Virus genome (UHGV): UHGV-0114034
Source: a virus
Reading direction: 5' to 3' (one strand)
Length of the DNA stretch: 31,989 nucleotides
Part shown: positions 1 to 31,989 of the stretch, piece after piece
How positions within the stretch are numbered: the first letter of the stretch is position 1
Layout: each line of letters opens with the position of its first letter
Program-made: the position numbers and the translations under genes
The notes under the pieces: generated by a model
Told to the model about the DNA's origin: nothing
The model's input: the letters and a program-made list of their open reading frames with translations, nothing else
The model's database searches: none

Positions 1-49
1 TCGCCGTAGCGAGTTCAGATAAAAGAAATCCCCGCGAGTGCGAGGATTG

Positions 50-334
50 TTATTCATTGCCGATATTTACCTTTATCGCGAACACCTTTACCGGTTTATC
101 GCCGAAGTGCAGATGTGTGATTGTCTTGATTTCATATCCGTCATACGGAACATCAATTCTGCGGCTGGAGTCGTCGCGCTTCGGATATCCCTTTGTGATA
201 ATCAGGCGGTCATACTTACGGTTAACGAGGCGCTTATTCCAGTAGTCATTACACAGGCGATACTCTTTCGTTTTCTCTCCGCGAATCATGGCATCGAAGT
301 ATTCACCTTTGACGGCAAGTTGCAGGTTAGCCAC
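50..334 (-). CDS. ASCH/PUA-like domain protein (hypothetical)
   Basis: 94-aa ORF; pattern KGEYFDAMIRGEKTKEYR ... HLHFGD resembles ASCH-fold proteins; last gene of leftward early operon. Assignment by recall only. Confidence 0.4.
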   Translation of the reverse strand: MANLQLAVKGEYFDAMIRGEKTKEYRLCNDYWNKRLVNRKYDRLIITKGYPKRDDSSRRIDVPYDGYEIKTITHLHFGDKPVKVFAIKVNIGNE

Positions 335-1247
335 GGTTCACCTCCTGCGGTGCTGCTGGCAGCGGCATCCAGTGGGTTGGCTTGCAGTAGCAATCAAAGC
401 CGTGTCCGTGTGCTGACCCGCCAACGTACGTTGCCATCTTGATTAATGGATCATTACTTTCCGGCGCGTCTGGACGGTACGCCAACACTTGTTCCCCTGC
501 GGAAGGCATCTGCTCACTACAGCTTATCCAACCATCCGGAGTTACCGGAGAGTTGCCAGCCTGAACAGTAGGCATATCCGGACCTTTGCGAATCGCCCTG
601 GCAAGATCGATTGGGTCGTCGTATAACCAGTCACCTGTTTGCGGATGATTGGCCTCTGCCAGTTGCGCCGACCATTCAAGGCCGTCTTTGTGACCTTGCA
701 GATAGTCCAACGGCAACTCATCACGATTACTTACGGGTTCGATTTGTTCGGAATTACCGGACAACTGCATGGTACCTTCATTGGTGAGGGTACCATCTGC
801 ACCCTGAAGCATGGCTGCCCGGCACTCATCAACAGCCTGACACAGCTTGGCGCGGTGATGTCCAGCCATAGTCCCTTTGTTCCAGTCATGCCCCATTGTC
901 ATGCCGTAAGCATGGTGGAGAAGGCGCTTGAAACACTCAGGCACAGCTACCGGCGCTGGAGGGGCGGTGTAGAGCGGCATTACCTCAATATTGAAGATAT
1001 CCCCCTCGCTTGGACACGCCTCTGCGCTACCGTAAACCCAAGGGTGAACGACTCCGTTACGCTTGTTGATTAATCTGTGCGCCCACGCCACAGGCTCCGC
1101 TTCGAGCGATGCCAGCGCGATACGCGCATTATTAATCAGGAGGCTATCAGCAGGAGATAAAACAACATGAGCGTTACCCTCCGCATCAATTTCAGAATTC
1201 GTAATTTTTCTGAACAGCTTTGCCAGTTCTCTGGTAATAGTGCTCAT
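327..1247 (-). CDS. DUF551-domain early protein (Eaa-like)
   Basis: 306-aa ORF; C-terminal motif ...CYCKPTHWMPLPAAP typical of DUF551 C-termini of lambdoid early-region proteins; N-terminal ARIALASLEA module shared with ORF 1519-1803. Confidence 0.5.
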   Translation of the reverse strand: MSTITRELAKLFRKITNSEIDAEGNAHVVLSPADSLLINNARIALASLEAEPVAWAHRLINKRNGVVHPWVYGSAEACPSEGDIFNIEVMPLYTAPPAPVAVPECFKRLLHHAYGMTMGHDWNKGTMAGHHRAKLCQAVDECRAAMLQGADGTLTNEGTMQLSGNSEQIEPVSNRDELPLDYLQGHKDGLEWSAQLAEANHPQTGDWLYDDPIDLARAIRKGPDMPTVQAGNSPVTPDGWISCSEQMPSAGEQVLAYRPDAPESNDPLIKMATYVGGSAHGHGFDCYCKPTHWMPLPAAPQEVNRG

Positions 1248-1522
1248 GGGCGAATCTCCGTCCTGCCACCAAGTAAGCGGATTGCCACTCGTTCCCGGAA
1301 GGTAAGCGGTCGATGGTGTCCGCGGGCATTAACAATTTCAGGCTTTCCATTAGGCGGATAATTGACCCTGACCGATTGACCATCTAGCGCGTGAGAAGCC
1401 TCGAGTAGTGCTGACTTTAAGTGCGCAGGGCACTCTTTCTGCACCCGCTCGCCGTCTGAAATGACACCTGCAATCCCCTGAAGCATGCTGGCTAAATTGC
1501 TGAGATAATTTTTCACATTCAC
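1244..1522 (-). CDS. hypothetical protein
   Basis: 92-aa ORF, 4-nt overlap with neighbours (operon-style coupling). Confidence 0.4.
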   Translation of the reverse strand: MNVKNYLSNLASMLQGIAGVISDGERVQKECPAHLKSALLEASHALDGQSVRVNYPPNGKPEIVNARGHHRPLTFRERVAIRLLGGRTEIRP

Positions 1523-1803
1523 TCTCCTTTACCGGTGCCATAGGCAGATAAGCACTCTTCAAATCCAGCCTGATTATCCGTTTGACCTAAACTGAAGCCA
1601 TGCTGAAGACCATGACGAAATGCGCTATCTTGCAATTTATCTGCGCTATCGAGCTTCGCTTCCAGTTCAGCGATTCGCTTCTCTGCGGCTTCCAGCGATG
1701 CCAGTGCAATTCGTGCCAGTTCCATTTGTTCGCCACGAGTAAGCCCGTTTTCAAGCGGATTTTTAATGAATAATTCGATACGTTCTTTGGTAATAGAATT
1801 CAT
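1519..1803 (-). CDS. hypothetical coiled-coil protein (Ea22-like module)
   Basis: 94-aa ORF containing LEAAEKRIAELEAKL heptad module also present in the frameshifted upstream gene. Confidence 0.45.
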   Translation of the reverse strand: MNSITKERIELFIKNPLENGLTRGEQMELARIALASLEAAEKRIAELEAKLDSADKLQDSAFRHGLQHGFSLGQTDNQAGFEECLSAYGTGKGE

Positions 1804-1804
1804 G

Positions 1805-1996
1805 CTATTTCACCTTAATCTCAACATTTCGCAGCTTTAGCTCTACTGGCAGGTCTGACTTTCCTGTTAATGCTAATGCGAGATTTTCTGGGGTAATGAG
1901 AGCAGTTATTGCTTTCCCCATTGCCAGACGAATAATTATTCGTATTTCGCGATCGTCACATGCTCCTGGTCGAACGATTGATATTTGTCCGTCCAT
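1805..1996 (-). CDS. hypothetical protein
   Basis: 63-aa ORF; start codon 1 nt after the stop of the upstream reading frame. Confidence 0.35.
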   Translation of the reverse strand: MDGQISIVRPGACDDREIRIIIRLAMGKAITALITPENLALALTGKSDLPVELKLRNVEIKVK

Positions 1997-1997
1997 C

Positions 1998-2404
1998 TCA
2001 CTCTCCTTTGATGCGAATGCCTGCGGCGCGGATTGCAGCGATGACTTCAGAAACTTTGTATGCCATTACCGTTTGGTAATCATCGTGAAAATCTGTTCGA
2101 TGAAGCATGCTGCTACGTTCCGGGAGCGATATTTCCCGCGCTTCCAGTTCTGCAATGCGCTTTTTTGCTGCTTCCAGTTCATCCAGTAATTCCAGTACGG
2201 TAGCCGGATTAGCCTTGGCAACAAAATCCCGGACTGGCTTACAATCAATCTCCGCAATGGGTTGATACGATGTGTAGCCATGCTGTCTTGTATAACTACC
2301 GTGACGAATAACAAAAAAATCACCATTTATTTTTTAGCCTGCCACTTATCTTCACCGGCTTTCTCTGCCGCTTCACGCAGTGCCTGATAGTCAATCTTGT
2401 TCAT
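1998..2404 (-). pseudogene. Ea22-like coiled-coil protein, reading frame interrupted (-1 shift) near 2327-2335
   Basis: ATG at 2404 gives MNKIDYQALREAAEKAGEDKWQAKK then TAA at 2327-2329; a start-less open frame continues from 2333 to 1998 (INGDFFVIRHG...LDELEAAKKRIAELEAR...IRIKGE). Junction lies in an A6/T-rich tract. Confidence 0.4.
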
Positions 2405-2405
2405 G

Positions 2406-2705
2406 TCACATCACCCTGAATCCGTTGCATTTACGTAAGAAATCGCAGATATAGCCCTTCATTTTTTCATGCCAATCTCGATCATTCCCATTGCACCAAC
2501 CATCAGGTGGAGTCCAGTTTTCTATCAGAGCAGCCATTTTCTTTGCTTTCGCCGGAGTAGCTGTTGCGGTATCGCAGTAATGACGAGTGTCAACCAACGC
2601 ATCCATACCATCGATATCAAGTACGCAAAACCATGTGTGATTCGGAATTCCTACAGGTGGTATTTGTTGCCCACGTCGACGTTTATCAATAAGATATACA
2701 CTCAC
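2406..2705 (-). CDS. hypothetical protein
   Basis: ORF with probable GTG start at 2705 preceded by AAAGGAGG; start overlaps the stop of the upstream small ORF (GTGA). Confidence 0.4.
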
Positions 2706-2869
2706 TGCTTGCCTCCTTTGCGCCACATCGCATTCAGATATTTGTTTTGATTTACTGACGGAAAAGAATTTCTCTTAAGCAATTCCTCTCTCGATGGCAT
2801 TGGCTTTACGCGTTGGCGAATAATCATTTCTGCCGGAAGAATGCCGGGATTGTATGCAAGTCCTCTCAT
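2702..2869 (-). CDS. small hypothetical protein (55 aa)
   Basis: ATG at 2869 preceded by GAGGAA; [55 protein letters not shown]; stop overlaps downstream start. Below the ORF-track size cutoff. Confidence 0.3.
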
Positions 2870-2885
2870 GATTAATTCCTCTTTG

Positions 2886-3200
2886 TTAATTTATTTGTAT
2901 GCCTGCTCTTTCTTCATCGAGTTTTTTTAGCTTGTATCGCATAGCTCTTACTGAATAAATTGAGCGGCAGGTTGCAATTGCTATTTCTTCTGCGGAGAAC
3001 TTACCGAAAAGTGATACTTCGGCTCTTGTCCATCGTCTTCCACGAAGTCGGCTAACAATGTCAGCGCCAATCCTTGTTGCTTTCGCCATTACTGCTTTTT
3101 CAGTCCTTTCCAGTTTTTCAGCGATAACTTCAACTGGCATTGTCGCCGCTACTTCGCGTAAGAAATCGACTTCCCATTTCTCCCATGGAGTCTTTTTCAT
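2886..3200 (-). CDS. hypothetical protein with two helix-rich repeats (possible DNA-binding)
   Basis: 104-aa ORF; two similar modules ([12 protein letters not shown]... and [14 protein letters not shown]...). Confidence 0.4.
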
Positions 3201-3211
3201 AGGCGATACCG

Positions 3212-3700
3212 TTATTTGATAAGAAGTGAAGGTTTCCCAACCTTGAGTTGAGCGCCTGGGATATTTATTCCTGCTTTTAGTTGGTGCTTGATTGCCAACT
3301 TGTCGGCTTTAATTGTCGTTTCGAACTCAACGTATTCAGGAGGAAGGGCGCTTGAGTCGATGATTTCTACAATTTCTGACGGTTTGCGGATTGTTACCTG
3401 GTGAATACCTGCTCGAATATTTTTCTTGCCAACCATTTCAAGCGATGACGCTATATATGATTTGATGCTGTCAATCTTATTTTGAATTACTGCGGCTCGC
3501 TCATTCAGTGACTTTGCCTCTTCCTTGAGGCGTTCAGCATAACCAGATTCATTTTTAATGACGGAAAGAAGTTGCTCTATTTTATCGGTAAATTCTCCTT
3601 CCATGCCTTCTATTGTGTCAGCAATCATCTCTGGTTCTAAATCTGAATCCATCAATTTTGCGTATTCATTGGCAATTTCATATAGTTTGCTCACTGGCAA
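3212..3700 (-). CDS. Gp157-family protein (coiled-coil, RecT-associated)
   Basis: 162-aa coiled-coil protein adjacent to recT, resembling Siphovirus Gp157-family proteins; by recall. Confidence 0.45.
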   Translation of the reverse strand: MPVSKLYEIANEYAKLMDSDLEPEMIADTIEGMEGEFTDKIEQLLSVIKNESGYAERLKEEAKSLNERAAVIQNKIDSIKSYIASSLEMVGKKNIRAGIHQVTIRKPSEIVEIIDSSALPPEYVEFETTIKADKLAIKHQLKAGINIPGAQLKVGKPSLLIK

Positions 3701-4589
3701 CCTCCAGTTTCGCTTTGCATTCTGCGTAAATGGCTTGTACGTTCTGCTGCAATTTCATTCCAGATGTCAGGCGATATGCTTCTGCAAAATATCGCTTCAA
3801 ATCATCCATGTTTTCAGCCTGAGCCATTTCATCACAAAGAAGTTGTGCTTTATCCGTTATTTCCTGCTGGCGTTTCCGTTCATCTTCGCGGATATCTTCC
3901 TCTGATTTGTGCGGCATAACTGGTTCAGTCCACACACCTTCTTCTTCGTTTAGTACGTGAATAGCACTATCAAGACGTGATGCCTTAGGCCAATACTTGC
4001 TTGCACGCTTTACGACCGTCTTTCGCGCCATCTCATTCCAGTGATTTACCCATGGTCCTTTATCGCTGAATGCCGCCTTGCTTGTTTTCCTTACAGCCTC
4101 AATTTCAGCCAGACTCATCTCTTCCGTTAGATAATCACCTGCTGGCGTCTTAACTGTGCAGTAAACGCCAACGATATCACCACGATCACCGAAGGCGTTG
4201 TATTTATGGGTTGGTGCTTTATCAAGCCCGTTTGACTCATAGGTATCGTTAGCATGAACAAGTTTTGCCTGACCCCATGAGATAACACCAGACTCCATTG
4301 CAATATGGAGCAATCCCATATAACTGATATCAAGGCAAACCATGCCGTCGCGCGGAACTAGATAAGCAAGTTTGCTGGCTGGGTTTAAGGTGATGCCGAT
4401 CGCCGCAACATTGATGATGGCGTTCTGTGCGCTGGTTGGATTTGCCAGTGCCGTTTTAGCCAGGTAATCATTTTTCTGGAAATACTGAATTGCAAACTGG
4501 CTTTCCTTAGCCCATGTCACCGTCTGTTCAGTCAATGCTCCGCAGAATAACTGCTCTTGCTGTTTAACGAATTCAACGATATTGCTCAT
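3678..4589 (-). CDS. recT: RecT-family single-strand annealing recombinase
   Basis: 303-aa ORF; motif KGPWVNHWNEMARKTVVKRASKYWP matches the conserved RecT core (Rac RecT ...GPWVTHWEEMAKKTAIRRLFKYLP). Confidence 0.85.
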   Translation of the reverse strand: MSNIVEFVKQQEQLFCGALTEQTVTWAKESQFAIQYFQKNDYLAKTALANPTSAQNAIINVAAIGITLNPASKLAYLVPRDGMVCLDISYMGLLHIAMESGVISWGQAKLVHANDTYESNGLDKAPTHKYNAFGDRGDIVGVYCTVKTPAGDYLTEEMSLAEIEAVRKTSKAAFSDKGPWVNHWNEMARKTVVKRASKYWPKASRLDSAIHVLNEEEGVWTEPVMPHKSEEDIREDERKRQQEITDKAQLLCDEMAQAENMDDLKRYFAEAYRLTSGMKLQQNVQAIYAECKAKLEVASEQTI

Positions 4590-4897
4590 GCTGCTTCTCC
4601 AAAAATGTGTCTGCGTTTGAATATTGCGAAGGCATATTCAGCCTTAACTCTTTCGGTTATTGCATCCCAGAACCATTCAGCGGCTTTTTCCTGATAGTTA
4701 CAGTCATCATCTTCCAGCCAGTCGATAGCGTCCTTAGTGTGTTCATCTGGTTTATATGAGCGAAGCATTTCGCTTATTGGGTCGCAACGTTTGCAGAGGC
4801 GATCAACTTCACTGTTGATTCGTTCGTAATCTTCATCAGTAAAACTTGCGATTATTTGCGATATTTCACGCTTATCATTCAGAGTCAGAATCATCAT
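4586..4897 (-). CDS. hypothetical protein
   Basis: 103-aa ORF immediately upstream of recT with 4-nt overlap. Confidence 0.45.
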   Translation of the reverse strand: MMILTLNDKREISQIIASFTDEDYERINSEVDRLCKRCDPISEMLRSYKPDEHTKDAIDWLEDDDCNYQEKAAEWFWDAITERVKAEYAFAIFKRRHIFGEAA

Positions 4898-5334
4898 CTT
4901 TCTCCTGTTCTTTGTGCTGATTGAGTATTTTTTTCATCTGACGAATGAATTCTTCGTCTGACCAGTTATCTGTAAAACTCATGGACGGCCTTGTTGTTTC
5001 AAAATATCCCAAAGCTTTTCGAGCAAGCTTTTCATTCTTGGTTGTTTAAAGTCTGCTCCGGTTAAAATATTTTTTCGTGAATGCTGTACCGATAAAATCG
5101 GGTTGAAAGGGCGAACCGATGCCGCCCCAGCAATAGCGAACTGTTGCATAGGATGCTCCTTCTGTTTTATTGCATAACGAAAACGCCTCGAGTGAAGCGT
5201 TATTGGTATGCATATAAAAAGGCCCTCACACTGGAGGGCAAAGAAGATTTCCAATAATCAGAACAAGTCGGCTCCTGTTTAGTTACGAGCGACATTGCTC
5301 CGTGTATTCACTCGTTGGAATGAATACACAGTGT

Positions 5335-5538
5335 TTATTCGCGAGCTTTGAGCATTGCGTCTGCAAACTTATATGCAGCGCTTGCTGCATAATTAACAGC
5401 TCCATCAGAATCATTATCGATAATCGATGGATTGCTAATCATTGCTTGCATAGCCTTTGCCGCGAAGTAATCACGTAATGTCGCATCACTTGCCATTTCT
5501 GGGCGTTTGATATCTGCTTCATAAAACTCGCACATCAT
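5335..5538 (-). CDS. hypothetical protein
   Basis: 67-aa ORF, 4-nt overlap with upstream gene; followed by a 9-bp-stem hairpin (5303-5329). Confidence 0.4.
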   Translation of the reverse strand: MMCEFYEADIKRPEMASDATLRDYFAAKAMQAMISNPSIIDNDSDGAVNYAASAAYKFADAMLKARE

Positions 5539-5828
5539 TCACCTCCCAGAGCCTTGCTGATTGCTGCAAGACCTTTATTAACAGCTTCATACCATTCTGG
5601 ATATGTTGTCGTTGTTCTATTTTTGGATTGCTTAAGTAATAACTGAAGTGCTTCGAGAAGGTCAGGTGCTGCCGCTATCAGTAGCGCATCCTCCCTTTCA
5701 TTTCTTGTTGCTGCTTCAATGTATGTGTCACCAATCGTCACACCATGGAACGTAGTCATCATCTCGTTGACGTTTCTAACCGTGTACTTCCATTTACCAG
5801 GCGTACCCTTAAACTCTTTCATATTCAC
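5535..5828 (-). CDS. Ead/Ea22-like family protein
   Basis: 97-aa ORF with GTPGKW near N-terminus and LLIAAAPDLLEALQLL motif, both recalled as hallmarks of Ead/Ea22-like early proteins. Confidence 0.45.
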   Translation of the reverse strand: MNMKEFKGTPGKWKYTVRNVNEMMTTFHGVTIGDTYIEAATRNEREDALLIAAAPDLLEALQLLLKQSKNRTTTTYPEWYEAVNKGLAAISKALGGE

Positions 5829-5869
5829 CTCTGTTGTTTATGCCCAAAATAAAGGCCGACTATTCGGCC

Positions 5870-6037
5870 TTAAAATCCTGAATATTCGCGAAGAGATTCG
5901 ATAATTTCCTCGCAGTCGATAAGTAGTTCGTCAGGTTCATCTTCTCGATTTTTAAGTGCCTCAATGTTCCCAGCTAACTGGCGAAGCATCATTGCTTGCC
6001 ATTCAGGGTCGAAGCTGTCTGGTATTTCAATTTCCAT
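5870..6037 (-). CDS. small acidic hypothetical protein (55 aa)
   Basis: ATG at 6037; MEIEIPDSFDPEWQAMMLRQLAGNIEALKNREDEPDELLIDCEEIIESLREYSGF; stop overlaps hairpin AGGCCGA-CTAT-TCGGCCT (5853-5870). Confidence 0.3.
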   Translation of the reverse strand: MEIEIPDSFDPEWQAMMLRQLAGNIEALKNREDEPDELLIDCEEIIESLREYSGF

Positions 6038-6099
6038 ATTTCACCTCAAATAAGTGGTTTGCTGCCAAAACAATGAACCATCAGGAAATTCCAGATAGT

Positions 6100-6327
6100 T
6101 CATAATTCACTCTTCAATACTTCCAACTTACTAATCGCCGATAGATATCCGCGCTGATAGGGCATCATCATTCCTTCGAGCTTGCCACTTCTTAACTCCT
6201 CCCTGAGCAATTGTATTGCTTGATCAATAACCTCTGCCTTAGCGTCCTTTATGGCTTGCTTTCGGGGCTTTGCTTTCTGCTTTGGCAGATTTCTCAAGCA
6301 TGATGGAATGTATGTCTGATTCATCAC
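6100..6327 (-). CDS. hypothetical basic protein
   Basis: 75-aa ORF directly downstream of N in the pL operon. Confidence 0.4.
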   Translation of the reverse strand: MMNQTYIPSCLRNLPKQKAKPRKQAIKDAKAEVIDQAIQLLREELRSGKLEGMMMPYQRGYLSAISKLEVLKSEL

Positions 6328-6600
6328 TTACCTCGCTGTCAGTTGTTTTGATTTCCGGTAGCCTGCCGCGTAAAGAGCTACGTTTGGCAGGCAAATACTT
6401 CCACTGCATTCATCTGCCTTCTTGCAGCGAAGGCTTCCGAGTGATGCTGCTTTGTCTGCTCTGACGCAACCAGAGAGCTTTAGCGCAATTTTTCGCGCCA
6501 GTGCTTCATTACTGCGTCGCTCGGCAATAAGTTCTGCTCTGCGAGCTTTGTAGCGGCTTTTTGCCGTACCTTTGGATTCTTTCCAGACAATGGTTACCAT
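6328..6600 (-). CDS. N: N antitermination protein, phage-21-type arginine-rich motif
   Basis: Start at MVTIV (RBS AAAGGAG); N-terminal GTAKSRYKARRAELIAERR matches the phage 21 N ARM peptide as I recall it; first gene downstream of pL/nutL. Confidence 0.7.
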   Translation of the reverse strand: MVTIVWKESKGTAKSRYKARRAELIAERRSNEALARKIALKLSGCVRADKAASLGSLRCKKADECSGSICLPNVALYAAGYRKSKQLTAR

Positions 6601-6710
6601 GATGGTCTCCTTTAAGTGGCTTTGGCGCATGACGCGTCGAGGTGCTTATCTTCTCGATCGCTGTCTTGCAGCTGCAATTCGCGCCATCCCCAAAACCACT
6701 CAAGTTCTGG

Positions 6711-6751
6711 TCTCAACGGTTAGGTTGAGAGTTCGTCGATGTTAAAGAGCC
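6711..6751 (-). promoter_or_regulatory. nutL: boxA-like GCTCTTTAACA and boxB hairpin TCTCAACCTAACCGTTGAGA
   Basis: On minus strand between pL and N: boxA-like element then 7-bp stem with CUAACC loop, similar to nutR boxB at 9436-9454. Confidence 0.6.
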
Positions 6752-6789
6752 TGCCAATCTGTTCCTTGTGGCGTCTCAGCGTCCTGCTG

Positions 6790-6845
6790 ATGGAAATGAT
6801 AGTCACATATTGTGATTTAATGGTCAATCACAAAATGTGTAAAAT
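6790..6845 (-). promoter_or_regulatory. OL operators and pL promoter
   Basis: Palindromes TCACAtatTGTGA (6803-6815) and TCACAaaaTGTGT (6828-6840), same family as in OR; minus-strand TTGACC-17-GACTAT. Confidence 0.55.
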
Positions 6846-7076
6846 AAAGGTGTGACACGTTATGTGTATGATTTTTTTGTGTAAATAGTTTTACCCGCGA
6901 TGGTTTTGCTTACTTAAGTCGGTGGCAACAGCAGGATGGGTGCTGAAAAGTTCGAAAAACGAGCGAATGGGGTGGTGGCGAGATGGCGGGATATGGGAGT
7001 TGTATTAAGAATTATAGTAATTTAATCAATAGTTTGGACCGGCTGGCAGGTGTTGTCCTGATAGTGATCGGCGGGC

Positions 7077-7103
7077 AATAAAAAACCCGGCGCTGAGGCC
7101 GGG
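7077..7103 (-). terminator. rho-independent terminator ending the immunity-region accessory cassette
   Basis: Minus strand: hairpin CCCGGC-CUCAGC-GCCGGG followed by UUUUUUAUU. Confidence 0.6.
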
Positions 7104-7110
7104 TTGATGA

Positions 7111-7233
7111 TTAGCGGTGTGGCCTTGAGCGATAATGCTCACACACATGTTCAAGATTTCCATGCCTTATCCGTTCATAGGCATTCACATGAACTTCTCG
7201 ATCGAATTGGTCATTCAAATTGTATGTAGACAT
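7111..7233 (-). CDS. small hypothetical His/Cys-containing protein (40 aa)
   Basis: MSTYNLNDQFDREVHVNAYERIRHGNLEHVCEHYRSRPHR; stop 8 nt before terminator hairpin; weak RBS. Confidence 0.3.
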   Translation of the reverse strand: MSTYNLNDQFDREVHVNAYERIRHGNLEHVCEHYRSRPHR

Positions 7234-7406
7234 CTGTGTTTTCTCATATTGGCGGCAGCCCTACAACCGCTTGAAAAAATGTACCAGACGCGCTAAGGTT
7301 ACATCGCAAATATTGTGTACCTTAACAAGGGCTCCTTTTGGAGGCTCTGGTTAAACAGCATCAATGTCGGACTGGGGAGTTGGACATTGTGCTGAATGCT
7401 TTTGCA

Positions 7407-7928
7407 TTATTGAGGCCGAACGTAAACCTTCAGAATTGAAGAGATGCGTTCGGCTTCTTCGTTTGTGATATCGTTAGGAATGCCTTTAATCGTTACTGTA
7501 ACCCCTGATTCAGGTCGAAGAACTACTGGAAGATCATAGGTATGAAGTGCATTAGCCTTGCCTTCGACTTTTGTTGGTTCGCCAGTCAAATCTTTTTCCT
7601 CACTGGATTCTTTGTCAATCGGAGTGTATGGGATTTCTTCACCAGACTGGAAAGCTACAAACTTTTTGATTGCACTTTCCATGCGGCTTTTATATGCAGT
7701 AATGCTGCTGTCGCTAGGCTTCGGCTCAGTTGCGTTGATGTATCGCTCGGCAAGCTCATTCACATCAAGCTGAGTAACATCACCCATTTCCTCTTCTTGG
7801 ACTACCGTTAAGAGGCGAGCGGATGAGTTTTTTAAATTTCGAGCGGTGGCCTCCTTCATTATGTTCAGCGACATAAGCTCTTCAAGGAAGTCCTTGAATG
7901 CCTGCACGCTAACGTTTGACTTTGCCAT
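7407..7928 (-). CDS. hypothetical acidic protein, immunity-region moron (rexAB-equivalent position)
   Basis: 173-aa ORF between cI and OL on the cI strand with own promoter-like element (7961-7989) and flanking terminators; no recognisable motif. Confidence 0.6.
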   Translation of the reverse strand: MAKSNVSVQAFKDFLEELMSLNIMKEATARNLKNSSARLLTVVQEEEMGDVTQLDVNELAERYINATEPKPSDSSITAYKSRMESAIKKFVAFQSGEEIPYTPIDKESSEEKDLTGEPTKVEGKANALHTYDLPVVLRPESGVTVTIKGIPNDITNEEAERISSILKVYVRPQ

Positions 7929-7960
7929 TTGCTCTCTCTCTAAGTTATTGACTCAGATCG

Positions 7961-8002
7961 AGTTTATCCAGGAATTGATTTGCATGCAAGACTCAAGTCT
8001 TG
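7961..8002 (-). promoter_or_regulatory. putative sigma70 promoter with overlapping palindromes for the accessory cassette
   Basis: Minus strand TTGCAT-17-TAAACT; palindromes CAAGACT-ca-AGTCTTG (7987-8002) and TCTTGA-n10-TCAAGA adjacent to the -35. Confidence 0.35.
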
Positions 8003-8030
8003 AGAATTTCCGTTCAAGATCCACTCTCAA

Positions 8031-8055
8031 TAAAAAAGGCCGCACCTCTGCGACC
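8031..8055 (-). terminator. rho-independent terminator downstream of cI
   Basis: Minus strand: GGUCGCA-GAGG-UGCGGCC hairpin followed by UUUUUUAUU. Confidence 0.6.
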
Positions 8056-8429
8056 TTTCATCTCCTAAATCTCTTTTCTCTTACCTAAAGAAACAGCAGG
8101 CTGGGTCAGCCCTAACAACTTCAAGTGCATCGGTCAGAGAAAGCTCCGTGCTATACAGGTGTTATTTCATATCTTTTTGCATCCAATAAATTTTCCATCT
8201 GTCCAGAGAGCTGATGCACTTGATTCTTGTTGATGGCAGGACGTTTTTTCACCTGCCTCACCCTGCCATACAGGACGCTGCTCACCGATATCTATTGTCC
8301 GGTCATTGATGTTATAGACAATATCCAGATCATTACGGATATACTCAGATGGCCTTATGCTTTCAATGAATAGATGAACTTCTTTTTGACCGCGTGATAC
8401 TCATGGCCATTAAACTCCATCTATCCTCT

Positions 8430-9077
8430 TCACCCAAACGTCTCTTCAGGCCACTGCGCCTTAACTACCTTGCCTATGATGCGGCAGCTATGGTCGCAAT
8501 CCAGGGTTCTATATGCCGGGTTTAAAGGTACCAGGTAACTAACCCCTGCATCCTTCTCATACTTCTTGAACGTTGCCTCTGAATCACCATTTGCAGAAGC
8601 CACGCAGAAATCCCCAGACTCTACCGGCTCAGCCGGATCAACGAGTATCAGCATGCCTTCCGGAAAACTTGGACGAACCCCCTGAGGCGCCGTCATTGAA
8701 TGCCCCTTCACCTCAAGCCAGAAAGCTTTTTCGCTGGCTTTTGTGGTCGTTGGGACCCATGCCTTTGCATCGCTGGCTGTGTAGCTTCCCACCTCCGAAA
8801 ATGGCCCAGCCTGCACTGAAGAAAATAACGGGTATTCATATTGGCGAAATACGGCGTCTGAATCCTCGCCAAACATTATTTTTGCCGGAGATACGCCGAG
8901 TGCCGCCCCAAGAACCAGCGCGTCATCCGCGCTAACCTTTCTTGTTCCTAACTCGTAGTTCCCCAGGCGTGAAGGCGCAGCCCAGCCGCAAAGCTTGGCC
9001 AATTGAGCCTGGCTAAGTCCTTTAGCTTCTCTAAGGGACTTGATCCTTTCCCCGATAATTTCATGCATCGTTTTCAT
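8430..9077 (-). CDS. cI: CI-type prophage repressor (HTH plus S24 LexA-like peptidase domain)
   Basis: N-terminal HTH ([22 protein letters not shown]) and C-terminal S24 autocleavage domain (KGHSM); divergent from cro across operators. Start may be the second ATG at 9068 (AAGGGA 8 nt upstream). Confidence 0.85.
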
Positions 9078-9083
9078 CCCTTA

Positions 9084-9170
9084 AATGTAACACGCAACGT
9101 GATTGAACTCTGTACACGAATTGAGGTTGACTGTTAATCACAAATTGTGTGTAATGGGTGTGTGATTAAT
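9084..9170. promoter_or_regulatory. OR operators with divergent pR (rightward) and pRM (leftward)
   Basis: TCACAaatTGTGT palindrome (9137-9149) plus TGTGTGATTAA repeat; pR candidate TTGACT(9127-9132)-17-TGTAAT. Confidence 0.55.
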
Positions 9171-9185
9171 GCTAGGGAGACCGAA

Positions 9186-9404
9186 ATGAACAAAATTGCC
9201 CAGCAGCGAAAAAAAATCGGAGTTTCGCAAGCTGTACTAGCTTCGGCAATTGGTTGGGGGCAATCCCGCATCGCCAACTATGAGCTGAATATCCGTACTC
9301 CTGGCCTTAACGATTGCCGAATGATCGTAGAAGGCCTCAGGAAGTTAGGGTGCCAATGTTCTTTGGATGATGTTTTCCCTCCATCCAGTAACAAAGCCGC
9401 CTAA
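9186..9404 (+). CDS. cro: Cro-like repressor (HTH)
   Basis: 72 aa from MNKIAQQ (RBS GGGAGA); HTH GVSQAVLASAIGWGQSRIANYE; first gene of pR operon. Confidence 0.7.
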   Translation: MNKIAQQRKKIGVSQAVLASAIGWGQSRIANYELNIRTPGLNDCRMIVEGLRKLGCQCSLDDVFPPSSNKAA

Positions 9405-9412
9405 GCAGTACC

Positions 9413-9454
9413 CGCTCTTTAACAGTCATGGCCTTTCACCTCTAACCGGGTGAG
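9413..9454 (+). promoter_or_regulatory. nutR: boxA CGCTCTTTAACA and boxB hairpin TTCACCTCTAACCGGGTGA
   Basis: boxA near-identical to lambda consensus CGCTCTTACACA; boxB stem TCACC/GGTGA with CUAACC-containing loop, as recalled for phage 21. Confidence 0.7.
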
Positions 9455-9521
9455 CAAACATCAGCGGCAAATCCATTGGGTGTGCCTCTATAACTCAATA
9501 TCAATATAGGAAAATTAACAA

Positions 9522-9818
9522 ATGGCACAAGCAAGTTATAGCAAGCCAACACAGCGAGAAATTGATCGCGCTGAAACTGATTTACTCATCAACCTGTCAA
9601 CGCTTACCCAGCGCGGTCTGGCAAAGATGATTGGCTGTCATGAATCGAAGATAAGCAGAACGGACTGGAGATTTATTGCTTCGGTCTTGTGTGCTTTTGG
9701 AATGGCATCAGACATCAGTCCGATTAGCAGGGCTTTTAAGTATGCGCTTGATGAAATCACAAAGAAAAAATCCCCGGCCGCCACCGAGGATTTTAAGCAA
9801 ATTGATATGCAATTCTGA
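9522..9818 (+). CDS. cII: CII transcriptional activator
   Basis: 98 aa; C-terminus KKKSPAATEDFKQIDMQF parallels lambda CII KKRPAATERSEQIQMEF; position after cro/nutR. Confidence 0.75.
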   Translation: MAQASYSKPTQREIDRAETDLLINLSTLTQRGLAKMIGCHESKISRTDWRFIASVLCAFGMASDISPISRAFKYALDEITKKKSPAATEDFKQIDMQF

Positions 9819-9850
9819 GGTCATTACTGGATCAATCCACAGGAGTCATT

Positions 9851-10696
9851 ATGACAAATACAGCAAAAATACTCAACTTCGGCAGAGGTAACTTTGCCGA
9901 ACAGGAGCTAAGAGTGGCTGATATCGATGATGGTTACACCAGATTCGCTAACGAGCTGCTGGAAGCTATCGCAAGTGCCGATTTAACCGCTCGCCAGTTG
10001 AAAGTTATGCTGGCCTACGTCCGGAAAACATATGGCTTCAATAAGAAAACAGATCGAATAGCCGATGAGCAAATTGCTCAGTTAACAGGACTGTCAAGGC
10101 AGAATGTTAACAAGGCTAAAAAAGAACTGATTTCAATGAATTGCCTGTTTATGGATGGAAATCAAATCGGTGTAAACAGGGAGGTATCTGCGTGGCAATT
10201 CAGCAAGTGTCTCCAAGTTAGCAACTTTGTCTCGAAGTTAGAGACACTCAATGTCTCGAAGTTAGAGACACTCAATGTCTCGAAGTTAGAGACACACAAA
10301 AGACATTCTTTAAAGACAAAAGAAAATATTAATAAACCCCCTATATCCCCCAAAAAAGTTTCTCAGAAGTTCGACCCGCTAGAAACAGAGTTGCCTGATT
10401 GGTTATCAGCAGAAACATGGTTGTCGTGGGTTACCTATCGCAAGGAGATAGGTAAGTCGATCAAGTCTAAGCAAAGTGTCACTCAGGCTATCAACGTTCT
10501 AAGCAGAAGTCTGGAGAAGGGATATACACCTGAAGAAATTATAAACCAGAGCATCGCCAGTGGTTGGCAGGGGATTTTTGAGCCCAAGACTCCAAAGGGG
10601 AAATCTCAACCGAGGCCGCAGCATCGAGCTATGCAGGAAAACTTTGCCACCAAAGATTACGGACAAACTGAAATGCCTTCATGGGCGCAGGAGTGA
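9851..10696 (+). CDS. O: replication initiator O
   Basis: N-terminus MTNTAKILNFGRGNFAEQELRVADIDDGY closely matches lambda O; in-gene iterons encode repeated VSKLETLN peptide. Confidence 0.8.
   Translation: MTNTAKILNFGRGNFAEQELRVADIDDGYTRFANELLEAIASADLTARQLKVMLAYVRKTYGFNKKTDRIADEQIAQLTGLSRQNVNKAKKELISMNCLFMDGNQIGVNREVSAWQFSKCLQVSNFVSKLETLNVSKLETLNVSKLETHKRHSLKTKENINKPPISPKKVSQKFDPLETELPDWLSAETWLSWVTYRKEIGKSIKSKQSVTQAINVLSRSLEKGYTPEEIINQSIASGWQGIFEPKTPKGKSQPRPQHRAMQENFATKDYGQTEMPSWAQE
10207..10300 (+). repeat. ori iterons: about four ~24-bp direct repeats (GTCTCGAAGTTAGAGACACTCAAT) followed by AT-rich segment
   Basis: Two perfect and two degenerate tandem copies inside O, then AT-rich 10300-10360; lambda-type ori architecture. 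Confidence 0.7.
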
Positions 10697-10698
10697 AC

Positions 10699-11544
10699 AT
10701 GACGCTGGATGAAAAGATCTCCCAACTGGAGAAAAAACTTGCAGAATTGAGTTCTCCGCCAATTGCTATCGAGCATACATCTGTAGAAATTGGCACTGGC
10801 ATCTGTGAAAAACATGGTGAGTTTGAGCAGCGTAACCGTTACTCGACTGGGCCAATTAAGTTTGCCTCAAGACCTAGCGAATGCCCGGAATGCATGAGAG
10901 ATAAGCTTATTCGGCTACAGGCAGAGAAGATTAAAATCGACGAGGAATCACGTAAGCGCAATGTCGAGTTTCTGTTGAATAATCTTGATATTCCTGAACG
11001 ATTCAAGGGTTGCACACTACAGAACTACGAGCCAGTCAACGACGATGCAAAGAGAGTGCTCAGGGTGTGTCAGGCATACGCCAGCAAATGGCCTGAGAGG
11101 TTACAGAAAGGCGGTGGGCTGGTTATGTGTGGAAAGCCTGGTACTGGAAAGAATCATCTTGCACTGGCTATCGCCCGGCACGCAATTACGGAACATCAAA
11201 GCTCAGCTATTTTCACAACGGCGCTGAAAATTGCCAGAGAATATAAATCAACATGGTCGAAAAACTCCACCCGCACAGAGGATGAAGTGATCCGACAGTT
11301 CACTAAACCTGACCTGCTAATTATCGATGAGGTTGGTGTGCAGTTTGGAAGCGAGGCGGAAAAGATGATCATGTTCGAAATCATCAACACCCGCTACGAG
11401 TGCATGAAGCCAACAATCCTGATTAGCAACCAGAGCAAAGATGAACTGTCTGCATTCATTGGTGAGCGTGTTATTGACAGGATGAATGATGGCGGCGGGT
11501 GCACTCTTGCGTTTACATGGGATAGTTACAGGAGCAGATCGTGA
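10699..11544 (+). CDS. DnaC/IstB-family helicase loader (P-position replication protein)
   Basis: Walker A GKPGTGKNHLA and Walker B LLIIDEVG; start at MTLDEK; overlaps O stop. Confidence 0.8.
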   Translation: MTLDEKISQLEKKLAELSSPPIAIEHTSVEIGTGICEKHGEFEQRNRYSTGPIKFASRPSECPECMRDKLIRLQAEKIKIDEESRKRNVEFLLNNLDIPERFKGCTLQNYEPVNDDAKRVLRVCQAYASKWPERLQKGGGLVMCGKPGTGKNHLALAIARHAITEHQSSAIFTTALKIAREYKSTWSKNSTRTEDEVIRQFTKPDLLIIDEVGVQFGSEAEKMIMFEIINTRYECMKPTILISNQSKDELSAFIGERVIDRMNDGGGCTLAFTWDSYRSRS

Positions 11545-11831
11545 CTGGAAAAGAAATCATCCTGGAATATCTGAAAACTCATGAACAATTCTCCCCACAT
11601 GAATTAGCACTGATCACCGGAATACCAAATAACAGAATCGCTCAAGCAGCAAGGCATATGGTGAAACAAGGACATTTGAGTGTTGTTGAGCGTAAGTGGA
11701 AGACGGTTATTTATGCAAAGCGCAAAGTGAAGAAGGAGCCAATTAAAAGAAATCCAGATGGTACGGGGTGGGGATGTGCAAATCCAATGACGGCGTTTAT
11801 TAATAGGGCGCTTATGGAGGTAAGGCAATGA
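11541..11831 (+). CDS. ren: Ren-like protein
   Basis: N-terminus MTGKEIILEYLKTHEQF parallels lambda Ren MTGKEAIIHYLGTHNSF; position after P. Confidence 0.5.
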   Translation: MTGKEIILEYLKTHEQFSPHELALITGIPNNRIAQAARHMVKQGHLSVVERKWKTVIYAKRKVKKEPIKRNPDGTGWGCANPMTAFINRALMEVRQ

Positions 11832-11857
11832 CCATCTACATCACTGAGCTAATAACA

Positions 11858-11887
11858 GGGGCTATTTACACAGTAGCCCTTTTTTAT
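11858..11887 (+). terminator. rho-independent terminator after ren
   Basis: GGGCUA-n9-UAGCCC hairpin followed by UUUUUUAUU. Confidence 0.5.
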
Positions 11888-11912
11888 TGGATTAAGAACG
11901 AGGGGGATCCTG

Positions 11913-12125
11913 ATGGACACCGTTAACGGAATGTGTTCAGACGCACCGCGTGCCAAAAAATGTAAATGCGGAAAATCACCGACAATATTCGACATGGAGA
12001 GCGGGTGCCAAATCTACTGCGCTAACCACGCCGCTGTGGCGGCCGCGAATTATCGCAGTGCGGTAACGGAGTGGAATAACCTGAAATCTGTTAGAGAGGG
12101 AAGTCATGAAAAAACTGACCTTTGA
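11913..12125 (+). CDS. hypothetical Cys-rich protein (possible zinc ribbon)
   Basis: 70-aa ORF with RBS GAGGGGG; CKCGK...CQIYC cysteine pairs. Confidence 0.45.
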   Translation: MDTVNGMCSDAPRAKKCKCGKSPTIFDMESGCQIYCANHAAVAAANYRSAVTEWNNLKSVREGSHEKTDL

Positions 12126-12522
12126 AATTCGATCTCCAGCACATCAGCAAAACGCTATTCACGCAGTACAGCAAATCCTTCCAGACCCAACCAAACCAAT
12201 CGTAGTAACCATTCAGGAACGCAACCGCAGCATTCGGCAAAATGCACGCCTTCACGCGATGCTATCTGAAATAAGTAAGAAGGCTACATATCATGGAAAA
12301 GCAAGAAATATTGAGTTTTGGAAGGGGTTATTCGTTTCTGGTTGGCAGATTGCAACCAACCAGCACCCTGAGATTATATCAGGGTTAGAAGGTGAGCTAA
12401 TAAACATCAGAGAGAGTACGGCGACTCTATCTGTAAAAAAAATATCCGAAATAATGGACTACATAGAAGCATATTGTGCCATGAACTCAATTCATCTTAG
12501 CGAATGGAGGAATTATGATTGA
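12106..12522 (+). CDS. ninB: NinB (Orf-family recombination mediator)
   Basis: First ~40 aa (MKKLTFEIRSPAHQQNAIHAVQQILPDPTKPIVVTIQERNRS) match lambda NinB as recalled; C-terminal part divergent. Confidence 0.8.
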   Translation: MKKLTFEIRSPAHQQNAIHAVQQILPDPTKPIVVTIQERNRSIRQNARLHAMLSEISKKATYHGKARNIEFWKGLFVSGWQIATNQHPEIISGLEGELINIRESTATLSVKKISEIMDYIEAYCAMNSIHLSEWRNYD

Positions 12523-13117
12523 GGTTTGGGTAGATATCGAAGGAATTCCATTTTATCAGGTTAGCAATAAAGGGAATTTCAGGTCTATTACGAGGGAAAT
12601 TACAGTAACATCAACCAGACAGAGGCCATATAAGAAAATAATTAATGGCACTAGCGTAAAACCATTCAAGTGCAAGTCGACAGGATATCTTCAAATAAAG
12701 GTATACGGTAAGAAATACAGCGCACACAGGATAGTTGCGAAAGCATTCTGTACAGGGTTCTGTGATGGCTTGGTAGTTAATCACAAAAATGGGCAAAGAG
12801 ATGACAATAGGGCTGAAAACCTTGAATGGGTATCACATTCTGAAAACTCAAAGCACGGATATAAACAAAATGGAAGAATACCTATATCGCTAGGTAAATT
12901 TAGTGGTGATCATCCTGCCAGTAAAGCTGTTATTTCTACTGACATGAAAACTGGGGAGGAGGTTTATTATGAAGCAGCTATGGATGCTGTCAGAGAAGGA
13001 TTTGATAGTTCGTCAATTAGTCGTTGCTGTAATGGCGAAAGCTCATATCACAAAGGAAGATTCTGGCGATTTGCAAATGAAACAATGAAAGCGCGATGGG
13101 GAGACAGGGCGGCATGA
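12515..13117 (+). mobile_element. HNH homing endonuclease gene (NUMOD4 plus HNH_3-like) inserted at ninB 3' end
   Basis: 200-aa ORF: WVDIEGIPFYQVSNKGNFRS and VVNHKNGQRDDNRAENLEWVSHSEN motifs; last residues KARWGDRAA match the lambda NinB C-terminus. Confidence 0.7.
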
Positions 13118-13290
13118 GACGACAGCGACGAAGTTTCACCGACATCATCTGCGAAAACTGCAATTACCTTCCAACGAAACGCTCCAGAAATAAATCCAAG
13201 CCAATCCCAAAAGAATCTGACGTAAAAACCTTCAATTACACGGCTCACCTGTGGGATATCCGGTGGCTAAGACATCGTGCGAGGAAATGA
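13114..13290 (+). CDS. NinE-like (or NinD-like) small nin-region protein
   Basis: 58 aa [27 protein letters not shown]...; overlaps HNH stop (ATGA). NinE versus NinD assignment is by recall and uncertain. Confidence 0.55.
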
Positions 13291-13292
13291 CA

Positions 13293-13646
13293 ATGGATTA
13301 TTCACAGTTAAGTGATTTTGAAATTAACAGAATGGTAGGAGACATAATTTTTAAAGGCCTTTGGGCATGTAAACCGGAAACATCAGGGAATAACACCAAC
13401 AAATGGTATTACGGAAATGCTGATACAACTTTTGAGCCATTAAACCCTTTGCCTGACTACTGCAATGATCCTAGCGCCTCATGGCCGATTATTGAGAAGT
13501 ACAGGATTAGCATCATCAATCTCGATGAAGACGAGTGGGGTGCACGTGGTGTGGCCGACTGTAAATCTAAGCGAGCTATACATGAAAATTCCCTCCGCGC
13601 CGCCATGATTGTCTTTCTCATGATGCAGGACGCCAATAATGCTTAG
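13293..13646 (+). CDS. NinX-like (DUF2591-like) protein
   Basis: 117 aa from MDYSQLSDFEINR; family call by recall only. Confidence 0.4.
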   Translation: MDYSQLSDFEINRMVGDIIFKGLWACKPETSGNNTNKWYYGNADTTFEPLNPLPDYCNDPSASWPIIEKYRISIINLDEDEWGARGVADCKSKRAIHENSLRAAMIVFLMMQDANNA

Positions 13647-13815
13647 CCCATCCCAATCCCTTCAATACCAGAAAGAAAGCGTCGAGCGGGCTTTAACGTG
13701 CGCTAACTGCGGTCAGAAGCTGCATGTGCTGGAAGTTCACGTGTGTGAGCACTGCTGCGCAGAACTGATGAGCGATCCGAATAGCTCAATGTACGAGGAA
13801 GAAGACGATGAGTGA
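13639..13815 (+). CDS. ninF: NinF
   Basis: 58 aa MLSPSQSLQYQKESVERALTCANCGQKLHVLEVHVCEHCCAELMSDPNSSMYEEEDDE, near-identical to lambda NinF as recalled. Confidence 0.7.
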   Translation: MLSPSQSLQYQKESVERALTCANCGQKLHVLEVHVCEHCCAELMSDPNSSMYEEEDDE

Positions 13816-14020
13816 TTACCTGAAATGGTATCTCTGCCACCGCTGGTTAATTAAGTTTGCTGTAAAAGACTGGATGACAGCGGATGCCAACAAGCTTAAG
13901 CAAAGAAAGGACTATTACTACGCCAGAATGAAGGAAAACTACTGCTCAATTCGCACTCGCATATTTATTAAAAAAGACCTTCAGTCAATTCTTCAATTGC
14001 GAGGGAAGGTAAATGGCTAA
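13808..14020 (+). CDS. hypothetical protein
   Basis: 70-aa ORF with overlapping start/stop coupling in the nin operon. Confidence 0.4.
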   Translation: MSDYLKWYLCHRWLIKFAVKDWMTADANKLKQRKDYYYARMKENYCSIRTRIFIKKDLQSILQLRGKVNG

Positions 14021-14303
14021 CCTACGCAAAGAAGCGCGCGGCAGAGAATGCCAGGTTCGTATTTACGGCATATGCAATGGCAATCCTGAAACTACAGTTC
14101 TGGCACATTACCGGATGGCTGGAATTTGCGGAACTGGAATGAAGCCTGACGACCTGATCGGTGCATGGGCTTGTAGTGACTGCCACGCGGAGATCGACCG
14201 ACGCACCCATAATCTCGACAACAAAGACGCCAGACTTTACCACCTCGAAGGCGTAATCAGGACGCAGGCGATACTGCTGAAGGAGGGGAAGATTAAGCCA
14301 TGA
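14013..14303 (+). CDS. YbcO-like (DUF1364) putative zinc-dependent nuclease
   Basis: 96 aa MANLRKEARGRECQVRIYGICNGNPETTVLAH...; sits directly upstream of rusA as in DLP12-type nin regions. Confidence 0.55.
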   Translation: MANLRKEARGRECQVRIYGICNGNPETTVLAHYRMAGICGTGMKPDDLIGAWACSDCHAEIDRRTHNLDNKDARLYHLEGVIRTQAILLKEGKIKP

Positions 14304-14662
14304 ACGAATATCAGTTTGTGCTTCCATACCCGCCGTCGGTGAACACCTACTGGCGAAGACGGGGAAGCCAATACTACATCAGCGATAAAGGCCAGAAATA
14401 CCGAAAAGACGTTCAGCAAATCATCCGCCAACTCAAGTTAGACATTTTCACCAAATCACGACTCCGCATCAAAGTCATCGCAGACGTTCCAGACTCCCGC
14501 CGCCGCGACCTCGATAACATCCTGAAAGGTTTACTCGATTCCCTTATCCACGCCGGATTTGCGGAAGACGACGAGCAATTCGATGACATTCGCGTAATTC
14601 GTGGTGTGAAAGTACCAGGCGGACGGCTTGGAATAAAAATCACCGAACTGGAGAACGCATGA
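14300..14662 (+). CDS. rusA: RusA Holliday-junction resolvase
   Basis: 120 aa; RRRDLDNILKGLLDSLIHAGF and GGRLGIKITE motifs parallel E. coli RusA. Confidence 0.85.
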   Translation: MNEYQFVLPYPPSVNTYWRRRGSQYYISDKGQKYRKDVQQIIRQLKLDIFTKSRLRIKVIADVPDSRRRDLDNILKGLLDSLIHAGFAEDDEQFDDIRVIRGVKVPGGRLGIKITELENA

Positions 14663-14847
14663 ACGCCACAATTCAAACGATACCAGAGCTTCTTATCCAG
14701 ACACGAGGCAATCAGACCGAAGTGGCGAGGATGCTTTCCTGCGCAAGAGGAACAGTGCTCAAGTACAACCGAGACAGCAAAGGCGATCGTCACGTAATAG
14801 TTAACGGCGTCCTGATGGTCAAACAGGGAAAGAGGGGAAGACGATGA
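14659..14847 (+). CDS. ninH: NinH-like protein
   Basis: 62 aa; GNQTEVARMLSCARGTVLKY matches lambda NinH core GNQTEVARRLKCSRGTVRKY. Confidence 0.6.
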   Translation: MNATIQTIPELLIQTRGNQTEVARMLSCARGTVLKYNRDSKGDRHVIVNGVLMVKQGKRGRR

Positions 14848-15362
14848 GCATAAGAGAACTAAACCTCACCAAAGAGCAGCACGAGTGGCTGAATGGCTGG
14901 CTTGAACTGTGGGGCGCATGGGTTTATTCAGGTCGTCTTGAAAAGCGCATGAGCAGCGTAATAGCGAAGTTCATGGAGAGCGTAGAGCCGGGAAGAGTTA
15001 TGACAAGGCCAATGTGCAATGATGATGATGGAATGTTGATTTCTCAGGTCGTCGATTCTGTCATGTGCATTGACAAGAAAGCCTTTGGCATCCTCCTCAG
15101 CTACTACGCTCATGGTTCATCTAAGCGAGCAATTGCATCCTACTATCACGCGACTGCAAAGCCACGCAAGATGTGTGGACGCGGTGGCGAGGGATGGAGA
15201 AAACCTTCACTGGCAACCTGTAGAAACGAAATTGACGATATCCTGAAAGCGTCATTATTTGTTTTGTACCAACCAATGCAAAATGCTTTCAAAATGCGTA
15301 AACGTGTTGAGAAAGTTAAGCATGTTGCTGTCAAAATCCTTGACATGCAATTAGCCATTTAG
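14844..15362 (+). CDS. Q: late antiterminator Q (phage 82/21 QuuD-like type)
   Basis: 172 aa; WGAW and RPMCNDDDGMLI motifs as in 82-type Q proteins; last nin-operon gene upstream of pR' and lysis genes. Confidence 0.65.
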   Translation: MSIRELNLTKEQHEWLNGWLELWGAWVYSGRLEKRMSSVIAKFMESVEPGRVMTRPMCNDDDGMLISQVVDSVMCIDKKAFGILLSYYAHGSSKRAIASYYHATAKPRKMCGRGGEGWRKPSLATCRNEIDDILKASLFVLYQPMQNAFKMRKRVEKVKHVAVKILDMQLAI

Positions 15363-15370
15363 CCATAATT
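15340..15370 (+). promoter_or_regulatory. pR'-like late promoter
   Basis: TTGACA (15340-15345), 18-bp spacer, CATAAT (15364-15369), overlapping the 3' end of Q. Confidence 0.5.
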
Positions 15371-15378
15371 AGAAGGTA

Positions 15379-15424
15379 AGCTGCCGTTAGTGACTCTTAA
15401 GTTGCAACGGTAGCTTTTTTTATT
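15379..15424 (+). terminator. tR'-like rho-independent terminator
   Basis: AAGCUGCCGUU ... AACGGUAGCUU hairpin followed by UUUUUUAUUU. Confidence 0.55.
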
Positions 15425-15425
15425 T

Positions 15426-15500
15426 GGGTCAGTCGTATAAAGGTCATTACGGAAGGCTGTTAACCTTCTTATCGTGGTTCGAGTCCACGCTGTCCCGCCA
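15426..15500 (+). tRNA. tRNA-Asn (anticodon GTT), one acceptor-stem mismatch
   Basis: Hand-folded 75-nt cloverleaf: perfect anticodon stem GAAGG/CCTTC, loop CTGTTAA, T-arm CGTGG-TTCGAGT-CCACG, discriminator G, encoded CCA. Confidence 0.6.
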
Positions 15501-15505
15501 AACAT

Positions 15506-15581
15506 GCTGGTTTAGCTCCAATGGTAGAGCGGTCGCCTTGTAAGCGAATGGGTAGCGGTTCAAGTCCGTTAACCAGCACCA
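15506..15581 (+). tRNA. tRNA-Thr (anticodon TGT)
   Basis: Hand-folded 76-nt cloverleaf: acceptor GCTGGTT/AACCAGC, D-arm GCTC-CAATGGTA-GAGC, anticodon loop CTTGTAA, discriminator A, encoded CCA. Confidence 0.6.
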
Positions 15582-15823
15582 TAACTGAGCCGTAGCCACT
15601 GGCTATCCTGAATTCATCAGTGATAGTTACGCTGCGGCCTTCTACGCATGACCTTCGTGAAAGCGGGTGGCATGAGGTTGCCCTAACAACCTCCTGCCGT
15701 TTTGCCCGTGCATATCGGTCACGAACAAATCTGATTACTAAACACAGTAGCCTGGATTTGTTCTATCAGTAACCGACCATATTCCTAATTAAATAGAGCA
15801 AATCCCCTTATTGGGGGTAAGAC

Positions 15824-16147
15824 ATGAAGATGCCAGAAAAAAATGACCTGTTAGCCGCCATTCTCGCGGCAAAGGAACAAGGCATCGGGGCAATCCTTGC
15901 GTTTGCAATGGCGTACCTTCGCGGCAGATATAATGGTGGTGCGTTTACAAAAACAGTAATCGACGCAACGATGTGCGCCATTATCGCCTGGTTCATTCGT
16001 GACCTTCTCGGCTTCGCCGGACTAAGTAGCAATCTCGCTTATATAACGAGCGTGTTCATCGGCTACATCGGTACTGACTCGATTGGTTCGCTTATCAAAC
16101 GCTTCGCTGCTAAAAAAGCCGGAGTAGAAGATGGTGGAAATCAATAA
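15824..16147 (+). CDS. S: class I holin S (dual-start MKM motif)
   Basis: 107 aa near-identical to lambda S as recalled. Confidence 0.9.
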
Positions 16148-16607
16148 TCAACGTAAGGCGTTCCTCGATATGCTGGCATGGTCAGAGGGAACTGATAACG
16201 GACGTCAGAAAACCAGAAATCATGGTTATGACGTTATTGTGGGCGGAGAGCTATTCACTGATTACTCCGATCACCCTCGCAAACTTGTCACGCTAAACCC
16301 CAAACTCAAATCAACAGCAGCCGGACGTTACCAGCTTCTTTCCCGTTGGTGGGATGCCTACCGTAAGCAGCTTGGACTGAAAGACTTCTCTCCGAAAAGC
16401 CAGGACGCTGTGGCATTGCAGCAGATTAAAGAGCGTGGCGCTTTGCCGATGATTGATCGCGGTGATATTCGTCAGGCAATCGACCGTTGCAGCAATATCT
16501 GGGCTTCACTGCCGGGGGCTGGTTATGGTCAGTTCGAGCATAAGGCTGACAGCCTGATTGCAAAATTCAAAGAAGCTGGCGGAACGGTCAGAGAGATTGA
16601 GGTATGA
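16131..16607 (+). CDS. R: endolysin R (lytic transglycosylase)
   Basis: 158 aa near-identical to lambda R ([35 protein letters not shown]...). Confidence 0.9.
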
Positions 16608-17044
16608 GCAGAGTAACCGCGATTATCTCCGCTCTGGTTATCTGCATCATCGTCTGTCTGTCATGGGCTGTTAATCATTACCGTGATAACGCCATTACCT
16701 ACAAAGCCCAGCGCGACAAAGCCACATCCATCATCGCTGACATGCAGAAGCGTCAACGTGATGTAGCAGAACTTGACGCCAGATACACAAAGGAGCTTGC
16801 TGATGCTAACGCTACTATCGAAAGTCTCCGTGCTGATGTTTCTGCTGGCCGTAAGCGGCTGCAGCTCAACGCAAACTGTCCCGCGAACGGAACGACCAGC
16901 ACCGGCGGCCTGGGCGATGTTACCGGCCCCCGACTTACTGACTCCGCTGAACGGGATTATTTCACCCTCAGAGAGCGAATCGTCACAGTGACGAAACAGG
17001 TTGGATATTTGCAGGAATACATCAAAGAGCAGTGTCTTAAGTGA
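16604..17044 (+). CDS. Rz: i-spanin Rz
   Basis: N-terminus [39 protein letters not shown] identical to lambda Rz as recalled; central region divergent. Confidence 0.85.
16803..16991 (+). CDS. Rz1: o-spanin Rz1 (lipoprotein embedded in +1 frame of Rz)
   Basis: [20 protein letters not shown] lipobox, proline-rich core, C-terminal [11 protein letters not shown] as in lambda Rz1. Confidence 0.7.
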
Positions 17045-17064
17045 TTCGTCACCCAAATAACAGA

Positions 17065-17090
17065 GCCTGACTTCGGTCGGGCTTTTTTAT
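17065..17090 (+). terminator. rho-independent terminator after lysis cassette
   Basis: GCCUGAC-UUCG-GUCGGGC hairpin followed by UUUUUUAUU. Confidence 0.6.
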
Positions 17091-17115
17091 TCCCAGAAGA
17101 AGCAGGAGAAGAAGC

Positions 17116-17316
17116 ATGTTAACAGTAAAAGTAATGTCGCCAGGTGGCGGTGAAGAGATTCATTGCGGGTTGAGTGTAGGGTTCAATCCGGGGCAGCAGA
17201 GCATCGCGGTATCGGGAATGGACAAAAATGTATTCCTGAAACCTGGCGAGGTCGCCTACGTGATGAACCAGAACGGGAAGACGGTATCTCGTTACGAGCA
17301 TAATGACCGCCAGTAG
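17116..17316 (+). CDS. small hypothetical protein (moron between lysis and packaging modules)
   Basis: 66-aa ORF with strong RBS AGGAGAAGAAGC-ATG just after the terminator; no recognisable motif. Confidence 0.5.
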   Translation: MLTVKVMSPGGGEEIHCGLSVGFNPGQQSIAVSGMDKNVFLKPGEVAYVMNQNGKTVSRYEHNDRQ

Positions 17317-17767
17317 CCATTCCAAAGCACATCTACGGGTGGGCTTGATAATGAAACCGTGATTTACACCCCACAATCCGGGTATGTAAAAGATAGTTCA
17401 GGCGAGAACAGATTTAACTAAATCTGTGCACCACCAGTTACGGCAGTACCACGAAGCAACCCAAGCCAGTAAGTGGGGAAATAACACTGGCAGCCACTGA
17501 AAGATGAACCTCCTGCCTTATGGCAAAAAAGATTCTTTGTGGTGGCGGACTGATGGAAAGACATCGGTTATTGCAGAGGCCATTCAATGAGTGGTCTCGA
17601 CAATGGCTTATACCCTGCACGGGATAACTTAACTGATATCCATTTTAACGGATAAATGGAGCCAACAATGGCAGAGATTATTCCCATGACTGAAGAACAG
17701 AAATTCCAGTTAGAGAATTACAAACTGGTCATGAACCAGAACGCCGTCGGGCGTGGAGGTTAGCCTG

Positions 17768-18118
17768 ATGCCTGCGTTAATACCGAGAGCATGCCGCAAG
17801 CGTGGCTGCCCTGGCACAACCACTGACCGCTCAGGCTATTGTGATAAACACCGCAATGAAGGCTGGCAACAGCATCAACGAGGTCAGAGCCGACAGCAAC
17901 GGGGATATGGTAGCAAATGGGATGTTCTAAGAGCCACCGTGCTTACTCGGGACAAACATTTGTGCCAGAACTGCAAGCGCAACAATCTGATCTCTCCCGC
18001 AAAGACCGTTGACCACATCATCGCTAAGGCCAATGGTGGCACGGACGACATGAGCAACCTCGAATCTCTTTGCTGGCCCTGTCATAGGTCGAAGACTGGC
18101 CGCGAACGGTTCAAATGA
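17768..18118 (+). CDS. HNH endonuclease (terminase-associated)
   Basis: Start at MPALIP (RBS GGAGG); HNH motif CQNCKRNN...DHIIAKANGGTDDMSNLESLCWPCH; upstream of terS as in HK97-like cos phages. Confidence 0.8.
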   Translation: MPALIPRACRKRGCPGTTTDRSGYCDKHRNEGWQQHQRGQSRQQRGYGSKWDVLRATVLTRDKHLCQNCKRNNLISPAKTVDHIIAKANGGTDDMSNLESLCWPCHRSKTGRERFK

Positions 18119-18315
18119 GAATCAATATCAAATATTTGATTTCAAATGCAATAATTTCATATTTAATGAAAACGATTATCATTTGCTGGGGGGCGGGTCA
18201 AAAGTTCAGACCCCATGCTGCTAAGGACCGCCGCCTAGCCTCTTTTCACATCGCCGCAGGTTAGAAAACTTTTTTATGGGGTCCCCCATTCGATGATTAA
18301 TAGGAGTTTTCGATT
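18119..18315 (+). other. probable cos/packaging recognition region
   Basis: Non-coding gap between HNH and terS: perfect palindrome TCAAATATTTGA (18128-18139), AT-rich block, then G-rich GGGGGGCGGGTC resembling the lambda cohesive-end sequence. Confidence 0.3.
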
Positions 18316-18789
18316 ATGTCTGGACCACCGAAAACCCCGACCCATCTACGTTTGGTAAGGGGTAACCCATCTAAACGCCCGATCAATGAGAACGAACCAA
18401 AACCCCCTTCAGGGGTACCCACAACGCCGAAGCATTTCGACAAGCAGGGGAAATACTGGTTTAAACGGATGGCCGACGAGCTTGATGCTATCGGTGTGAT
18501 GTCTCAGCTGGACGCCAGAGCCCTTGAGCTGCTGGTTGAGGCTTATACCGAATACCGGCATCACTGCGACACGCTTGAAGTTGAGGGCTACACCTACCGG
18601 ACCGAAACGCAGAGCGGGGATGTGCTGATCAAGGCTCATCCCGCCGCCATCATGAAAGCTGATGCCTGGAAACGTCTGCGCGCCATGCTTGGTGAGTTCG
18701 GCATGACGCCAGCCAGTCGCTCGAAAGTGAATGCAAAAGGCCCTGATGCGGTTGACCCGCTGGCCGAGTTTATGAAAGCGAGGGATTAA
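18316..18789 (+). CDS. terminase small subunit (P27/HK97 gp1-like)
   Basis: 157-aa ORF directly upstream of and overlapping the large terminase; family call by recall. Confidence 0.75.
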   Translation: MSGPPKTPTHLRLVRGNPSKRPINENEPKPPSGVPTTPKHFDKQGKYWFKRMADELDAIGVMSQLDARALELLVEAYTEYRHHCDTLEVEGYTYRTETQSGDVLIKAHPAAIMKADAWKRLRAMLGEFGMTPASRSKVNAKGPDAVDPLAEFMKARD

Positions 18790-20525
18790 TGGCTAAGGTT
18801 GCAGAAGGCATCCGCTACGCCGAGAGGGTGGTGGCGGGGGAAATTATTGCCTGTGAGTATGTGCGCCTTGCCTGTCAGCGTTTCCTTGACGATCTGGCAC
18901 ACGGCGAAGAGCGCGGTATTTTCTTCAGTGAGCCGCGCGCACAGCACATTCTGAATTTCTATAATTTTGTGCCTCACGTAAAAGGCGCGCTGGCAGGACA
19001 GCCTATTGAGCTGATGGACTGGCACGTTTTCATCCTGATTAATATTTTTGGTTTCGTTATCCCGCTGGTTAACGAAGAAACGGGAGAAACCGTCCTGCGT
19101 AATGACGGCAGCGGTCGTCCAGTAATGGTTAGGCGCTTTCGTACAGCAGATGTTGAGGTAGCCCGTAAAAATGCCAAATCAACGCTTTGCTCCGGCGTGG
19201 GGCTTTATATGGCTGGCGCCGACGGCGAGGGCGGTGCTGAGGTTTATTCCGCTGCAACCACCCGTGACCAGGCTCGAATTGTTTTTGAAGACGCGAAGAA
19301 TATGGTCAAAAAGGCGAAAGCCACGCTTGGGCGGATCTTCGAATTCAACAAGCTCGCTATCTACCAGGAGCAAACGGCCTCCAAGTTCGAGCCATTATCA
19401 TCAGATGCGAACAACCTCGATGGTCTGAACATCCACTGCGCTATCGTAGACGAGCTGCATGCTCACAAAACCCGTGACGTCTGGGACGTTCTGGAGACGG
19501 CAACCGGTGCGCGTCTGCAATCGCTGCTTTTCGGTATCACCACCGCCGGTTTCAACAAAGAAGGCATCTGCTACGAATTGCGTGATTACGCCATCAAGGT
19601 GCTGCGTGGGCTGGTAAAAGACGATACGTTTTTTGCCATTATCTACACCTTAGATGAAGGTGACGATCCATTTGATGAAAAAGTCTGGCAGAAGGCGAAT
19701 CCGGGGCTGGGTATCTGTAAGCGCTGGGATGACCTGCGCCGCCTGGCTAAAAAGGCGAAAGAGCAAGTTTCGGCCAGAATTAACTTTTTCACCAAGCACA
19801 TGAATATCTGGGTTACCGCTGAGTCAGCCTGGATGGACATGATGAAATGGGAGAAATGCGAGTTTATCGCCCCGCAGCACGAACTTAAAACCTATCCCTC
19901 CTGGGTGGGCGTTGACCTGTCAAACAAAATTGATATCTGTGCGGCCGCTAAAGTCTGGCGGGCGCCAGATGGCCACGTTCATGCGGATTTCAAATTCTGG
20001 CTACCGGAAGGACGCCTTGAGAAATGTTCACGCCAGATGGCAGAGCTCTATCGTAAGTGGGCCGGGATGGACAAGCTGATCCTTACCGACGGTGATGTAA
20101 TCGACCATGCTCAGATTAAGGAAGAGCTACAGCTGTGGGTTGCTGGCGAGAGCATGAAAGAAATTGGCTTCGACCCGTGGAGTGCGACGCAGTTCAGCCT
20201 TGCGCTGGCAGAAGAAGGGTTGCCGCTGGTGGAAGTGCCGCAGACGGTTCGCAATTTCTCTGAGGCGATGAAAGAGGTCGAAGCGCTGGTATACGGTGGC
20301 CGCTTCCATCACAGCGATCACCCGGTGATGAACTGGATGATGTCCAACGTAACCGTCAAACCTGACCGGAACGAGAACATTTTCCCGAATAAGTCCACAC
20401 CAGAGGCCAAAATTGATGGCCCTGCGGCCTTGTTCACAGCAATGAGCCGCGTTCTGGTTAACGGTGGCAACGACCAGCAGGATCTCTCCGGATTCTTCAA
20501 TAATCCCATCATGGTAGGTTTCTGA
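18789..20525 (+). CDS. terminase large subunit (HK97 gp2-like)
   Basis: 578-aa ORF with ATPase and nuclease regions in the position expected for TerL. Confidence 0.85.
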   Translation: MAKVAEGIRYAERVVAGEIIACEYVRLACQRFLDDLAHGEERGIFFSEPRAQHILNFYNFVPHVKGALAGQPIELMDWHVFILINIFGFVIPLVNEETGETVLRNDGSGRPVMVRRFRTADVEVARKNAKSTLCSGVGLYMAGADGEGGAEVYSAATTRDQARIVFEDAKNMVKKAKATLGRIFEFNKLAIYQEQTASKFEPLSSDANNLDGLNIHCAIVDELHAHKTRDVWDVLETATGARLQSLLFGITTAGFNKEGICYELRDYAIKVLRGLVKDDTFFAIIYTLDEGDDPFDEKVWQKANPGLGICKRWDDLRRLAKKAKEQVSARINFFTKHMNIWVTAESAWMDMMKWEKCEFIAPQHELKTYPSWVGVDLSNKIDICAAAKVWRAPDGHVHADFKFWLPEGRLEKCSRQMAELYRKWAGMDKLILTDGDVIDHAQIKEELQLWVAGESMKEIGFDPWSATQFSLALAEEGLPLVEVPQTVRNFSEAMKEVEALVYGGRFHHSDHPVMNWMMSNVTVKPDRNENIFPNKSTPEAKIDGPAALFTAMSRVLVNGGNDQQDLSGFFNNPIMVGF

Positions 20526-21829
20526 TGAAAAAAAACAAACAGCCAGGCAGGGTGAAAAGCGCTCTGCTTAACTGGCTTGGTGTGCCTATCAGCCTGACTA
20601 CCGGCACGTTTTGGGAGGAATGGTTTGGTACCAGCAGCAGCGGAAAGGTGGTCACGGCCGATAAAGCCATCCAGCTATCGGCTGTATGGGCATGCGTAAG
20701 GCTGTTAAGCGAGTCTATTTCAACCCTTCCGCTGAAAATATACGTTCGACAGCCTGACGGTTCGCGTAAAGCGGCAACAGATCATCCGGCTTATTCGATA
20801 CTGTGCCGCCGACCCAATTCAGAAATGACACCATCACGCTTTATGTTGATGGTGGTCGCCAGTATTTGCCTACGCGGTAATGCCTTTGTCGAGAAGCTGT
20901 TTATCGGCAATAAGCTGGTTTCTCTGGTGCCATTGATGCCCCAGAACATGGTAGTAAAGCGGCTGGATACCGGGAGGCTGGAATACACCTACACCGAGGA
21001 CGGCAAAAAACGAGTTATTCCCGAAAAGAACCTGATGCACATCCGGGGATTTGGCCTTGATGGTGTCTGCGGCATGATGCCAATGATGACAGGTCGTGAC
21101 GTGATCGGCGCGGCGATGGCCGTCGAAGAATCCGCTGCAAAGATTTTCGAAAATGGCCTGCAAAGCTCCGGGTTTCTTTCAGCTGACGTGGCGCTTGATA
21201 AGGATCAAAGAGAGCGACTTCGGGGCTATATGCAGGCCTTTACCGGTTCTAAAAACGCCGGAAAAATTATGGTTCTTGAGGGCGGGCTGAAATATCAGAA
21301 CGTCACTATGAACCCGGAAGCAGCGCAGATGCTTGAGTCGCGGTCGTTCAGCATCGAGGAAATCTGCAGATGGTTCCGCGTACCGCCATTTATGGTCGGC
21401 CACACATCGAAACAGAGCAGCTGGGCATCGAGTCTTGAGGGTATGAACCTCCAGTTCCTGACGCACACCCTGCGCCCCCTGCTGGTGAACATAGAGCAGG
21501 AAATAGGACGGTGCCTGCTGGACAGCGATGATGAGGTTTTCGCGGAGTTCTCTGTAGAAGGACTGCTGCGCGCCGACAGCGCGGGCCGTGCTGCGTACTA
21601 TACCAGTGCGCTCCAGAATGGGTGGATGTCCCGCAATGACGTGCGCCGTCTTGAGAATATGCCACCGATTGAAGGGGGTGACATTTACACCGTTCAGCTC
21701 AACCTGACGCAACTGAAAAATCTCGAAAGCAGCAATCCTGCTGTTCAGGCTCTGGCCCTGAGAGAACTGCATAACCACGTATTCCCCGATATTTCCTTTG
21801 AACAATCTCCGCTGAAACAGGCCGCTTAG
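20525..21829 (+). CDS. portal protein (HK97 family)
   Basis: 434-aa ORF after TerL with ATGA overlap. Confidence 0.85.
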   Translation: MKKNKQPGRVKSALLNWLGVPISLTTGTFWEEWFGTSSSGKVVTADKAIQLSAVWACVRLLSESISTLPLKIYVRQPDGSRKAATDHPAYSILCRRPNSEMTPSRFMLMVVASICLRGNAFVEKLFIGNKLVSLVPLMPQNMVVKRLDTGRLEYTYTEDGKKRVIPEKNLMHIRGFGLDGVCGMMPMMTGRDVIGAAMAVEESAAKIFENGLQSSGFLSADVALDKDQRERLRGYMQAFTGSKNAGKIMVLEGGLKYQNVTMNPEAAQMLESRSFSIEEICRWFRVPPFMVGHTSKQSSWASSLEGMNLQFLTHTLRPLLVNIEQEIGRCLLDSDDEVFAEFSVEGLLRADSAGRAAYYTSALQNGWMSRNDVRRLENMPPIEGGDIYTVQLNLTQLKNLESSNPAVQALALRELHNHVFPDISFEQSPLKQAA

Positions 21830-21842
21830 GAGCACTTTCCTG

Positions 21843-22697
21843 ATGAGCAAAAAACAACTTCCGGTAGCACCGGCGGGTCGCCCCTGCGCGCGCGTTACCT
21901 GTGAACCATTACCGTCCGCACTGGACCGCTGGGACGGCGGGATCAAAGCTGCGGCCACCGACGACAACAGTATTTCTGTTTTTGATGTGATCGGGCAGGA
22001 CTACTGGGGTGAAGGCGTAACAGCCAAACGTATCGCCGGTGCGCTTCGGGCGATGAATGGCGCCGACGTCACGGTCAATATTAACTCCCCTGGCGGGGAC
22101 ATGTTCGAAGGCCTGGCCATCTACAACCTTCTGCGTGAATACGAAGGCCGTGTGACTGTGAAGGTGCTCGGTATTGCCGCCAGCGCCGCCTCGGTCATTG
22201 CGATGGCCGGGGATGAAATTCAGATCGGCCGTGGTGCCTTCCTGATGATCCACAACTGCTGGGTCTACGCGATGGGTAACCGCCATGACTTTGCGGAACT
22301 GGCACAGTCTCTTGAGCCGTTCGATACCGCTATGGCAGACATCTACGCGGCGCGTTCCGGCCTTGATATGGCAGCCGTTCAGAAACTGATGGACGCCGAG
22401 AGTTATATCGGTGGCAGTGACGCTGTGGCGAAGGGACTGGCAGACAGCCTGCTTTCTGCTGATGCAGTCAGTGATGGCGATGAATCACCTGCGGCCGCGA
22501 TTCGCAAACTTGATGCGCTGCTGGCTAAAACCAACACCCCGCGCTCTGAGCGCAGAAAACTCATTAAAGCCTTATCCGGGAGCAAGCCAGGCGCTGCTTC
22601 TGACCAAAAAGGCACGCCGAGCGCTGCCACCATCGAAAACGAAACCATTGACCGACTGGAAGCCGCACTCAGCGGCCTGAAAGCGGCTGCCCAGTAA
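21843..22697 (+). CDS. prohead protease (ClpP-like S14 family)
   Basis: TVNINSPGGDMFEGLAIYN...IAASAASVIAMAG ClpP-type motifs. Confidence 0.8.
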   Translation: MSKKQLPVAPAGRPCARVTCEPLPSALDRWDGGIKAAATDDNSISVFDVIGQDYWGEGVTAKRIAGALRAMNGADVTVNINSPGGDMFEGLAIYNLLREYEGRVTVKVLGIAASAASVIAMAGDEIQIGRGAFLMIHNCWVYAMGNRHDFAELAQSLEPFDTAMADIYAARSGLDMAAVQKLMDAESYIGGSDAVAKGLADSLLSADAVSDGDESPAAAIRKLDALLAKTNTPRSERRKLIKALSGSKPGAASDQKGTPSAATIENETIDRLEAALSGLKAAAQ

Positions 22698-22709
22698 AAC
22701 GGAGATATT

Positions 22710-23930
22710 ATGTCTGATGTAAATGAGATCCTGAAAAAAGTCAGCGCCAGCATTGAAGAGGCGACCGGAAAATTCAACGCGAAAGCAGAAGACGCACTCA
22801 AAGAGGCGCAGAAGTCAGGCAGGCTGTCAGAAGAAACAAAAGCTGCCGTTGATAAAATGGCTTCTGAGTTCAATGCGCTGCGTGAAGCTGAAAAAACCCT
22901 GAAGGCCGCAATGGGCGAACTGGAGCAACATGTTGCCCAGATGCCGCTGGCCAACGCTGCAAATGTGATCGAGACCGTTGGCCAGACCGTCATCAGCAGC
23001 GAAGCACTGAAAGCATTCGCGGCAAGCGTGGAAGGCGGTAAGCGCGTCAGCGTACCGGTGAACGCCGCGCTTATTTCCACGGATGTCGTCACCGGCGTGG
23101 TTGAACCGCAGCGTCTTCCGGGTATCGACACCGCTCCGAAACAGCGCCTTTTCATCCGCGATCTGATCGCGCCTGGCCGCACCTCAGCACCGGCCATCTT
23201 CTGGGTGCAGCAAACCGGCTTCACCAATGCGGCGAAAGTTGTGCCGGAAGGCACCGCCAAGCCGTACAGCGATATCCAGTTCGCCACGCAGATCACGCCG
23301 GTCACCACCATCGCGCACATGTTCAAGGCGTCCAAACAGATTCTGGATGACTTCGCGCAGCTGCAGTCCACTATCGACGCCGAGATGCGTTACGGACTGA
23401 AGTATGTGGAAGAACAGGAAATTCTCTTTGGCGACGGTACCGGTGCGCACCTGAAAGGCATCGTTCCGCAGGCCTCGGCATACGATGCTGCGTTCGCCGT
23501 AGAACAACAGAACGGCATCGACGATCTGCGCCTCGCAATGCTGCAGGCTCAGCTGGCACGCTTCCCGGCTTCCGGCCACGTCCTGCACTTCATCGACTGG
23601 GCGAAGATTGAACTCACCAAAGACACGCTGGGCCGCTATATCCTGGCGAACCCAGCGGCCCTGACTGGCCCTACCCTTTGGGGCCTGCCGGTGGTAGCAA
23701 CCGAAGCCGCAGCATTCCAGGGCAAGTTCCTGACCGGTGCATTCAACGCTGCGGCACAGCTGTTTGACCGTGAAGACGCCAACGTGGTGATCTCCACTGA
23801 GAACGCCGACGACTTTGAGAAAAACATGATCTCGATTCGCTGCGAAGAGCGTCTGGCCCTGGCGGTGAAACGCCCTGAGGCGTTCATCTACGGCTCCTTC
23901 ACTGCGCCTTCAGCAGGTGGCGGCGCGTAA
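22710..23930 (+). CDS. major capsid protein (HK97 fold, with N-terminal delta/scaffold domain)
   Basis: 406-aa ORF after protease; coiled-coil N-terminus then capsid-like body; terminator follows. Confidence 0.8.
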   Translation: MSDVNEILKKVSASIEEATGKFNAKAEDALKEAQKSGRLSEETKAAVDKMASEFNALREAEKTLKAAMGELEQHVAQMPLANAANVIETVGQTVISSEALKAFAASVEGGKRVSVPVNAALISTDVVTGVVEPQRLPGIDTAPKQRLFIRDLIAPGRTSAPAIFWVQQTGFTNAAKVVPEGTAKPYSDIQFATQITPVTTIAHMFKASKQILDDFAQLQSTIDAEMRYGLKYVEEQEILFGDGTGAHLKGIVPQASAYDAAFAVEQQNGIDDLRLAMLQAQLARFPASGHVLHFIDWAKIELTKDTLGRYILANPAALTGPTLWGLPVVATEAAAFQGKFLTGAFNAAAQLFDREDANVVISTENADDFEKNMISIRCEERLALAVKRPEAFIYGSFTAPSAGGGA

Positions 23931-23937
23931 TCCTTAA

Positions 23938-23968
23938 CGGCGGCCTGCGGGCCGCTTTTCTTTTTTTC
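23938..23968 (+). terminator. rho-independent terminator after capsid gene
   Basis: GCGGCC-UGCG-GGCCGC hairpin then U-rich tract. Confidence 0.5.
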
Positions 23969-23983
23969 TTTAAGGAGAAAGTC

Positions 23984-24184
23984 ATGAAGCTGATTGCTAT
24001 CAAGCCCATCTACTTTGAAGGCAACGTGCTTACTGAAGGTACTGAGTTCGAAACGCTGGAACAGCATGGTCGCGAGCTCATCAAAAAAGGCTATGCGATG
24101 CTCGATGAATCAGAAAATCCTGCAACGCAGGAACACCAGCAGAAACAGCCGGAATTAAAAGCGGAAAATAAGGCGAAAAAATAA
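23984..24184 (+). CDS. hypothetical head-module protein
   Basis: 66-aa ORF with RBS AAGGAGAAAG. Confidence 0.4.
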   Translation: MKLIAIKPIYFEGNVLTEGTEFETLEQHGRELIKKGYAMLDESENPATQEHQQKQPELKAENKAKK

Positions 24185-24510
24185 TGGTCGATCTTGATGT
24201 GGTGAAACAGCACTGCCGCATTGATACCGATTTTTCCGGAGACGATGCCCTGCTGACTTTATACACCGGCGCGGCGGAGCGTTACGTCCAGACATGGACA
24301 AGGCGAACGCTCTATGAAAACCAAAACTCCACTGGCTACGCAGACGACCCGGACCCGATTCTACTGAATGATGATGTTAAAGCGGCCATGTTATTGCTGA
24401 TAGGTCACTGGTATGCCAACAGAGAATCAGTTGCCGTCGGTCAGACCGTTGCAGAGGTCCCGTTTGCAGTTGAAGCGTTGCTGCAGCCGTATCGAATTTA
24501 CGGGGTGTAA
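24184..24510 (+). CDS. head-tail connector protein (gp6-like)
   Basis: 108 aa; size, position and acidic N-terminus typical of gp6-like connector proteins. Confidence 0.55.
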   Translation: MVDLDVVKQHCRIDTDFSGDDALLTLYTGAAERYVQTWTRRTLYENQNSTGYADDPDPILLNDDVKAAMLLLIGHWYANRESVAVGQTVAEVPFAVEALLQPYRIYGV

Positions 24511-24573
24511 TTATGTCTTGTTCTGGATGCGCGCAACGGCGCGAGTGGATAAAAAAGTGGGCAAAAATAGCTT

Positions 24574-24771
24574 ATGAACGAGCAACTGGTAAACGAACTG
24601 ATAGCAGTGATACGGGAACAAATCACAGCGCAGAGGGAGCAGACGGAAGCGATAAGCCGTCTGGCTGAATCAAATATGGCGCTTTGCGATATCATTATCC
24701 AGTCGCTGGCTGGTGAACTAGATGAAACTGCAGAGCAACAAACCTATCTGAGCGGTAAACCCAGGGGGTAA
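24574..24771 (+). CDS. hypothetical protein (start uncertain; alternative ORF from 24513)
   Basis: 65-aa ORF from track; an overlapping 51-aa ORF starting at 24513 has a better-placed RBS. Confidence 0.3.
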   Translation: MNEQLVNELIAVIREQITAQREQTEAISRLAESNMALCDIIIQSLAGELDETAEQQTYLSGKPRG

Positions 24772-24772
24772 C

Positions 24773-25105
24773 ATGCAGGCCGGGAAATTGTGCCACAGGA
24801 TTACTCTGCAGGAGCCAGTAAAAGTGCAGAACCCGACAACGGGAGCCGTAATTAATGCCTGGCGAGATGTTGCGACTGTCTGGGCCGAAGTTTCACCATT
24901 GTCAGCACGTGAATTTATTGCTGCGCAGGCTTCTCAGGGTGAAATAACCACCCGTATTGTTATTCGCTACCGTGCCGGAGTTACCAGAAAACATCGCATC
25001 TTGTTTCGTGGTGCTGTGTATAACATCCATGGTGTTCTGCCCGATCCAAAAAGCGGACGTGAATACCTGACGCTTCCCTGTTCTGAGGGTGTTAATGATG
25101 GCTGA
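24773..25105 (+). CDS. head closure / head-tail adaptor protein
   Basis: 110-aa ORF in canonical position; resembles SPP1 gp16-type head-tail adaptors by recall. Confidence 0.55.
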   Translation: MQAGKLCHRITLQEPVKVQNPTTGAVINAWRDVATVWAEVSPLSAREFIAAQASQGEITTRIVIRYRAGVTRKHRILFRGAVYNIHGVLPDPKSGREYLTLPCSEGVNDG

Positions 25106-25637
25106 TAGTGTTGAGGTAAGTCTTACCGGGCTTGAATCACTTCTTGGGAAAATGGAGGCCGTATCAGAAGTCACCCGTAATAAAGCCGGTCGGTTTGCAT
25201 TGCGTAAGGCGGCAAACATTATAAGGGATCGGGCCAGAAGCAACGCGTCACGAGTTGATGATCCTCTGACTAAAGAAGCAATCCACAAAAATATCGTCGC
25301 CAGCTTCAGCAGCAAGCAATTCCGCAGGACAGGTGATCTGGCATTCCGTGTCGGGGTAATGGGCGGTGCCAGGCAGTATGCAAATACAAAGGCAAACGTC
25401 AGAAAAGGCAGAGCGGGTAAAACATACAAAACCTCAGGAGATAAAGGCAATCCAGGAGGAGATACCTGGTACTGGCGTTTTCTTGAGTTTGGTACTGAGC
25501 ACACATCAGCGCGGCCTATCCTCCGACCTGCAATGAACGGCGTAGATAATGACGTGATTAATGTTTTTTCTACGGAAATGGGAAAGGCTATTGATCGCGC
25601 TATCAGGCTGGCCACGAAGAAAGGAACCACTGCATGA
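25089..25637 (+). CDS. HK97 gp10-family tail-component protein
   Basis: 182-aa ORF; position and motifs consistent with HK97 gp10 family; start ambiguous among MLMM. Confidence 0.55.
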   Translation: MLMMADSVEVSLTGLESLLGKMEAVSEVTRNKAGRFALRKAANIIRDRARSNASRVDDPLTKEAIHKNIVASFSSKQFRRTGDLAFRVGVMGGARQYANTKANVRKGRAGKTYKTSGDKGNPGGDTWYWRFLEFGTEHTSARPILRPAMNGVDNDVINVFSTEMGKAIDRAIRLATKKGTTA

Positions 25638-25999
25638 TTGCCCCTATTTTTTCTGTTTGCGCGTCGAGTCATGAAGTCACTGACTTACTCGGAAGCAATC
25701 CGGTAAGAATTTATCCTTTCGGAATTCAGGACGACAACGTGGTCTATCCCTATGTGGTCTGGCAGAACATCACCGGTTCTCCAGAGAACTACATTGCCCA
25801 GCGCCCTGACGCAGACTTTTTCACGCTGCAGGTGGATGCATATGCCGACACCGTGGATGAAGTGATTGCCGTGGCTACTGCGCTGCGGGATGCCATTGAG
25901 CCGCACGCGCATATCACGCGCTGGGGCGGACAGGAAAGAGACCCCGAAACAAAGCGCTATCGCTACTCATTCGATGTTGACTGGATAGTCACTCGATAA
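25634..25999 (+). CDS. tail completion/terminator protein (DUF3168-like)
   Basis: 121-aa ORF immediately before the major tail protein gene. Confidence 0.5.
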   Translation: MIAPIFSVCASSHEVTDLLGSNPVRIYPFGIQDDNVVYPYVVWQNITGSPENYIAQRPDADFFTLQVDAYADTVDEVIAVATALRDAIEPHAHITRWGGQERDPETKRYRYSFDVDWIVTR

Positions 26000-26015
26000 A
26001 CGTATTATTCAACCA

Positions 26016-26038
26016 CCGGCCTTGAGCCGGTTTTTTTA
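26016..26038 (+). terminator. rho-independent terminator before major tail gene
   Basis: CCGGC-CUUGA-GCCGG hairpin then UUUUUUUAU. Confidence 0.5.
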
Positions 26039-26053
26039 TGACCGGAGATAACA

Positions 26054-26554
26054 ATGTCTGTATTGACGCAAGGTACGCAGCTCTTTGTGCTCGTAAAAGG
26101 CGAGGTGAGCGAAGTTGAATGTATCACTGCATTTTCACCCGGCAGCAATCCGGCTGACCAGATTGAAGACACCTGTCTTTCTGAACGCTTTGATCGCAGC
26201 TATAAGCGTGGTCTTCGAACGCCTGGCACAGCATCACTGACGCTTAACGCTGATCCTAAAAATACCAGCCACATCATGCTCTACAACCTGTCCATTTCGG
26301 ACGACGAAGAGGATCAGGACCTGACCTTCGCGATTGGATGGTCAGACGGAACCGCATCGCCAACTGCGGCTGAAAATGGTGCATCCGGTGCAGTCGATGG
26401 CCTGGTGCTACCTGATAGCCGCACATGGTTCGTATTCAAAGGCTATGTGTCCGACTTCCCGTTTGATTTTGCAGCAAACACGGTTGTTTCTACTTCTGCA
26501 TCTATCCAGCGCTCCGGCTCTGCTGTATGGGTGCCAAAAGTCGTGACCCCATAA
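26054..26554 (+). CDS. major tail tube protein
   Basis: 166-aa ORF upstream of the G/GT chaperone pair and tape measure. Confidence 0.7.
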
Positions 26555-26592
26555 AATCAGGGCGGCAACGCCCTTATTAATCAGGATTAATA

Positions 26593-27078
26593 ATGAAATT
26601 AACACTTGATGCACTCAAGGAGTCCGGCGCGTTTACCGGTCGCCCGGTTGAGAAAGAAATCACCTGGACGCAAGGCGATAAAAAAATCACCGCGACCGTG
26701 TATGTTCGCCCGATGGGTTATCACACAGCAACGTCCGATGTGCTGGCTTTTGGTGGTAAGGTCGATGGTGTGGCAGGGCGTATCGCCGCATCCATCTGCG
26801 ATGAACATGGTAAACCCATCTTCACCCCGGCTGACATTACTGGTGAGGCAGATCCTGAACGTGGTGCACTGGATGGCGGCCTGACGGTAGCACTGCTTCT
26901 GGCCATTCAGGAAGTTAACGATCTGGGAAAGACTTCGAGCTCAGCGCCGAAGACGAATTCTGGTGCGAGCTCGTCCTCAACGGAATCGGAGGCAGAACAA
27001 TCGCCGAAGCGCGGGAAGTCCTCTCATTCAAAGAGTCCCAACTCTGGGCAAAGTACCGGGAACGATACGGGAGTCTGA
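26593..27078 (+). CDS. tail assembly chaperone G (zero-frame product)
   Basis: 161-aa ORF containing slippery heptamer GGGAAAG; zero-frame continuation is a Ser/Thr-rich tail. Confidence 0.6.
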   Translation: MKLTLDALKESGAFTGRPVEKEITWTQGDKKITATVYVRPMGYHTATSDVLAFGGKVDGVAGRIAASICDEHGKPIFTPADITGEADPERGALDGGLTVALLLAIQEVNDLGKTSSSAPKTNSGASSSSTESEAEQSPKRGKSSHSKSPNSGQSTGNDTGV

Positions 27079-27254
27079 ACCCTATGTTGCGGGTTGAGTG
27101 GGGTGCCGGGCTGGTGAGCAGCATGATAGCCAACGTTAACAGAGACCCCAAGCGCCCACCATTCAACCCGACCGATTTCACACTTCACTTTACCAAAGTC
27201 AAAGCTGCTGATGGACCAATCTCATTAGAGGAAGCCAGAGCCAGCTGGACATAA
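26593..27254 (+). CDS. tail assembly chaperone GT fusion via programmed -1 frameshift at 26925-26931
   Basis: -1 frame after GGGAAAG encodes a T-like domain (ELVLNGIGGRTIAEAREV...GSLNPMLRVEWG...) ending TAA at 27252-27254. Confidence 0.65.
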
Positions 27255-27273
27255 TGCCGCCAACGGAGAGTTT

Positions 27274-29694
27274 ATGGCTTCCAAATCACTGGGCACGCTG
27301 ACGATCGACCTGATTGCCAAAGTGGGCGGTTTTGTCTCAGGCCTCTCGCAGGCTGAGCGAGCTTCACAAAAATGGCGTAAGCAGGTAAAGGAGGATGCCG
27401 CTGCCGCTGCAGCTGCCATGACCGGATTCGCAACAGCAGTCGGGGCTGCAGCCATCGGAGCCGGAGTGGCGGGGTATAACCTGCTCAAAACCACTTCACG
27501 TCAGATTACCGAATCAGACCGCTGGGCAAAGTCACTTAACATGTCCACGCAGTCCCTGTTAGCCTGGCAATATGCTGCAGAAAAAGCAGGTGTTTCCGGC
27601 GATCAGATGGCCGATATCTTTAAAGATGTCGGAGACAAAATCGGTGATGCCGTTCTTAATAAATCTGGTGAGGCGGTCGGTGCGCTGGACGCTCTGGGTT
27701 TGTCGGCTAAGAAACTGGCCGGAGAATCTCCCGACAAGCAACTCCTGGCTATCAGCGACGCACTGGAGAAAGTTAAGTCCAACGCCGAGAAGACTACCAT
27801 CCTGGAGAGTCTGGGTAATGACCTGTCAAAGATGCTGCCGCTCCTGGACAATGGCAGTGAAAAGCTGCGTCAGTATATGGATGCCGCGAAGAAGTTTGGT
27901 GTGGCGCCCGATGACGCAGATATTGAAAAGCTGGTCAGAGTCAACGCCCTGTTTGAGGATATGGAGACGCAGGTCAACGGCGTCAAAATTGAACTTGCTG
28001 CAGGGCTCGCCAGCGTAGATTTGAGTGGGCTCCAGAAGTCTATTGGAGATATGGGGGATGTATTTAAAGACCCGGCTGTTATTCAGGGTCTGACTGATCT
28101 GGTTGGTGGGGTAGTGGACCTTGCCACCTGGCTGGTAAGGGTAGGAGCCGAGGCCGGAAAGCTGATAGACCAGTACAAAGGTGGGAGTTCGGTCGGCCTG
28201 AATGCCTCCATTCCAGAAATTGAACGGCGCATCAAGAACCTGAATGCAGATCTCGATGATAAAGGCATACTGGCGAGTTTCAACAGAATAGGTATGGACG
28301 TATCCGGTAAGGAGGCCGAAAGGGCTGAGCTCCAGAGGCGACTGGCCTTTTTGAGAAACTCCCAATCTACTCTACCGGAAATAAAACTGCCCGAGCCAGT
28401 CAAAACAAACTATACCCTTGGCGCCGGGGAAACAAACGGTAAGCCGCAAAAAAATACCTCTGGTCAGAAACTGGATTCAGCGTTTAAAAGCGCTGAGCGC
28501 AGTTACATGCGTCAGATTGAGCTGATCGATACCACCGGCAAAAAAACTGCTGTGGTGACCGAGCAGCAAAAACTGCAGTTCGATATAGCTGACGGCAAGT
28601 TGCAGGGGCTTAACGAAACCCAGAAGAAACGACTTGCGTCTCTGGCTCAGGAAGTTGATCGCCTTAATGCCGTCAAAAAAGCTAATGAAGAAAACGCGAA
28701 GGTAGCGGCGTTCGTGGCAAATCTGCAGGAGCAGAACGAGAATGCACGTGCAGATTTGGGCGTGGATATTCAGGGGGCCGGACTCGGTGACAAGCAGCGT
28801 GAAAGGCTGAGGGAAAGGCTGAGTATAGAGCGCAGTTATCTCGATCAGCAGCGCGATCTGCAAAAGCAGTATCAGTCAGGAGATATCAGCCAGACAGTTT
28901 ATGACCGCGAAACCCAGGCATTAAAGGATGCGCAAGCTGAGAGGCTGGGCATCCAGGAGGATTATTACAGTCAAATTGATGCGCTGCAGTCTGACTGGGT
29001 GACTGGCGCCAGAGACGGTCTCGCTGACTGGGTAGATGATTCAACTAACTATGCGACGCTGGCGGCGGACGCTATGAAAAGCGCGCTTTCCGGTATCAGC
29101 AGCAATATCGTCGACATGCTCAACGGCAATAAAGCGAGCTGGAAAGACTGGGGTGTCAGTGTTCTGAAAATCATCGAACAGGTGATGGTTAACATGATGA
29201 TCGCCAATGCAGCCAGCTCGATAGGCTCATTGTTCGGTGGTGCCGCATCGTCTTCCGCCAGCAGCGGTACTGCGATTCAGTCCTACGGGGCGAGCCTGCA
29301 ATTCAACGCCAAAGGCGGCGTTTACTCTTCTGCCGATCTCAGTCAGTACAGTAACTCTGTCGTCAGCTCTCCAACACTGTTTGCCTTTGCCAAAGGGGCC
29401 GGATTGATGGGGGAGGCTGGGCCGGAGGCTATTATGCCACTGACCCGCGCCGCTGACGGATCGCTGGGCGTGCGTGCTATGGGAATCTCAGGCTTAACAC
29501 CGGGTGGTAGTAGTGCTCCTCAGGTCAGTATTCAGATTGATGGCAATGGGAATACCCAGACTCAGGCTAGCGGTGGATATGAGCAATTCGGGCGGGAGGT
29601 AGGTAGTTTTGTTGATCGGCGATACCGCGAGTTGATAGGCCGTGACCTTTCACCCGGTGGCGCGGTCTGGAATCTGGCAAAAGGAGGGCGGTGA
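27274..29694 (+). CDS. tail tape measure protein
   Basis: 806-aa coiled-coil-rich ORF with Gly/Ala-rich and hydrophobic segments, after G/GT. Confidence 0.85.
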   Translation: MASKSLGTLTIDLIAKVGGFVSGLSQAERASQKWRKQVKEDAAAAAAAMTGFATAVGAAAIGAGVAGYNLLKTTSRQITESDRWAKSLNMSTQSLLAWQYAAEKAGVSGDQMADIFKDVGDKIGDAVLNKSGEAVGALDALGLSAKKLAGESPDKQLLAISDALEKVKSNAEKTTILESLGNDLSKMLPLLDNGSEKLRQYMDAAKKFGVAPDDADIEKLVRVNALFEDMETQVNGVKIELAAGLASVDLSGLQKSIGDMGDVFKDPAVIQGLTDLVGGVVDLATWLVRVGAEAGKLIDQYKGGSSVGLNASIPEIERRIKNLNADLDDKGILASFNRIGMDVSGKEAERAELQRRLAFLRNSQSTLPEIKLPEPVKTNYTLGAGETNGKPQKNTSGQKLDSAFKSAERSYMRQIELIDTTGKKTAVVTEQQKLQFDIADGKLQGLNETQKKRLASLAQEVDRLNAVKKANEENAKVAAFVANLQEQNENARADLGVDIQGAGLGDKQRERLRERLSIERSYLDQQRDLQKQYQSGDISQTVYDRETQALKDAQAERLGIQEDYYSQIDALQSDWVTGARDGLADWVDDSTNYATLAADAMKSALSGISSNIVDMLNGNKASWKDWGVSVLKIIEQVMVNMMIANAASSIGSLFGGAASSSASSGTAIQSYGASLQFNAKGGVYSSADLSQYSNSVVSSPTLFAFAKGAGLMGEAGPEAIMPLTRAADGSLGVRAMGISGLTPGGSSAPQVSIQIDGNGNTQTQASGGYEQFGREVGSFVDRRYRELIGRDLSPGGAVWNLAKGGR

Positions 29695-30032
29695 TGGCTA
29701 TAGAAACATTCAGCTGGTGTCCGCGCCCGAACGCGGAGCAGGAAGTGACATTCCGACGGCGCACCGCGCAGTTCGGTGACGGATATCAGCAGGTTTCCGG
29801 CGACGGGATTAATCCCCGCTCGCAGAAATGGACTCTCCAGTTTACCGGTACCGAAACGTATATCGGGGCGATTAAAGACTTTCTCGATCGCCATGCGGGC
29901 GTGACGGCGTTTCAGTGGCGCCCGCCGCTTGAGCCTCTCGGGCTTTACCGCTGCGACACCTACACACCAACGCCACTTGGTGCCGGGTTATTTAATCTTT
30001 CTGCAACTTTTGAACAGGCCTACAAACCATGA
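29691..30032 (+). CDS. minor tail protein M-like
   Basis: 113 aa; FGDGYQQ motif parallels lambda M FGDGYSQ. Confidence 0.7.
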   Translation: MMAIETFSWCPRPNAEQEVTFRRRTAQFGDGYQQVSGDGINPRSQKWTLQFTGTETYIGAIKDFLDRHAGVTAFQWRPPLEPLGLYRCDTYTPTPLGAGLFNLSATFEQAYKP

Positions 30033-30784
30033 GTCTTAACGCAGATTTTCAGAAGCTCGAACCTGGCGATGTGGTCAGGCTTTTCGAAGTGGATGGCACG
30101 GCATTTGGTACAGGTGATGTGCTGCGATTTCACAGCTACAGTCTTGCGCACTCTGAAGCCGAAATTATCGCTGCTGGCGGTGATGAAAATAAACTGCCAG
30201 CAAAATCTATCTGGTGGCAGGGTGAGGAGTATAAAGCGTGGCCATGCCAGATTGAGGGGATCGAAGCTTCAACCTCGGGAAGTAGTGCCCAGCCAAAACT
30301 TTCGGTTGCTAACCTCGACAGTTCGATCACCGCGCTTTGCCTGGCTTACGACGATATGCTGCAGGCGAAGGTGACGATACATGACACCCTTGGTAAGTAT
30401 CTCGATGCGAGAAACTTCACCGGAGGCAATCCGACAGCCGATCCGACCCAGGAGAAGCTGAAGGTTTTCTACATCGATGCAAAGAGCAGTGAAACCAATG
30501 AAGTTGTTGAGTTCACACTATCCAGCCCTATGGATCTGCAGGGGCTGATGATACCTACCCGCCAGCTTCATTCTCTGTGCACATGGTGCATCCGGAACAA
30601 GTACCGAACCGGCGACGGCTGCGACTATGCCGGTACGCGCTATTTCGACAAAAACAACAACCAGGTAAGCGATCCGTCACTGGATGAATGCAACGGAACG
30701 CTGACGGCCTGCAAACTTCGGTTCGGTGAAAACAACGAACTCTCGTTTGGTGGGTTCCCGGGTACGTCGCTGATCAGGAGTTGA
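30029..30784 (+). CDS. minor tail protein L-like (Fe-S cysteine cluster)
   Basis: 251 aa; C-terminal cysteines CTWC...C..C and final FGGFPG motif like lambda L. Confidence 0.75.
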   Translation: MSLNADFQKLEPGDVVRLFEVDGTAFGTGDVLRFHSYSLAHSEAEIIAAGGDENKLPAKSIWWQGEEYKAWPCQIEGIEASTSGSSAQPKLSVANLDSSITALCLAYDDMLQAKVTIHDTLGKYLDARNFTGGNPTADPTQEKLKVFYIDAKSSETNEVVEFTLSSPMDLQGLMIPTRQLHSLCTWCIRNKYRTGDGCDYAGTRYFDKNNNQVSDPSLDECNGTLTACKLRFGENNELSFGGFPGTSLIRS

Positions 30785-30785
30785 T

Positions 30786-31496
30786 ATGCGTCAGAAAACC
30801 ATCGATGCGATTATGGCGCATGCTGCAGCTGAATATCCTCGTGAGTGTTGCGGCGTGGTGGCGCAAAAGAGCCGGGTAGAGAAATATTTTCCATGTAGTA
30901 ACCTCGCTACCGAGCCGACAGAACATTTTCACCTGTCGCCAGAAGACTATGCAGCTGCTGAGGACTGGGGTACGGTGATCGCCATCGTTCACAGTCACCC
31001 TGACGCCACTACGCAGCCGAGCGAACTGGATAAAGCGCAATGCGACGCAACGCTTTTACCCTGGCATATTGTGAGCTGGCCGGAGGGGGATTTACGCACC
31101 ATCCAGCCGCGCGGAGAACTGCCACTGCTGGAGCGTCCGTTTGTGCTTGGACACTTCGACTGCTGGGGGCTGGTAATGAGCTATTTCCGGCAAACGCATG
31201 GTATCGAGCTCCACGATTACCGGGTGGATTATCCCTGGTGGGAAAACGACTATCCGGACAACTTCTATCAGGATTGCTGGTATGAGTGCGGATTCCGTGA
31301 ATTCGACGGGCCACCGAAACCCGGCGATATGGTGATCATGCAGGTCCAGGCTGATAAGTGGAATCACGCGGGAATCCTGCTGGAGGGCAATATGCTGCTG
31401 CACCACCTGTATGGACATCTGAGCCAGCGTGTGCCGTATGGTGGCTACTGGCAGGAAAGGACGATGAAGGTTCTACGTTACAAATCTCTGTGCTAA
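30786..31496 (+). CDS. tail assembly protein K-like (JAB/MPN plus NlpC/P60 domains)
   Basis: 236 aa; N-terminal HSHP JAB-type motif, C-terminal Cys/His NlpC/P60-like region. Confidence 0.8.
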   Translation: MRQKTIDAIMAHAAAEYPRECCGVVAQKSRVEKYFPCSNLATEPTEHFHLSPEDYAAAEDWGTVIAIVHSHPDATTQPSELDKAQCDATLLPWHIVSWPEGDLRTIQPRGELPLLERPFVLGHFDCWGLVMSYFRQTHGIELHDYRVDYPWWENDYPDNFYQDCWYECGFREFDGPPKPGDMVIMQVQADKWNHAGILLEGNMLLHHLYGHLSQRVPYGGYWQERTMKVLRYKSLC

Positions 31497-31525
31497 CCTT
31501 TTGTAAAACCAAAGGGGATAGGGAT

Positions 31526-31939
31526 ATGAAAAGAATTTTAGTTTTTACCTCCATCTTAATGGTTGCCGGTTGTGCAACTAAGCCGGTGACAAATGAACAA
31601 GCACAGGATGTTCCTGCAAAACAGGTTATCAGCAATACACTGCTAGTTAAAAAAGAAGGGACTGGCAAGGTAATAATCAAACGAGACTCTGGTTTTATGG
31701 GCAGCGCCTGCATGACCCGAGTTTATGTTGATGGCAAGGAGGTCGCAGACTTAGACACAGCTCAAAAGGTAACGGTCTATCCCAAAATTGGAGATCATAT
31801 CTTTAGCGCTTGGCCCAAAGGTATGTGTGGCGGAGGCATGAGCGAACAGTCGGGTAAGGTGACAGATACTGGGGTATTGATGTTTAGAGTTGGTTACGGA
31901 ACCAACGGTGATTTTGGTATCTACCCTACAGCATTGTAA
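31526..31939 (+). CDS. predicted lipoprotein (moron after gene K)
   Basis: 137 aa from MKRILVFTSILMVAGC (signal peptide plus lipobox VAGC); RBS AAGGGGATAGGG; AT-richer than flanking tail genes. Confidence 0.6.
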   Translation: MKRILVFTSILMVAGCATKPVTNEQAQDVPAKQVISNTLLVKKEGTGKVIIKRDSGFMGSACMTRVYVDGKEVADLDTAQKVTVYPKIGDHIFSAWPKGMCGGGMSEQSGKVTDTGVLMFRVGYGTNGDFGIYPTAL

Positions 31940-31989
31940 GCGTCGTCTGAGTACCGTCTGGTCCCGAATCCAGGATCCTGTAACTTAAG

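Follow-up and report, generated by a model that had tools for sequence, protein, structure and literature searches.

The question raised by this locus is why a region with the hallmarks of a single ea22-like gene appears as two short reading frames on the same strand, and whether this results from a mutation, from an error in the sequence, from a recoding device or from the presence of two distinct genes. The region spans positions 1998-2404 of the window, a term that designates here the complete stretch of 31,989 nucleotides of the virus genome UHGV-0114034 that was analysed.

Organization of the interrupted locus

The locus is read on the minus strand. An ATG at 2404-2402 opens a frame of 25 sense codons (MNKIDYQALREAAEKAGEDKWQAKK) that ends at TAA 2329-2327. 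In the -1 frame, 111 codons without a stop (KINGDFF...IRIKGE) extend from 2333 to 2001 and are closed by TGA 2000-1998; this frame features no ATG, GTG or TTG ahead of ATG 2108, so that its first 75 codons lack a start. The two frames meet in the sequence GCT-AAAAAA-TAAAT, whose six adenines (A6, 2335-2330) are read in the zero frame as U-AAA-AAA-UAA. The 3' fragment codes for the remainder of the N-terminal domain, a short coiled-coil motif and a C-terminal module ending in KGE. An additional ORF of 86 codons shares the frame of the 25-codon ORF, its ATG at 2326 following the TAA directly (TAAATG). The positions that the first-pass annotation had assigned to these elements were all correct when rechecked. 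The features of the region are compiled in Table 1.

Table 1. Features of the ea22-family locus and of its immediate neighbours in the window.
Feature	Position	Strand	Remark
5' ea22-family fragment, conserved N-terminal helix	2327..2404	-	No difference from the intact L001 and L002 protein (135 aa) over residues 1-25
A6 tract, site of the 1-nt deletion	2330..2335	-	A7 in relatives (codons AAA AAA ATA)
3' fragment, -1 frame, 111 codons and TGA	1998..2333	-	Counterpart of residues 25-135 of the intact protein, 100% identity
Helical or coiled-coil-like motif PATVLELLDELEAAKKRIAELEARE, residues 67-91 of the repaired protein	2133..2207	-	Alignment with lambda Ea22
Wrong-frame 86-aa ORF overlapping the true Ea22 frame	2066..2326	-	No family match
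AAGGAG Shine-Dalgarno sequence of the downstream 63-aa gene, inside the Ea22 K-G-E codons AAA-GGA-GAG, followed by TGA-G-ATG	2003..2008	-	
Upstream DUF7739 gene, 99 aa as called elsewhere	2406..2705	-	Pfam PF24881, E=6.7e-19
Downstream 63-aa hypothetical gene, ATG at 1996	1805..1996	-	Identical to WP_000348980.1 in relatives

Family assignment of the repaired gene

Addition of one A to the tract generates a protein of 135 aa that is 100% identical to WP_032285064.1 of two relatives (L001 and L002), whose gene carries seven adenines (A7) and is a single CDS of 408 nt annotated as 'ead/Ea22-like family protein'. The repaired protein matches the Pfam family PF13935 (Ead_Ea22) with 66 bits (cutoff 27; E=6.7e-18); this alignment covers residues 3-101 and crosses the junction of the two frames. 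Agreement of this kind greatly exceeds what chance would give. Its BLASTP alignment with lambda Ea22 (E=4e-6) also crosses the junction and comprises the N-terminal helix and the start of the coiled-coil. The proposal of one Ea22-like gene that a -1 frame change at the A tract has divided is confirmed, both by this Pfam alignment and by the relatives with A7, which read through. The locus is a member of the ead/Ea22 family by descent, but in the form of a frameshifted allele that has no intact reading frame, with a TAA after codon 25 and the remainder of the gene in the -1 frame.

Ea22 proteins begin with a conserved N-terminal helix, continue with a coiled-coil region and end in a C-terminal domain that varies (PMC7093339, PMC10834534). 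The coiled-coil-like stretch of the repaired protein comprises only about 25 residues and was assigned by alignment with the start of the lambda Ea22 coiled-coil (PMC7093339). This motif marks a mosaic boundary beyond which the C-terminal modules differ among relatives. The terminus ..GIRIKGE corresponds to the C-terminal K/R-G-E tripeptide described for Ea22 proteins (PMC7093339), and the DNA that encodes it is the same as in the last part of lambda ea22. A search for relatives of the repaired protein among solved structures gave only a marginal match (E=0.1) to an unrelated replication protein.

The 86-aa ORF was considered as a gene in its own right and rejected. It has no match in Pfam or NCBIfam, is absent from a collection of 15 billion proteins and was never called; the annotated frame in relatives is the other one. 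As had been suspected from the sequence, ORF 2066-2326 is an artefact, produced by reading the wrong frame.

The A tract among relatives

Window positions 1950-2450 were compared by megablast with 5,426 complete E. coli genomes, giving 1,612 records whose best matches extend over 502 nt for a query of 501 nt. The comparison with E. coli 1916D6 (L001) reveals a single-base difference, A6 versus A7, and zero substitutions over the 501 nt. The tract was found by a base-by-base script to be A7 in 98 of 98 relatives, and it is A7 in all 54 HSPs of at least 97% identity. At every one of the 92 loci that contain the end of the gene the ORF runs for 90-225 codons beyond the tract, whatever the C-terminal module.

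Searches centred on the junction gave the same picture. A query of 61 nt had matches in 274 complete E. coli genomes, 74 phage records and 2 plasmids, among which neither A6 nor any match of at least 99% identity was found; the matches listed all span 62 nt, which is the A7 form. A pattern that allowed A6 or A7 retrieved 72 IMG/VR contigs and 23 metagenome contigs, all with the 34 nt of the A7 length, and the junction was found with neither A6 nor A7 in the species-representative genomes of GTDB. Tracts of A5, A8 or A9 did not occur: A7 alone is present outside the lineage of the window and A6 alone inside it, with 0 cases of A6 in about 450 occurrences outside this lineage.

Two unusual arrangements were noted during this survey. 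In a Logan contig of SRR19373521 (L104:2517-3111) the last 36 codons (MLHRTDFHDD..IRIKGE) are called as a separate ORF that follows an unrelated gene of 170 aa and has AAGGAGG 8 nt upstream of its ATG; it is a recombination remnant or possibly an independent mini-gene. Lookup of the 36-aa remnant ORF (1998-2108) for further A6 alleles returned only truncated contigs and this unrelated mosaic. In GCA_900603255.1 (L121:1802-2313) another N-terminal variant of Ea22 is called as proteins of 61 and 109 aa in different frames with an ATGA overlap, and an element of the IS21 family adjoins it. Either a second disruption, independent of the first, or a variant that is split by nature could explain this arrangement.

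The A6 form as a probable genuine allele

Exact-sequence lookup of the neighbouring proteins led to contigs that share the gene order of the window and carry A6. The ENA contig ERZ27239027 k119_29723 (L102/L110, 73 kb) has A6 and equals window positions 1-11827 apart from a 24-nt indel in the replication-O gene. The Logan contig ERR1620299_5290 (L111, 11 kb) has A6 and is 100% identical to window positions 1-10257, and the ENA contig ERZ28586267 scaffold_2598 (L116) combines A6 with a T-to-C change at 2313. The first two hold the whole Ea22 slot of about 410 nt and have no gene called in it.

All these A6-carrying contigs are gut-metagenome assemblies. The run ERR1620298, which adjoins ERR1620299, bears the label PRJEB15371; this project covers a Crohn's-disease gut cohort and used Illumina HiSeq 2000 with paired reads of 100 bp. 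ERR1620299 was taken as a member of the same project because of this neighbouring label. The sequencing platform is documented for PRJEB15371 only. L116 bears the label 'HEQI17', which probably refers to this study as well. The contigs may thus come from one cohort, from the same individuals or even from one or two read sets, and their independence is unproven.

The most serious alternative, though an improbable one, is that the true tract is A7, the gene is intact and A6 is a homopolymer miscall of sequencing or assembly. A length change of 1 nt in a homopolymer is the commonest type of technical indel, the remaining sequence is identical to intact alleles, the other occurrences in databases are all A7 and shared read sets may lie behind the A6 contigs. 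What speaks against an error is the recurrence of A6 in three differently named assemblies (a k119_ contig, a Logan contig and a scaffold), of which one has a different linked SNP and at least one comes from an Illumina HiSeq 2000 project. Illumina consensus errors at runs of 6-7 nt are rare. A further argument comes from the 35 homopolymers of at least 6 nt that are covered by relatives of at least 97% identity (23 kb). The Ea22 tract alone shows a 1-nt length discrepancy, whereas the other 34, including all three runs of 8 nt, show none. Because A6 is present in three other contigs and in at least one Illumina project, and because no other homopolymer shows such a discrepancy, the change from A7 to A6 is most likely a real, lineage-specific mutation due to replication slippage rather than a sequencing error; the zero substitutions relative to the intact allele over 501 nt indicate that it is recent.

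Three other differences in tracts or repeats were observed. Window positions 18188-18193 are G6 where the single close relative has G9, a difference of 3 nt upstream of the terminase small-subunit gene that leaves the frame unbroken. The indel of 24 nt (8 codons) relative to L110 lies at 10272-10295 (plus strand) in the replication-O gene (9851-10696). Since L111 stops shortly ahead of this indel, at 10257, the site may be a repeat (iteron-type) that breaks or collapses assemblies. Finally, the A6 tract and a T7 tract located 10 nt downstream (AAAAAA-TAAATGGTGA-TTTTTTT; 2313-2335, minus strand) form a weak inverted repeat, paired in the minimum free energy (MFE) fold, for which no functional meaning was found. 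Most relatives combine A7 with TTTTTTC, the window combines A6 with T7 and L116 combines A6 with TTTTTTC.

Recoding and leakiness

The sequence U_AAA_AAA does not conform to the canonical X_XXY_YYZ heptamer, as the P-site tRNA keeps 2 of 3 pairs, and it is analogous to C_AAA_AAA, at which shifting in E. coli is documented (PMC1851650). If tRNA-Lys slipped by -1 on one or both of the AAA codons, which the slow decoding of the stop would favour, ribosomes would enter the open frame, and the product of such a slip, ..AKK-INGDFF.., would have the exact wild-type sequence. The C-AAA-AAA of pDEST17 supports 25-60% of -1 ribosomal frameshifting in E. coli without recognisable stimulators, a value obtained under T7 overexpression, and transcriptional slippage at its A6 run was excluded by RT-PCR (PMC1851650). 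In lambda cI the suppression of single-bp deletions reaches about 10%, for the most part through a lysine A-run motif, with an overall range of 1-10% (PMC10861913). By analogy with these systems the mutation is probably leaky and some wild-type protein may result, at an unquantified level; the systems compared have other sequence contexts, in one case with T7 overexpression, and the permissive window here comprises just two codons.

A stronger version of this argument is that A6-TAA evolved for recoding, as a programmed -1 ribosomal frameshift or transcriptional slippage site that sets the ratio of the 25-aa peptide to full-length Ea22, or as a phase-variation tract. We regard it as highly improbable. 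The position of U-AAA-AAA directly before a stop, the restoration of the wild-type protein by a -1 slip, the efficient shifting at X-AAA-AAA in E. coli (PMC1851650) and the persistence of A6 in more than one contig or haplotype are compatible with it. The two-frame layout is, however, unconserved in the survey of about 450 occurrences outside the lineage, no other tract length was seen that would signal phase variation, and the zero substitutions relative to intact alleles leave no selective history readable. Nor were stimulators found. The fold of positions 2345-2250 has an MFE of -17.1 against a shuffle mean of -16.7 (z=-0.15), thus no downstream structure above shuffles, and inspection for an upstream Shine-Dalgarno-like element gave no strong one, the sole candidates being an AGG and a GGUG of 4 nt at a distance of about 16 nt. 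For transcriptional slippage, A6 is well under the A/T run of about 9 nt at which this process becomes evident in bacterial genomes (PMC1088944). It is just as improbable that A6 is a selected hypomorph, in which efficient slippage would yield a low dose of Ea22 together with the 25-residue helix peptide and retune the lysis-lysogeny choice in the gut. Such a reading, if true, would make the locus a natural 'savior indel' in a temperate phage.

The interpretation that can be set aside most readily is that the 25-aa peptide is one normal gene and the 86-aa ORF or the product of the 111-codon frame another: TAAATG makes reinitiation into the 86-aa frame physically possible and separately called pieces exist in L104 (the last 36 codons) and in L121 (the other Ea22 variant), but homologs with the two parts as separate genes, which would have spoken against a split gene, were not encountered for this N-terminal variant, as it is a single ORF in all 98 relatives, the 111-codon frame has no start in its first 75 codons and both the Pfam and the lambda alignments cross the junction.

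Operon neighbourhood and the KGE junction

The gene order on the minus strand is RecT, Gp157, DUF2737, DUF7739, Ea22, small ORFs and DUF551, followed by the prophage end and host genes. This order identifies the region as the leftward early operon of a lambdoid prophage with mosaic structure, in which the ea22-family gene sits between the recombination genes (RecT, Gp157) and the prophage end. No full-length relative of the window was found, the best being phage mEp235 (44% covered) and mosaic E. coli prophages. The TGA of the DUF7739 gene (2408-2406) lies 1 nt ahead of the Ea22 ATG in a translationally coupled layout, and the succession of DUF7739 and, 1 nt later, an Ead_Ea22 gene is present in 10 of 10 sampled genomes. 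On the other side, the 63-aa gene is normally coupled to the end of Ea22.

Two further genes, located downstream, carry Ea22-like coiled-coil motifs. The gene of 94 aa at 1519-1803 (minus strand) features the motif ASLEAAEKRIAELEAKL, has 11-nt DNA words in common with the Ea22 motif and also terminates in KGE, while the gene of the 306-aa DUF551 protein at 327-1247 (minus strand) features the motif ARIALASLEAEPV. Both are below the Pfam threshold for Ead_Ea22. They might buffer a loss of Ea22.

Past the left end of the window, the segment L110:11800-20285 carries, after the prophage end, genes for LysR-type, GntP-permease and PALP proteins, which we take to be dsdC-dsdX-dsdA-like, and then MFS/RND-adaptor and response-regulator genes. 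The presence of these genes beyond the prophage end places the prophage in an enterobacterial chromosome. No integrase is found at the prophage end in L110, just ORFs of 114 and 66 aa.

At the end of the Ea22 gene, 77 of 92 relatives have the arrangement AAA-GGA-GAG, stop, one nucleotide and ATG or GTG (AAAGGAGAG-stop-N-ATG/GTG), and the C-terminal domains to which it is joined are of many different kinds. AAGGAG, a consensus Shine-Dalgarno sequence, stands here 6 nt before the start of the next gene (window sites 2001-2009 and 1994-1996, minus strand), and the 94-aa gene ends likewise (1519-1530). Lambda ea22 (L127) retains ATCAAAGGAGAGTGAGAT; the following ATG is ATC there and no coupled ORF is left. 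The KGE tripeptide was called 'of unknown significance' (PMC7093339). Because its codons embed AAGGAG 6 nt before the next start, it may be conserved as a signal for translational coupling and as a mosaic junction rather than for protein function.

Probable origin and predicted consequences of the frameshift

The ea22-family gene of the window is thus, very probably, a recent frameshift pseudogene or hypomorph of one prophage lineage that arose by an ordinary and probably leaky deletion. Among the causes that had been offered for the split, a pseudogene born from a real indel is favoured and a sequencing indel is unlikely; for slippage-dependent expression, the programmed version is unsupported and chance slippage is plausible. 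A homopolymer contraction is a classic product of replication slippage, and the coding A7 would have contracted to A6 by strand slippage during replication, a process whose action at homopolymers has been discussed (PMC1088944). Ribosomes that initiate at ATG 2404 would then stop at the TAA after 25 codons and make the first helix only. The N-terminal beta-strand part, the coiled-coil motif and the C-terminal module (111 codons) would be stranded in the -1 frame without a start codon.

Deletion of ea22 in lambda and Phi24B leads to a shorter latent period, a larger burst, and less lysogenisation and host survival (PMC7093339). By analogy with these two phages, loss of Ea22 in this prophage would shift the phage toward lysis, with faster and larger lytic bursts and fewer lysogens. 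The pL transcripts of lambdoid phages are antiterminated. Since, in addition, the 63-aa gene has its own AAGGAG 6 nt before ATG 1996, downstream genes would be little affected and strong polarity on this gene is not expected.

The correct annotation of the locus is a frameshifted ead/Ea22-like gene, in place of a 25-aa gene and an 86-aa ORF. If the allele is real, an accessory function that promotes lysogeny is lost or weakened in this prophage lineage, whose induction behaviour could change modestly. The frameshift affects a non-essential accessory gene of a lambdoid prophage, from a family that favours lysogeny in the phages tested; it involves no new mechanism, and its importance beyond annotation is small. 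Note that the A6 allele is a clean natural frameshift whose compensating slip would restore the wild-type protein, which makes it a convenient, not novel, test substrate for non-programmed suppression.

Relation to known systems

A close parallel for the slip itself is the attB1 C-AAA-AAA site of pDEST17 (Belfield et al. 2007, PMC1851650). Both are zero-frame X-AAA-AAA sites at which a single-base deletion is, or here would be, compensated with no recognised stimulators, and in both, after the -1 shift, tRNA-Lys is left with 2 of 3 pairs in the P site and with 3 of 3 in the A site. They differ in that X is U in the window and C in pDEST17, and in the stop codon that directly follows the site here.

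The frameshift FS8 of lambda cI (Springstein et al. 2024, PMC10861913) is similar as a non-programmed case in which a one-base deletion in a lambdoid phage gene is offset by -1 slippage, mainly at a lysine A-run motif, to an aggregate of 1-10% there. The slip window has 56 codons in FS8 and two codons here, the main site there is A_AAA_AAG, and the product here would have the wild-type sequence. The G7 run of the herpesvirus thymidine kinase, with its 'savior' indel (PMC5009743), is likewise a homopolymer indel in a viral accessory gene. Low-level frameshifting at that locus gives a reduced, non-zero amount of product, a possible parallel to the situation here; the herpesvirus indel is drug-selected, whereas no selective advantage is known for A6.

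With respect to the protein, the repaired gene product belongs to the same HMM family (PF13935) as the Ea22 proteins of lambda and of the Stx phages Phi24B, 933W and P27, it aligns with lambda Ea22 over the N-terminal helix and the start of the coiled-coil, and it has an extra N-terminal segment of the kind described for Stx-phage Ea22. Compared to lambda Ea22 it is shorter (135 versus 182 aa), has a different C-terminal module and is interrupted by the frameshift, but the terminal ..GIRIKGE is encoded on the same DNA and, in both phages, the gene follows the recombination genes within the leftward early operon.

Follow-up and report, generated by a model that had tools for sequence, protein, structure and literature searches.

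A RecT–Gp157 recombination module of the HK140/mEpX1 type, with no recognisable exonuclease gene, in the early-left operon of a lambdoid phage

Closest described recombination modules

Among lambdoid enterobacterial recombination (Rec) modules, 84 of 246 carry no nuclease gene, and such modules are deduced to rely on host functions (Zheng et al. 2025, PMC12315714). Classic examples of nuclease-less modules are those of P22 and HK620. A preliminary description of the locus reported here had likewise proposed reliance on the host; its premise that RecT normally pairs with a RecE or YqaJ exonuclease disagrees with these counts. The HK140 module comprises a type-4 annealase (SAP type 4) and MuGam, without nuclease and without SSB (Zheng, Casjens et al. 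2025, PMC12315714). In RefSeq the HK140 pair is labelled 'RecT-like ssDNA annealing protein' and 'Mu Gam-like end protection'.

Lambda Red and Rac RecET (SynExo/EATR) share with the present locus an annealase of the Rad52 superfamily whose C-terminal domain is separate, a pL operon, and translational coupling of the annealase to the partner gene. Here, however, the partner gene encodes Gp157, no exonuclease is present, and the annealase's C-terminal domain bears no relation to that of the lambda Beta type. P22 Erf-Abc1-Abc2-Arf likewise combines a lambdoid annealase with an anti-RecBCD function (a presumed one in the present case), lacks a nuclease, and has small accessory genes surrounding the annealase gene. 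P22 Abc2 binds RecC and hijacks RecBCD; the presumed anti-RecBCD protein here is the Mu Gam-like Gp157. The present phage is apparently a cos/HNH-terminase (HK97-type) packager, in which case recombination, unlike in P22, would not be needed to circularise incoming DNA.

The window (the whole stretch of DNA analysed, 31,989 nucleotides) belongs to a mosaic lambdoid phage, and its DNA shares 97–98% identity with mEpX1, HK140, Gally and Kapi1. Its Rec genes are orthologous to those of HK140 (97–99% protein identity) and in the same order, with no nuclease match and, in Pfam and PHROGs, no SSB-family match in the operon ORFs. The flanking p103 and D5-like genes are common to the HK140/mEpX1 module, and no essential difference was found. 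The remainder of the genome is mosaic; its late genes are 99% identical to those of mEp235. The most probable reading (about 0.7) is a lambdoid Rec module of the HK140/mEpX1 type, driven by pL with antitermination through N and devoid of an exonuclease by design.

Gene content of the early-left operon

recT and the Gp157-family gene lie on the minus strand, in the N-antiterminated early-left operon. Features between N and the left end of the window, inclusive:

6328-6630, minus strand: N (PF25694 N_peptide, E=2.1e-17)
4979-5149, minus strand: cIII-like small protein, 56 aa from an internal ATG, beginning MQQFAIAGA
4586-4897, minus strand: p103, 103 aa (phrog_3486, E=3.7e-59)
3678-4589, minus strand: RecT-family single-strand annealing protein, 303 aa (PF03837, E=2.7e-32; phrog_148, E=1.7e-92)
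3212-3694, minus strand: Gp157-family protein, 160 aa (PF05565, E=2.4e-37; phrog_253 'Mu Gam-like end protection', E=5e-54)
2886-3200, minus strand: D5-like protein, 104 aa, basic, pI 9.9, with two HTH-like repeats (phrog_323, E=2.2e-20)
2702-2869, minus strand: DUF2737 small protein (PF10930, E=8.8e-32)
2406-2726, minus strand: DUF7739 ORF (family assignment)
327-1247: DUF551 gene
50-334: ASCH-like ORF at the window's left end, within the early-left operon

The Pfam matches uphold the original identification of recT and of a Gp157-like gene. As also stated at first, these two are the only minus-strand ORFs of more than 110 aa between N and the DUF551 gene; a plus-strand ORF of 115 aa (3558-3905), antisense inside recT, is regarded as spurious. 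Terminator-like hairpins were located by terminator scan at 5852-5871, 5222-5239 and 5182-5201, and N antitermination would permit read-through of all three. The cIII-like gene lies upstream of the Rec cassette; its mEpX1 counterpart, gp36, is annotated as cIII. Positions 1-9500 contain no RNA family recognised by Rfam.

Gene p103 is coupled translationally to recT by an ATGA overlap, and the cassette p103-RecT-Gp157(-D5-like-DUF2737) would be translationally coupled. Related loci in IMG/VR numbered 404 in all, the search having retrieved near-identical loci only. RecT core, RecT tail and Gp157 were found in 80/80 loci, the tail and Gp157 matches being always the same distance apart; p103 in 75/80; the D5-like gene in 79/80; and DUF2737, the final conserved gene of the five-gene block, in 76/80.

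Absence of a partner exonuclease

No match to a nuclease family was obtained for the approximately 20 minus-strand ORFs at 50-7928 in Pfam, PHROGs, NCBIfam or PADLOC. This HMM search of the small ORFs had been recommended in the preliminary description, and the statement there that no partner exonuclease is encoded is borne out. The operon ORFs gave no YqaJ/lambda Exo or RecE/DUF3799 match, and the locus is accordingly not an exonuclease-annealase pair of the SynExo/EATR kind. In 80 IMG/VR loci no homologue of YqaJ, of the RecE-like protein or of GamL was found within 4 kb (tblastn queries for these loci included the YqaJ exonuclease of P13374 and the RecE-like protein of SEN22). Nucleases of other kinds are present in the window: a NUMOD4/HNH homing endonuclease (12515-13117), YbcO (14013-14303), RusA (14300-14662) and a terminase-associated HNH protein (17753-18118). 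The missing exonuclease is real yet expected, and the module is of an ordinary lambdoid type already known and catalogued.

The ASCH-like ORF with which the window stops is still part of the early-left operon, and a partner exonuclease might be sought just beyond this end. An exonuclease gene outside the window is the least probable of the explanations considered.

Only marginally less improbable is a novel exonuclease serving RecT among the small operon proteins (p103, 2406-2726, 5535-5828 or others), as had first been suggested for p103 and 2406-2726. Several operon ORFs are of no assigned function, and p103 is conserved and coupled to recT as described. The four HMM libraries argue against it: p103 matches only phrog_3486, a family of unknown function, with nothing in Pfam, NCBIfam or PADLOC, and neither it nor the DUF7739 ORF has a nuclease signature in Pfam, PHROGs or NCBIfam. 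A small acidic protein (pI 4.65, charge -9), p103 resembles GamL rather than a nuclease in size, charge and position. SEN22 has the same p103 gene ahead of a genuine RecE-like PD-(D/E)XK nuclease, so p103 is no substitute for one. RecT-Gp157 also occurs without p103, in HK639, KO-TP1 and phiA005.

Homologues of p103 number only 27, all enterobacterial. In HK639, KO-TP1 and P13374 the gene in its slot encodes the anti-RecBCD protein GamL, and in P22 it is arf. Homology of p103 to GamL was considered and rejected (hhalign E=0.14, not significant); the likeness is one of position, size and charge only.

RecT and its C-terminal domain

The RecT protein is a member of its family, with the PF03837 profile match covering residues 31-217. 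It is 99% identical in amino acids to RecT of HK140 and mEpX1, and matches the solved Listeria RecT (PDB 7UB2) weakly (E=0.0046). The protein is made up of a core (aa 1-~235) and, at the C-terminus, a helical domain (aa ~236-303; 3681-3884 in the window). The motif of the latter domain, over ~55 residues, is LC[DE]xM..A..M.ELK..F..A[YF][KR][ML]T.G..LQ[QK]NVQ.[IV]Y.

A C-terminal domain with this motif is carried on RecT cores in this window, HK639, KO-TP1, PA-1, phiA005 and 15G, and on an Erf core in PdC23. The Gp157 gene is always directly 3' of annealases with this domain, whether the core is RecT or Erf. In P13374 the same RecT core bears a lambda-Beta-type C-terminal domain and is followed by a YqaJ exonuclease. 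From these sequence comparisons, the RecT C-terminal domain tracks the downstream partner across annealase families, possibly a new point. By analogy with the C-terminal domain of lambda Beta, which docks Exo, this suggests that the RecT domain docks Gp157; the docking target is probably Gp157 and/or host SSB. That the annealase C-terminal domain is a portable 'partner code', specifying Gp157 here, is put forward tentatively, at somewhat less than even odds. If the domain does physically dock Gp157, then Gp157 and the annealase would constitute a distinct two-component recombinase of end-binding protein plus annealase, in which a Ku/Gam-like protein replaces the exonuclease and hands DNA ends to host resection.

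Gp157 and its relation to Mu Gam

Gp157 most likely starts with the GTG at 3694, 17 nt inside the recT end, and not with the TTG at 3700, because a GGAGG Shine-Dalgarno sequence lies upstream in the last recT codons and the homologues are of 160 aa. Gp157 is 94-97% identical in protein to its mEpX1 and HK140 counterparts. It spans the whole PF05565 profile (positions 1-162 of 162) and is thus a member of the Siphovirus Gp157 family, which comprises 12,821 clusters at E<=0.001. The AF2 model (pLDDT 95.9) consists of a 68-residue helix and a compact C-terminal domain. Near-invariant residues are L4, K38, Y80, P118, K132, G142 and G147.

Phage Mu Gam (PF07352) is a Ku-like protein that binds DNA ends, and profile comparisons identify Gp157 as its remote, superfamily-level homologue. 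Gp157 and Mu Gam are close in size (160 vs 174 aa), and both consist of a long helix at the N-terminus and then a compact C-terminal domain. In hhalign, a 144-sequence Gp157 profile aligned colinearly with Mu Gam (81-153 vs 80-159) at E=7.9e-4, with a probability of only 25%; the Mu Gam profile is shallow, the homologues gathered being close relatives only (>=72% identical). Reciprocal HMM searches gave colinear alignments over ~100 residues, with E-values that refer to small directed databases. PF07352 was matched by 17 of 145 diverse Gp157 members (best E=5.3e-6); Gp157 of the window itself does not match this profile even at E<=10. The families also differ in PHROGs, Mu Gam being phrog_491 and not phrog_253, and Mu has no adjacent annealase.

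Gene context is similar on both sides. A phrog_323 gene adjoins both Mu gam and the window Gp157 gene: Mu gp9 (phrog_323, E=5.2e-29) is directly upstream of Mu gam, and the D5-like protein of the window matches Mu gp9 in BLASTP at E=5e-5. The phrog_323 label is 'transcriptional regulator, D5-like'. Mu gam and sipho_gp157 have been treated as positional analogues beside erf and sak4 (Steczkiewicz et al. 2021), and the Gp157 family is labelled Mu Gam-like end protection or anti-RecBCD in PHROGs, RefSeq and Zheng et al. 2025 (PMC12315714). Gp157 is the probable functional partner of RecT that was overlooked in the first reading, and its presumed role, judged from sequence, is that of a DNA-end protector or anti-RecBCD factor. 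A literature search found no Gp157-family protein with experimental DNA-end binding or RecBCD inhibition.

No D, E or H is conserved among the 145 diverse members, which argues against catalysis and makes a nuclease role of Gp157 unlikely. A sequence search against PDB chains gave nothing significant. Weak BFVD matches to PD-(D/E)XK and RecB-like exonucleases (ranks 11, 36, 44 and 47) came from an early AF2 model built on a shallow 34-sequence alignment (pLDDT 78) and are rejected as artefacts because they disappear with the confident model.

Gp157 might instead be an annealase accessory factor and not an end-protecting Gam analogue, loading RecT onto SSB-coated ssDNA or, in the way that Abc2 serves Erf in P22, recruiting or reprogramming one of the host nucleases RecBCD and RecJ. 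The constant position of Gp157 next to annealases with one C-terminal domain, on RecT or Erf cores, fits such a role, as do the remoteness of the Mu Gam homology and the co-occurrence of GamL and Gp157 in HK639 and KO-TP1, an apparent redundancy if blocking RecBCD is all that either does. However, the profile homology to Mu Gam is colinear across the entire C-terminal domain of Gp157, architecture and length are alike, and docking and end-binding roles are compatible with each other. The accessory role is judged unlikely, at about one chance in five.

Proposed function of the module

In the preferred reading, an HK140/mEpX1-type module without exonuclease, Gp157 would stand to RecT as lambda Exo stands to Beta, in the slot of the partner. 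It would bind dsDNA ends like Mu Gam and Ku and would keep RecBCD off phage ends and rolling-circle tails. RecT would anneal ssDNA arising from replication forks or from host helicase and nuclease activities such as RecQ/RecJ, and loading and resolution functions could be supplied from the right operon by NinB/Orf (12106-12522) and RusA. The PF07352 result for the window protein and the outcome of the literature search count against this reading, as do two further points. Deletion of lambda exo abolishes Red recombination (PMC3945230), and the source of ssDNA for RecT here is therefore a real gap; and a strict end-blocker would hinder host resection too.

Annotation and further observations

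For annotation, RecT without RecE or YqaJ is to be treated as normal in lambdoid phages, which settles the false alarm, and the best reading of 'Gp157' is a Mu-Gam-like Rec module member. The ssDNA source in nuclease-less modules and the end binding and docking of Gp157 are questions whose answers would guide the choice of annealase and partner for recombineering, and would aid understanding of the management of RecBCD by phages. The window contains a single Chi site, equal to chance expectation, which fits a described class of phages with a Rec module and few Chi sites.

Recombination cassette

The recombination genes belong to the early-left operon, which runs leftward from N as far as the window start.

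2702–2869 (−), DUF2737 gene
2886–3200 (−), D5-like gene, HTH protein of phrog_323
3212–3694 (−), Gp157 gene, 160 aa
3678–4589 (−), recT, 303 aa (PF03837, 2.7e-32; phrog_148, 1.7e-92)
4586–4897 (−), p103, small acidic protein of 103 aa
6328–6630, N, start of the early-left operon (PF25694, E = 2.1e-17)
8430–9077 (−), cI-like repressor

Cassette co-transcribed and translationally coupled, without a recognisable nuclease; the annealase is paired with a remote Mu Gam homologue. The gene after recT matches the full Sipho_Gp157 profile (PF05565, 2.4e-37). Its start is a GTG at 3694, preceded by GGAGG and located 17 nt inside the recT end, which gives 160 aa, the same length as in homologues. An ATGA overlap joins p103, upstream, to the recT start; p103, recT and Gp157 are thus translationally coupled. 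The remaining minus-strand ORFs between N and the DUF551 gene are all of about 106 aa or less. The preliminary description, in which recT and the Gp157-like gene had no partner exonuclease, is borne out: when the ORFs within 50–7928 were compared with Pfam, PHROGs, NCBIfam and PADLOC, none of them matched a nuclease family. The sole other ORF above 110 aa in the region (3558–3905 (+), 115 aa) is antisense inside recT and presumed spurious. Nucleases of the right operon (homing HNH, YbcO, RusA, terminase-associated HNH) are not resection exonucleases. YbcO, labelled 'putative nuclease', is encoded directly upstream of rusA (14013–14303 (+), PF07102, E = 2.3e-43).

Distribution and catalogued type

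An IMG/VR scan gave 404 loci with close relatives of the window Gp157, 80 of which were fetched for conservation counts. RecT core, RecT tail and Gp157 are present with identical spacing in 80/80; D5-like in 79, DUF2737 in 76 and p103 in 75 of the 80, where missing cases may include contig-end cuts. Homologues of YqaJ exonuclease, RecE-like nuclease and GamL occur within 4 kb in none of the 80. The five-gene cassette is thus stable rather than the remains of a decayed one, and its carriers include several phages deposited as isolates.

For 246 lambdoid phages of enterobacteria, the recombination (Rec) modules were classified by Zheng, Casjens, Davidson, Amundsen and Smith (Genome Res 2025, PMC12315714). 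HK140 is named there as an example of annealase sequence type 4, with a MuGam-type anti-RecBCD protein and without phage SSB or phage nuclease; a nuclease gene is absent from 84 of the 246 modules, those of P22 and HK620 likewise encoding none. In both HK140 and mEpX1, the RefSeq labels for the pair are 'RecT-like ssDNA annealing protein' and 'Mu Gam-like end protection'. The earlier interpretation was right in part, but the nuclease-less recT–Gp157 arrangement is a common module type, already described (PMC12315714).

Relation of Gp157 to Mu Gam

The window Gp157 gives no direct match to PF07352, and Mu Gam and Gp157 fall in different PHROGs. A Gp157 profile was built from 144 diverse representatives of an exhaustive search (12,821 clusters). 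It aligns colinearly with Mu Gam (hhalign E = 7.9e-4, residues 81–153 versus 80–159). PF07352 is matched by 17 of 145 diverse Gp157 members (best 5.3e-6) and is the second commonest family after their own. Reciprocal HMM searches are colinear over about 100 residues, comprising the latter half of the long helix as well as the entire C-terminal domain. In the confident AlphaFold2 model (deep alignment, pLDDT 95.9), a compact C-terminal domain is combined with two helices, one short and the other of 68 residues. Gp157 is concluded to be a remote homologue of Mu Gam. Conserved acidic or histidine residues are lacking among the 145 members, which argues against a nuclease role.

Mu gp9 (phrog_323) immediately precedes Mu gam (neighbouring genes at 5482–5781 and 5801–6325 of the Mu record), and the D5-like gene next to Gp157 is in the same PHROG. 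A phrog_323 gene beside a Gam-like gene in two unrelated phage types suggests a functional link. Analogous functions were proposed for Mu gam homologues and sipho_gp157 in Firmicutes phages, where they share a position beside erf and sak4 (Steczkiewicz et al. 2021, PMC8093625). The literature searched yielded no experimental study of the Gp157 family.

RecT C-terminal domain

The last ~55–68 residues of RecT form a distinct domain. Stx phage P13374 shares the RecT core (57.7% identity, residues 1–275) but a different C-terminal domain, with 56–58% identity to that of lambda Beta; its RecT is followed by YqaJ exonuclease and SSB. The P13374-type domain occurs in 277 phage records; where annotated, the adjacent gene is usually labelled exonuclease. 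The Beta domain binds lambda Exo (crystal structure 6M9K) and also host SSB (review PMC11611040). By analogy, the window domain probably docks Gp157. The tail-coding DNA physically adjoins gp157, so the two could also co-travel by simple linkage. Shuffling of interaction domains was called likely, without analysis, by Zheng et al. (PMC12315714); the correlation of annealase C-terminal domain with partner gene is the only element here that may be new.

p103 and alternative cassettes

The suggestion that a small ORF such as p103 may supply the nuclease is not supported. In Salmonella phage SEN22 (L092, 2672–4684), p103 and D5-like bracket a RecE-like PD-(D/E)XK nuclease (DUF3799, E = 3.1e-27) and a 189-aa protein instead of RecT–Gp157. 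Being present beside a real nuclease, p103 is not a nuclease substitute; nuclease-bearing and nuclease-less cassettes are interchangeable at this site. The 189-aa protein has no Pfam match and could be an unrecognised annealase.

The p103 slot directly upstream of recT is the GamL slot in HK639, KO-TP1 and P13374. Acidic (pI 4.65, charge −9), p103 resembles GamL (pI about 4.6; L007 2990–3274, L005 3203–3484) in size, charge and position; sequence likeness is not significant (hhalign E = 0.14). An analogous role, as a small acidic protein directed against nucleases, might be played by p103.

In some relatives, namely L003 (11224–11691), L006 (3647–4111) and phage Louie, the exact junction of the annealase gene with gp157 holds an HNH_3 endonuclease gene, which looks like a mobile homing element aimed at that site. 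A homologous HNH gene is upstream of p103 instead in 4 of the 80 IMG/VR loci.

Proposed function

After N-dependent read-through past terminator-like hairpins, Gp157 would bind ends and inhibit RecBCD, shielding phage DNA ends and rolling-circle tails. Single-stranded DNA from forks or host enzymes would be annealed by RecT, with NinB/Orf and RusA as possible helpers. Lambda Red recombination is abolished on loss of Exo (PMC3945230); where modules without a nuclease obtain their single-stranded DNA is accordingly a real question, and one already recognised. Chi (GCTGGTGG) occurs once in 32 kb (20225–20232 (+); chance expectation 0.93). Of two phage classes, one having a Rec module with RecBCD inhibitor, the other Chi-rich without module, a single Chi, at chance level, fits the former rather than the latter.

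Genome setting

Mosaic lambdoid (HK97-like) phage or prophage. O, DnaC-like loader, NinB, RusA, Q, lysis, HNH and terminase, head and tail genes are all in the right-hand 23 kb, to which mEp235 is 99% identical. At the recT–Gp157 region, mEpX1, HK140, Gally, Kapi1 and PDP110P1 have 97–98% identity to the window. Where lambda has rexAB or sieB, with N on one side and the repressor gene on the other, there is a 173-aa ORF (7407–7928 (−)), followed by a strong terminator-like hairpin (7084–7105 (−)). The ORF matches nothing in Pfam or PADLOC and may encode an exclusion or defence function expressed from the prophage. The nin region carries a homing endonuclease gene (NUMOD4 + HNH_3, I-HmuI-like, 12515–13117 (+)) between ninB (12106–12522) and ninX (13251–13646).

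Follow-up and report, generated by a model that had tools for sequence, protein, structure and literature searches.

MobE and the concept of homing have been described for T4-like phages (PMC2790892, PMC2988022). In the Salmonella phage epsilon34, gene 31 was found to encode an eaE-like N-terminus fused in frame to a putative HNH homing endonuclease (PMC2629481). NinB has also been seen linked to an HNH domain, as fusions of the two are known in the DUF968 family and in phiETA Orf20 (PMC2034487, PMC4118853), and phiNM1 Gp16 has been described as a nuclease that depends on RecA and acts as a nickase in vitro (PMC12817073). Curtis et al. (2014) gave the abbreviation 'HNH' in the legend of their ninR gene maps and did not discuss such a gene in the text. 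In the literature on NinB, HNH and homing endonucleases, the nin region, and lambdoid and Stx phages we found no study of the HNH protein that is the subject of this work, and in that on NinB, homing endonucleases and lambdoid or Stx phages nothing on the breakpoints, on the ninB end that the gene has borrowed or on the recurrent remnants reported below. Database records already label the gene HNH or HNH homing endonuclease.

We analysed a stretch of viral DNA of 31,989 nucleotides (UHGV virus genome UHGV-0114034), hereafter the window, in which a cassette carrying an HNH gene has taken the place of most of the resident ninB. The locus belongs to the early-right (nin) region of a lambdoid prophage, where ninB, the HNH ORF and ninE are packed head to tail (see the table). 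The first two overlap by 8 nt in different frames, and the Shine-Dalgarno sequence of the HNH ORF lies inside the final ninB codons (W-R) and is separated from the ATG at 12515 by 4 nt. The start of ninE lies inside the ATGA that terminates the HNH ORF and is equivalent to the NinE start in the annotation of a near-isogenic prophage (L118, see below); by this arrangement ninE is predicted to be translationally coupled to the HNH ORF. Consensus scans for a promoter or terminator of the endonuclease gene gave nothing above shuffled expectation inside the cassette.

Features of the ninB-HNH-ninE locus, in window coordinates
Feature	Position	Strand	Remarks
ninB	12106-12522	+	138 aa; Pfam NinB 138.8 bits, model positions 2-129 of 131
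HNH ORF	12515-13117	+	200 aa; Pfam NUMOD4 51.2 bits, HNH_3 45 bits
ninE	13114-13290	+	Pfam NinE 141.8 bits, aligned from residue 7 of the longer listed ORF
Shine-Dalgarno GGAGG for HNH ORF	12506-12510	+	read from sequence
Resident lambda-type ninB 5' part, codons 1-42	12106-12231	+	inside the block 99.2% identical to L118
Imported cassette, 856 bp	12232-13087	+	without BLAST homology to L118 over 12232-13086
Foreign ninB segment, codons 43-138 and stop	12232-12522	+	divergent NinB clade
Retained ninB 3' end, codons 138-146 and stop	13088-13117	+	28/30 nt identical to lambda

An earlier note, made from the letters of the window, had taken the ORF at 12515-13117 for an HNH/NUMOD4 endonuclease of the homing type, and this was borne out by the Pfam matches to NUMOD4 and HNH_3 (cut-offs 23.4 and 24.8 bits, respectively) and by a sequence match to I-HmuI (PDB 1u3e; E = 4.7e-14) that ends at residue 186. 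The order of the domains is NUMOD4, HNH (H90/N102/N111) and a NUMOD-like C-terminal module, followed at residues 192-200 by a ninB remnant. Both the HNH catalytic motif (beta-beta-alpha-metal, with a general-base His and Asn) and the flanking DNA-binding modules, NUMOD4 and a NUMOD-like helix-turn-helix, were thus found, the C-terminal module with a Pfam I-HmuI_NUMOD-like match of 19.3 bits that is below the cut-off of 27. Residues H90, N102 and N111 were invariant in 22 relatives and aligned with the H-N-N residues of I-HmuI, so that the refutation named in the earlier note, an ORF without HNH catalytic residues on alignment, did not come about. We take the I-HmuI counterparts of these three to be H75, N87 and N96, with the catalytic roles assigned to them there, while I-HmuI D74 is replaced by N89. 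An AlphaFold2 model of the protein had a mean pLDDT of 85 (52 for residues 191-200), and in a Foldseek search against the PDB its only significant match was again 1u3e (E = 1.2e-12, 190 columns, probability 1.00), with 29% identity over the structural alignment. At one site in near-identical genomes (the window and L118) the gene is present in one and absent from the other. Judged by these features the predicted product is an I-HmuI-like NUMOD4/HNH endonuclease of the homing type.

How the gene came to its place was seen in L118, a prophage of E. coli KCJ3K291 that has the same gene order, a 146-aa lambda-type ninB and ninE directly after it. Positions 10637-12231 of the window were 99.2% identical to this prophage and positions 13087-13328 were 97.9% identical (BLAST); between these flanks 855-856 bp of the window stand against 284 bp of lambda-type ninB (codons 43-137) and nothing aligns. 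The cassette has replaced the resident ninB codons 43-137, with breakpoints that are sharp at codons 42/43 and 137/138, and the alignment of the interval with a related prophage, by which the earlier note had proposed to set the breakpoints, therefore did so. The note had seen in the locus an insertion footprint at the ninB 3' end. The tail of the HNH ORF is indeed a footprint of the arrival of the endonuclease gene, but the event was not a 3' insertion, as codons 43-137 gave way to positions 12232-13087. A simple insertion after ...SEW, in which the insert would itself have created the ending RNYD*, is ruled out by the same endonuclease-free counterpart.

The left breakpoint comes directly after a patch, CGCAACCGCAGC, that encodes the conserved RNRS motif; it is the only DNA patch conserved between both ninB types, and it holds the left junction. 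The same left junction was observed in three unrelated N-terminal backgrounds, one lambda-like, one P27-like and one quite unrelated (MKCVKYHL...). At the right junction the cassette side is without homology, and this junction would therefore have arisen once by illegitimate joining and then spread unchanged. The GC content of the cassette is 36-42%, against 44-52% in the flanks. The absence of ninC-type genes, which had been made part of the footprint, was confirmed, but it has no relation to the endonuclease because ninC is also absent from L118; its absence predates the cassette event.

The upstream ninB had been described as full length with a divergent C-terminus. The divergence begins as early as residue 43: residues 1-42 are identical to lambda NinB and the remainder is only about 25% identical, and the divergent part belongs to the imported block. 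As read from the sequence, the gene is a chimera of the resident 5' part and the foreign segment, and is apparently intact with 138 aa. It encodes a complete NinB domain, and its motif RSIRQNARLH retains Q45, N46 and H50; Q45, N46 and W/H50 are conserved channel residues of NinB/Orf mediators and were found to be important (PMC4118853). The chimeric protein is without an equivalent of lambda Orf residues about 134-146, including W137. A foreign ninB segment without the HNH gene was found neither among phage records at >=80% identity, where all 65 of 65 also matched the HNH gene, nor in complete E. coli genomes, where 80 of 80 places held the full-length cassette; the next-closest NinB proteins in the phage collection were less than 60% identical. 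Among relatives, a NinB ending in W/G-R-x-Y-D/E co-occurs with the HNH gene because this ending overlaps the HNH Shine-Dalgarno sequence and start codon.

The HNH protein ends in KARWGDRAA, nine residues that equal residues 138-146 of lambda NinB (NC_001416) in frame, which upholds what the earlier note had stated of the lambda-type C-terminus, and the DNA of this tail is AAAGCGCGATGGGGAGACAGGGCGGCATGA (28 of 30 positions match lambda). The match is not due to chance, since the tail is the exact point at which homology to the endonuclease-free near-isogenic prophage resumes. Both a GGGGAG/GGAG at 13098-13103 and the ATGA stop/start overlap lie inside the tail, which is the predicted translation initiation region of whichever gene comes after ninB, that is, ninC in lambda and ninE here. 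In other loci the same tail is placed before ninE, dam, ninC or ninD, and its 3' half co-varies with the downstream gene. At the right junction HNH codon 191 is followed directly by ninB codon 138; the HNH ORF therefore lacks a stop codon that belongs to it and terminates at that of the old ninB, and since it reads in frame to that stop, the termination-reinitiation coupling to the downstream gene would be preserved. The proposal that the ninB 3' end is duplicated did not hold: the upstream ninB stops before that segment, so the tail is the single copy retained in the window, and true duplications were seen only in distant relatives (L115 and L116).

The pair of foreign ninB segment and HNH gene was present in 63 phage records at >=95% identity, among them many Stx2a-converting phages, P27, phage 86 and APC_JM3.2, and in two further phage records at 80-90% identity, one of them the Salmonella phage SEN22. 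A contig collection with one genome per species gave only three close loci, and more came from IMG/VR. Among 5426 complete E. coli genomes the cassette was carried by 77 (80 places), with O157:H7 genomes among the carriers, and the lambda-type segment by 1307 (1491 places); strain 16-9255 (NZ_CP022407.1) holds both alleles (H161 and H179). In 27 other full-length (856 bp) loci the cassette was 98.5-99.8% identical. Its surroundings vary, as 30 loci that were compared had at least five ninB 5' variants on the left and four contexts on the right (ninE, a dam methyltransferase, ninC and ninD). Pairwise identity across 25 loci was 99.6% for the foreign ninB segment and 99.1% for the HNH gene, whereas the left arm (126 nt) reached 86.5%, the tail 93.7% and the 200 nt beyond it 60%. 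Decaying copies were also found: in L061 an IS5 interrupts the HNH gene, L055 and L060 have each lost 1 nt, and two proteins (P0124 and P0126) are frameshifted. Decay by IS5 insertion and frameshift is expected of a selfish gene.

In many loci from IMG/VR and from genomes, NinB genes were followed directly by more distant HNH relatives, down to about 34% identity. Beyond a conserved W-R-F motif the C-termini of these relatives are often recognisable NinB ends of varying length, and such remnants followed the HNH domain in at least nine other junction classes. The highest score against shuffles was that of GTEHGVKWADEAKAA (z = 12.7), and further examples are IAAYGDKHGVRWTGEATP, AHAFGTQRGVEWSPTSLGRAA, SDASRLEIEWATRWGKS and AERGVVWSDRARQEIVDDWESA. 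The remnants in these distant relatives measure 9-35 codons and start anywhere from about codon 116 to codon 138 of lambda NinB. In L115 and L116, where the upstream NinB is complete, a diverged copy of its end follows the HNH gene. L114 resembles the window in that its tail and its upstream gene belong to different NinB clades. The remnant in L096 forms an ORF of its own (35 aa, MIHAFGAEQGARWTDES...), which overlaps the stop codon of the HNH gene. L085 has no NinB ahead of its HNH gene, and that gene ends in a NinB tail of 20 residues. Of the junction classes in the fetched loci, six were in frame and one was out of frame (P ~ 0.007, a rough binomial estimate against an expectation of one in three). 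High scores of remnants in frame +1 were rejected as artefacts, because the downstream genes themselves match read-through 'NinB' database proteins, and only L096 holds a genuine out-of-frame remnant.

Strict co-inheritance of NinB and HNH was considered and held only within the E. coli/Salmonella/Yersinia group; elsewhere the HNH relatives come with other NinB clades or, in place of NinB, after DUF1367, a YbcN-type Orf or RecT. The divergence of the two proteins was correlated (Pearson r = 0.83, Spearman 0.51), and in L006 the HNH protein was 65% identical to that of the window while NinB was 34% identical.

We consider it probable that the 856-bp cassette, made up of a free-standing I-HmuI-type HNH gene and the adjacent two-thirds of a divergent ninB, was spread by endonuclease-driven homing. 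A uniform cassette in varied backgrounds, together with the NinB-end remnants in relatives, supports repeated invasion of the ninB slot by what appears to be a free-standing homing endonuclease. During lytic growth or induction beside another lambdoid phage or prophage, the enzyme would nick or cut the lambda-type ninB allele, and repair would then copy the cassette out of the endonuclease-carrying genome. The 126-bp ninB 5' end and the 27-30-bp tail might serve as homology arms, along with whatever homology extends beyond them. As the two ninB types share no DNA homology over codons 43-137, crossovers could take place only before codon 43 or after codon 137. This restriction would explain why the boundaries are constant and why the foreign ninB segment has to be converted as well. 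That segment would always be co-converted and probably also gives an allele that is resistant to cleavage. The in-frame tail may have been kept since its Shine-Dalgarno sequence and ATGA preserve the termination-reinitiation coupling for the downstream nin gene. Some of the diversity of context is likely ordinary shuffling, because the nin region is in any case a mosaic, and an endonuclease-free ninB can have these same genes after it. Counted against homing were the standing of the cassette as a minority allele (about 5% of the lambda-type and cassette loci taken together), the N89 in place of I-HmuI D74 and the sub-threshold match of the C-terminal NUMOD-like module.

Ordinary lambdoid mosaicism could also have brought the module here, by homologous or Red-type recombination at short conserved boundaries (the RNRS patch and the ninB-end/ATGA linker), and the HNH gene would then be passive or no longer active cargo and the tail a conserved linker. 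It is true that both junctions are at conserved patches, that the tail is a translation initiation region common to all genes after ninB, that its 3' half varies along with the downstream gene, and that the cassette is rare (77/5426 genomes). At the right junction, however, where HNH codon 191 meets ninB codon 138, the cassette side offers no homology for such an exchange, and the cassette is far more uniform than its flanks. Moreover, the different ninB-end remnants in independent HNH relatives point to a recurrent process associated with the endonuclease rather than to random shuffling, and the catalytic residues are invariant. We therefore regard mosaicism of this kind as unlikely.

It was also considered whether the two genes form a recombination module, in which the HNH protein, as a nickase, would act together with its cognate NinB/Orf mediator to start recombination or replication restart for the benefit of the phage. 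The analogy would be with the NinB-HNH fusions introduced above and with the nickase activity described for phiNM1 Gp16. That HNH relatives generally adjoin recombination genes (NinB, a YbcN-type Orf, RecT or DUF1367), and that NinB and HNH divergence are correlated, would fit a functional partnership too. The near-isogenic L118, however, manages without the HNH gene, and the HNH protein is of the sequence-specific NUMOD4/I-HmuI type and not of the zinc-finger type of the fusions. Nor is it a fusion nuclease as in DUF968, since the locus has two ORFs in different frames and the HNH domain is of the HNH_3/NUMOD4 kind. In addition, the HNH protein pairs with unrelated NinB clades, as in L006, and the displaced ninB ends, the IS insertion and the frameshifted copies fit a selfish element. 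A module that serves the phage is thus, in our judgement, very unlikely.

An intron or intein that holds the HNH ORF and on splicing restores a full-length NinB can scarcely be entertained: I-HmuI is itself intron-encoded and ...SEW joined to KARWGDRAA would mimic the end of lambda NinB, but over 11800-13500 a search even at E <= 1 gave no Rfam match, the 580-nt interval is taken up entirely by the ORF so that a ribozyme core would have no room, the stop codon and the frame change between ninB and the HNH ORF exclude an intein, and the comparison with L118 gives a replacement of codons 43-137 and not an insertion. Thus the HNH gene, with no Rfam match, a stop codon before it and an 8-nt out-of-frame overlap, is free-standing and is not an intron- or intein-encoded endonuclease.

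Homing of the cassette can be carried further, to a broader proposal that we put forward as a speculation and hold to be rather improbable. The HNH lineage might be specialised, as a homing element, for the slot that holds the recombination mediator in lambdoid phages across Enterobacterales and Pseudomonas, with the ninB end as a working part that serves both as a universal right homology arm of about 30 bp and as a translational coupler, which would allow it to convert any lambda-type ninB whatever gene is next. Its own NinB allele would supply the mediator that loads the recombinase at the break, and in multi-lysogens such as O157:H7 the enzyme would trigger recombination between co-resident Stx prophages just upstream of Q-stx.

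In itself the locus looks like an ordinary but neatly documented selfish homing element, and it offers a clear case from nature of a free-standing homing endonuclease establishing itself in an operon of a temperate phage. Most of the host gene is swapped for the element's own allele, the stop codon of the displaced gene and the ribosome-binding site of the next are borrowed, and polar effects on the downstream genes would therefore be avoided. If the enzyme is active, a hot spot of recombination would arise some kilobases ahead of Q and stx, which bears on the reshuffling of Stx prophages. The presence of the cassette in Stx2a phages and multi-lysogenic O157:H7 strains makes it worth experimental attention, and the remnants of differing length in the relatives provide a map for where to seek the cleavage site.

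Compared with the systems described so far, the HNH protein has the domain order of I-HmuI of the Bacillus phage SPO1 DNA-polymerase intron (PDB 1u3e), namely a NUMOD4-type module, HNH and a C-terminal NUMOD-like helix-turn-helix, but its gene is free-standing and ends in a 9-residue tail borrowed from ninB, whereas I-HmuI is encoded within an intron. Like MobE and the Seg endonucleases of T4-like phages, the endonuclease gene lies between or against conserved genes, is polymorphic for presence and absence and moves with flanking divergent sequence. In contrast to these, the element resides in temperate lambdoid prophages, its ORF is fused in frame to a remnant of the displaced gene, and the lack of homology across ninB codons 43-137 fixes the extent of the co-converted block. 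Gene 31 of epsilon34 is alike in that a putative HNH homing endonuclease of a lambdoid/P22-like phage is fused to a portion of a resident gene; in epsilon34 that portion stands at the N-terminus of the endonuclease and the gene belongs to the early-left operon, while in the locus described here ninB supplies the C-terminus, in the nin region. The NinB/Orf-HNH fusions of Gram-positive phages (DUF968, phiETA Orf20, phiNM1 Gp16) likewise link NinB and HNH physically (PMC2034487, PMC4118853, PMC12817073), but in each of them the two are joined in one polypeptide that has a zinc-finger (IscB-like) HNH, lacks NUMOD modules and has been interpreted as a working nuclease, whereas the locus described here consists of two genes, with an I-HmuI-like HNH protein that carries only nine NinB residues, and these at the opposite end.

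In the L096 locus, a separate 35-aa ORF lies 3' of the HNH relative and is a displaced NinB C-terminus; its start falls within the ATGA closing the HNH ORF. In other related loci the gene that precedes the endonuclease is a different one. A DUF1367 protein, possibly functionally analogous to NinB, takes the usual ninB slot in five loci (L062, L064, L065, L099 and L106), with a member of the same HNH family after it. The gene upstream of the HNH-family gene is a YbcN-type Orf in L067-L076 and RecT in L097.

Both ninB alleles were found on one chromosome, that of E. coli O121:H19 16-9255 (NZ_CP022407.1), in which one prophage carries the cassette allele (H161) and another a lambda-type ninB (H179). 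This two-allele chromosome offers a natural setting for testing homing upon induction.

Several loci had a second, weaker HNH-family profile match at another place within the nin or replication region concerned, and some of these phages therefore have two or more endonuclease genes of this broad type. In L114 (5041-5567) the DnaB helicase gene gave a weak match to the Pfam intein family Hom_end_hint, suggesting that this phage contains a further selfish element. The HNH gene of L061 (IMGVR_UViG_2713896798_000010) was found to be broken by an IS5-type element of about 1.2 kb (L061 ~1785-3020), which had inserted at a CTAG that corresponds roughly to window position 12650 and has terminal inverted repeats (GGAAGGTGCGAA...) and a transposase ORF of about 340 aa.

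Features located in the window and in related loci
Feature	Location	Strand	Details
Second, weaker HNH-profile match	L035 4839-5381
Second, weaker HNH-profile match	L039 122-634
Second, weaker HNH-profile match	L040 1910-2599
Second, weaker HNH-profile match	L065 505-1008
Second, weaker HNH-profile match	L081 3793-4434
Second, weaker HNH-profile match	L113 332-952
Separate ORF	L096 3579-3686		35 aa, MIHAFGAEQGARWTDESLAVFEKYQQFNKTARRLP; 3' of HNH relative
Cassette allele (H161)	NZ_CP022407.1 5381856-5382711
Lambda-type ninB (H179)	NZ_CP022407.1 1545543-1545827
tRNA-Ala(cgc)	window 8797-8879	-	ARAGORN
Replication-initiator-like ORF	window 9851-10696	+	tandem peptide repeat (N)VSKLETL x3
Terminator-like hairpin	window 11857-11881	+	10-bp stem, then T run
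tRNA-Asn(gtt) + tRNA-Thr(tgt)	window 15426-15581	+	ARAGORN

The only terminator-like hairpin within window 11500-13700 is situated 5' of ninB, between a 96-aa ORF (11541-11831) and a small ORF (11913-12125), and could be a tR2-like terminator. The tRNA-Asn/tRNA-Thr pair was located just 3' of a Q-like antiterminator ORF (14844-15362), the position at which lambdoid and Stx phages often have tRNA genes. The peptide repeat of the replication-initiator-like ORF implies direct DNA repeats of about 21 nt within the gene, and these are possibly origin iterons, comparable to those of lambda O.

Follow-up and report, generated by a model that had tools for sequence, protein, structure and literature searches.

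The late regulatory region of phage 21, reportedly treated by Guo, Kainz and Roberts in 1991, and that of phage Sf6, whose record is said to be the work of Casjens et al. in 2004, are the described systems against which the present locus is best compared. The phage 21 record annotates the late promoter pR', the Q-binding element (QBE), the transcription start, the pause element, the terminator and two tRNA genes, for Asn and Thr, and the Sf6 record (AF547987) annotates every one of the parts, labeling the promoter 'P R' (or P Late)' and carrying the remark 'similar to phage 21'. The tRNA pair is accordingly already known: annotations of it exist for phage 21, Sf6, BTP1 and a large number of E. 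coli prophages, and several papers treat it. One of them places the same pair downstream of Q in SfI, Sf6, ST64T, PS3 and p21 and reports ACA enrichment for SfI (PMC3636060), and tRNAs at this very position are taken up in the phage L paper (PMC8022706). The Stx phages 933W and Sp5 likewise carry tRNAs where the late operon begins, the cluster ileZ-argN-argO lying past Q, pR' and tR' and before the late genes. These tRNAs, which are usually explained as a rare-codon supply, differ from the Asn/Thr pair both in specificity (Ile and Arg) and in lying further from tR', and in Sp5 their transcription appears to come from a separate start site mapped between tR' and stx2AB (PMC7547250). A tandem pair of the same two specificities, in the same order and tightly spaced, occurs in P1 and P7. 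There the tRNA-Thr is 82% identical to that of our locus, whereas the tRNA-Asn belongs to a different lineage with a fully paired acceptor stem, and the pair lies in the ban operon, an early operon controlled by the C1 repressor, and not under Q antitermination.

The DNA analyzed here, hereafter the window, is a virus genome of 31,989 nucleotides (UHGV-0114034), and its block between the antiterminator gene and the lysis genes is the phage 21 late control region, with the parts in the order seen in phage 21 (GenBank OL657228, AJ237660) and all on the forward strand. The block is headed by an ORF for a Q antiterminator of the Q21 family (14844..15362, 172 aa), whose product matches phage 21 Q (PDB 6JNX and 6P18; E=1.5e-90 and 3.5e-90 over 162 residues) and the Pfam family PF06530, Phage_antitermQ (90 bits). 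Residues 1-102 are nearly identical to phage 21 Q, while the C-terminal parts have diverged; the window protein is 10 aa longer, and the 3' end of its gene overlaps the promoter. This late promoter, pR' (15340..15369), begins with the first base of the -35 hexamer (TTGACA, 15340-15345), which is followed at 18-nt spacing by the -10 hexamer CATAAT (15364-15369, against AACACT in phage 21), and agrees with the sigma-70 consensus at 11 of 12 positions. Between the two hexamers the sequence reads as a putative Q-binding element (15350..15365) made of the direct repeats ATTAGCCA and TTTAGCCA, which have the same position and layout as the phage 21 QBE repeats ATTGAGCA and AATGAGCA. The phage L paper proposes a QBE of different specificity for L and notes that the QBE-contacting regions of Q diverge between 21 and L (PMC8022706). 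By positional homology with phage 21, in which the start is annotated at position 1151 of the locus and the pause element TAAGCTG at 1152-1158, transcription of the window would begin at about 15376, just ahead of a predicted sigma-dependent pause element of the same sequence, TAAGCTG (15377-15383).

The intrinsic terminator tR' (15378..15425) consists of a hairpin (15378-15416), a T7 run (15415-15421) that overlaps the foot of the stem by two T, both able to pair there, and a trailing ATTT. The hairpin has 17 base pairs and a folding energy of -21.5 to -22.8 kcal/mol; its z-scores lie at -5.1 to -5.7, none of the shuffled sequences is as stable, and on paper the terminator is strong. It is one base off that of phage 21; at 15412 the window has an A, and every other upstream variant with a 21-type hairpin has a G. 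Immediately beyond the terminator lie a tRNA-Asn gene (15426..15500), whose G1 directly follows the T-rich tract TTTTTTTATTT, a 5-nt spacer (AACAT, 15501..15505) and a tRNA-Thr gene (15506..15581). The original prediction had set the tRNAs 2 nt past the U-tract, and although the close placement stands, the distance was underestimated, G1 lying 4 nt (ATTT) past the T7 run. Its wider statement, which puts the pair directly after pR' and tR', past Q and ahead of the lysis genes, at a site that has no tRNA in lambda, is confirmed; mEp235, the closest overall relative of the window, also has none there.

Homology to lambda begins at the first base past the CCA of tRNA-Thr, with a late-mRNA leader (15582..15823) that reaches to the start of the holin gene and folds into structured hairpins (z-scores -4.7 and -4.3), among them a CCCC/GGGG hairpin (15802-15817) just 5' of the dual start of S. 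A further hairpin in this leader (15669-15707) was considered as a second intrinsic terminator that might trap leak transcripts before S, and was rejected, its short U-run folding into the internal loop of a longer stem. No covariation was seen among relatives at its internal mismatch, and we take it as part of the structured leader that the window and lambda have in common; searching the literature for tandem late terminators of lambda returned nothing. The lysis cassette (15824..17044) comprises the lambda-type holin S (15824-16147), the endolysin R (16131-16607) and Rz (16604-17044) with an embedded Rz1, recognized by the Pfam families Phage_holin_3_1 and Phage_lysis and in agreement with the annotation of Sf6 genes 60-64. 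In this respect the window departs from phage 21, which has the S21 pinholin and a SAR endolysin instead of the lambda S/R/Rz type.

The same combination of a 21-type control region and a lambda-type holin is found in Sf6, Salmonella BTP1 and SPN9CC and E. coli HF4s, which are 97.4% identical to the window over 15300-15830 and share its Q subtype, promoter, repeat element, terminator, both tRNAs, leader and holin, with point differences only, for instance at position 26 of tRNA-Thr. Outside this region Sf6 is a P22-like podovirus, in contrast to the window, which is an mEp235/HK022-like siphovirus. In phage 21 the tRNA pair is identical to that of the window at 155 of 156 positions, the tRNA-Thr differing at position 26, where the G allele of the window is found in 14 of 108 copies; the tRNA-Asn is identical to the copies of phage 21, Sf6, BTP1 and Kapi1, and the 5-nt spacing recurs in phage 21, Sf6 and Kapi1. 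A search with the 531-bp segment 15300-15830 found matches in 180 phage records and in 1390 of 5426 complete E. coli genomes, with at least 80% of the query present in only 28 phage records and 204 of these genomes. The tRNA pair after Q is thus the long-known phage-21-type Asn/Thr cassette, real and well conserved but ordinary, because the known pair is present just past the late-gene terminator in phage 21, in Sf6 and in numerous phages and prophages related to them.

Both genes, which the original prediction had read from the sequence as Asn-GTT and Thr-TGT, are called by ARAGORN and by Rfam. Over the whole window the Rfam family RF00005 scores tRNA-Asn at 55.3 bits (E=1.7e-9) and tRNA-Thr at 61.2 bits (E=4.1e-11), far above chance expectation and above the gathering score of 29. 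Neither gene falls below threshold in Rfam or is missed by ARAGORN, and in RefSeq a sequence identical to this tRNA-Asn carries a PGAP tRNA-Asn annotation with no pseudogene flag. Besides these two tRNAs, Rfam finds no other tRNA or RNA family in 15300-15900 at E<=1. A third ARAGORN call in the window, a tRNA-Ala(cgc) on the reverse strand (8797-8879), is treated as a false positive, being unsupported by Rfam and lying within an ORF of 215 aa. The CCA end is encoded in both genes, tRNA-Asn has the anticodon GUU and tRNA-Thr the anticodon UGU. Read directly from the sequence, the Asn identity elements G34, U35, U36 and G73 (the discriminator) and the Thr identity elements G1:C72, C2:G71, G35 and U36 are all present, as judged by the rules for AsnRS and ThrRS reportedly set out by Giege, Sissler and Florentz in 1998. 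A recent capture of the genes from the host was rejected, the identity to asnT amounting to only 48 of 78 aligned positions and that to thrU to 54 of 78.

Between 14800 and 16200 we found no second forward promoter-like site near the tRNAs, the sole other match being a weak one (9/12) within Q (15000-15029), and the window has no independent promoter of the Stx-phage type between tR' and the tRNAs, where it offers only the 4-nt gap. Because there is no space for a separate promoter, the tRNAs can be made only by read-through of tR', and for this reason their expression is likely Q-dependent, as had been suggested for this arrangement; a strict dependence would go one step further. A broader comparison is consistent with such a coupling: tRNA-Asn lies directly 3' of an intrinsic terminator in 126 loci, and the terminators at this place are of several unrelated types (four or more in addition to the 21-type and that of lambda tR'), from which it follows that the cassette is tied to terminator read-through. 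The cassette stays intact across six or more different terminators and two families of Q to which it has been joined. It may be a discrete mobile unit, coupled to many unrelated terminators, with its left joint in the T-run of the terminator and its right joint at the CCA end of tRNA-Thr.

By analogy with lambda and phage 21, pR' (15340-15369) would fire constitutively, and its transcripts would end about 46 nt on, at tR' (15378-15421). Structural work on Q21 suggests that the Q21-family protein (14844-15362), once made, would load onto RNA polymerase at the promoter repeats, after which tR' would be ignored and the read-through RNA would contain tRNA-Asn, the spacer, tRNA-Thr and, beyond them, the leader with the genes for lysis and the virion. 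Maturation presumably would follow the standard E. coli pathway, in which RNase P cuts tRNA 5' ends and RNase E and 3' exonucleases free the CCA ends, and with their identity elements in place both products would be charged by the host AsnRS and ThrRS. The net effect would be extra tRNA-Asn and tRNA-Thr(UGU), the latter encoded by a single gene in E. coli, during the bulk of late-protein synthesis, with a possible benefit to the phage. The genes, their conservation, their covariation and the lack of room for a promoter of their own are direct observations, and we consider it probable that the phage-21-type cassette consists of two functional tRNA genes, Asn(GUU) and Thr(UGU), which are the first genes of the late operon and furnish a late tRNA supply made by read-through.

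What this supply is for was approached through codon usage, with 22 late, 15 early-right and 17 early-left ORFs compared to 47 annotated E. coli K-12 genes. ACA stands at 10.1 per 1000 codons in the late genes versus 1.8 in highly expressed host genes, but over the ordinary host sample late-gene ACA is raised only about 1.2-fold, ranking 20th of 61 codons by enrichment. The most enriched codons (AGG, AGA and AAG in the late genes, with ATA also in the early genes) cannot be read by the tRNAs of the cassette, and in the major capsid gene ACA accounts for 1 of 26 Thr codons. ACA enrichment is highest in the early-right genes, whose expression precedes the action of Q. As to Asn, E. coli has four tRNA-Asn genes but a single isoacceptor, and therefore an extra tRNA-Asn cannot shift codon preference. 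Codon compensation by the cassette is thus weakly supported.

Anticodon nucleases and related toxins offer another possible purpose, in that the phage tRNAs might serve not to match codons but to replace host tRNA-Asn and tRNA-Thr cleaved or depleted by tRNA-targeting toxins. Colicin E5 cuts Tyr, His, Asn and Asp tRNAs, Asn thus being among its targets, and VapC-type or other anticodon nucleases are further examples. The weak codon match to the late genes is in keeping with such a role, as are the phage tRNA bodies, which are so far from asnT and thrU that enzymes reading the body could miss them, and the general hypothesis has been published (van den Berg et al. 2023, PMC10264068). On the other hand, the anticodon loops, CUGUUAA in tRNA-Asn and CUUGUAA in tRNA-Thr, are identical to those of the host, so the proposed evasion signature of anticodon-loop mutations is absent and was rejected on this comparison. 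Furthermore, the window shows no linkage of the cassette to a gene for defence or anti-defence, and we know of no E. coli nuclease specific to tRNA-Thr(UGU), which also counts against this role. We therefore regard replacement of damaged host tRNAs as unlikely to be the reason for the cassette.

A different timing of expression is conceivable too: with a constitutive pR' and a leaky tR', stable tRNAs could accumulate in uninduced lysogens and alter host translation, for example of ACA-rich horizontally acquired genes, late expression then being secondary. In a BTP1 lysogen, whose tRNA-Asn is identical to that of the window and whose tRNA-Thr is one base off, five genes were reported with TPM>100 'excluding the two tRNA genes', against a TPM of 10-20 for the late genes (PMC7067206), a statement that hints at appreciable tRNA levels without full induction and by which expression may not be confined to the late phase. 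In Stx phages, pR' fires constitutively in the lysogen (PMC7547250), and in our codon counts ACA enrichment is greater in early and accessory genes than in late ones. Nevertheless, spontaneous induction of BTP1 in about 0.2% of cells, together with the great stability of tRNAs, means that the signal may stem from induced cells, and tR', with 17 base pairs at about -22 kcal/mol and a T7 run, is on paper hardly a leaky terminator. Accumulation of this kind as the explanation of the cassette seems to us quite improbable. It also appears doubtful, and at best a minor possibility, that the cassette is not mainly a late codon supplement and that its tRNAs build up in uninduced lysogens while the lysis genes are silent, with a role in lysogenic conversion or as spare parts; if true, this would mean a changed host decoding of ACA-rich accessory genes or a buffering against tRNA loss.

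That the two genes are functional at all is supported by their conservation. The acceptor stem of tRNA-Thr is paired in 7 of 7 positions and that of tRNA-Asn in 6 of 7, with U4 opposite U69 in standard numbering (4:68 by sequence index), which bears out the T:T mismatch of the original prediction; tRNA-Asn has a further non-canonical pair in its D stem, U13:U22, and tRNA-Thr has one at G27:A43. From the mismatch it had been surmised that tRNA-Asn might be only a tRNA-like element, a suggestion that does not hold, since U4:U69 is unpaired in 18 of 19 distinct tRNA-Asn variants while compensatory double substitutions occur at the neighboring pairs 6:67, 7:66 and 28:42. The mismatch is common to two tRNA-Asn sublineages set apart by three compensated pairs; judged from these sequences, it is a conserved trait of the lineage and not decay, and therefore provides no argument for the latter. 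Among the tRNA-Asn variants the three pairs with double changes account for 18 cells of this kind, where shuffling gives 6.1 on average, and in tRNA-Thr eight pairs show compensatory changes on both sides, neither result being reached in any of 500 shuffles. The covariation scores, 0.132 for Asn and 0.187 for Thr, likewise exceed the shuffled means of 0.057 and 0.090 (0/500 each), and covariation collapses for both tRNAs in controls with slid partners. Nucleotide diversity among 50 distinct homologous sequences is 0.007 in tRNA-Asn and 0.011 in tRNA-Thr as opposed to 0.040-0.042 in the adjacent leader, making the tRNAs 4-6 times less variable. It is hence extremely improbable that the cassette is a non-functional passenger, a decaying relic or neutral hitchhiker with a mismatch-bearing tRNA-Asn pseudogene kept by its place between the control and lysis modules: the U4:U69 and U13:U22 mismatches, the single T54C change that suffices to lose the PGAP call in E. 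coli ET151, the relatives that lack the Thr gene or have a degenerate second tRNA, and the ability of lambda and mEp235 to manage without tRNAs at this place are outweighed by the compensatory changes that keep both cloverleaves, the low diversity, the persistence of the mismatch across both sublineages, scores far above thresholds and the intactness of the cassette behind so many terminators and two Q families.

For the preferred reading, a late supply of two functional tRNAs made by read-through of tR', the points of wider interest are how the tRNAs leave the transcript and what they bring to the phage. The phage L authors themselves name the excision of such tRNAs from the late mRNA as an open point (PMC8022706). 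An answer on excision and benefit would leave the understanding of lambdoid late control unchanged, and would inform the general debate on the reasons temperate phages have for carrying one or two tRNAs.

The original prediction of two tRNA genes in this region proves right. ARAGORN places a tRNA-Asn(gtt) gene at 15426-15500 and a tRNA-Thr(tgt) gene at 15506-15581, both on the plus strand, and under the Rfam tRNA model, whose gathering score is 29, they reach 55.3 and 61.2 bits (window-wide E=1.7e-9 and 4.1e-11). Each gene includes its own CCA end. As proposed, the pair has Q on one side, a 172-aa antiterminator encoded at 14844-15362 (+), and on the other a lysis cassette of the lambda type (S at 15824-16147, +, with R and Rz downstream); lambda lacks tRNAs in this place. 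The Q ORF matches the phage 21 Q chains in PDB 6JNX and 6P18 (E=1.5e-90), with residues 1-102 almost identical and the C-terminal part diverged. The feature opens at 15340 with the -35 hexamer (TTGACA) of a plus-strand promoter close to consensus (11/12 positions), in which an 18-nt spacer and CATAAT follow. Positional homology with phage 21 places on the same strand putative Q-binding repeats ATTAGCCA/TTTAGCCA at 15350-15365 (ATTGAGCA/AATGAGCA in phage 21), a probable start site near 15376 and the pause element TAAGCTG, the same as that of phage 21, at 15377-15383. The tR' hairpin (15378-15416, +) has a folding energy of -21.5 to -22.8 kcal/mol and z-scores of -5.1 to -5.7, with no shuffle as stable. 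Since its T7 run at 15415-15421 is followed by ATTT, G1 of tRNA-Asn lies 4 nt past the run and not 2 as first described, though the gene does adjoin the T-rich end. At 15412 the 3' arm of the terminator reads GGTAGC, against GGTGGC in all other distinct 21-type upstream variants collected; this A converts a U:G wobble to a U-A pair and makes tR' slightly more stable (-22.8 versus -21.5 kcal/mol). Elsewhere in the window ARAGORN reported an 83-nt tRNA-Ala(cgc) at 8797-8879 (-). This call is probably a false positive: no Rfam hit reaches the gathering threshold there, and it falls inside a 215-aa ORF (8430-9077, -) at the usual repressor position of lambdoid phages.

The 531 bp at 15300-15830 are 97-98% identical to their counterparts in several phages, among them Shigella phage Sf6 and E. 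coli phage HF4s. Used as a query, they match 180 phage records and, among 5426 complete E. coli genomes, 1390; at least 80% of the query is present in 28 of the records and 204 of the genomes. In the matched E. coli genomes both tRNAs carry RefSeq annotation. In the Sf6 record the late promoter, qut site, tR' and both tRNA genes are all annotated, with a note on each of its similarity to phage 21. The tRNA pair of phage 21 is 155/156 identical to that of the window, and the curated record of that phage marks the pR' -35/-10, a two-repeat Q-binding element, the start site, a sigma-dependent pause element, the terminator (citing PMID 1704887) and both tRNAs. In phage BTP1 the tRNA-Asn is identical to that of the window and the tRNA-Thr differs by one base. 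At the sequence level the feature thus has every defining element of a phage-21/Sf6-type late control module with a tRNA-Asn/tRNA-Thr cassette, for which Q binding, read-through and charging are predicted. This cassette is already known: the pair or region has been described in phage 21 (PMC9119081), in SfI, Sf6, ST64T and PS3 (PMC3636060) and in phage L, whose authors leave open whether the tRNAs are cut out of the late mRNA (PMC8022706). The A at 15412, the conserved mismatch discussed below and a weak codon match in this phage are minor new details. The nearest overall relative of the window is mEp235 (99% identity over 70% of the 8000-31989 query). A 200-aa NUMOD4 and HNH_3 homing-endonuclease-like ORF at 12515-13117 (+), directly 3' of a ninB-like gene (12106-12522), looks like an inserted free-standing endonuclease, because in mEp235 ninE directly follows ninB. 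A 121-aa HNH endonuclease ORF at 17753-18118 (+) lies about 200 bp 5' of terminase-like genes (18316-18789 and 18789-20525), a pairing usual in HK97/HK022-like cos phages.

The T:T mismatch noticed in the acceptor stem of tRNA-Asn is real (U4:U69 in standard numbering), and alignment to the Rfam model adds U13:U22 in tRNA-Asn and G27:A43 in tRNA-Thr as non-canonical pairs. It had been taken to mean that tRNA-Asn may be merely tRNA-like, a reading that several lines of evidence fail to support. A pattern scan of IMG/VR recovered at least 119 stretches with the tRNA-Asn core, which with the window and annotated phage loci make at least 126 sequences. Among the 19 distinct variants of the matches listed, position 4:69 is unpaired in 18 (U:U in 16, U:C in 2, U:G in 1), so that the mismatch is itself conserved, and at pairs 6:67, 7:66 and 28:42 both bases change together so that pairing is kept. 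All covariation measures exceed slid-partner controls in these variants, and all except simple counts of varying pairs and pair types exceed 500/500 shuffles of the matches listed; tRNA-Thr, among its own listed variants, shows compensatory changes at eight pairs. In 50 distinct sequences with homology along their whole length, the tRNA-Asn and tRNA-Thr genes have nucleotide diversities of 0.007 and 0.011, versus 0.040-0.042 in the adjacent non-coding leader. An identical sequence in E. coli 5CRE51 is annotated as tRNA-Asn with the pseudogene flag absent. Finally, the residues reported to serve as E. coli identity elements are present in both genes (G34, U35, U36 and G73 for AsnRS; G1:C72, C2:G71, G35 and U36 for ThrRS). 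A prophage in the E. coli ET151 chromosome (1495507-1496637) looks like a case of real decay of the cassette: its tRNA-Asn bears T54C and has lost the PGAP call, and its holin is frameshifted.

Because there is no room for a promoter between tR' and tRNA-Asn, and the promoter scan found no promoter-like site near the tRNAs other than pR', their transcription must come from polymerase passing tR'. By homology with phage 21, this polymerase would be modified by Q at pR'; structures show the phage 21 Q acting on RNA polymerase (PDB 6JNX, 6P18; PMID 31455742, cited in the phage 21 record). Antiterminated early transcripts that run in through Q could add to this, as could plain leakage at the terminator. 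Unlike the window, the Stx phage Sp5 appears to drive its tRNAs from a separate start site between tR' and stx2AB (PMC7547250). Lysogen data for BTP1 (PMC7067206) hint that the homologous tRNAs accumulate without full induction, but spontaneous induction and tRNA stability confound this reading. Release of the tRNAs from the read-through RNA would fall to RNase P, RNase E and 3' exonucleases, and host enzymes would charge them.

As to purpose, codon supply is at best a partial explanation. In a comparison with 47 annotated E. coli K-12 genes taken as a sample, the late genes of the window use ACA at 10.1 per 1000 codons, highly expressed host genes at 1.8, ordinary host genes at 8.4-9.4 and the early-right genes of the window at 19.5. 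By enrichment in the late genes ACA comes no higher than 20th among 61 codons, the codons enriched most there (AGG, AGA and AAG, with ATA too in early genes) cannot be read by the pair, and the major capsid gene has ACA in just 1 of 26 Thr codons; the SfI authors took the same view of codon supply for Asn (PMC3636060). An anti-nuclease role, an idea advanced for phage tRNAs (PMC10264068), appears unlikely: the phage tRNA bodies are just ~62-69% identical to asnT and thrU, but both anticodon loops equal those of the host and the proposed signature is absent.

Homology to lambda begins at the first base past the tRNA-Thr CCA and continues through the leader (15582-15823) into S. This leader contains unusually stable hairpins at 15589-15638 (z -4.7) and 15663-15709 (z -4.3) and a CCCC/GGGG hairpin at 15802-15817 just 5' of the S dual start, and shows no clear covariation among polymorphic relatives (diversity 0.04). 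Lambda and mEp235 have a lambda-type Q and no tRNAs at this place, whereas Kapi1 and others carry the same pair behind a lambda-type Q and lambda tR', joined within a shared TTTTTTAT run. Among the matches listed, tRNA-Asn lies directly 3' of intrinsic terminators of several unrelated kinds: the 21-type, the lambda type and no fewer than four more made of a hairpin and T-run; in a Klebsiella set the hairpin lacks its T-run. The arrays across all these loci are Asn-Thr (96), Asn-Phe-Thr(-Arg(-Gly)) (10, one cut after Phe), Asn-(chimeric Thr)-Gly (8), Asn alone (7) and Asn-Thr-Arg or Asn-Thr-Gly (3), with two lacking an ARAGORN call. In Salmonella phage ST64T (~1281-1352 of its locus) and likewise in phage L, tRNA-Asn is followed by a 72-nt tRNA-like sequence without an ARAGORN call, which the phage L paper gives as tRNA-Leu(UAA) by tRNAscan-SE (PMC8022706). 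In Klebsiella phage ST101-KPC2phi6.1 (1201-1517 of its locus) and similar loci a diverged tRNA-Asn copy leads an Asn-Phe-Thr-Arg array, and control upstream may differ because the antiterminator gene is different and the hairpin lacks a T-run. In Escherichia phage JLK-2012 (1281-1434 of its locus) and seven similar IMG/VR loci a chimeric tRNA takes the second place: over its first 26 nt it equals the phage-21-type tRNA-Thr, and the remainder is like E. coli thrU (65/76 matches overall). Behind it lies a tRNA-Gly(UCC) matching host glyT at 71/75 positions; this suggests that recombination with a thrU-glyT cluster of host-like sequence has reshaped the phage array. Judged from these comparisons, with their varied terminators and arrays, the pair behaves as a discrete unit whose limits are the T-run of the terminator on one side and the CCA end on the other.

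Follow-up and report, generated by a model that had tools for sequence, protein, structure and literature searches.

What lies between the lysis and packaging genes of a lambdoid prophage where most of the sequence seems to hold no gene? We examined this question in a 31,989-nucleotide stretch of viral DNA (UHGV virus genome UHGV-0114034; hereafter the window, meaning the whole stretch), in which the region concerned runs from 17116 to 17750. A preliminary description of this locus listed a 66-aa ORF with a strong ribosome-binding site behind the terminator that follows Rz, and then about 430 bp holding only a 31-aa ORF and short antisense ORFs; it suggested a lysogenic-conversion moron of the bor type. 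The inventory proved accurate. The ORF, its ribosome-binding site and the terminator are all where they had been placed, the 31-aa ORF and the antisense ORFs are present with no credible gene between, and the length of the gene-less stretch is a fair figure, being 351 bp from the stop codon at 17316 to the ATG at 17668, or 451 bp if counted to the HNH start at 17768. For the region as a whole, we consider it probable that it represents a post-lysis accessory-gene zone of the late operon, comprising an occupied cassette (the 66-aa gene), an uninterrupted linker and a dead DUF2560 stump.

The late region of the window

The window carries the late region of a lambdoid E. coli prophage of the mEp235/HK97-like kind. 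The genes around the region under study are as follows.

14844-15362, Q antiterminator
15426-15500, tRNA-Asn
15506-15581, tRNA-Thr
15824-16147, lambda-type holin
16131-16607, lysozyme R
16604-17044, Rz, with Rz1 embedded within it
17116-17750, the region under study, between Rz and HNH
17768-18118, + strand, HNH endonuclease (Pfam HNH, E 2e-15)
18119-18315, cos-like spacer
18316-18789, small terminase TerS (Terminase_4, Pfam E 9e-25)
18789-20525, large terminase TerL

The HNH endonuclease gene has its own ribosome-binding site, GGAGG, at 17754-17758. The nearest phage is mEp235, with 98.3% identity over 76% of 14800-21000 and 98.8% identity to the window at 17440-18784; it departs from the window exactly at the 66-aa ORF and carries other genes there. 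No complete E. coli genome or phage record covered at least 80% of 17000-17800. The anatomy of the region, its homologies and its breakpoints, as given below, were observed directly.

A conserved small gene behind a terminator

Three features make up the left part of the region and its approach from Rz.

17062-17092, + strand, stem-loop and T-run resembling an intrinsic terminator, after Rz (terminator scan)
17103-17108, + strand, Shine-Dalgarno AGGAGA of the 66-aa ORF (read from the sequence)
17116-17316, + strand, gene for a soluble all-beta protein of 66 aa, phrog_3909 family

The 66-aa ORF is a real gene, far beyond what chance would produce. Residues 1-63 of its product match positions 1-63 of the 64-position phrog_3909 profile (E 8.1e-37), and a search of 5.8 billion proteins returned 164 clusters of homologues, all short and labeled 'hypothetical'. 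Aligning 33 sequences drawn from these clusters gave identities to the window protein of 65-94% and 22 columns that do not vary. The homologues occur in Enterobacterales prophages (Escherichia, Enterobacter, Klebsiella, Citrobacter, Pantoea, Yersinia, Pectobacterium) and in phages, among them Sugarland, a T5-like phage of Klebsiella, with about 85 further Klebsiella phage records. The exact 66-aa protein is indexed in 2367 blocks of an assembly collection, and a profile search of 1.84 billion representatives added few further family members and no informative fusions.

The AlphaFold2 model of the protein is all-beta, with six strands (pLDDT 94.8, pTM 0.80). Foldseek searches against viral models returned only uncharacterized relatives, the named ones coming mostly from phages that we take to be virulent (Av-05, ZL19, Rtp and vB_EcoM-ECP26/VR20). 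The protein matched no Pfam or NCBIfam family, and neither the sequence searches nor the fold search gave a characterized relative; homology to a known lysis or packaging accessory protein, which the preliminary description had raised, was not found. One NCBI record of a family member is labeled as an FHA domain, a label that we set aside as no FHA profile or fold was matched. The protein appears to be soluble and near neutral in charge, with a maximum 15-residue hydropathy of 0.43. Searches of it for a hydrophobic or transmembrane segment, a signal peptide or a lipobox gave none; its Cys17 sits in the sequence EIHCG, which is not a lipobox. The gene has an ordinary GC content and is co-oriented with the late operon.

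The stem-loop upstream of the gene (17062-17085) has 10 pairs, five of them G-C, and a TTCG loop, and is followed by TTTTTTATT, giving 17062-17092 the GC-rich stem-loop and U-tract of a predicted intrinsic terminator. A weak IsrJ-like Rfam match falls on the 3' end of Rz and the terminator (27 bits against a gathering score of 37). The AGGAGA site lies 7 nt before the ATG at 17116 and is kept in every temperate-phage copy of the gene. The terminator is an equally constant companion: in every temperate context an intrinsic terminator stands directly upstream of the gene, and in other prophages the T-run is identical while the stems are different, one stem pair differing by compensatory changes (GAC/GTC versus CGC/GCG). 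In phage Sugarland, the family gene sits among tRNA genes and has no terminator. The T-run and the ribosome-binding site are only about 10 nt apart, with no room for a promoter between them, and promoter prediction by a consensus scan of 16900-18400, which a weak promoter could escape, called no sigma-70-like site. A weak or unusual promoter could overlap the end of Rz or the terminator.

Mobility and probable expression of the 66-aa cassette

The exact 66-aa protein is encoded about 72 nt after Rz or another lysis gene in six fetched prophage loci, which span four packaging modules (Nu1/GpA, Terminase_2, DUF2280, and HNH with Terminase_4), and its gene is carried by only 19/5426 complete E. 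coli genomes. Copies in unrelated prophages are 100% identical to the window from 17020 or 17080 to about 17320; identity then falls to 80-85% across a hairpin that we call H1 (about 17320-17353), and homology is absent past 17353. Because identity to the other prophage copies ends there, we take the mobile unit to be approximately 17080-17353, comprising the T-run, the ribosome-binding site, the 66-aa gene and H1. A genome contig search for the exact junction of the 66-aa ORF with H1 returned 0 matches. As in a moron, the unit separates genes that are direct neighbors in related phages, and in ST64T H1 directly follows Rz with no 66-aa gene. Immediately downstream of the gene no terminator was called by the scan, H1 having no U-tract; immediately upstream the consensus scan gave no sigma-70 promoter of its own; and the product has neither the signal peptide and lipobox cysteine of a Bor-like lipoprotein nor similarity to Bor.

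We infer that the 66-aa gene is most likely expressed only from the Q-antiterminated late transcript, since no promoter-like site was found and the terminator is kept upstream of it in temperate contexts. Q-modified RNA polymerase would read through the upstream terminator and so transcribe the cassette. The product may then be a lytic-cycle accessory, a small protein that probably binds or inhibits a protein of the host or of a phage; such a lytic role is suggested by the homologues and fold relatives in virulent phages and by the lack of a hydrophobic segment or lipobox. A Bor-like role in lysogenic conversion appears unlikely, given that virulent phages also have the family, that the product lacks both signal peptide and lipobox and that the promoter scan made no call.

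An uninterrupted linker with vacant insertion points

Pairwise mapping against relatives resolves the remainder of the region into a patchwork of an H1 region (17312-17359), segments S2 and S3, a second hairpin H2, segment S5 and the start of a DUF2560 gene.

17325-17353, + strand, H1: 9-bp hairpin (17325-17346) with a UACG tetraloop, then GATAATG (17347-17353)
17354-17439 (17360-17439 in the pairwise mapping), + strand, S2: non-coding and variable, containing a local hairpin (17408-17427)
17440-17567, + strand, S3: conserved non-coding segment resembling a cassette leader, ending in the hairpin CTGATG-GAAAGA-CATCGG (17550-17567)
17576-17605, + strand, H2: 10-bp hairpin (17576-17598) with an AAU loop, then GACAATG (17599-17605)
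17606-17667, + strand, S5: spacer and GGAG (17658-17661) of the DUF2560 remnant
17668-17763, + strand, 31-aa ORF, whose codons 1-26 are the N-terminus of DUF2560 (P22 ORF80, HK620 hkbM)

Forward ORFs after 17316 reach only 28, 35 and 31-35 aa. The antisense ORFs (at most 60 aa) lack ribosome-binding sites and are odd in composition; those of 48 and 60 aa, with no Shine-Dalgarno sequence and an abundance of Cys, Gly and Ser, were rejected by inspection. S3 also contains two small ORFs, 17504-17590 and 17520-17627, but neither is preceded by a ribosome-binding site or matches a PHROG, and they are interrupted by a cassette in Sf6 and truncated in P22; the 'orf-118' of ST64T is an S3 small ORF running on into DUF2560.

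Positions 17317-17667 are 95-98% identical to unannotated DNA of HK620, Sf6, HK97 and HK022, and 17312-17745 is found at 95-98% identity in the P22-like phages HK620, Sf6 and JEP4. The HK620 counterpart consists of 353 bp, unannotated, between hkbL and hkbM, together with the first 77 nt of hkbM (DUF2560). HK97, HK022 and mEp235 have the interval in common from 17440 onward (96-99% identity), the spacer being unannotated in their records. S2 is present in HK620, Sf6 and E. coli 14EC017 and missing from HK97-like and many P22-like phages; in its place HK97, HK022, ST64T and Huey have about 24 bp resembling the 3' end of P22 rha. In P22 itself, S3 begins directly after the rha stop codon.

Comparison with these relatives indicates that 17317-17667 is the uninterrupted allele of a known moron/cassette site, with no missed gene. 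The first insertion point, at 17565/17567, holds gene 66 in Sf6 (a 126-aa protein). The second, at 17626/17658, holds in P22 a 634-bp insert with pid (positions 1690-2323 of our locus L003). In the window both points are vacant. The P22 pid locus, between orf25 and orf80 (PMC3573128; Wolput et al. 2022, PMC8835761), occupies the same genomic site as the region studied here, and its flanks match the window with 92% identity at 17440-17626 and 98% identity at 17658-17744. The pid gene is an 86-aa gene that is divergently transcribed and has its own promoter and terminator (PMC8835761), both of which belong to the P22-specific insert. The window has neither the pid ORF (minus strand in P22) nor the promoter Ppid nor the pid terminator, and its copy of the downstream ORF80 (DUF2560) is truncated. 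The pid locus has been described as a genuine moron site, with relatives that have 'no or another insert' (Cenens et al. 2013, PMC3573128). The preliminary view of this location as one where morons settle thus holds to the extent that it is a documented cassette hotspot, as pid and Sf6 gene 66 attest; it does not extend to the window, where the points are vacant and nothing is Bor-like.

A comparison of 80 IMG/VR loci across the interval, anchored on the DUF2560 start, gave a similar picture of gain and loss. The full uninterrupted form occurs in about 15 of the 80; the others have cassettes, deletions (including loss of S2) or an H1-type hairpin joined to post-H2 sequence. Cassettes of 62, 72, 80 and 118-126 aa lie at or just after 17565, with homology resuming between 17567 and 17589, and one locus (L020) has two cassettes in tandem.

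Paired hairpins at cassette ends

H1 has the sequence AAGCCCAUC-UACG-GGUGGGCUU followed by GATAATG, with a single C-to-A mismatch in the window copy (17329 opposite 17342). H2 reads GAGGCCAUUC-AAU-GAGUGGUCUC followed by GACAATG, and the H2 variant found beside cassettes reads AAAGCCAUUC-CCUACA-GAGUGGCUUU followed by GATAATG. By their sequences, H1 and H2 are recognizably paralogous. H1, H2 and the H2 variant each lie directly after a stop codon or cassette end; H1 directly follows the stop of the upstream gene in HK620, HK97, HK022, ST64T, Fraca, a Klebsiella prophage and many IMG/VR loci. Breakpoints coincide with H1 as well, the homology of the 66-aa cassette stopping at 17353 and that of the P22-like interval beginning at 17312. 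Related loci totaling 774 kb hold 130 occurrences of the hairpin-plus-GAYAATG element; 128 lie at most 900 bp upstream of a DUF2560 start, and 0 of the 130 are on the minus strand.

Conservation of pairing in H2 was likewise observed directly. Across 12 distinct variants, which stem from essentially two lineages as far as covariation is concerned, 100% of cells are paired, with three pairs changed on both sides, three on one side and none broken; 0/500 shuffles scored as high for covariation or for the percentage of paired cells. The G-U pairs of H2 are valid only on the + strand. H1 is paired in 97% of cells over 15 variants, with one-sided changes only and no double changes. The GATAAT in the hairpin tail was considered as a -10 element and rejected, since inspection showed neither an acceptable -35 nor an extended -10 and the promoter scan made no call.

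We infer from these patterns that the hairpins act as elements of the late mRNA and as recombination joints. H1 and H2 could provide short homologies for the gain and loss of cassettes, and on the + strand they could fold within the late mRNA, where they might for instance block 3' exonucleases. A bolder version of this idea, in which the hairpins and S3-like leader elements define an integrase-free cassette array in the late operon of P22-like and HK97-like phages, with genes swapped by recombination at the hairpins and the hairpins also selected as + strand RNA elements that set the stability of each cassette's part of the late mRNA, is tentative and seems to us rather unlikely. The small genes swapped in such an array (the 66-aa gene, Sf6 gene 66 and the genes for 62, 72 and 80 aa) would possibly be anti-defense genes.

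The 31-aa ORF is a remnant of DUF2560

The 31-aa ORF matches Pfam PF10834 (E 4e-8) over only profile positions 1-23 of 72, and it matches phrog_23132 (E 3e-17), the PHROGs family for such stumps. Its 26 DUF2560 codons are followed by five unrelated codons to the stop, and it overlaps the ribosome-binding site of HNH. Full-length DUF2560, of about 72 profile positions and about 80 aa of protein, is not present in it, and the ORF is a fragment of a DUF2560 gene with no complete domain. DUF2560 homology ends at approximately 17745, at a mosaic joint with the HNH module. Recombination that joined the region to the HNH-cos-terminase module probably left this dead 5' stump. The right part of the region is the same as in the right end of the HK97, HK022 and mEp235 genomes (lysis genes, spacer, HNH gp74, cos), from S3-H2-S5 through the junction of DUF2560 with HNH. 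To the left they differ: those phages lack S2, which the window has, and in them the place of the 66-aa cassette after Rz is taken by KilA-N and a small hypothetical gene.

Does the linker itself have a function?

One rival reading is that the interval is neutral debris, a collection of leaders, 3' ends and deletion scars whose conservation stems from recent and frequent horizontal exchange. We regard this as unlikely for the interval as a whole, although several observations fit it. All copies of the interval are at least 90% identical and no diverged homologues were found, many deletion variants are viable, and the window copy of H1 has its mismatch. A relic origin is suggested because S3 is like the leaders of other cassettes and because HK97 (as does HK022) keeps the approximately 24 bp resembling the end of rha. 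Against neutrality, the pairing of H2 is perfect through six variable pairs, the hairpin elements recur exactly at cassette ends and on the + strand only, and the diversity of the interval is below that of adjacent synonymous sites. The low diversity could also reflect recent horizontal spread rather than function.

Another rival reading, that the interval is functional as RNA, either as a trans-acting sRNA gene or as a structured cis leader controlling DUF2560, HNH or terminase, we find distinctly unlikely. It draws on the folding of the interval relative to shuffled sequence (z = -4.2 on the + strand, -2.7 on the minus strand), on the compensatory changes of H2 with G-U pairs valid on the + strand only, on the presence of the interval in 1382/5426 E. 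coli genomes, and on a nucleotide diversity (pi 0.024, 42 loci) close to that of DUF2560 codon position 2 (0.023) and about 4.6-fold below that of position 3 (0.11). Several observations speak against it. No Rfam 15 family matched within 17317-17667 at its gathering threshold or at E up to 5, the scans found no promoter or canonical terminator that would bound a small RNA, and the stretch from rha to pid has no ncRNA entry in the BTP1 RNA-seq table. Large insertions and deletions are tolerated at several points of the interval, and in the window the downstream gene that it would control is a truncated stump. In a consensus fold of S3-S5 from 43 unique sequences, variable positions mostly break pairs and there is no covariation beyond H2, the exceptions being one compatible singleton change in each of the stems 17516/17523, 17555/17562 and 17650/17657. 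STnc6030, an antisense RNA of BTP1, was considered as a transcript of the interval and dismissed, as its own paper places it at the tailspike gene.

Relation to morons and boundary sequences

Morons of the type described by Hendrix, such as lambda bor, are small extra genes between genes that are otherwise adjacent, with a factor-independent terminator beside them; in the strict sense they are autonomous units of promoter, gene and terminator that the prophage expresses. The 66-aa gene is like them in being a small insert beside a factor-independent terminator in the region between lysis and head genes. It is unlike them in that no promoter was detected for it, its terminator is upstream and not downstream, its composition is not atypical, it reads in the direction of the late operon, it encodes no lipoprotein and its family extends to virulent phages. 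The proposal that it is a terminator-insulated, bor-like conversion gene, expressed from the repressed prophage to the benefit of the host, is in our estimate very improbable: lambda bor and P22 pid do sit between lysis and packaging genes (PMC3573128), and the gene stands between an upstream terminator and a downstream hairpin and is found in a small number of genomes in varied prophage backgrounds, as accessory genes often are, but it lies where the scan called no promoter-like site and where T-run and ribosome-binding site leave no space for one, shares the orientation of the late operon, is ordinary in GC, encodes no signal peptide, lipobox or transmembrane segment, has family members in T5-like and other virulent phages, and is followed by a hairpin that lacks a U-tract. 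The earlier suggestion of a conversion moron is thus not borne out for this gene.

In the modular theory of Susskind and Botstein, the mosaic joints of lambdoid phages are marked by boundary or linker sequences, which are short, conserved and intergenic. H1 and H2 resemble them in lying exactly where blocks of homology start or end. They differ from them in being paralogous hairpins with a fixed GAYAATG tail, on one strand and at one locus, and the 'bsq' annotations in the stretch of Sf6 that was compared do not include them.

Implications

The region is a case of ordinary phage mosaicism with no hidden virulence gene, and nothing found in the window overturns current understanding. Its arrangement is a new mosaic of known kinds of element, to which the unit of terminator followed by gene and the strand-specific hairpin joints add modest new details. 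For annotation, the 66-aa ORF becomes a conserved phage gene, the 31-aa ORF a DUF2560 remnant and the 350-bp gap an insert-free allele. Functional screens of small accessory proteins from phages could reasonably include the 66-aa protein, since it is highly conserved, has a confident structural model, occurs in both temperate and virulent enterobacterial phages and is always found behind a terminator in prophages. The strand-specific hairpins at cassette ends offer a testable example of how short conserved sequences might organize the shuffling of genes in lambdoid late operons.

The predicted terminator between Rz and the 66-aa gene

The terminator immediately 5' of the 66-aa gene, a member of the phrog_3909 family, was compared between prophages using the following copies:

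17062-17092 of the window, post-Rz terminator
2950-3000 of prophage loci L134 and L136 (both), terminator
about 2480-2535 of prophage loci L009 and L010, terminator

The T-run and the sequence downstream of it are constant, while the stems are of three kinds in different prophages, two of which are related by compensatory changes (GAC/GTC vs CGC/GCG). This pattern implies that selection keeps a terminator ahead of the 66-aa gene. The same terminator, together with the final Rz codons, is spanned by a match to IsrJ, an Hfq-binding sRNA of Salmonella, at 17016-17086 (+). With 27.2 bits (E 0.017), the match stays under the Rfam gathering score of 37; it suggests that IsrJ-type sRNAs may derive from the 3' ends of prophage Rz transcripts.

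tRNA genes and the probable cos spacer

The late operon in the window opens, after the Q antiterminator gene and before the holin gene, with two tRNA genes:

15426-15500 (+), tRNA-Asn (GTT)
15506-15581 (+), tRNA-Thr (TGT)

The Q/tRNA/holin arrangement is the same in E. coli 14EC017, and tRNAs have been reported at the corresponding position in BTP1. Further downstream, the HNH and TerS genes are separated by an AT-rich interval:

18119-18315, spacer, 40% GC

This spacer contains GGGGGGCGGG and CCGCCGCC motifs and partly resembles the equivalent region in HK022 and in a Klebsiella prophage. The phage Fraca record begins where its alignment meets about window 18239, inside the spacer. We consider this spacer the probable cos site.

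Gene cassettes in related phages

At the 17565 point, the cassette insertion point near the end of the conserved non-coding segment S3, relatives (L020, L042, L091, L059 and L015) carry small cassettes of four kinds, encoding 62 aa, 72 aa, 80 aa or Sf6 gene-66-like proteins of 118-126 aa. L020 holds two in tandem, about 740-80 nt 5' of its DUF2560 start. Three of the four kinds end in a GC-rich hairpin plus T-run, after which comes the H2 variant, a hairpin with GATAATG; in two of these an S3-like motif (GCCACTGAA...ATGA) recurs in the leader.

ST64T 'orf-118' (1347-1703) was rejected as an annotation artefact: its spurious start, corresponding to window 17520, lies inside S3, and its frame continues into the DUF2560 gene. 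In the record of phage Huey, two genes in the cassette slot (691-1191 and 1426-1806), a gene of about 167 aa lying upstream and the Sf6 gene-66 homologue, are labelled 'anti-CRISPR protein'. This putative label is probably automated; if true, it would suit an anti-defence cassette zone.

Follow-up and report, generated by a model that had tools for sequence, protein, structure and literature searches.

Locus and gene neighbourhood

The locus described here lies in the virus genome UHGV-0114034, of which a stretch of 31,989 nucleotides was analysed (hereafter the window). Two overlapping open reading frames, G and T, are flanked by the gene for the major tail tube protein on the 5′ side and by the gene for the tape measure protein on the 3′ side. 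The tail tube gene (26054..26554, + strand) lies directly upstream of G, matches Pfam family PF16460 (Phage_TTP_11) with E = 8.4e-66 and is equivalent to HK022 gp12, which is annotated as 'major tail subunit'; the tape measure gene (27274..29694, + strand) matches PF09718 (Tape_meas_lam_C) and is equivalent to HK022 gp16. G (26593..27078, + strand) is the zero-frame ORF of 161 residues; it matches PF16459 (Phage_TAC_13) over residues 6–109 with E = 2.7e-34 and corresponds to HK022 gp13. Since it belongs to PF16459 and BLASTP gave no detectable similarity to lambda G, it is regarded as a tail assembly chaperone by family name and position and not as a sequence relative of lambda gpG. A sequence search of the PDB with G returned nothing at E ≤ 1.

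Over 1247 nt the locus is 99.8% identical to phage HK022 (AF069308), and positions 26054–27300 share 99.4–99.8% nucleotide identity with HK022, HK140, mEpX2 and mEp235. The HK022 record gives gp13 as a CDS of 486 nt (161 residues) and gp14 as a two-piece join spanning 662 nt, with the same coordinates. Because of this near-identity to gp13/gp14, and because the frameshift is annotated in GenBank, the G/GT tail-assembly frameshift is already known and the window adds no new system. The genome in the window is a mosaic, and its early region resembles other lambdoid phages.

Slip site and the -1 frame

The slippery heptamer G_GGA_AAG, a -1 programmed frameshift site by sequence and register, occupies 26925..26931 (+ strand), where the initial annotation had placed it. 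Counted from the ATG at 26593, the zero-frame codons at this point are CTG-GGA-AAG, giving the proper register X_XXY_YYZ. The shift window is limited on its 5′ side by a TAA stop in the -1 (T) frame at 26916..26918 (+ strand), two codons before the heptamer, and from 26919 the -1 frame is open up to the TAA at 27252–27254. The T part that follows the slip (26931..27254, + strand) matches PF06223, 'Minor tail protein T' (Phage_tail_T), with 30.6 bits against a cut-off of 25.9, bearing out the T-like domain ending at 27254 that had been proposed from the sequence. The GT fusion, join(26593..26931, 26931..27254), comprises 220 residues, reads ...LGK-DFELSAEDEFWCELVLNGIGGR at its junction and is the equivalent of HK022 gp14. 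No second canonical heptamer was seen on reading the overlap sequence.

In several GenBank and RefSeq records the T part appears as a short ORF of its own, which would suit a T protein initiated separately at the internal ATG (27084) with no frameshift. This is, however, the first ATG in the T frame and stands inside the conserved domain, 53 codons into the conserved T sequence, so a product started there would lose 53 conserved N-terminal residues, with the most conserved stretch, DEFWCELVLNGIGGRTIAEA, among them. The register of the heptamer, moreover, never varies, and exactly two codons ahead of it the -1 frame becomes open. We regard separate initiation as scarcely credible; the -1 ORF is without a plausible start of its own.

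Of 136 sequences, 129 have an in-frame GGGAAA(G/A) with a T-like -1 ORF downstream. The remaining seven were left unscored: two had been set aside on purpose (a duplicate HK022 record and lambda), four yielded no site (two of them short loci and one reaching only ~430 bases beyond the start of G) and one had a degraded site. Essentially all of the 109 unique relatives retain the heptamer, and relatives that carry it come from Enterobacterales, Pseudomonas, Halomonas, Marinobacter and Stenotrophomonas. Down to 48% protein identity the analysable relatives have GGGAAAG, or GGGAAAA in two cases, the sole exception being L019 with the degraded site GGGGAAG; apart from this sequence, the earlier description of the site as conserved holds in register throughout. 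The assignment as a G/GT-type -1 frameshift is likewise supported by the gene order, the lambda heptamer, the startless -1 ORF, the conservation of the heptamer and the join in the HK022 record.

Upstream of the heptamer lies a Shine–Dalgarno-like AGGAAGT (26909..26915, + strand), the purine core of which, AGGAAG, ends 10 nt before it. Of 63 representatives, 54 have an AGGA, GGAG or GAGG motif at -16 to -14 relative to the heptamer. The mean energy of the anti-Shine–Dalgarno duplex across the family is -8.3 kcal/mol, compared with -7.1 kcal/mol for the synonymous null (Wilcoxon P = 0.003, uncorrected for phylogeny) and -3.1 kcal/mol for other windows in G; in the window itself the duplex is weak (-4.9 kcal/mol). 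From these sequence patterns the element is a possible upstream stimulator of frameshifting of the dnaX type. On the downstream side, a minimum-free-energy fold predicts a hairpin on two copies of GAGCTC (Glu-Leu) at 26936..26973 (+ strand), 4 nt beyond the heptamer. Its z-score is only -1.06, and in 38 relatives 67.4% of cells are paired, compared with 66.0% in shuffles; compensatory changes are not in excess. On the z-score and the pair counts, this hairpin was rejected as a conserved stimulator.

The zero-frame tail

Beyond the heptamer the zero frame continues for 48 sense codons (144 nt) and ends at the TGA at 27076–27078. The resulting tail of G, TSSSAPKTNSGASSSSTESEAEQSPKRGKSSHSKSPNSGQSTGNDTGV, within which TNSGASSSSTESEAEQSPK is one peptide, contains 16 Ser, 5 Thr and 4 Lys. 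The Ser/Thr/Lys-rich composition and the end point at 27078 had both been recognized in the initial annotation, whose figure of about 49 codons includes the stop. In an AlphaFold model of G, residues 1–113 (26593–26931) are folded, while residues 114–161 (26932–27075) have pLDDT values of 28–42 and are without secondary structure; the tail is thus predicted to be disordered. Counted by hand from the wobble bases at Gly48 and Ser49, the last two tail residues are mostly Glu-Ala and not Ala-Ala; an idea of a C-terminal degron considered tails ending in -AA or -EA.

When the T codons were resampled synonymously, a tail of at least 48 codons arose in 9.8% of trials (P = 0.098), and the proposal that the tail is significantly longer than chance was dropped for the single sequence. 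Among the 109 unique relatives, tails of 3, 4, 6, 12–14, 21–22, 28–32, 37, 47–48 and 55 codons occur. In 122 representatives of PF16459, clustered at 50% identity, the median tail is 13 residues (range 0–59), and 36 of the 122 have tails of at least 20 residues. Tail-chaperone frameshifts in general have their stop, on average, 26–36 nt past the slip site (PMC10885494). The tail is therefore unusually long, as had been claimed, relative to this mean and to the five codons of lambda; within PF16459 it is not.

Sixty unique sequences have tails of 47–48 codons, exactly 48 in 56 of them, down to ~72% protein identity, and such tails are present in at least five deep enterobacterial lineages. By the refuting condition set in the initial annotation, the extension is in this sense kept in close relatives, whereas many other relatives have only 3–30 codons. 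When a tree is computed from the non-overlap parts, at least eight truncated lineages fall among those with 47/48-codon tails, and one 22-codon tail is nested within the 48-codon clade. Long tails are also found elsewhere: 28–32 codons in Pseudomonas, 37 in Halomonas and a Synechococcus phage and 55 in Salinicola. Two isolated phages of the family have short tails, KpF5 of 3 codons and D3 of 6 codons. Because length varies, with repeated independent truncations, neither the length nor the sequence of the tail appears to be essential. The truncations appear to be tolerated, many of the relatives being prophages of uncertain viability, and the retention of exactly 48 codons could mean that this length is favoured, beyond mere tolerance.

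Constraint on the silent sites of T

The overlap at 26932..27075 (+ strand) is read in two frames, 48 zero-frame codons lying over T codons 3–51, and each wobble base of the T frame falls in the middle of a zero-frame codon. In the window all 12 Phe, Leu, Val and Ile codons of T within the overlap are NTC, reading as Ser in the G frame; the probability of this is ~1e-7 by neighbouring codon usage, and CTC accounts for only 15.5% of Leu codons in neighbouring genes. Synonymous resampling gives a matching result for zero-frame codons whose second base is T or C (xTx and xCx): one xTx codon was observed compared with 11.3 expected, and 23 xCx codons compared with 11.1 expected (P < 2e-4 in each case).

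The same pattern is found in the relatives. The third position of T codons is T in 3–8% of cases where the zero frame is open, in 13–27% in the homologous regions past the stop and in 18–32% in the G domain. When the relatives are grouped by tail length, C enrichment at T-frame wobbles is confined to the stretch in which the zero frame is open, and the switch follows the zero-frame stop in the 12–14, 28–32 and 47–48 codon classes. At two-fold Y-ending codons C/(C+T) is 0.93 where the zero frame is open and 0.53–0.67 elsewhere. In open tails, by length class, the observed and expected numbers of xTx codons are 0/10.8, 8/34, 25/95 and 55/229, compared with 222/285.5 in the homologous region past the stop and 735/789 in the later part of T. 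These sequences share ancestry, so that pooled P values overstate their independence, and the per-sequence tests draw codon usage from only about 500–2000 flanking codons. The mild bias that persists past the stop (xTx at 0.78 of expected) may go back to an ancestor with an open frame or be a weak regional property unrelated to the tail.

Across the overlap the protein sequence of the T frame is conserved. Sequences of the 48-codon clade show reduced silent diversity at Y-ending and four-fold sites and not at R-ending sites, which vary equally freely inside and outside the overlap and where both alternatives give polar residues. In this clade, silent diversity gave no sign of residue-specific constraint on the tail beyond the demands of the T frame. 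To judge from the sequence comparisons, both frames of the overlap are under selection, the zero frame for composition, and the composition of the tail is clearly selected, far beyond chance.

These results bear directly on whether the tail could be an untranslated or irrelevant open stretch that is free of selection. Its length by itself would be compatible with such an origin (P = 0.098), but its composition is not: almost every representative whose tail has 22 codons or more departs far from the synonymous null, to which the control regions fit much more closely, and the 12 of 12 NTC codons of the window and the wobble bias of the open frame, unmatched in relatives beyond their zero-frame stops, point the same way. 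An origin by pure chance is accordingly extremely improbable.

The C-rich, T-poor wobbles might instead serve the RNA, as part of a structure that stimulates frameshifting or through an effect on translation speed past the slip site, the open frame being a side effect. Such a role would accommodate the hairpin predicted 4 nt past the heptamer and the ~86 nt beyond the slip site, which are unusually conserved in DNA even in Acinetobacter phages (80% identity). The hairpin is, however, without covariation support (z = -1.06), and conditioning on the absence of stops leaves the choice of C over T at two-fold codons unexplained. An RNA element is disfavoured because the bias runs through 48 codons and breaks off, in each length class, where the zero frame stops, and we consider it very unlikely. 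The striking DNA conservation just past the slip site is attributed to the footprint that the run-on of G leaves on the silent sites of T.

Functional interpretation

A further proposal gives the tail a function as a disordered module of G, its composition and, in the HK022 clade, its length being positively maintained. For G bound along the tape measure protein it might be an entropic spacer or solubilizer; it might also be a handle by which the turnover or release of G is controlled. The clear selection on composition is in keeping with such a role, as are the persistence of 47–48 codons in at least five deep enterobacterial lineages (60 unique sequences) and the recurrence of long Ser/Thr/Ala/Pro-rich tails, of up to 59 residues, in distant branches. 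Against it stand the spread of lengths from 0 to 59 residues with repeated truncations, some of them recent, the tails of merely 3 and 6 codons in the isolated phages KpF5 and D3 and the finding of no residue-specific constraint beyond what the T frame forces. Tails of 3–6 codons also avoid hydrophobic residues (0 observed compared with 10.8 expected), which fits the avoidance of harm better than a module. Overall we think a dedicated function rather unlikely. A related and equally tentative idea is that the slip site is a fork between two useful C-termini, with a disordered tail on ~97% of molecules and the T domain on ~3%. If so, the tail would adjust the way in which G coats the tape measure protein, keeps it soluble or comes off it, and lineages that have repeatedly lost or kept the tail would differ in assembly strategy.

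The interpretation that we favour, with a probability of roughly two in three, is that the locus is an HK022-type G/GT pair in which the tail would be a translated, tolerated, hydrophilic extension of G. Most ribosomes would stay in frame and produce G, a 113-residue chaperone domain followed by the 48-residue tail, while a minority would slip back one base at G_GGA_AAG and produce the 220-residue GT with its T domain; by analogy, the frameshift would occur at a low, lambda-like rate. The tail is not a domain: it is the T-coding sequence read one base later up to the first zero-frame stop, which the T-frame Leu codon CTG (27075–27077) and the following A create. Lambda and many relatives end G 3–5 codons past the slip because the Leu in their Glu-Leu-Ser/Thr/Asp/Asn is CTG or CTA; HK022 uses CTC there and at every later hazardous Leu, so that the zero frame stays open.

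Under the interpretation of a tolerated extension, the tail would be selected for composition, and not for sequence or length, because it sits on the abundant product. The silent wobbles of T would be held at C (or at A/G) and away from T; the hydrophobic residues of T would consequently read as Ser, and the tail would stay hydrophilic and disordered. The richness of the tail in Ser would then arise because hydrophobic T codons with an enforced final C give Ser in the other frame. The constraint probably acts through the solubility or harmlessness of G, and the tail is likely to be without a specific function.

The run-on of G thus leaves a measurable footprint on the silent sites of T that stops exactly at the zero-frame stop. 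Drawn from sequence alone, this footprint is evidence both that the tail is translated and that its chemistry matters. In the literature searched, which did not extend to Xu et al. (2004), nothing was found on the HK022 gp13 tail or on silent-site constraint in G/T overlaps. The results also call for caution in annotation: in this chaperone family the stop can lie five times as far from the slip site as usual, a regime in which predictors such as PRFect miss sites, and many records still give T as a separate short ORF.

Comparison with known systems

The closest counterpart is gp13/gp14 of HK022, from which the G/GT of the window shows no difference of substance. The -1 programmed frameshift of lambda G/GT was reportedly described by Levin, Hendrix and Casjens in 1993 and by Xu, Hendrix and Duda in 2004, 2013 and 2014. 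Lambda shares with the window the heptamer G_GGA_AAG and the slot between the major tail and tape measure genes; the two T parts belong to the same Pfam family, PF06223, with a weak BLASTP match (E = 0.019). In lambda G is abundant and GT rare, at a ratio of about 30:1, and both are absent from the virion (PMC5009743); this logic is presumed to be shared by the window. The two systems differ at the end of G. In lambda five codons (CSTVS) follow the heptamer before a TGA that arises from CTG-AGT in Glu-Leu-Ser, in agreement with the early zero-frame stop that the initial annotation had given for lambda, whereas the Leu that matches this stop-making CTG is CTC in the window and G runs on for 48 codons.

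The -1 frameshift of Escherichia coli dnaX employs an upstream Shine–Dalgarno sequence and a downstream hairpin. The window resembles it in having a Shine–Dalgarno-like element ~10 nt upstream and a predicted hairpin just downstream, and differs in that the Shine–Dalgarno-like match is weak (-4.9 kcal/mol) and the hairpin is without statistical or covariation support.

In some overprinted regions of viral genes the newer frame encodes disordered protein. The overlap in the window is similar in that 144 nt are read twice, the less constrained frame gives a low-complexity peptide that is predicted to be disordered, and silent variation is suppressed in the other frame. It differs in that the second frame here is only a C-terminal run-on of the upstream gene, and in that the constraint acts on composition only, length being freely lost.

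Locus organization

The slippery heptamer GGGAAAG lies at 26925-26931, as the initial annotation had it, within the sequence ...GAT CTG GGA AAG ACT TCG..., and the zero-frame ATG at 26593 sets its register as G_GGA_AAG. The zero-frame ORF, G (26593-27078, + strand), encodes 161 residues, ends in a TGA at 27076-27078 and matches Pfam family PF16459 ('Phage tail assembly chaperone, TAC') over residues 6-109 with E = 2.7e-34. The -1 frame is closed by a TAA at 26916-26918 (+ strand), two codons upstream of the heptamer, and is open from there as far as the TAA at 27252-27254; the protein it encodes scores above the curated threshold for PF06223 ('Minor tail protein T'), confirming the T-like domain that had been placed with its end at 27254. 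The earliest ATG in this frame, at 27084, is 53 codons inside conserved T sequence. A lambda-like tail tube protein gene (26054-26554, + strand) lies upstream of G and the tape measure gene (27274-29694, + strand) downstream of T. The zero frame has 48 more sense codons after AAG, TSSSAPKTNSGASSSSTESEAEQSPKRGKSSHSKSPNSGQSTGNDTGV, of which 16 encode Ser, five Thr and four Lys; the run of about 49 Ser/Thr/Lys-rich codons to 27078 first described includes the stop. All elements of that observation were correct and its interpretation as a G/GT -1 frameshift is supported. From the sequence, we infer that most ribosomes would stay in frame and produce G with a 48-residue tail (residues 114-161), and that a few per cent would slip at G_GGA_AAG and produce a 220-residue GT fusion. 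The tail would then be a translation of the T coding sequence offset by one base, running to wherever codon choice in T first allows a stop.

Across 1247 nt spanning the tail tube gene, G and T up to the start of the tape measure gene, the window shares 99.8% identity with phage HK022 and 99.4-99.7% with HK140, mEpX2 and mEp235. In GenBank entry AF069308 (HK022), gp13 is the same 161-codon ORF and gp14 is a two-piece join with the remark 'presumed to be expressed as the downstream part of a translational frameshift product'. The feature is the HK022 gp13/gp14 frameshift, which is already annotated and therefore not novel; the single insight added here is a clear footprint of selection on tail composition. 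Among the records examined, only AF069308 carries the frameshift join; most family records (D3, KpF5, fEg-Aba01, Yong-L1-251, mEpX2, mEp235 and the E. coli prophages H55-H61) either give T as a short ORF of its own, named 'hypothetical protein' or 'tail protein', or leave it unannotated.

This G/GT pair is present in just seven of 5,426 complete E. coli genomes. As a whole, the genome in the window is a lambdoid mosaic: identity is 99.8% to mEp235/HK022 in the structural genes and 96-97% to mEpX1, Dewey and others in the early and replication region, and the best single phage record covers no more than 44% of the first 25 kb (1-25000). ARAGORN called adjoining genes for tRNA-Asn(GTT) (15426-15500, + strand) and tRNA-Thr(TGT) (15506-15581, + strand), as well as an 83-nt tRNA-Ala(CGC) (8797-8879, - strand) that may be spurious.

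Conservation of the slip site and variability of the tail

Relatives came from one-genome-per-species bacterial assemblies (53 loci) and from viral contigs (80 loci), and comprised 109 unique sequences between the slip site and the T stop. GGGAAAG is kept essentially throughout (Enterobacterales, Pseudomonas, Halomonas, Marinobacter and Stenotrophomonas), with GGGAAAA at two Stenotrophomonas loci. A prophage of Candidatus Pantoea communis (L019, 1801-1920) has a degraded site, GGGGAAG, in CTG GGG AAG; the GGA-to-GGG change is silent in G and is expected to impair the A-site slip severely, T still has an intact frame, and the locus may be a decaying prophage or a low-efficiency frameshift variant.

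Tail length varies widely. Tails of 47-48 codons occur in 60 of the 109 unique sequences, of three codons in 17, of 28-32 in 16, of 12-14 in ten and of 21-22 in two, and tails of 4, 6, 37 and 55 codons in one each. Isolated phages have tails of 6 (D3), 3 (KpF5), 23 (fEg-Aba01) and 37 codons (Synechococcus phage Yong-L1-251). Exhaustive searching among 50%-identity cluster representatives yielded 122 usable family members, with a median tail of 13 residues and a maximum of 59; tails were six residues or shorter in 48, at least 20 in 36 and at least 40 in eight. In the 3-codon relatives inspected, the stop arises from a T-frame CTG or CTA (ATA at one locus) and a next codon starting with A or G; in most of them the stop-making codon is the Leu of a Glu-Leu-Thr/Ser stretch, where relatives with long tails have CTC.

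In a neighbour-joining tree of the non-overlapping parts, based on about 120 codons of genomes that are mosaic, 47/48-codon tails appear in at least five deep enterobacterial lineages, with at least eight truncated-tail lineages interspersed among them and one 22-codon tail nested within a 48-codon clade. Conservation of the extension in related prophages thus holds for close relatives, but elsewhere it has been lost repeatedly. The sequences therefore suggest that neither the length nor the sequence of the tail can be essential, the relatives including many prophages whose viability is not established, which bears on reading truncations as tolerated. When the synonymous codons of each T sequence were resampled with the codon usage of the same locus, 9.8% of trials gave the window a zero-frame tail of 48 or more codons (median simulated tail, 15 codons), so that tail length alone is not beyond chance.

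Selection on tail composition

Each T-frame wobble base doubles as the middle base of a G-frame codon, where T specifies Phe, Leu, Ile, Met or Val and C specifies Ser, Pro, Thr or Ala. In pooled moderate-GC relatives, the T-frame third position is occupied by T in 4-6% of codons and by C in 41-58% where the zero frame is open, compared with 19-21% and 14-33% in homologous regions of relatives already past their stop; it is T in 28% in the G domain (residues 1-113). The rise in wobble T follows the zero-frame stop across length classes: along the overlap its frequency is 0.08, then 0.20 and 0.27 in the 12-14-codon class, 0.08, 0.07, then 0.13 in the 28-32-codon class and 0.03, 0.06, 0.04, then 0.22 in the 47-48-codon class, while the 3-6-codon class shows C enrichment nowhere along the overlap. 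Two-fold Y-ending codons, which cannot be biased by the absence of stops, have C/(C+T) of 0.93 in the open frame; the value is 0.67 where homologous sequence lies beyond the stop, 0.63 further along T and 0.53 in the G domain.

Relative to a synonymous null computed for each sequence, zero-frame codons carrying T in second position (xTx) in open tails numbered 0 versus 10.8 expected (3-6 codons), 8 versus 34 (12-14), 25 versus 95 (21-37) and 55 versus 229 (47-55), compared with 222 versus 285.5 in the homologous region past the stop and 735 versus 789 in the later part of T; pooled P values overstate independence because the sequences are related by descent. The window itself has one xTx codon versus 11.3 expected and 23 codons with C there (xCx) versus 11.1 (both P < 2e-4). 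In its open overlap, 12 of 12 Phe, Leu, Val and Ile codons of T end in C (CTC five times, TTC three, GTC and ATC two each) and all 12 are read as Ser in the G frame, accounting for 12 of the 16 tail serines; a thirteenth, CTG, forms the zero-frame stop. Codon frequencies in the neighbouring structural genes (CTC 15.5% for Leu, TTC 46% for Phe, ATC 44% for Ile, GTC 24% for Val) multiply to a chance of about 1e-7. In truncated-tail relatives (e.g. L017, L010 and L009) a mild bias persists past the stop (xTx 0.78 and xCx 1.30 of expected); it could be left over from an ancestor whose frame was open, in which case long tails would be ancestral and truncations derived.

Within the 48-codon clade, silent diversity is 0.11 in the overlap versus 0.34 in G at Y-ending two-fold sites and 0.31 versus 0.54 at four-fold sites. 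It is not reduced at R-ending sites (0.24 in the overlap versus 0.30), where either alternative gives a polar residue in the G frame. The constraint acts on composition and not on particular residues. An AlphaFold2 model from a 35-sequence alignment shows residues 1-113 as folded (block pLDDT 72-94 except for the loop 46-55) and predicts residues 114-161 to be disordered (pLDDT 28-42, without secondary structure). Family tails of at least ten residues are 8% hydrophobic and 52% Ser/Thr/Pro/Ala, versus 32% and 27% in family G domains. Such a profile could be read as that of a disordered module with a positive function in G, which we consider less likely for a tail of such variable length. We favour selection against hydrophobic residues, which would arise because the tail sits on the abundant product, would plausibly avoid aggregation or unwanted binding, and would in turn pin the T wobble positions and produce the Ser richness.

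The approximately 86 nt right after the slip site (26925-27010) retain 68-80% DNA identity in very distant Acinetobacter, Pseudomonas and Synechococcus phages (H31-H46), and in the Acinetobacter phages they are the sole part of the gene that matches at the DNA level (80% identity). This is consistent with a double constraint, from a conserved T N-terminus and policed wobble positions, keeping the stretch recognizable.

RNA-level elements

A hairpin predicted 4 nt past the heptamer is built on two palindromic GAGCTC (Glu-Leu) copies and has a z-score of -1.06; in 38 relatives it showed 67.4% paired cells versus 66.0% in shuffles, with no excess of compensatory changes. RNA structure as the cause of the wobble bias cannot explain a bias that ends at the zero-frame stop of each length class. 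Upstream, a Shine-Dalgarno (SD)-like motif, (C)AGGAGGT or GAGGTG in most relatives (L002-L134), derives from conserved x-Glu-Val-Asn codons. In 54 of 63 representatives it occupies a fixed position, ending about 10 nt 5' of the heptamer. Its pairing with the anti-SD has a predicted mean energy of -8.3 kcal/mol, compared with -7.1 for the synonymous null and -3.1 kcal/mol for other windows of G; the site is far closer to an SD than the remainder of G is, and slightly closer than synonymous choice predicts. The window has AGGAAGT at the same position (26909-26915, + strand), weaker than the family at -4.9 kcal/mol. The dnaX frameshift stimulator has similar spacing to the heptamer, and by analogy the motif may be a stimulator of this kind.

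Comparison with lambda and other chaperone frameshifts

Lambda has the same heptamer, but its G ends five codons later (CSTVS, TGA), in line with the early lambda stop described in the initial annotation, whereas G in the window runs for 48; the lambda stop arises from the T-frame codons GAG CTG AGT (Glu-Leu-Ser). BLASTP detected no similarity between the two G proteins and only weak similarity is seen between the T proteins. In lambda, the tape measure protein is bound by G, on its own or as part of GT, and the major tail protein by T; the ratio of G to GT, about 30:1, is critical, and the virion contains neither protein (PMC5009743). Among 2,476 chaperone frameshifts of actinophages the slip site and the zero-frame stop are on average 26 nt apart, and among the 28 phages of Xu et al. 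the average is 36 nt (both as given in PMC10885494), versus 144 nt here. The tail is thus unusually long, as first claimed, compared with lambda and typical chaperone frameshifts, but is ordinary within its own family.

Follow-up and report, generated by a model that had tools for sequence, protein, structure and literature searches.

Accessory genes in tail operons are a main route by which prophages alter the host surface and phage sensitivity. Cor, the FhuA blocker of the phi80, N15, HK022, and mEp167 type, and Llp of T5 are small phage outer-membrane lipoproteins encoded in or beside the tail or receptor-binding module, and both are tied to FhuA-using phages. HK97 gp15 is an inner-membrane protein and not a lipoprotein, and it is encoded by an accessory gene inside the tail operon of an HK97/HK022-type phage. 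This gene is a moron that functions in superinfection exclusion ('The moron comes of age', PMC3594210), and we use the term moron in the sense of Juhala and Hendrix for an accessory transcription unit in a phage operon (PMC3594210). Lipoprotein genes that lie within the structural gene cluster have been described for the temperate mEpimmI coliphages, whose lipoproteins, among them Lpp021 of mEp021 (type A) and Lpp010 of mEp010 (type C), come in several exchangeable types, exclude phages in experiments when expressed from a plasmid, and track the receptor used, OmpA or LamB (PMC11893012). Lipoprotein morons are a known feature of lambdoid tail operons, and HK022 already has a moron annotation for the slot between the tail tip assembly gene K and gene I, where its gene gp20 is listed as 'moron gene product'.

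The window, by which we mean the whole stretch of 31,989 nucleotides of virus genome UHGV-0114034 that was analyzed, is a mosaic lambdoid prophage of the HK022/mEp235/HK140 type (Hendrixvirinae). Its early region spans to ~18.3 kb and is followed by the terminase, head, and tail genes, and the sequence stops at 31989 (Table 1). Behind K, the window contains an intact gene for a small envelope protein that is predicted to be lipid-anchored and that belongs to the uncharacterized PHROG 890 family. The new points are modest ones. The family is a large one without previous study, it shows no coupling to receptor specificity, and its non-phage members are found near defence systems. Also new is the observation that the end of an IS66 element writes the last codon and the stop of the gene.

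Table 1. Features at the 3' end of the window, with positions counted from its first nucleotide
Feature	Position	Strand	Remarks
Tape measure (H)	27274-29694		Pfam and PHROG
M	29691-30032		Pfam and PHROG
L	30029-30784		Pfam and PHROG
Tail tip assembly gene K	30786-31496	+	JAB/MPN and NlpC/P60; upstream neighbour that defines the slot
K-lipoprotein junction	31497-31525	+	SD-like AGGGGA at 31513-31518
Lipoprotein ORF	31526-31939	+	137 aa, PHROG 890
Signal peptide and lipobox, residues 1-16	31526-31573	+	V13-A14-G15-C16, read from the sequence
IS66-family element, left terminal sequence	31936-31989	+	begins GTAAGCGTCGTCTGAG

The lipoprotein gene and its slot between K and I

The original prediction had placed a 137-aa ORF with its own ribosome-binding site after K, and its coordinates proved exact (ATG 31526-31528, stop 31937-31939). 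The ATG is separated from the end of K at 31496 by a gap of 29 nt, and the SD-like AGGGGA lies 7 nt 5' of it. K itself was identified by the Pfam domains Prok-JAB (2.6e-21) and NLPC_P60 (6.9e-22) as well as by PHROG 30 (5.8e-134), and it shares ~99% identity with K of HK022, HK140, and mEp235. The lipoprotein matched PHROG 890 ("lipoprotein", category other) with E 3.1e-51 and 173.5 bits, and the match aligns residues 1-137 with profile positions 1-136 of 136. This match from end to end, together with the many homologues, indicates that the ORF is a genuine gene and not a chance occurrence. Searches of Pfam, NCBIfam, PADLOC, and the PDB sequences gave no match beyond sub-threshold ones to lipoprotein signals, and not a single family of PADLOC-DB v2 was hit at E<=1.

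For the recognition of lipoproteins, we looked for a positively charged n-region, a hydrophobic h-region, and the motif [LVI][ASTVI][GAS]C with the Cys within residues 15-35. The N-terminus MKRILVFTSILMVAG, which is directly followed by the cysteine, shows all of these features on reading of the sequence, with K2/R3, the hydrophobic core ILVFTSILM, and the lipobox V-A-G-C16. The codon of Cys16 is 31571-31573, and the +2 residue is Ala. Cys16 is invariant in the family alignments of 39 and of 47 members, and G15 is at least 90% conserved across these alignments. The sole Pfam match at E<=1, LPAM_1, remained below threshold (15.2 bits vs 20). With its lipobox and the invariance of Cys16 in homologues, the ORF is of the lipoprotein type, as had been predicted.

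The gene had also been described as AT-richer than the adjoining tail genes, and this is indeed the case: its GC is 0.444 and its GC3 0.420, in comparison to 0.52-0.56 and 0.56-0.61 in its neighbours (GC/GC3 of 0.533/0.560 for H, 0.564/0.596 for M, 0.520/0.575 for L, and 0.546/0.612 for K). In relation to the whole window (GC 0.492), the GC of the ORF is unremarkable, with 22% of the 414-nt windows being equally low, because the early region is AT-rich as well.

The tail module is ~99% identical to the corresponding modules of HK022, mEp235, HK140, and mEpX2, and homology ends near 31474 in the case of HK022 and mEp235 and near 31533 in the case of HK140 and mEpX2. The PHROG 890 gene is absent from HK022 and mEp235, and HK140 and mEpX2 have an unrelated lipoprotein that begins at the same ATG, so that the gene is an accessory cassette that is exchanged at the K-I junction. 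HK022 gp20 and HK140 gp19 occupy the identical slot, right after a ~99% identical K. HK140 gp19 shares the junction, the SD, and the start of the signal peptide with the window, but this 113-aa protein aligns over the signal peptide only (BLASTP E 3e-4) and is unrelated in its mature part. HK022 gp20 is an unrelated protein of 74 aa that is hydrophobic at its N-terminus but no lipoprotein. The junction sequence CCTTTTGTAAAACCAAAGGGGATAGGGAT is common, with one T/C difference, to the window, to HK140 with its unrelated lipoprotein, and to mEp390, which encodes a 32% homologue. The 3' part of this junction moves with the cassette in E. coli VREC0864, where K and the lipoprotein gene are separated by a KilA-N gene. 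Homologues with 32-33% identity are found in the same slot of mEp390 and phage Fostie.

Two marks of a moron were thus found at this locus, namely the presence or absence of the gene at the same position in near-identical phages and a base composition unlike that of the flanking genes. No homology to a tail structural protein was detected. In combination with the lack of the gene in ~99% identical phages, this shows that the gene is accessory rather than structural, and that it is a K-I cassette and not a tail component.

Of the independent transcription unit that is typical of a moron, only one half was seen, and this in relatives. In intact relatives, a strong intrinsic terminator, which comprises an 8-bp stem with 5 GC pairs as well as a T-run, is located 18-20 nt 3' of the stop and immediately before I. 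This position fits the moron pattern, in which transcription in the prophage state would be halted ahead of the late genes. On the promoter side, a simple scan, which weak or non-sigma-70 types may escape, revealed no sigma-70 consensus promoter 5' of the gene in the window or in the relatives L074, L006, and L045. Given the short distance to K and no promoter consensus, the gene may therefore simply ride the late operon. The clearest sign of lysogenic expression is a hint from gene order in Vibrio. In Vibrio phage Her, a promoter-like site is followed by cI and, after a spacer of 15 nt that contains an SD, by the lipoprotein gene and a strong terminator, and nothing terminator-like lies between cI and the lipoprotein gene, so that the two genes form an apparent cI operon. 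A published transcriptome that covers a homologue was not found. CYRAN_43 from the phage-plasmid Cyrano of LF82, which is 723-fold expressed, had been suspected to be a homologue due to its position near the repressor, as in Klebsiella SSU5-like plasmids. This protein turned out to be unrelated, and the 65 kb of pLF82/Cyrano that were examined contain no homologue.

The PHROG 890 family and its genomic settings

There are 108 close homologues with 45-99% identity, which come from prophages of Enterobacter, Kluyvera, Citrobacter, Klebsiella, Salmonella, Yersinia, Xenorhabdus, Erwinia, and Vibrio. A profile search returned 1,554 cluster representatives (50% identity), 864 of them with E<=1e-10, and nearly all representatives are single-domain proteins of 135-145 aa. 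The family is abundant in prophages of the clinically important genera Klebsiella, Enterobacter, Citrobacter, and Salmonella and in phage-plasmids of the pMT1/SSU5 type, and for one Klebsiella variant, the index of the contig collection lists 1,326 blocks. Fourteen positions are invariant in 39 sequences (C16, K52, R53, D54, G56, G59, C62, G99, C101, G103, R121, G123, Y124, and G125), and these include two more conserved cysteines in the mature part, C62 and C101. The AF2 model is all-beta (pLDDT 90.1, pTM 0.83) and confident but generic, and it shows the mature part of ~121 aa as a beta-sandwich. Literature searches that covered the family, H20-like Vibrio phages, mEp390, and Klebsiella prophage lipoproteins turned up no functional study.

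DUF2846 (PF11008) resembles PHROG 890 in that both comprise small secreted or lipoprotein beta-sandwich proteins, and several PHROG 890 members gave weak matches to DUF2846 over the first beta-strands (V-x-V-D-G ... G-x-H region). We rejected membership in this family, as the best PHROG 890 member reached 20.4 bits (E 5e-4) in comparison to a gathering score of 34.3, and the window protein had no DUF2846 match at E<=1 in the Pfam scan. The literature on DUF2846 yields no function, and this family therefore contributes no mechanism.

In IMG/VR, the gene was found downstream of K in 61 of 80 loci, with a gap of 32-5,928 bp, and I lies 46-64 bp 3' of the lipoprotein gene in 54 of the 61. Some loci carry cargo between K and the lipoprotein gene, which can be a KilA-N gene or a tail-fibre/esterase block. 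Twelve of the 80 loci have the gene right after the tape measure, as in HK639, three have it between chaperone and tape measure, which is the HK97 gp15 moron position, and four have it elsewhere. A homologue in Yersinia similis (L032) is in a gp15-like place between the tail chaperone and the tape measure; a sequence relationship between HK97 gp15 and the lipoprotein family was not detected. At locus L030, the gene is located at a prophage end. Siphophages of P. aeruginosa encode a 28% homologue, again between K and I, and in Vibrio H20-like phages the lipoprotein gene adjoins cI. In 568 plasmids, mostly phage-plasmids of the SSU5/pMT1 type, it is a stand-alone gene near a regulator. As K-I pairs without any insert also exist (lambda-type pLF82 and mEp021), this variety of loci implies that the gene is dispensable for tail assembly and horizontally mobile.

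Genome and metagenome scans furthermore identified 35 distinct non-enteric loci with 39-54% identity in Nitrosospira, Geomonas, Gallionella, Methylococcales, Deltaproteobacteria MAGs, Aquisalimonas, and Jiella, and none of the 35 has a recognisable K, I, or J. We examined the neighbours within two ORFs, where raw PADLOC HMM matches are not system calls. At this distance, the gene neighbours SIR2-HerA at L034 (PADLOC, 1e-159 and 2e-259), AbiGi at L035, L157, and L158 (8e-52), an HNH protein and Shedu SduA at L037, a caspase/PDC-S65 protein at L156 (2e-49), and a type IIG restriction-modification-like enzyme at L159 (1e-151). DzbA, Mrr_cat_2, DUF4145, and a phage-type integrase are also among the neighbours. 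Defence-type neighbours thus occur in 5-7 of the 35 loci, which is an uncontrolled count that includes many loci with <2 kb of flank. We take this as a lead, suggestive of a residence of the non-prophage members in defence islands or on mobile elements.

Receptor specificity and possible functions

The tail-distal position had raised the possibility that the lipoprotein acts in superinfection exclusion or host-surface modification, as receptor blockers of the Cor or Llp type do. A lipoprotein that masks its own phage's receptor would be expected to vary in sequence type along with the receptor-binding C-terminus of J. We therefore compared the identity of the mature lipoproteins with that of both J ends for 42 loci with a complete J, which gave 861 pairs. 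The correlation with the conserved J N-terminus (Spearman 0.63) is as expected from physical linkage, whereas the correlation with the last 250 aa of J was weak (Spearman 0.22). Where the mature lipoproteins were at least 97% identical (78 pairs), the median identity of the J C-terminal 250 aa was 34%, and 60% of these pairs had J C-termini with <40% identity. The 99-100% relatives of the window protein adjoin several differing J C-termini, ~5 as judged by eye. The lipoprotein type thus appears decoupled from the J C-terminus, and a blocker that is matched to the phage's own receptor is disfavoured by these sequence comparisons.

A kinship with Cor or Llp did not hold up, either. There is no sequence relationship to these proteins, PHROG 890 is the only Pfam or PHROG match, cor is located after J, and mEp390 possesses a PHROG 890 gene and also a separate cor after J. 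The profile of lambda Bor/Iss gave no match (at E<=1, the Pfam scan yielded only LPAM_1). Homology to the mEpimmI type A lipoprotein Lpp021 was also considered and rejected, as the mEp021 genome was part of the searched collection and gave no tblastn match at E<=0.01. The mEpimmI lipoproteins differ further in that their types correlate with receptor use, which the types of the PHROG 890 lipoproteins do not.

We tentatively propose that the lipoprotein undergoes export and lipidation at Cys16 and ends up in the outer membrane, the latter because its +2 residue is Ala and not the Lol-avoidance Asp. It would be produced in lysogens and shield the lysogen at the envelope from other phages, and its target would probably be a conserved periplasmic or outer-membrane step of infection and not the receptor of its own phage. 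Its action would in this way resemble that of a superinfection-exclusion moron and not that of a Cor/Llp-type blocker of the cognate receptor. The combination of outer-membrane sorting, expression in lysogens, and receptor-independent protection at the envelope is plausible to us, although we would stop short of calling it probable. Against it speak the promoter scan, which gave no consensus 5' of a gene that follows K after 29 nt, and the defence neighbours, which occur in only 5-7 of 35 loci and belong to a protein that itself has no PADLOC match.

A wider reading, which we regard as rather doubtful, is that PHROG 890 represents a widespread single-gene anti-phage factor at the envelope, an outer-membrane lipoprotein that blocks a conserved post-adsorption step irrespective of the receptor, and that it is carried as a cassette in the tail operons of lambdoid prophages and also resides in chromosomal defence islands. 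The blocked step could be one such as the passage of the tail tip, the tape measure, or the DNA across the periplasm, and SIR2-HerA, AbiG, Shedu, and restriction systems would be its neighbours in the defence islands. If receptor-independent exclusion is true, it bears on the prediction of host ranges in phage therapy and adds an envelope-level family to the known defences. If the protein is not an exclusion factor, the locus is still a clean case of cassette exchange between K and I.

Other functions have to be weighed against the exclusion proposed here. A cognate receptor blocker would mask the receptor of its own J, exclude homologous phages, and spare the progeny from debris. The gene is indeed encoded in the tail-tip module just 5' of I and J and thereby linked to the receptor-binding gene like cor and llp, the slot holds alternative lipoprotein 'alleles', and the unrelated lipoproteins of the mEpimmI structural cluster exclude phages by receptor type, OmpA or LamB (PMC11893012). 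We nevertheless consider such a blocker very unlikely, as the lipoprotein identity follows the N-terminus and not the C-terminal 250 aa of J, as mEp390 combines its PHROG 890 member with a separate cor, and as the same motifs extend from Vibrio and Pseudomonas to Nitrosospira and Geomonas without shared variable receptors, and as the family also occurs outside tail modules. A Bor-like lipoprotein that acts in lysogenic conversion and contributes to host fitness or virulence through altered envelope properties, for example by resistance to serum, antimicrobial peptides, or stress, and that has no anti-phage role would agree with the carriage by prophages and phage-plasmids of Klebsiella, Enterobacter, and Salmonella and by the pMT1-type plasmids of Yersinia pestis, and the location next to cI in Vibrio anguillarum phages is compatible with any lysogen-expressed function. 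However, the protein has no similarity to Bor/Iss or to any Pfam family, and a role in host interaction fails to account for the homologues of environmental, free-living bacteria and of MAGs and for those next to defence systems, which makes this alternative distinctly unlikely in our view.

The close spacing to K on the same strand, the lack of a promoter consensus, and the constant distance of 46-64 bp to I in 54 of 80 viral loci would suit a helper of the lytic phase that is produced from the late operon, either in tail-tip maturation together with K and I or in the modulation of peptidoglycan or the outer membrane at lysis. We give this explanation very little credence, as the gene is dispensable (HK022, mEp235, lambda-type pLF82, and mEp021 run K directly or nearly directly into I) and a terminator separates it from I in relatives. 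Moreover, the lipid-anchor Cys is invariant, whereas tail assembly is cytoplasmic, and members of the family also lie next to cI, on the backbones of plasmids, and at loci outside phages. The lipoprotein might alternatively be an inhibitor or immunity partner of the NlpC/P60 peptidase of K, but its gene is also present away from K.

An IS66-family end in the last codon

The gene had been viewed as inserted where I and J usually follow directly. The K-I slot was confirmed by the relatives of the window, but in the window itself it is the end of an IS66-family element that follows, at 31936. A comparison with the uninterrupted IMG/VR locus L045 showed 100% identity from 31480 to 31935 and divergence at 31936. 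L045 reads ...ACA GCA TTT TGA, followed by the terminator and then by I, whereas the window reads ...ACA GCA TT/G TAA GCG, with the slash marking the insertion point after the second base of the last codon. The last four bases of the ORF (31936-31939, GTAA) are thus sequence of the IS66-family element, and the last codon and the stop of the lipoprotein gene are chimeric, with the IS supplying the G of codon 137 and the TAA. As a consequence, the C-terminal Phe137, which is at least 90% conserved in the family, is changed to Leu, the stop is provided by the IS, the usual terminator is displaced beyond the end of the window, and the gene is split from I and J.

The end of the IS is defined by five unrelated insertion sites that share the sequence from GTAAGCG on (GTAAGCGTC). 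Copies with 99-100% identity occupy 732 places in complete E. coli genomes (527 of the 5,426 that were searched), and these copies are annotated in RefSeq with tnpA, tnpB, and tnpC of the IS66 type. The assignment of 31936-31989 to the IS66 family is thus based on the GTAA terminus, the tnpA-tnpB-tnpC order, and the same end at unrelated sites. tnpA begins ~80 nt past the end of the window, and the target-site duplication and the right end of the IS also lie beyond the window.

The change of Phe137 to Leu and the IS insertion could impair the window copy, which is a further point against the exclusion function proposed above as far as this copy is concerned. It is conceivable that the window copy is a decaying passenger, no longer under selection, that has been damaged by IS66, through the F137L exchange and the polar separation from I and J, and this side hypothesis would be compatible with any function of the family. 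The position of the IS inside the last codon at a conserved residue and a tail operon that is broken before I and J point in this direction. We think that such decay is unlikely, as the frame and the length of 137 aa are preserved exactly and the rest of the ORF has 100% nucleotide identity to the uninterrupted relative. Due to this identity, any decay would have to be very recent, and in any case it is silent on the function of the family. Irrespective of this, the locus illustrates how an IS element can rewrite the last codon and the stop of a gene. The IS66-family insertion also explains why I and J are absent from view and why assemblies break at this point: the metagenome contigs with exactly this protein all end ~120 nt 3' of the gene.

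Cargo and terminators at the K-I junction

The slot between tail genes K and I is a hotspot for cargo (see table for the junctions compared). It is empty in some phages, carries gp20, a small hydrophobic protein, in HK022 and gp19, a lipoprotein unrelated to that of the window, in HK140, and is filled in other phages by a KilA-N gene together with a PHROG 890 lipoprotein gene; the largest content, of about 5.9 kb, includes a tail-fibre/SASA-esterase gene. Added cargo enters on the K side of the lipoprotein gene, and the lipoprotein-terminator-I spacing remains constant at 46-64 bp despite these additions. The slot of E. coli VREC0864 consists of two tandem units, each bounded by a terminator.

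The hairpin following the lipoprotein gene in Vibrio phage Her (AACCCGCTTCGGCGGGTTTTTT) is nearly identical to that following gp19 in HK140 (AACCCGCTTCGGCGGGTTTTTTT); both the genes and the hosts are unrelated. Either UUCG-loop terminators evolved convergently here, or the two phages may have a cassette boundary in common.

As the early/regulatory half of the prophage (window about 1400-15700) is itself AT-rich, with many 414-nt windows at a GC content of 0.46 or lower, low GC by itself is no marker of foreign cargo in this genome.

Coordinates of junctions, terminators, the insertion element and defence genes
Feature	Location	Source
K-I junction	window 31497-31525	
K-I junction	L004:7998-8411	HK140
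K-I junction	L005:7998-8318	HK022
K-I junction	L006:6495-7729	E. coli VREC0864
K-I junction	L033:2832-9220	Erwinia
Second intrinsic terminator, immediately 3' of K, ahead of KilA-N gene	L006:6493-6510	E. coli VREC0864
Terminator hairpin 3' of lipoprotein gene	L003:6431-6448	Vibrio phage Her
Terminator hairpin 3' of gp19	L004: about 8385-8410	HK140
IS66-family element, left end	window 31936-31989, continuing past window end	
IS66-family element, left end	L007:8411-8536	
SIR2-HerA*	L034:10790-14323	environmental bacteria
AbiGi*	L035:6464-7204	environmental bacteria
HNH + Shedu*	L037:878-2630	environmental bacteria
Caspase/PDC-S65 protein*	L156:221-1972	environmental bacteria
Type IIG restriction enzyme*	L159:2671-6066	environmental bacteria
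*Adjoining a distant lipoprotein homologue

An IS66-family end in the lipoprotein gene

An IS66-family element splits the final lipoprotein codon between its second and third bases, and the end of the element supplies both the exchange of Phe137 for Leu and the TAA stop. Metagenome contigs end at this point because the element inserted there. It breaks the tail operon upstream of genes I and J, and the prophage may therefore be tail-defective.

Homologues in other settings

Genes adjoining five distant lipoprotein homologues in environmental bacteria (see table) suggest defence-island-like surroundings.

An enterobacterial-type M-L-K-lipoprotein-I-J block lies on NZ_BMZO01000013.1, a contig assigned to Limoniibacter endophyticus (Hyphomicrobiales, Alphaproteobacteria). 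Its identities to the window are 86% for K and 73% for the lipoprotein. The block is probably assembly contamination and not a true host jump.
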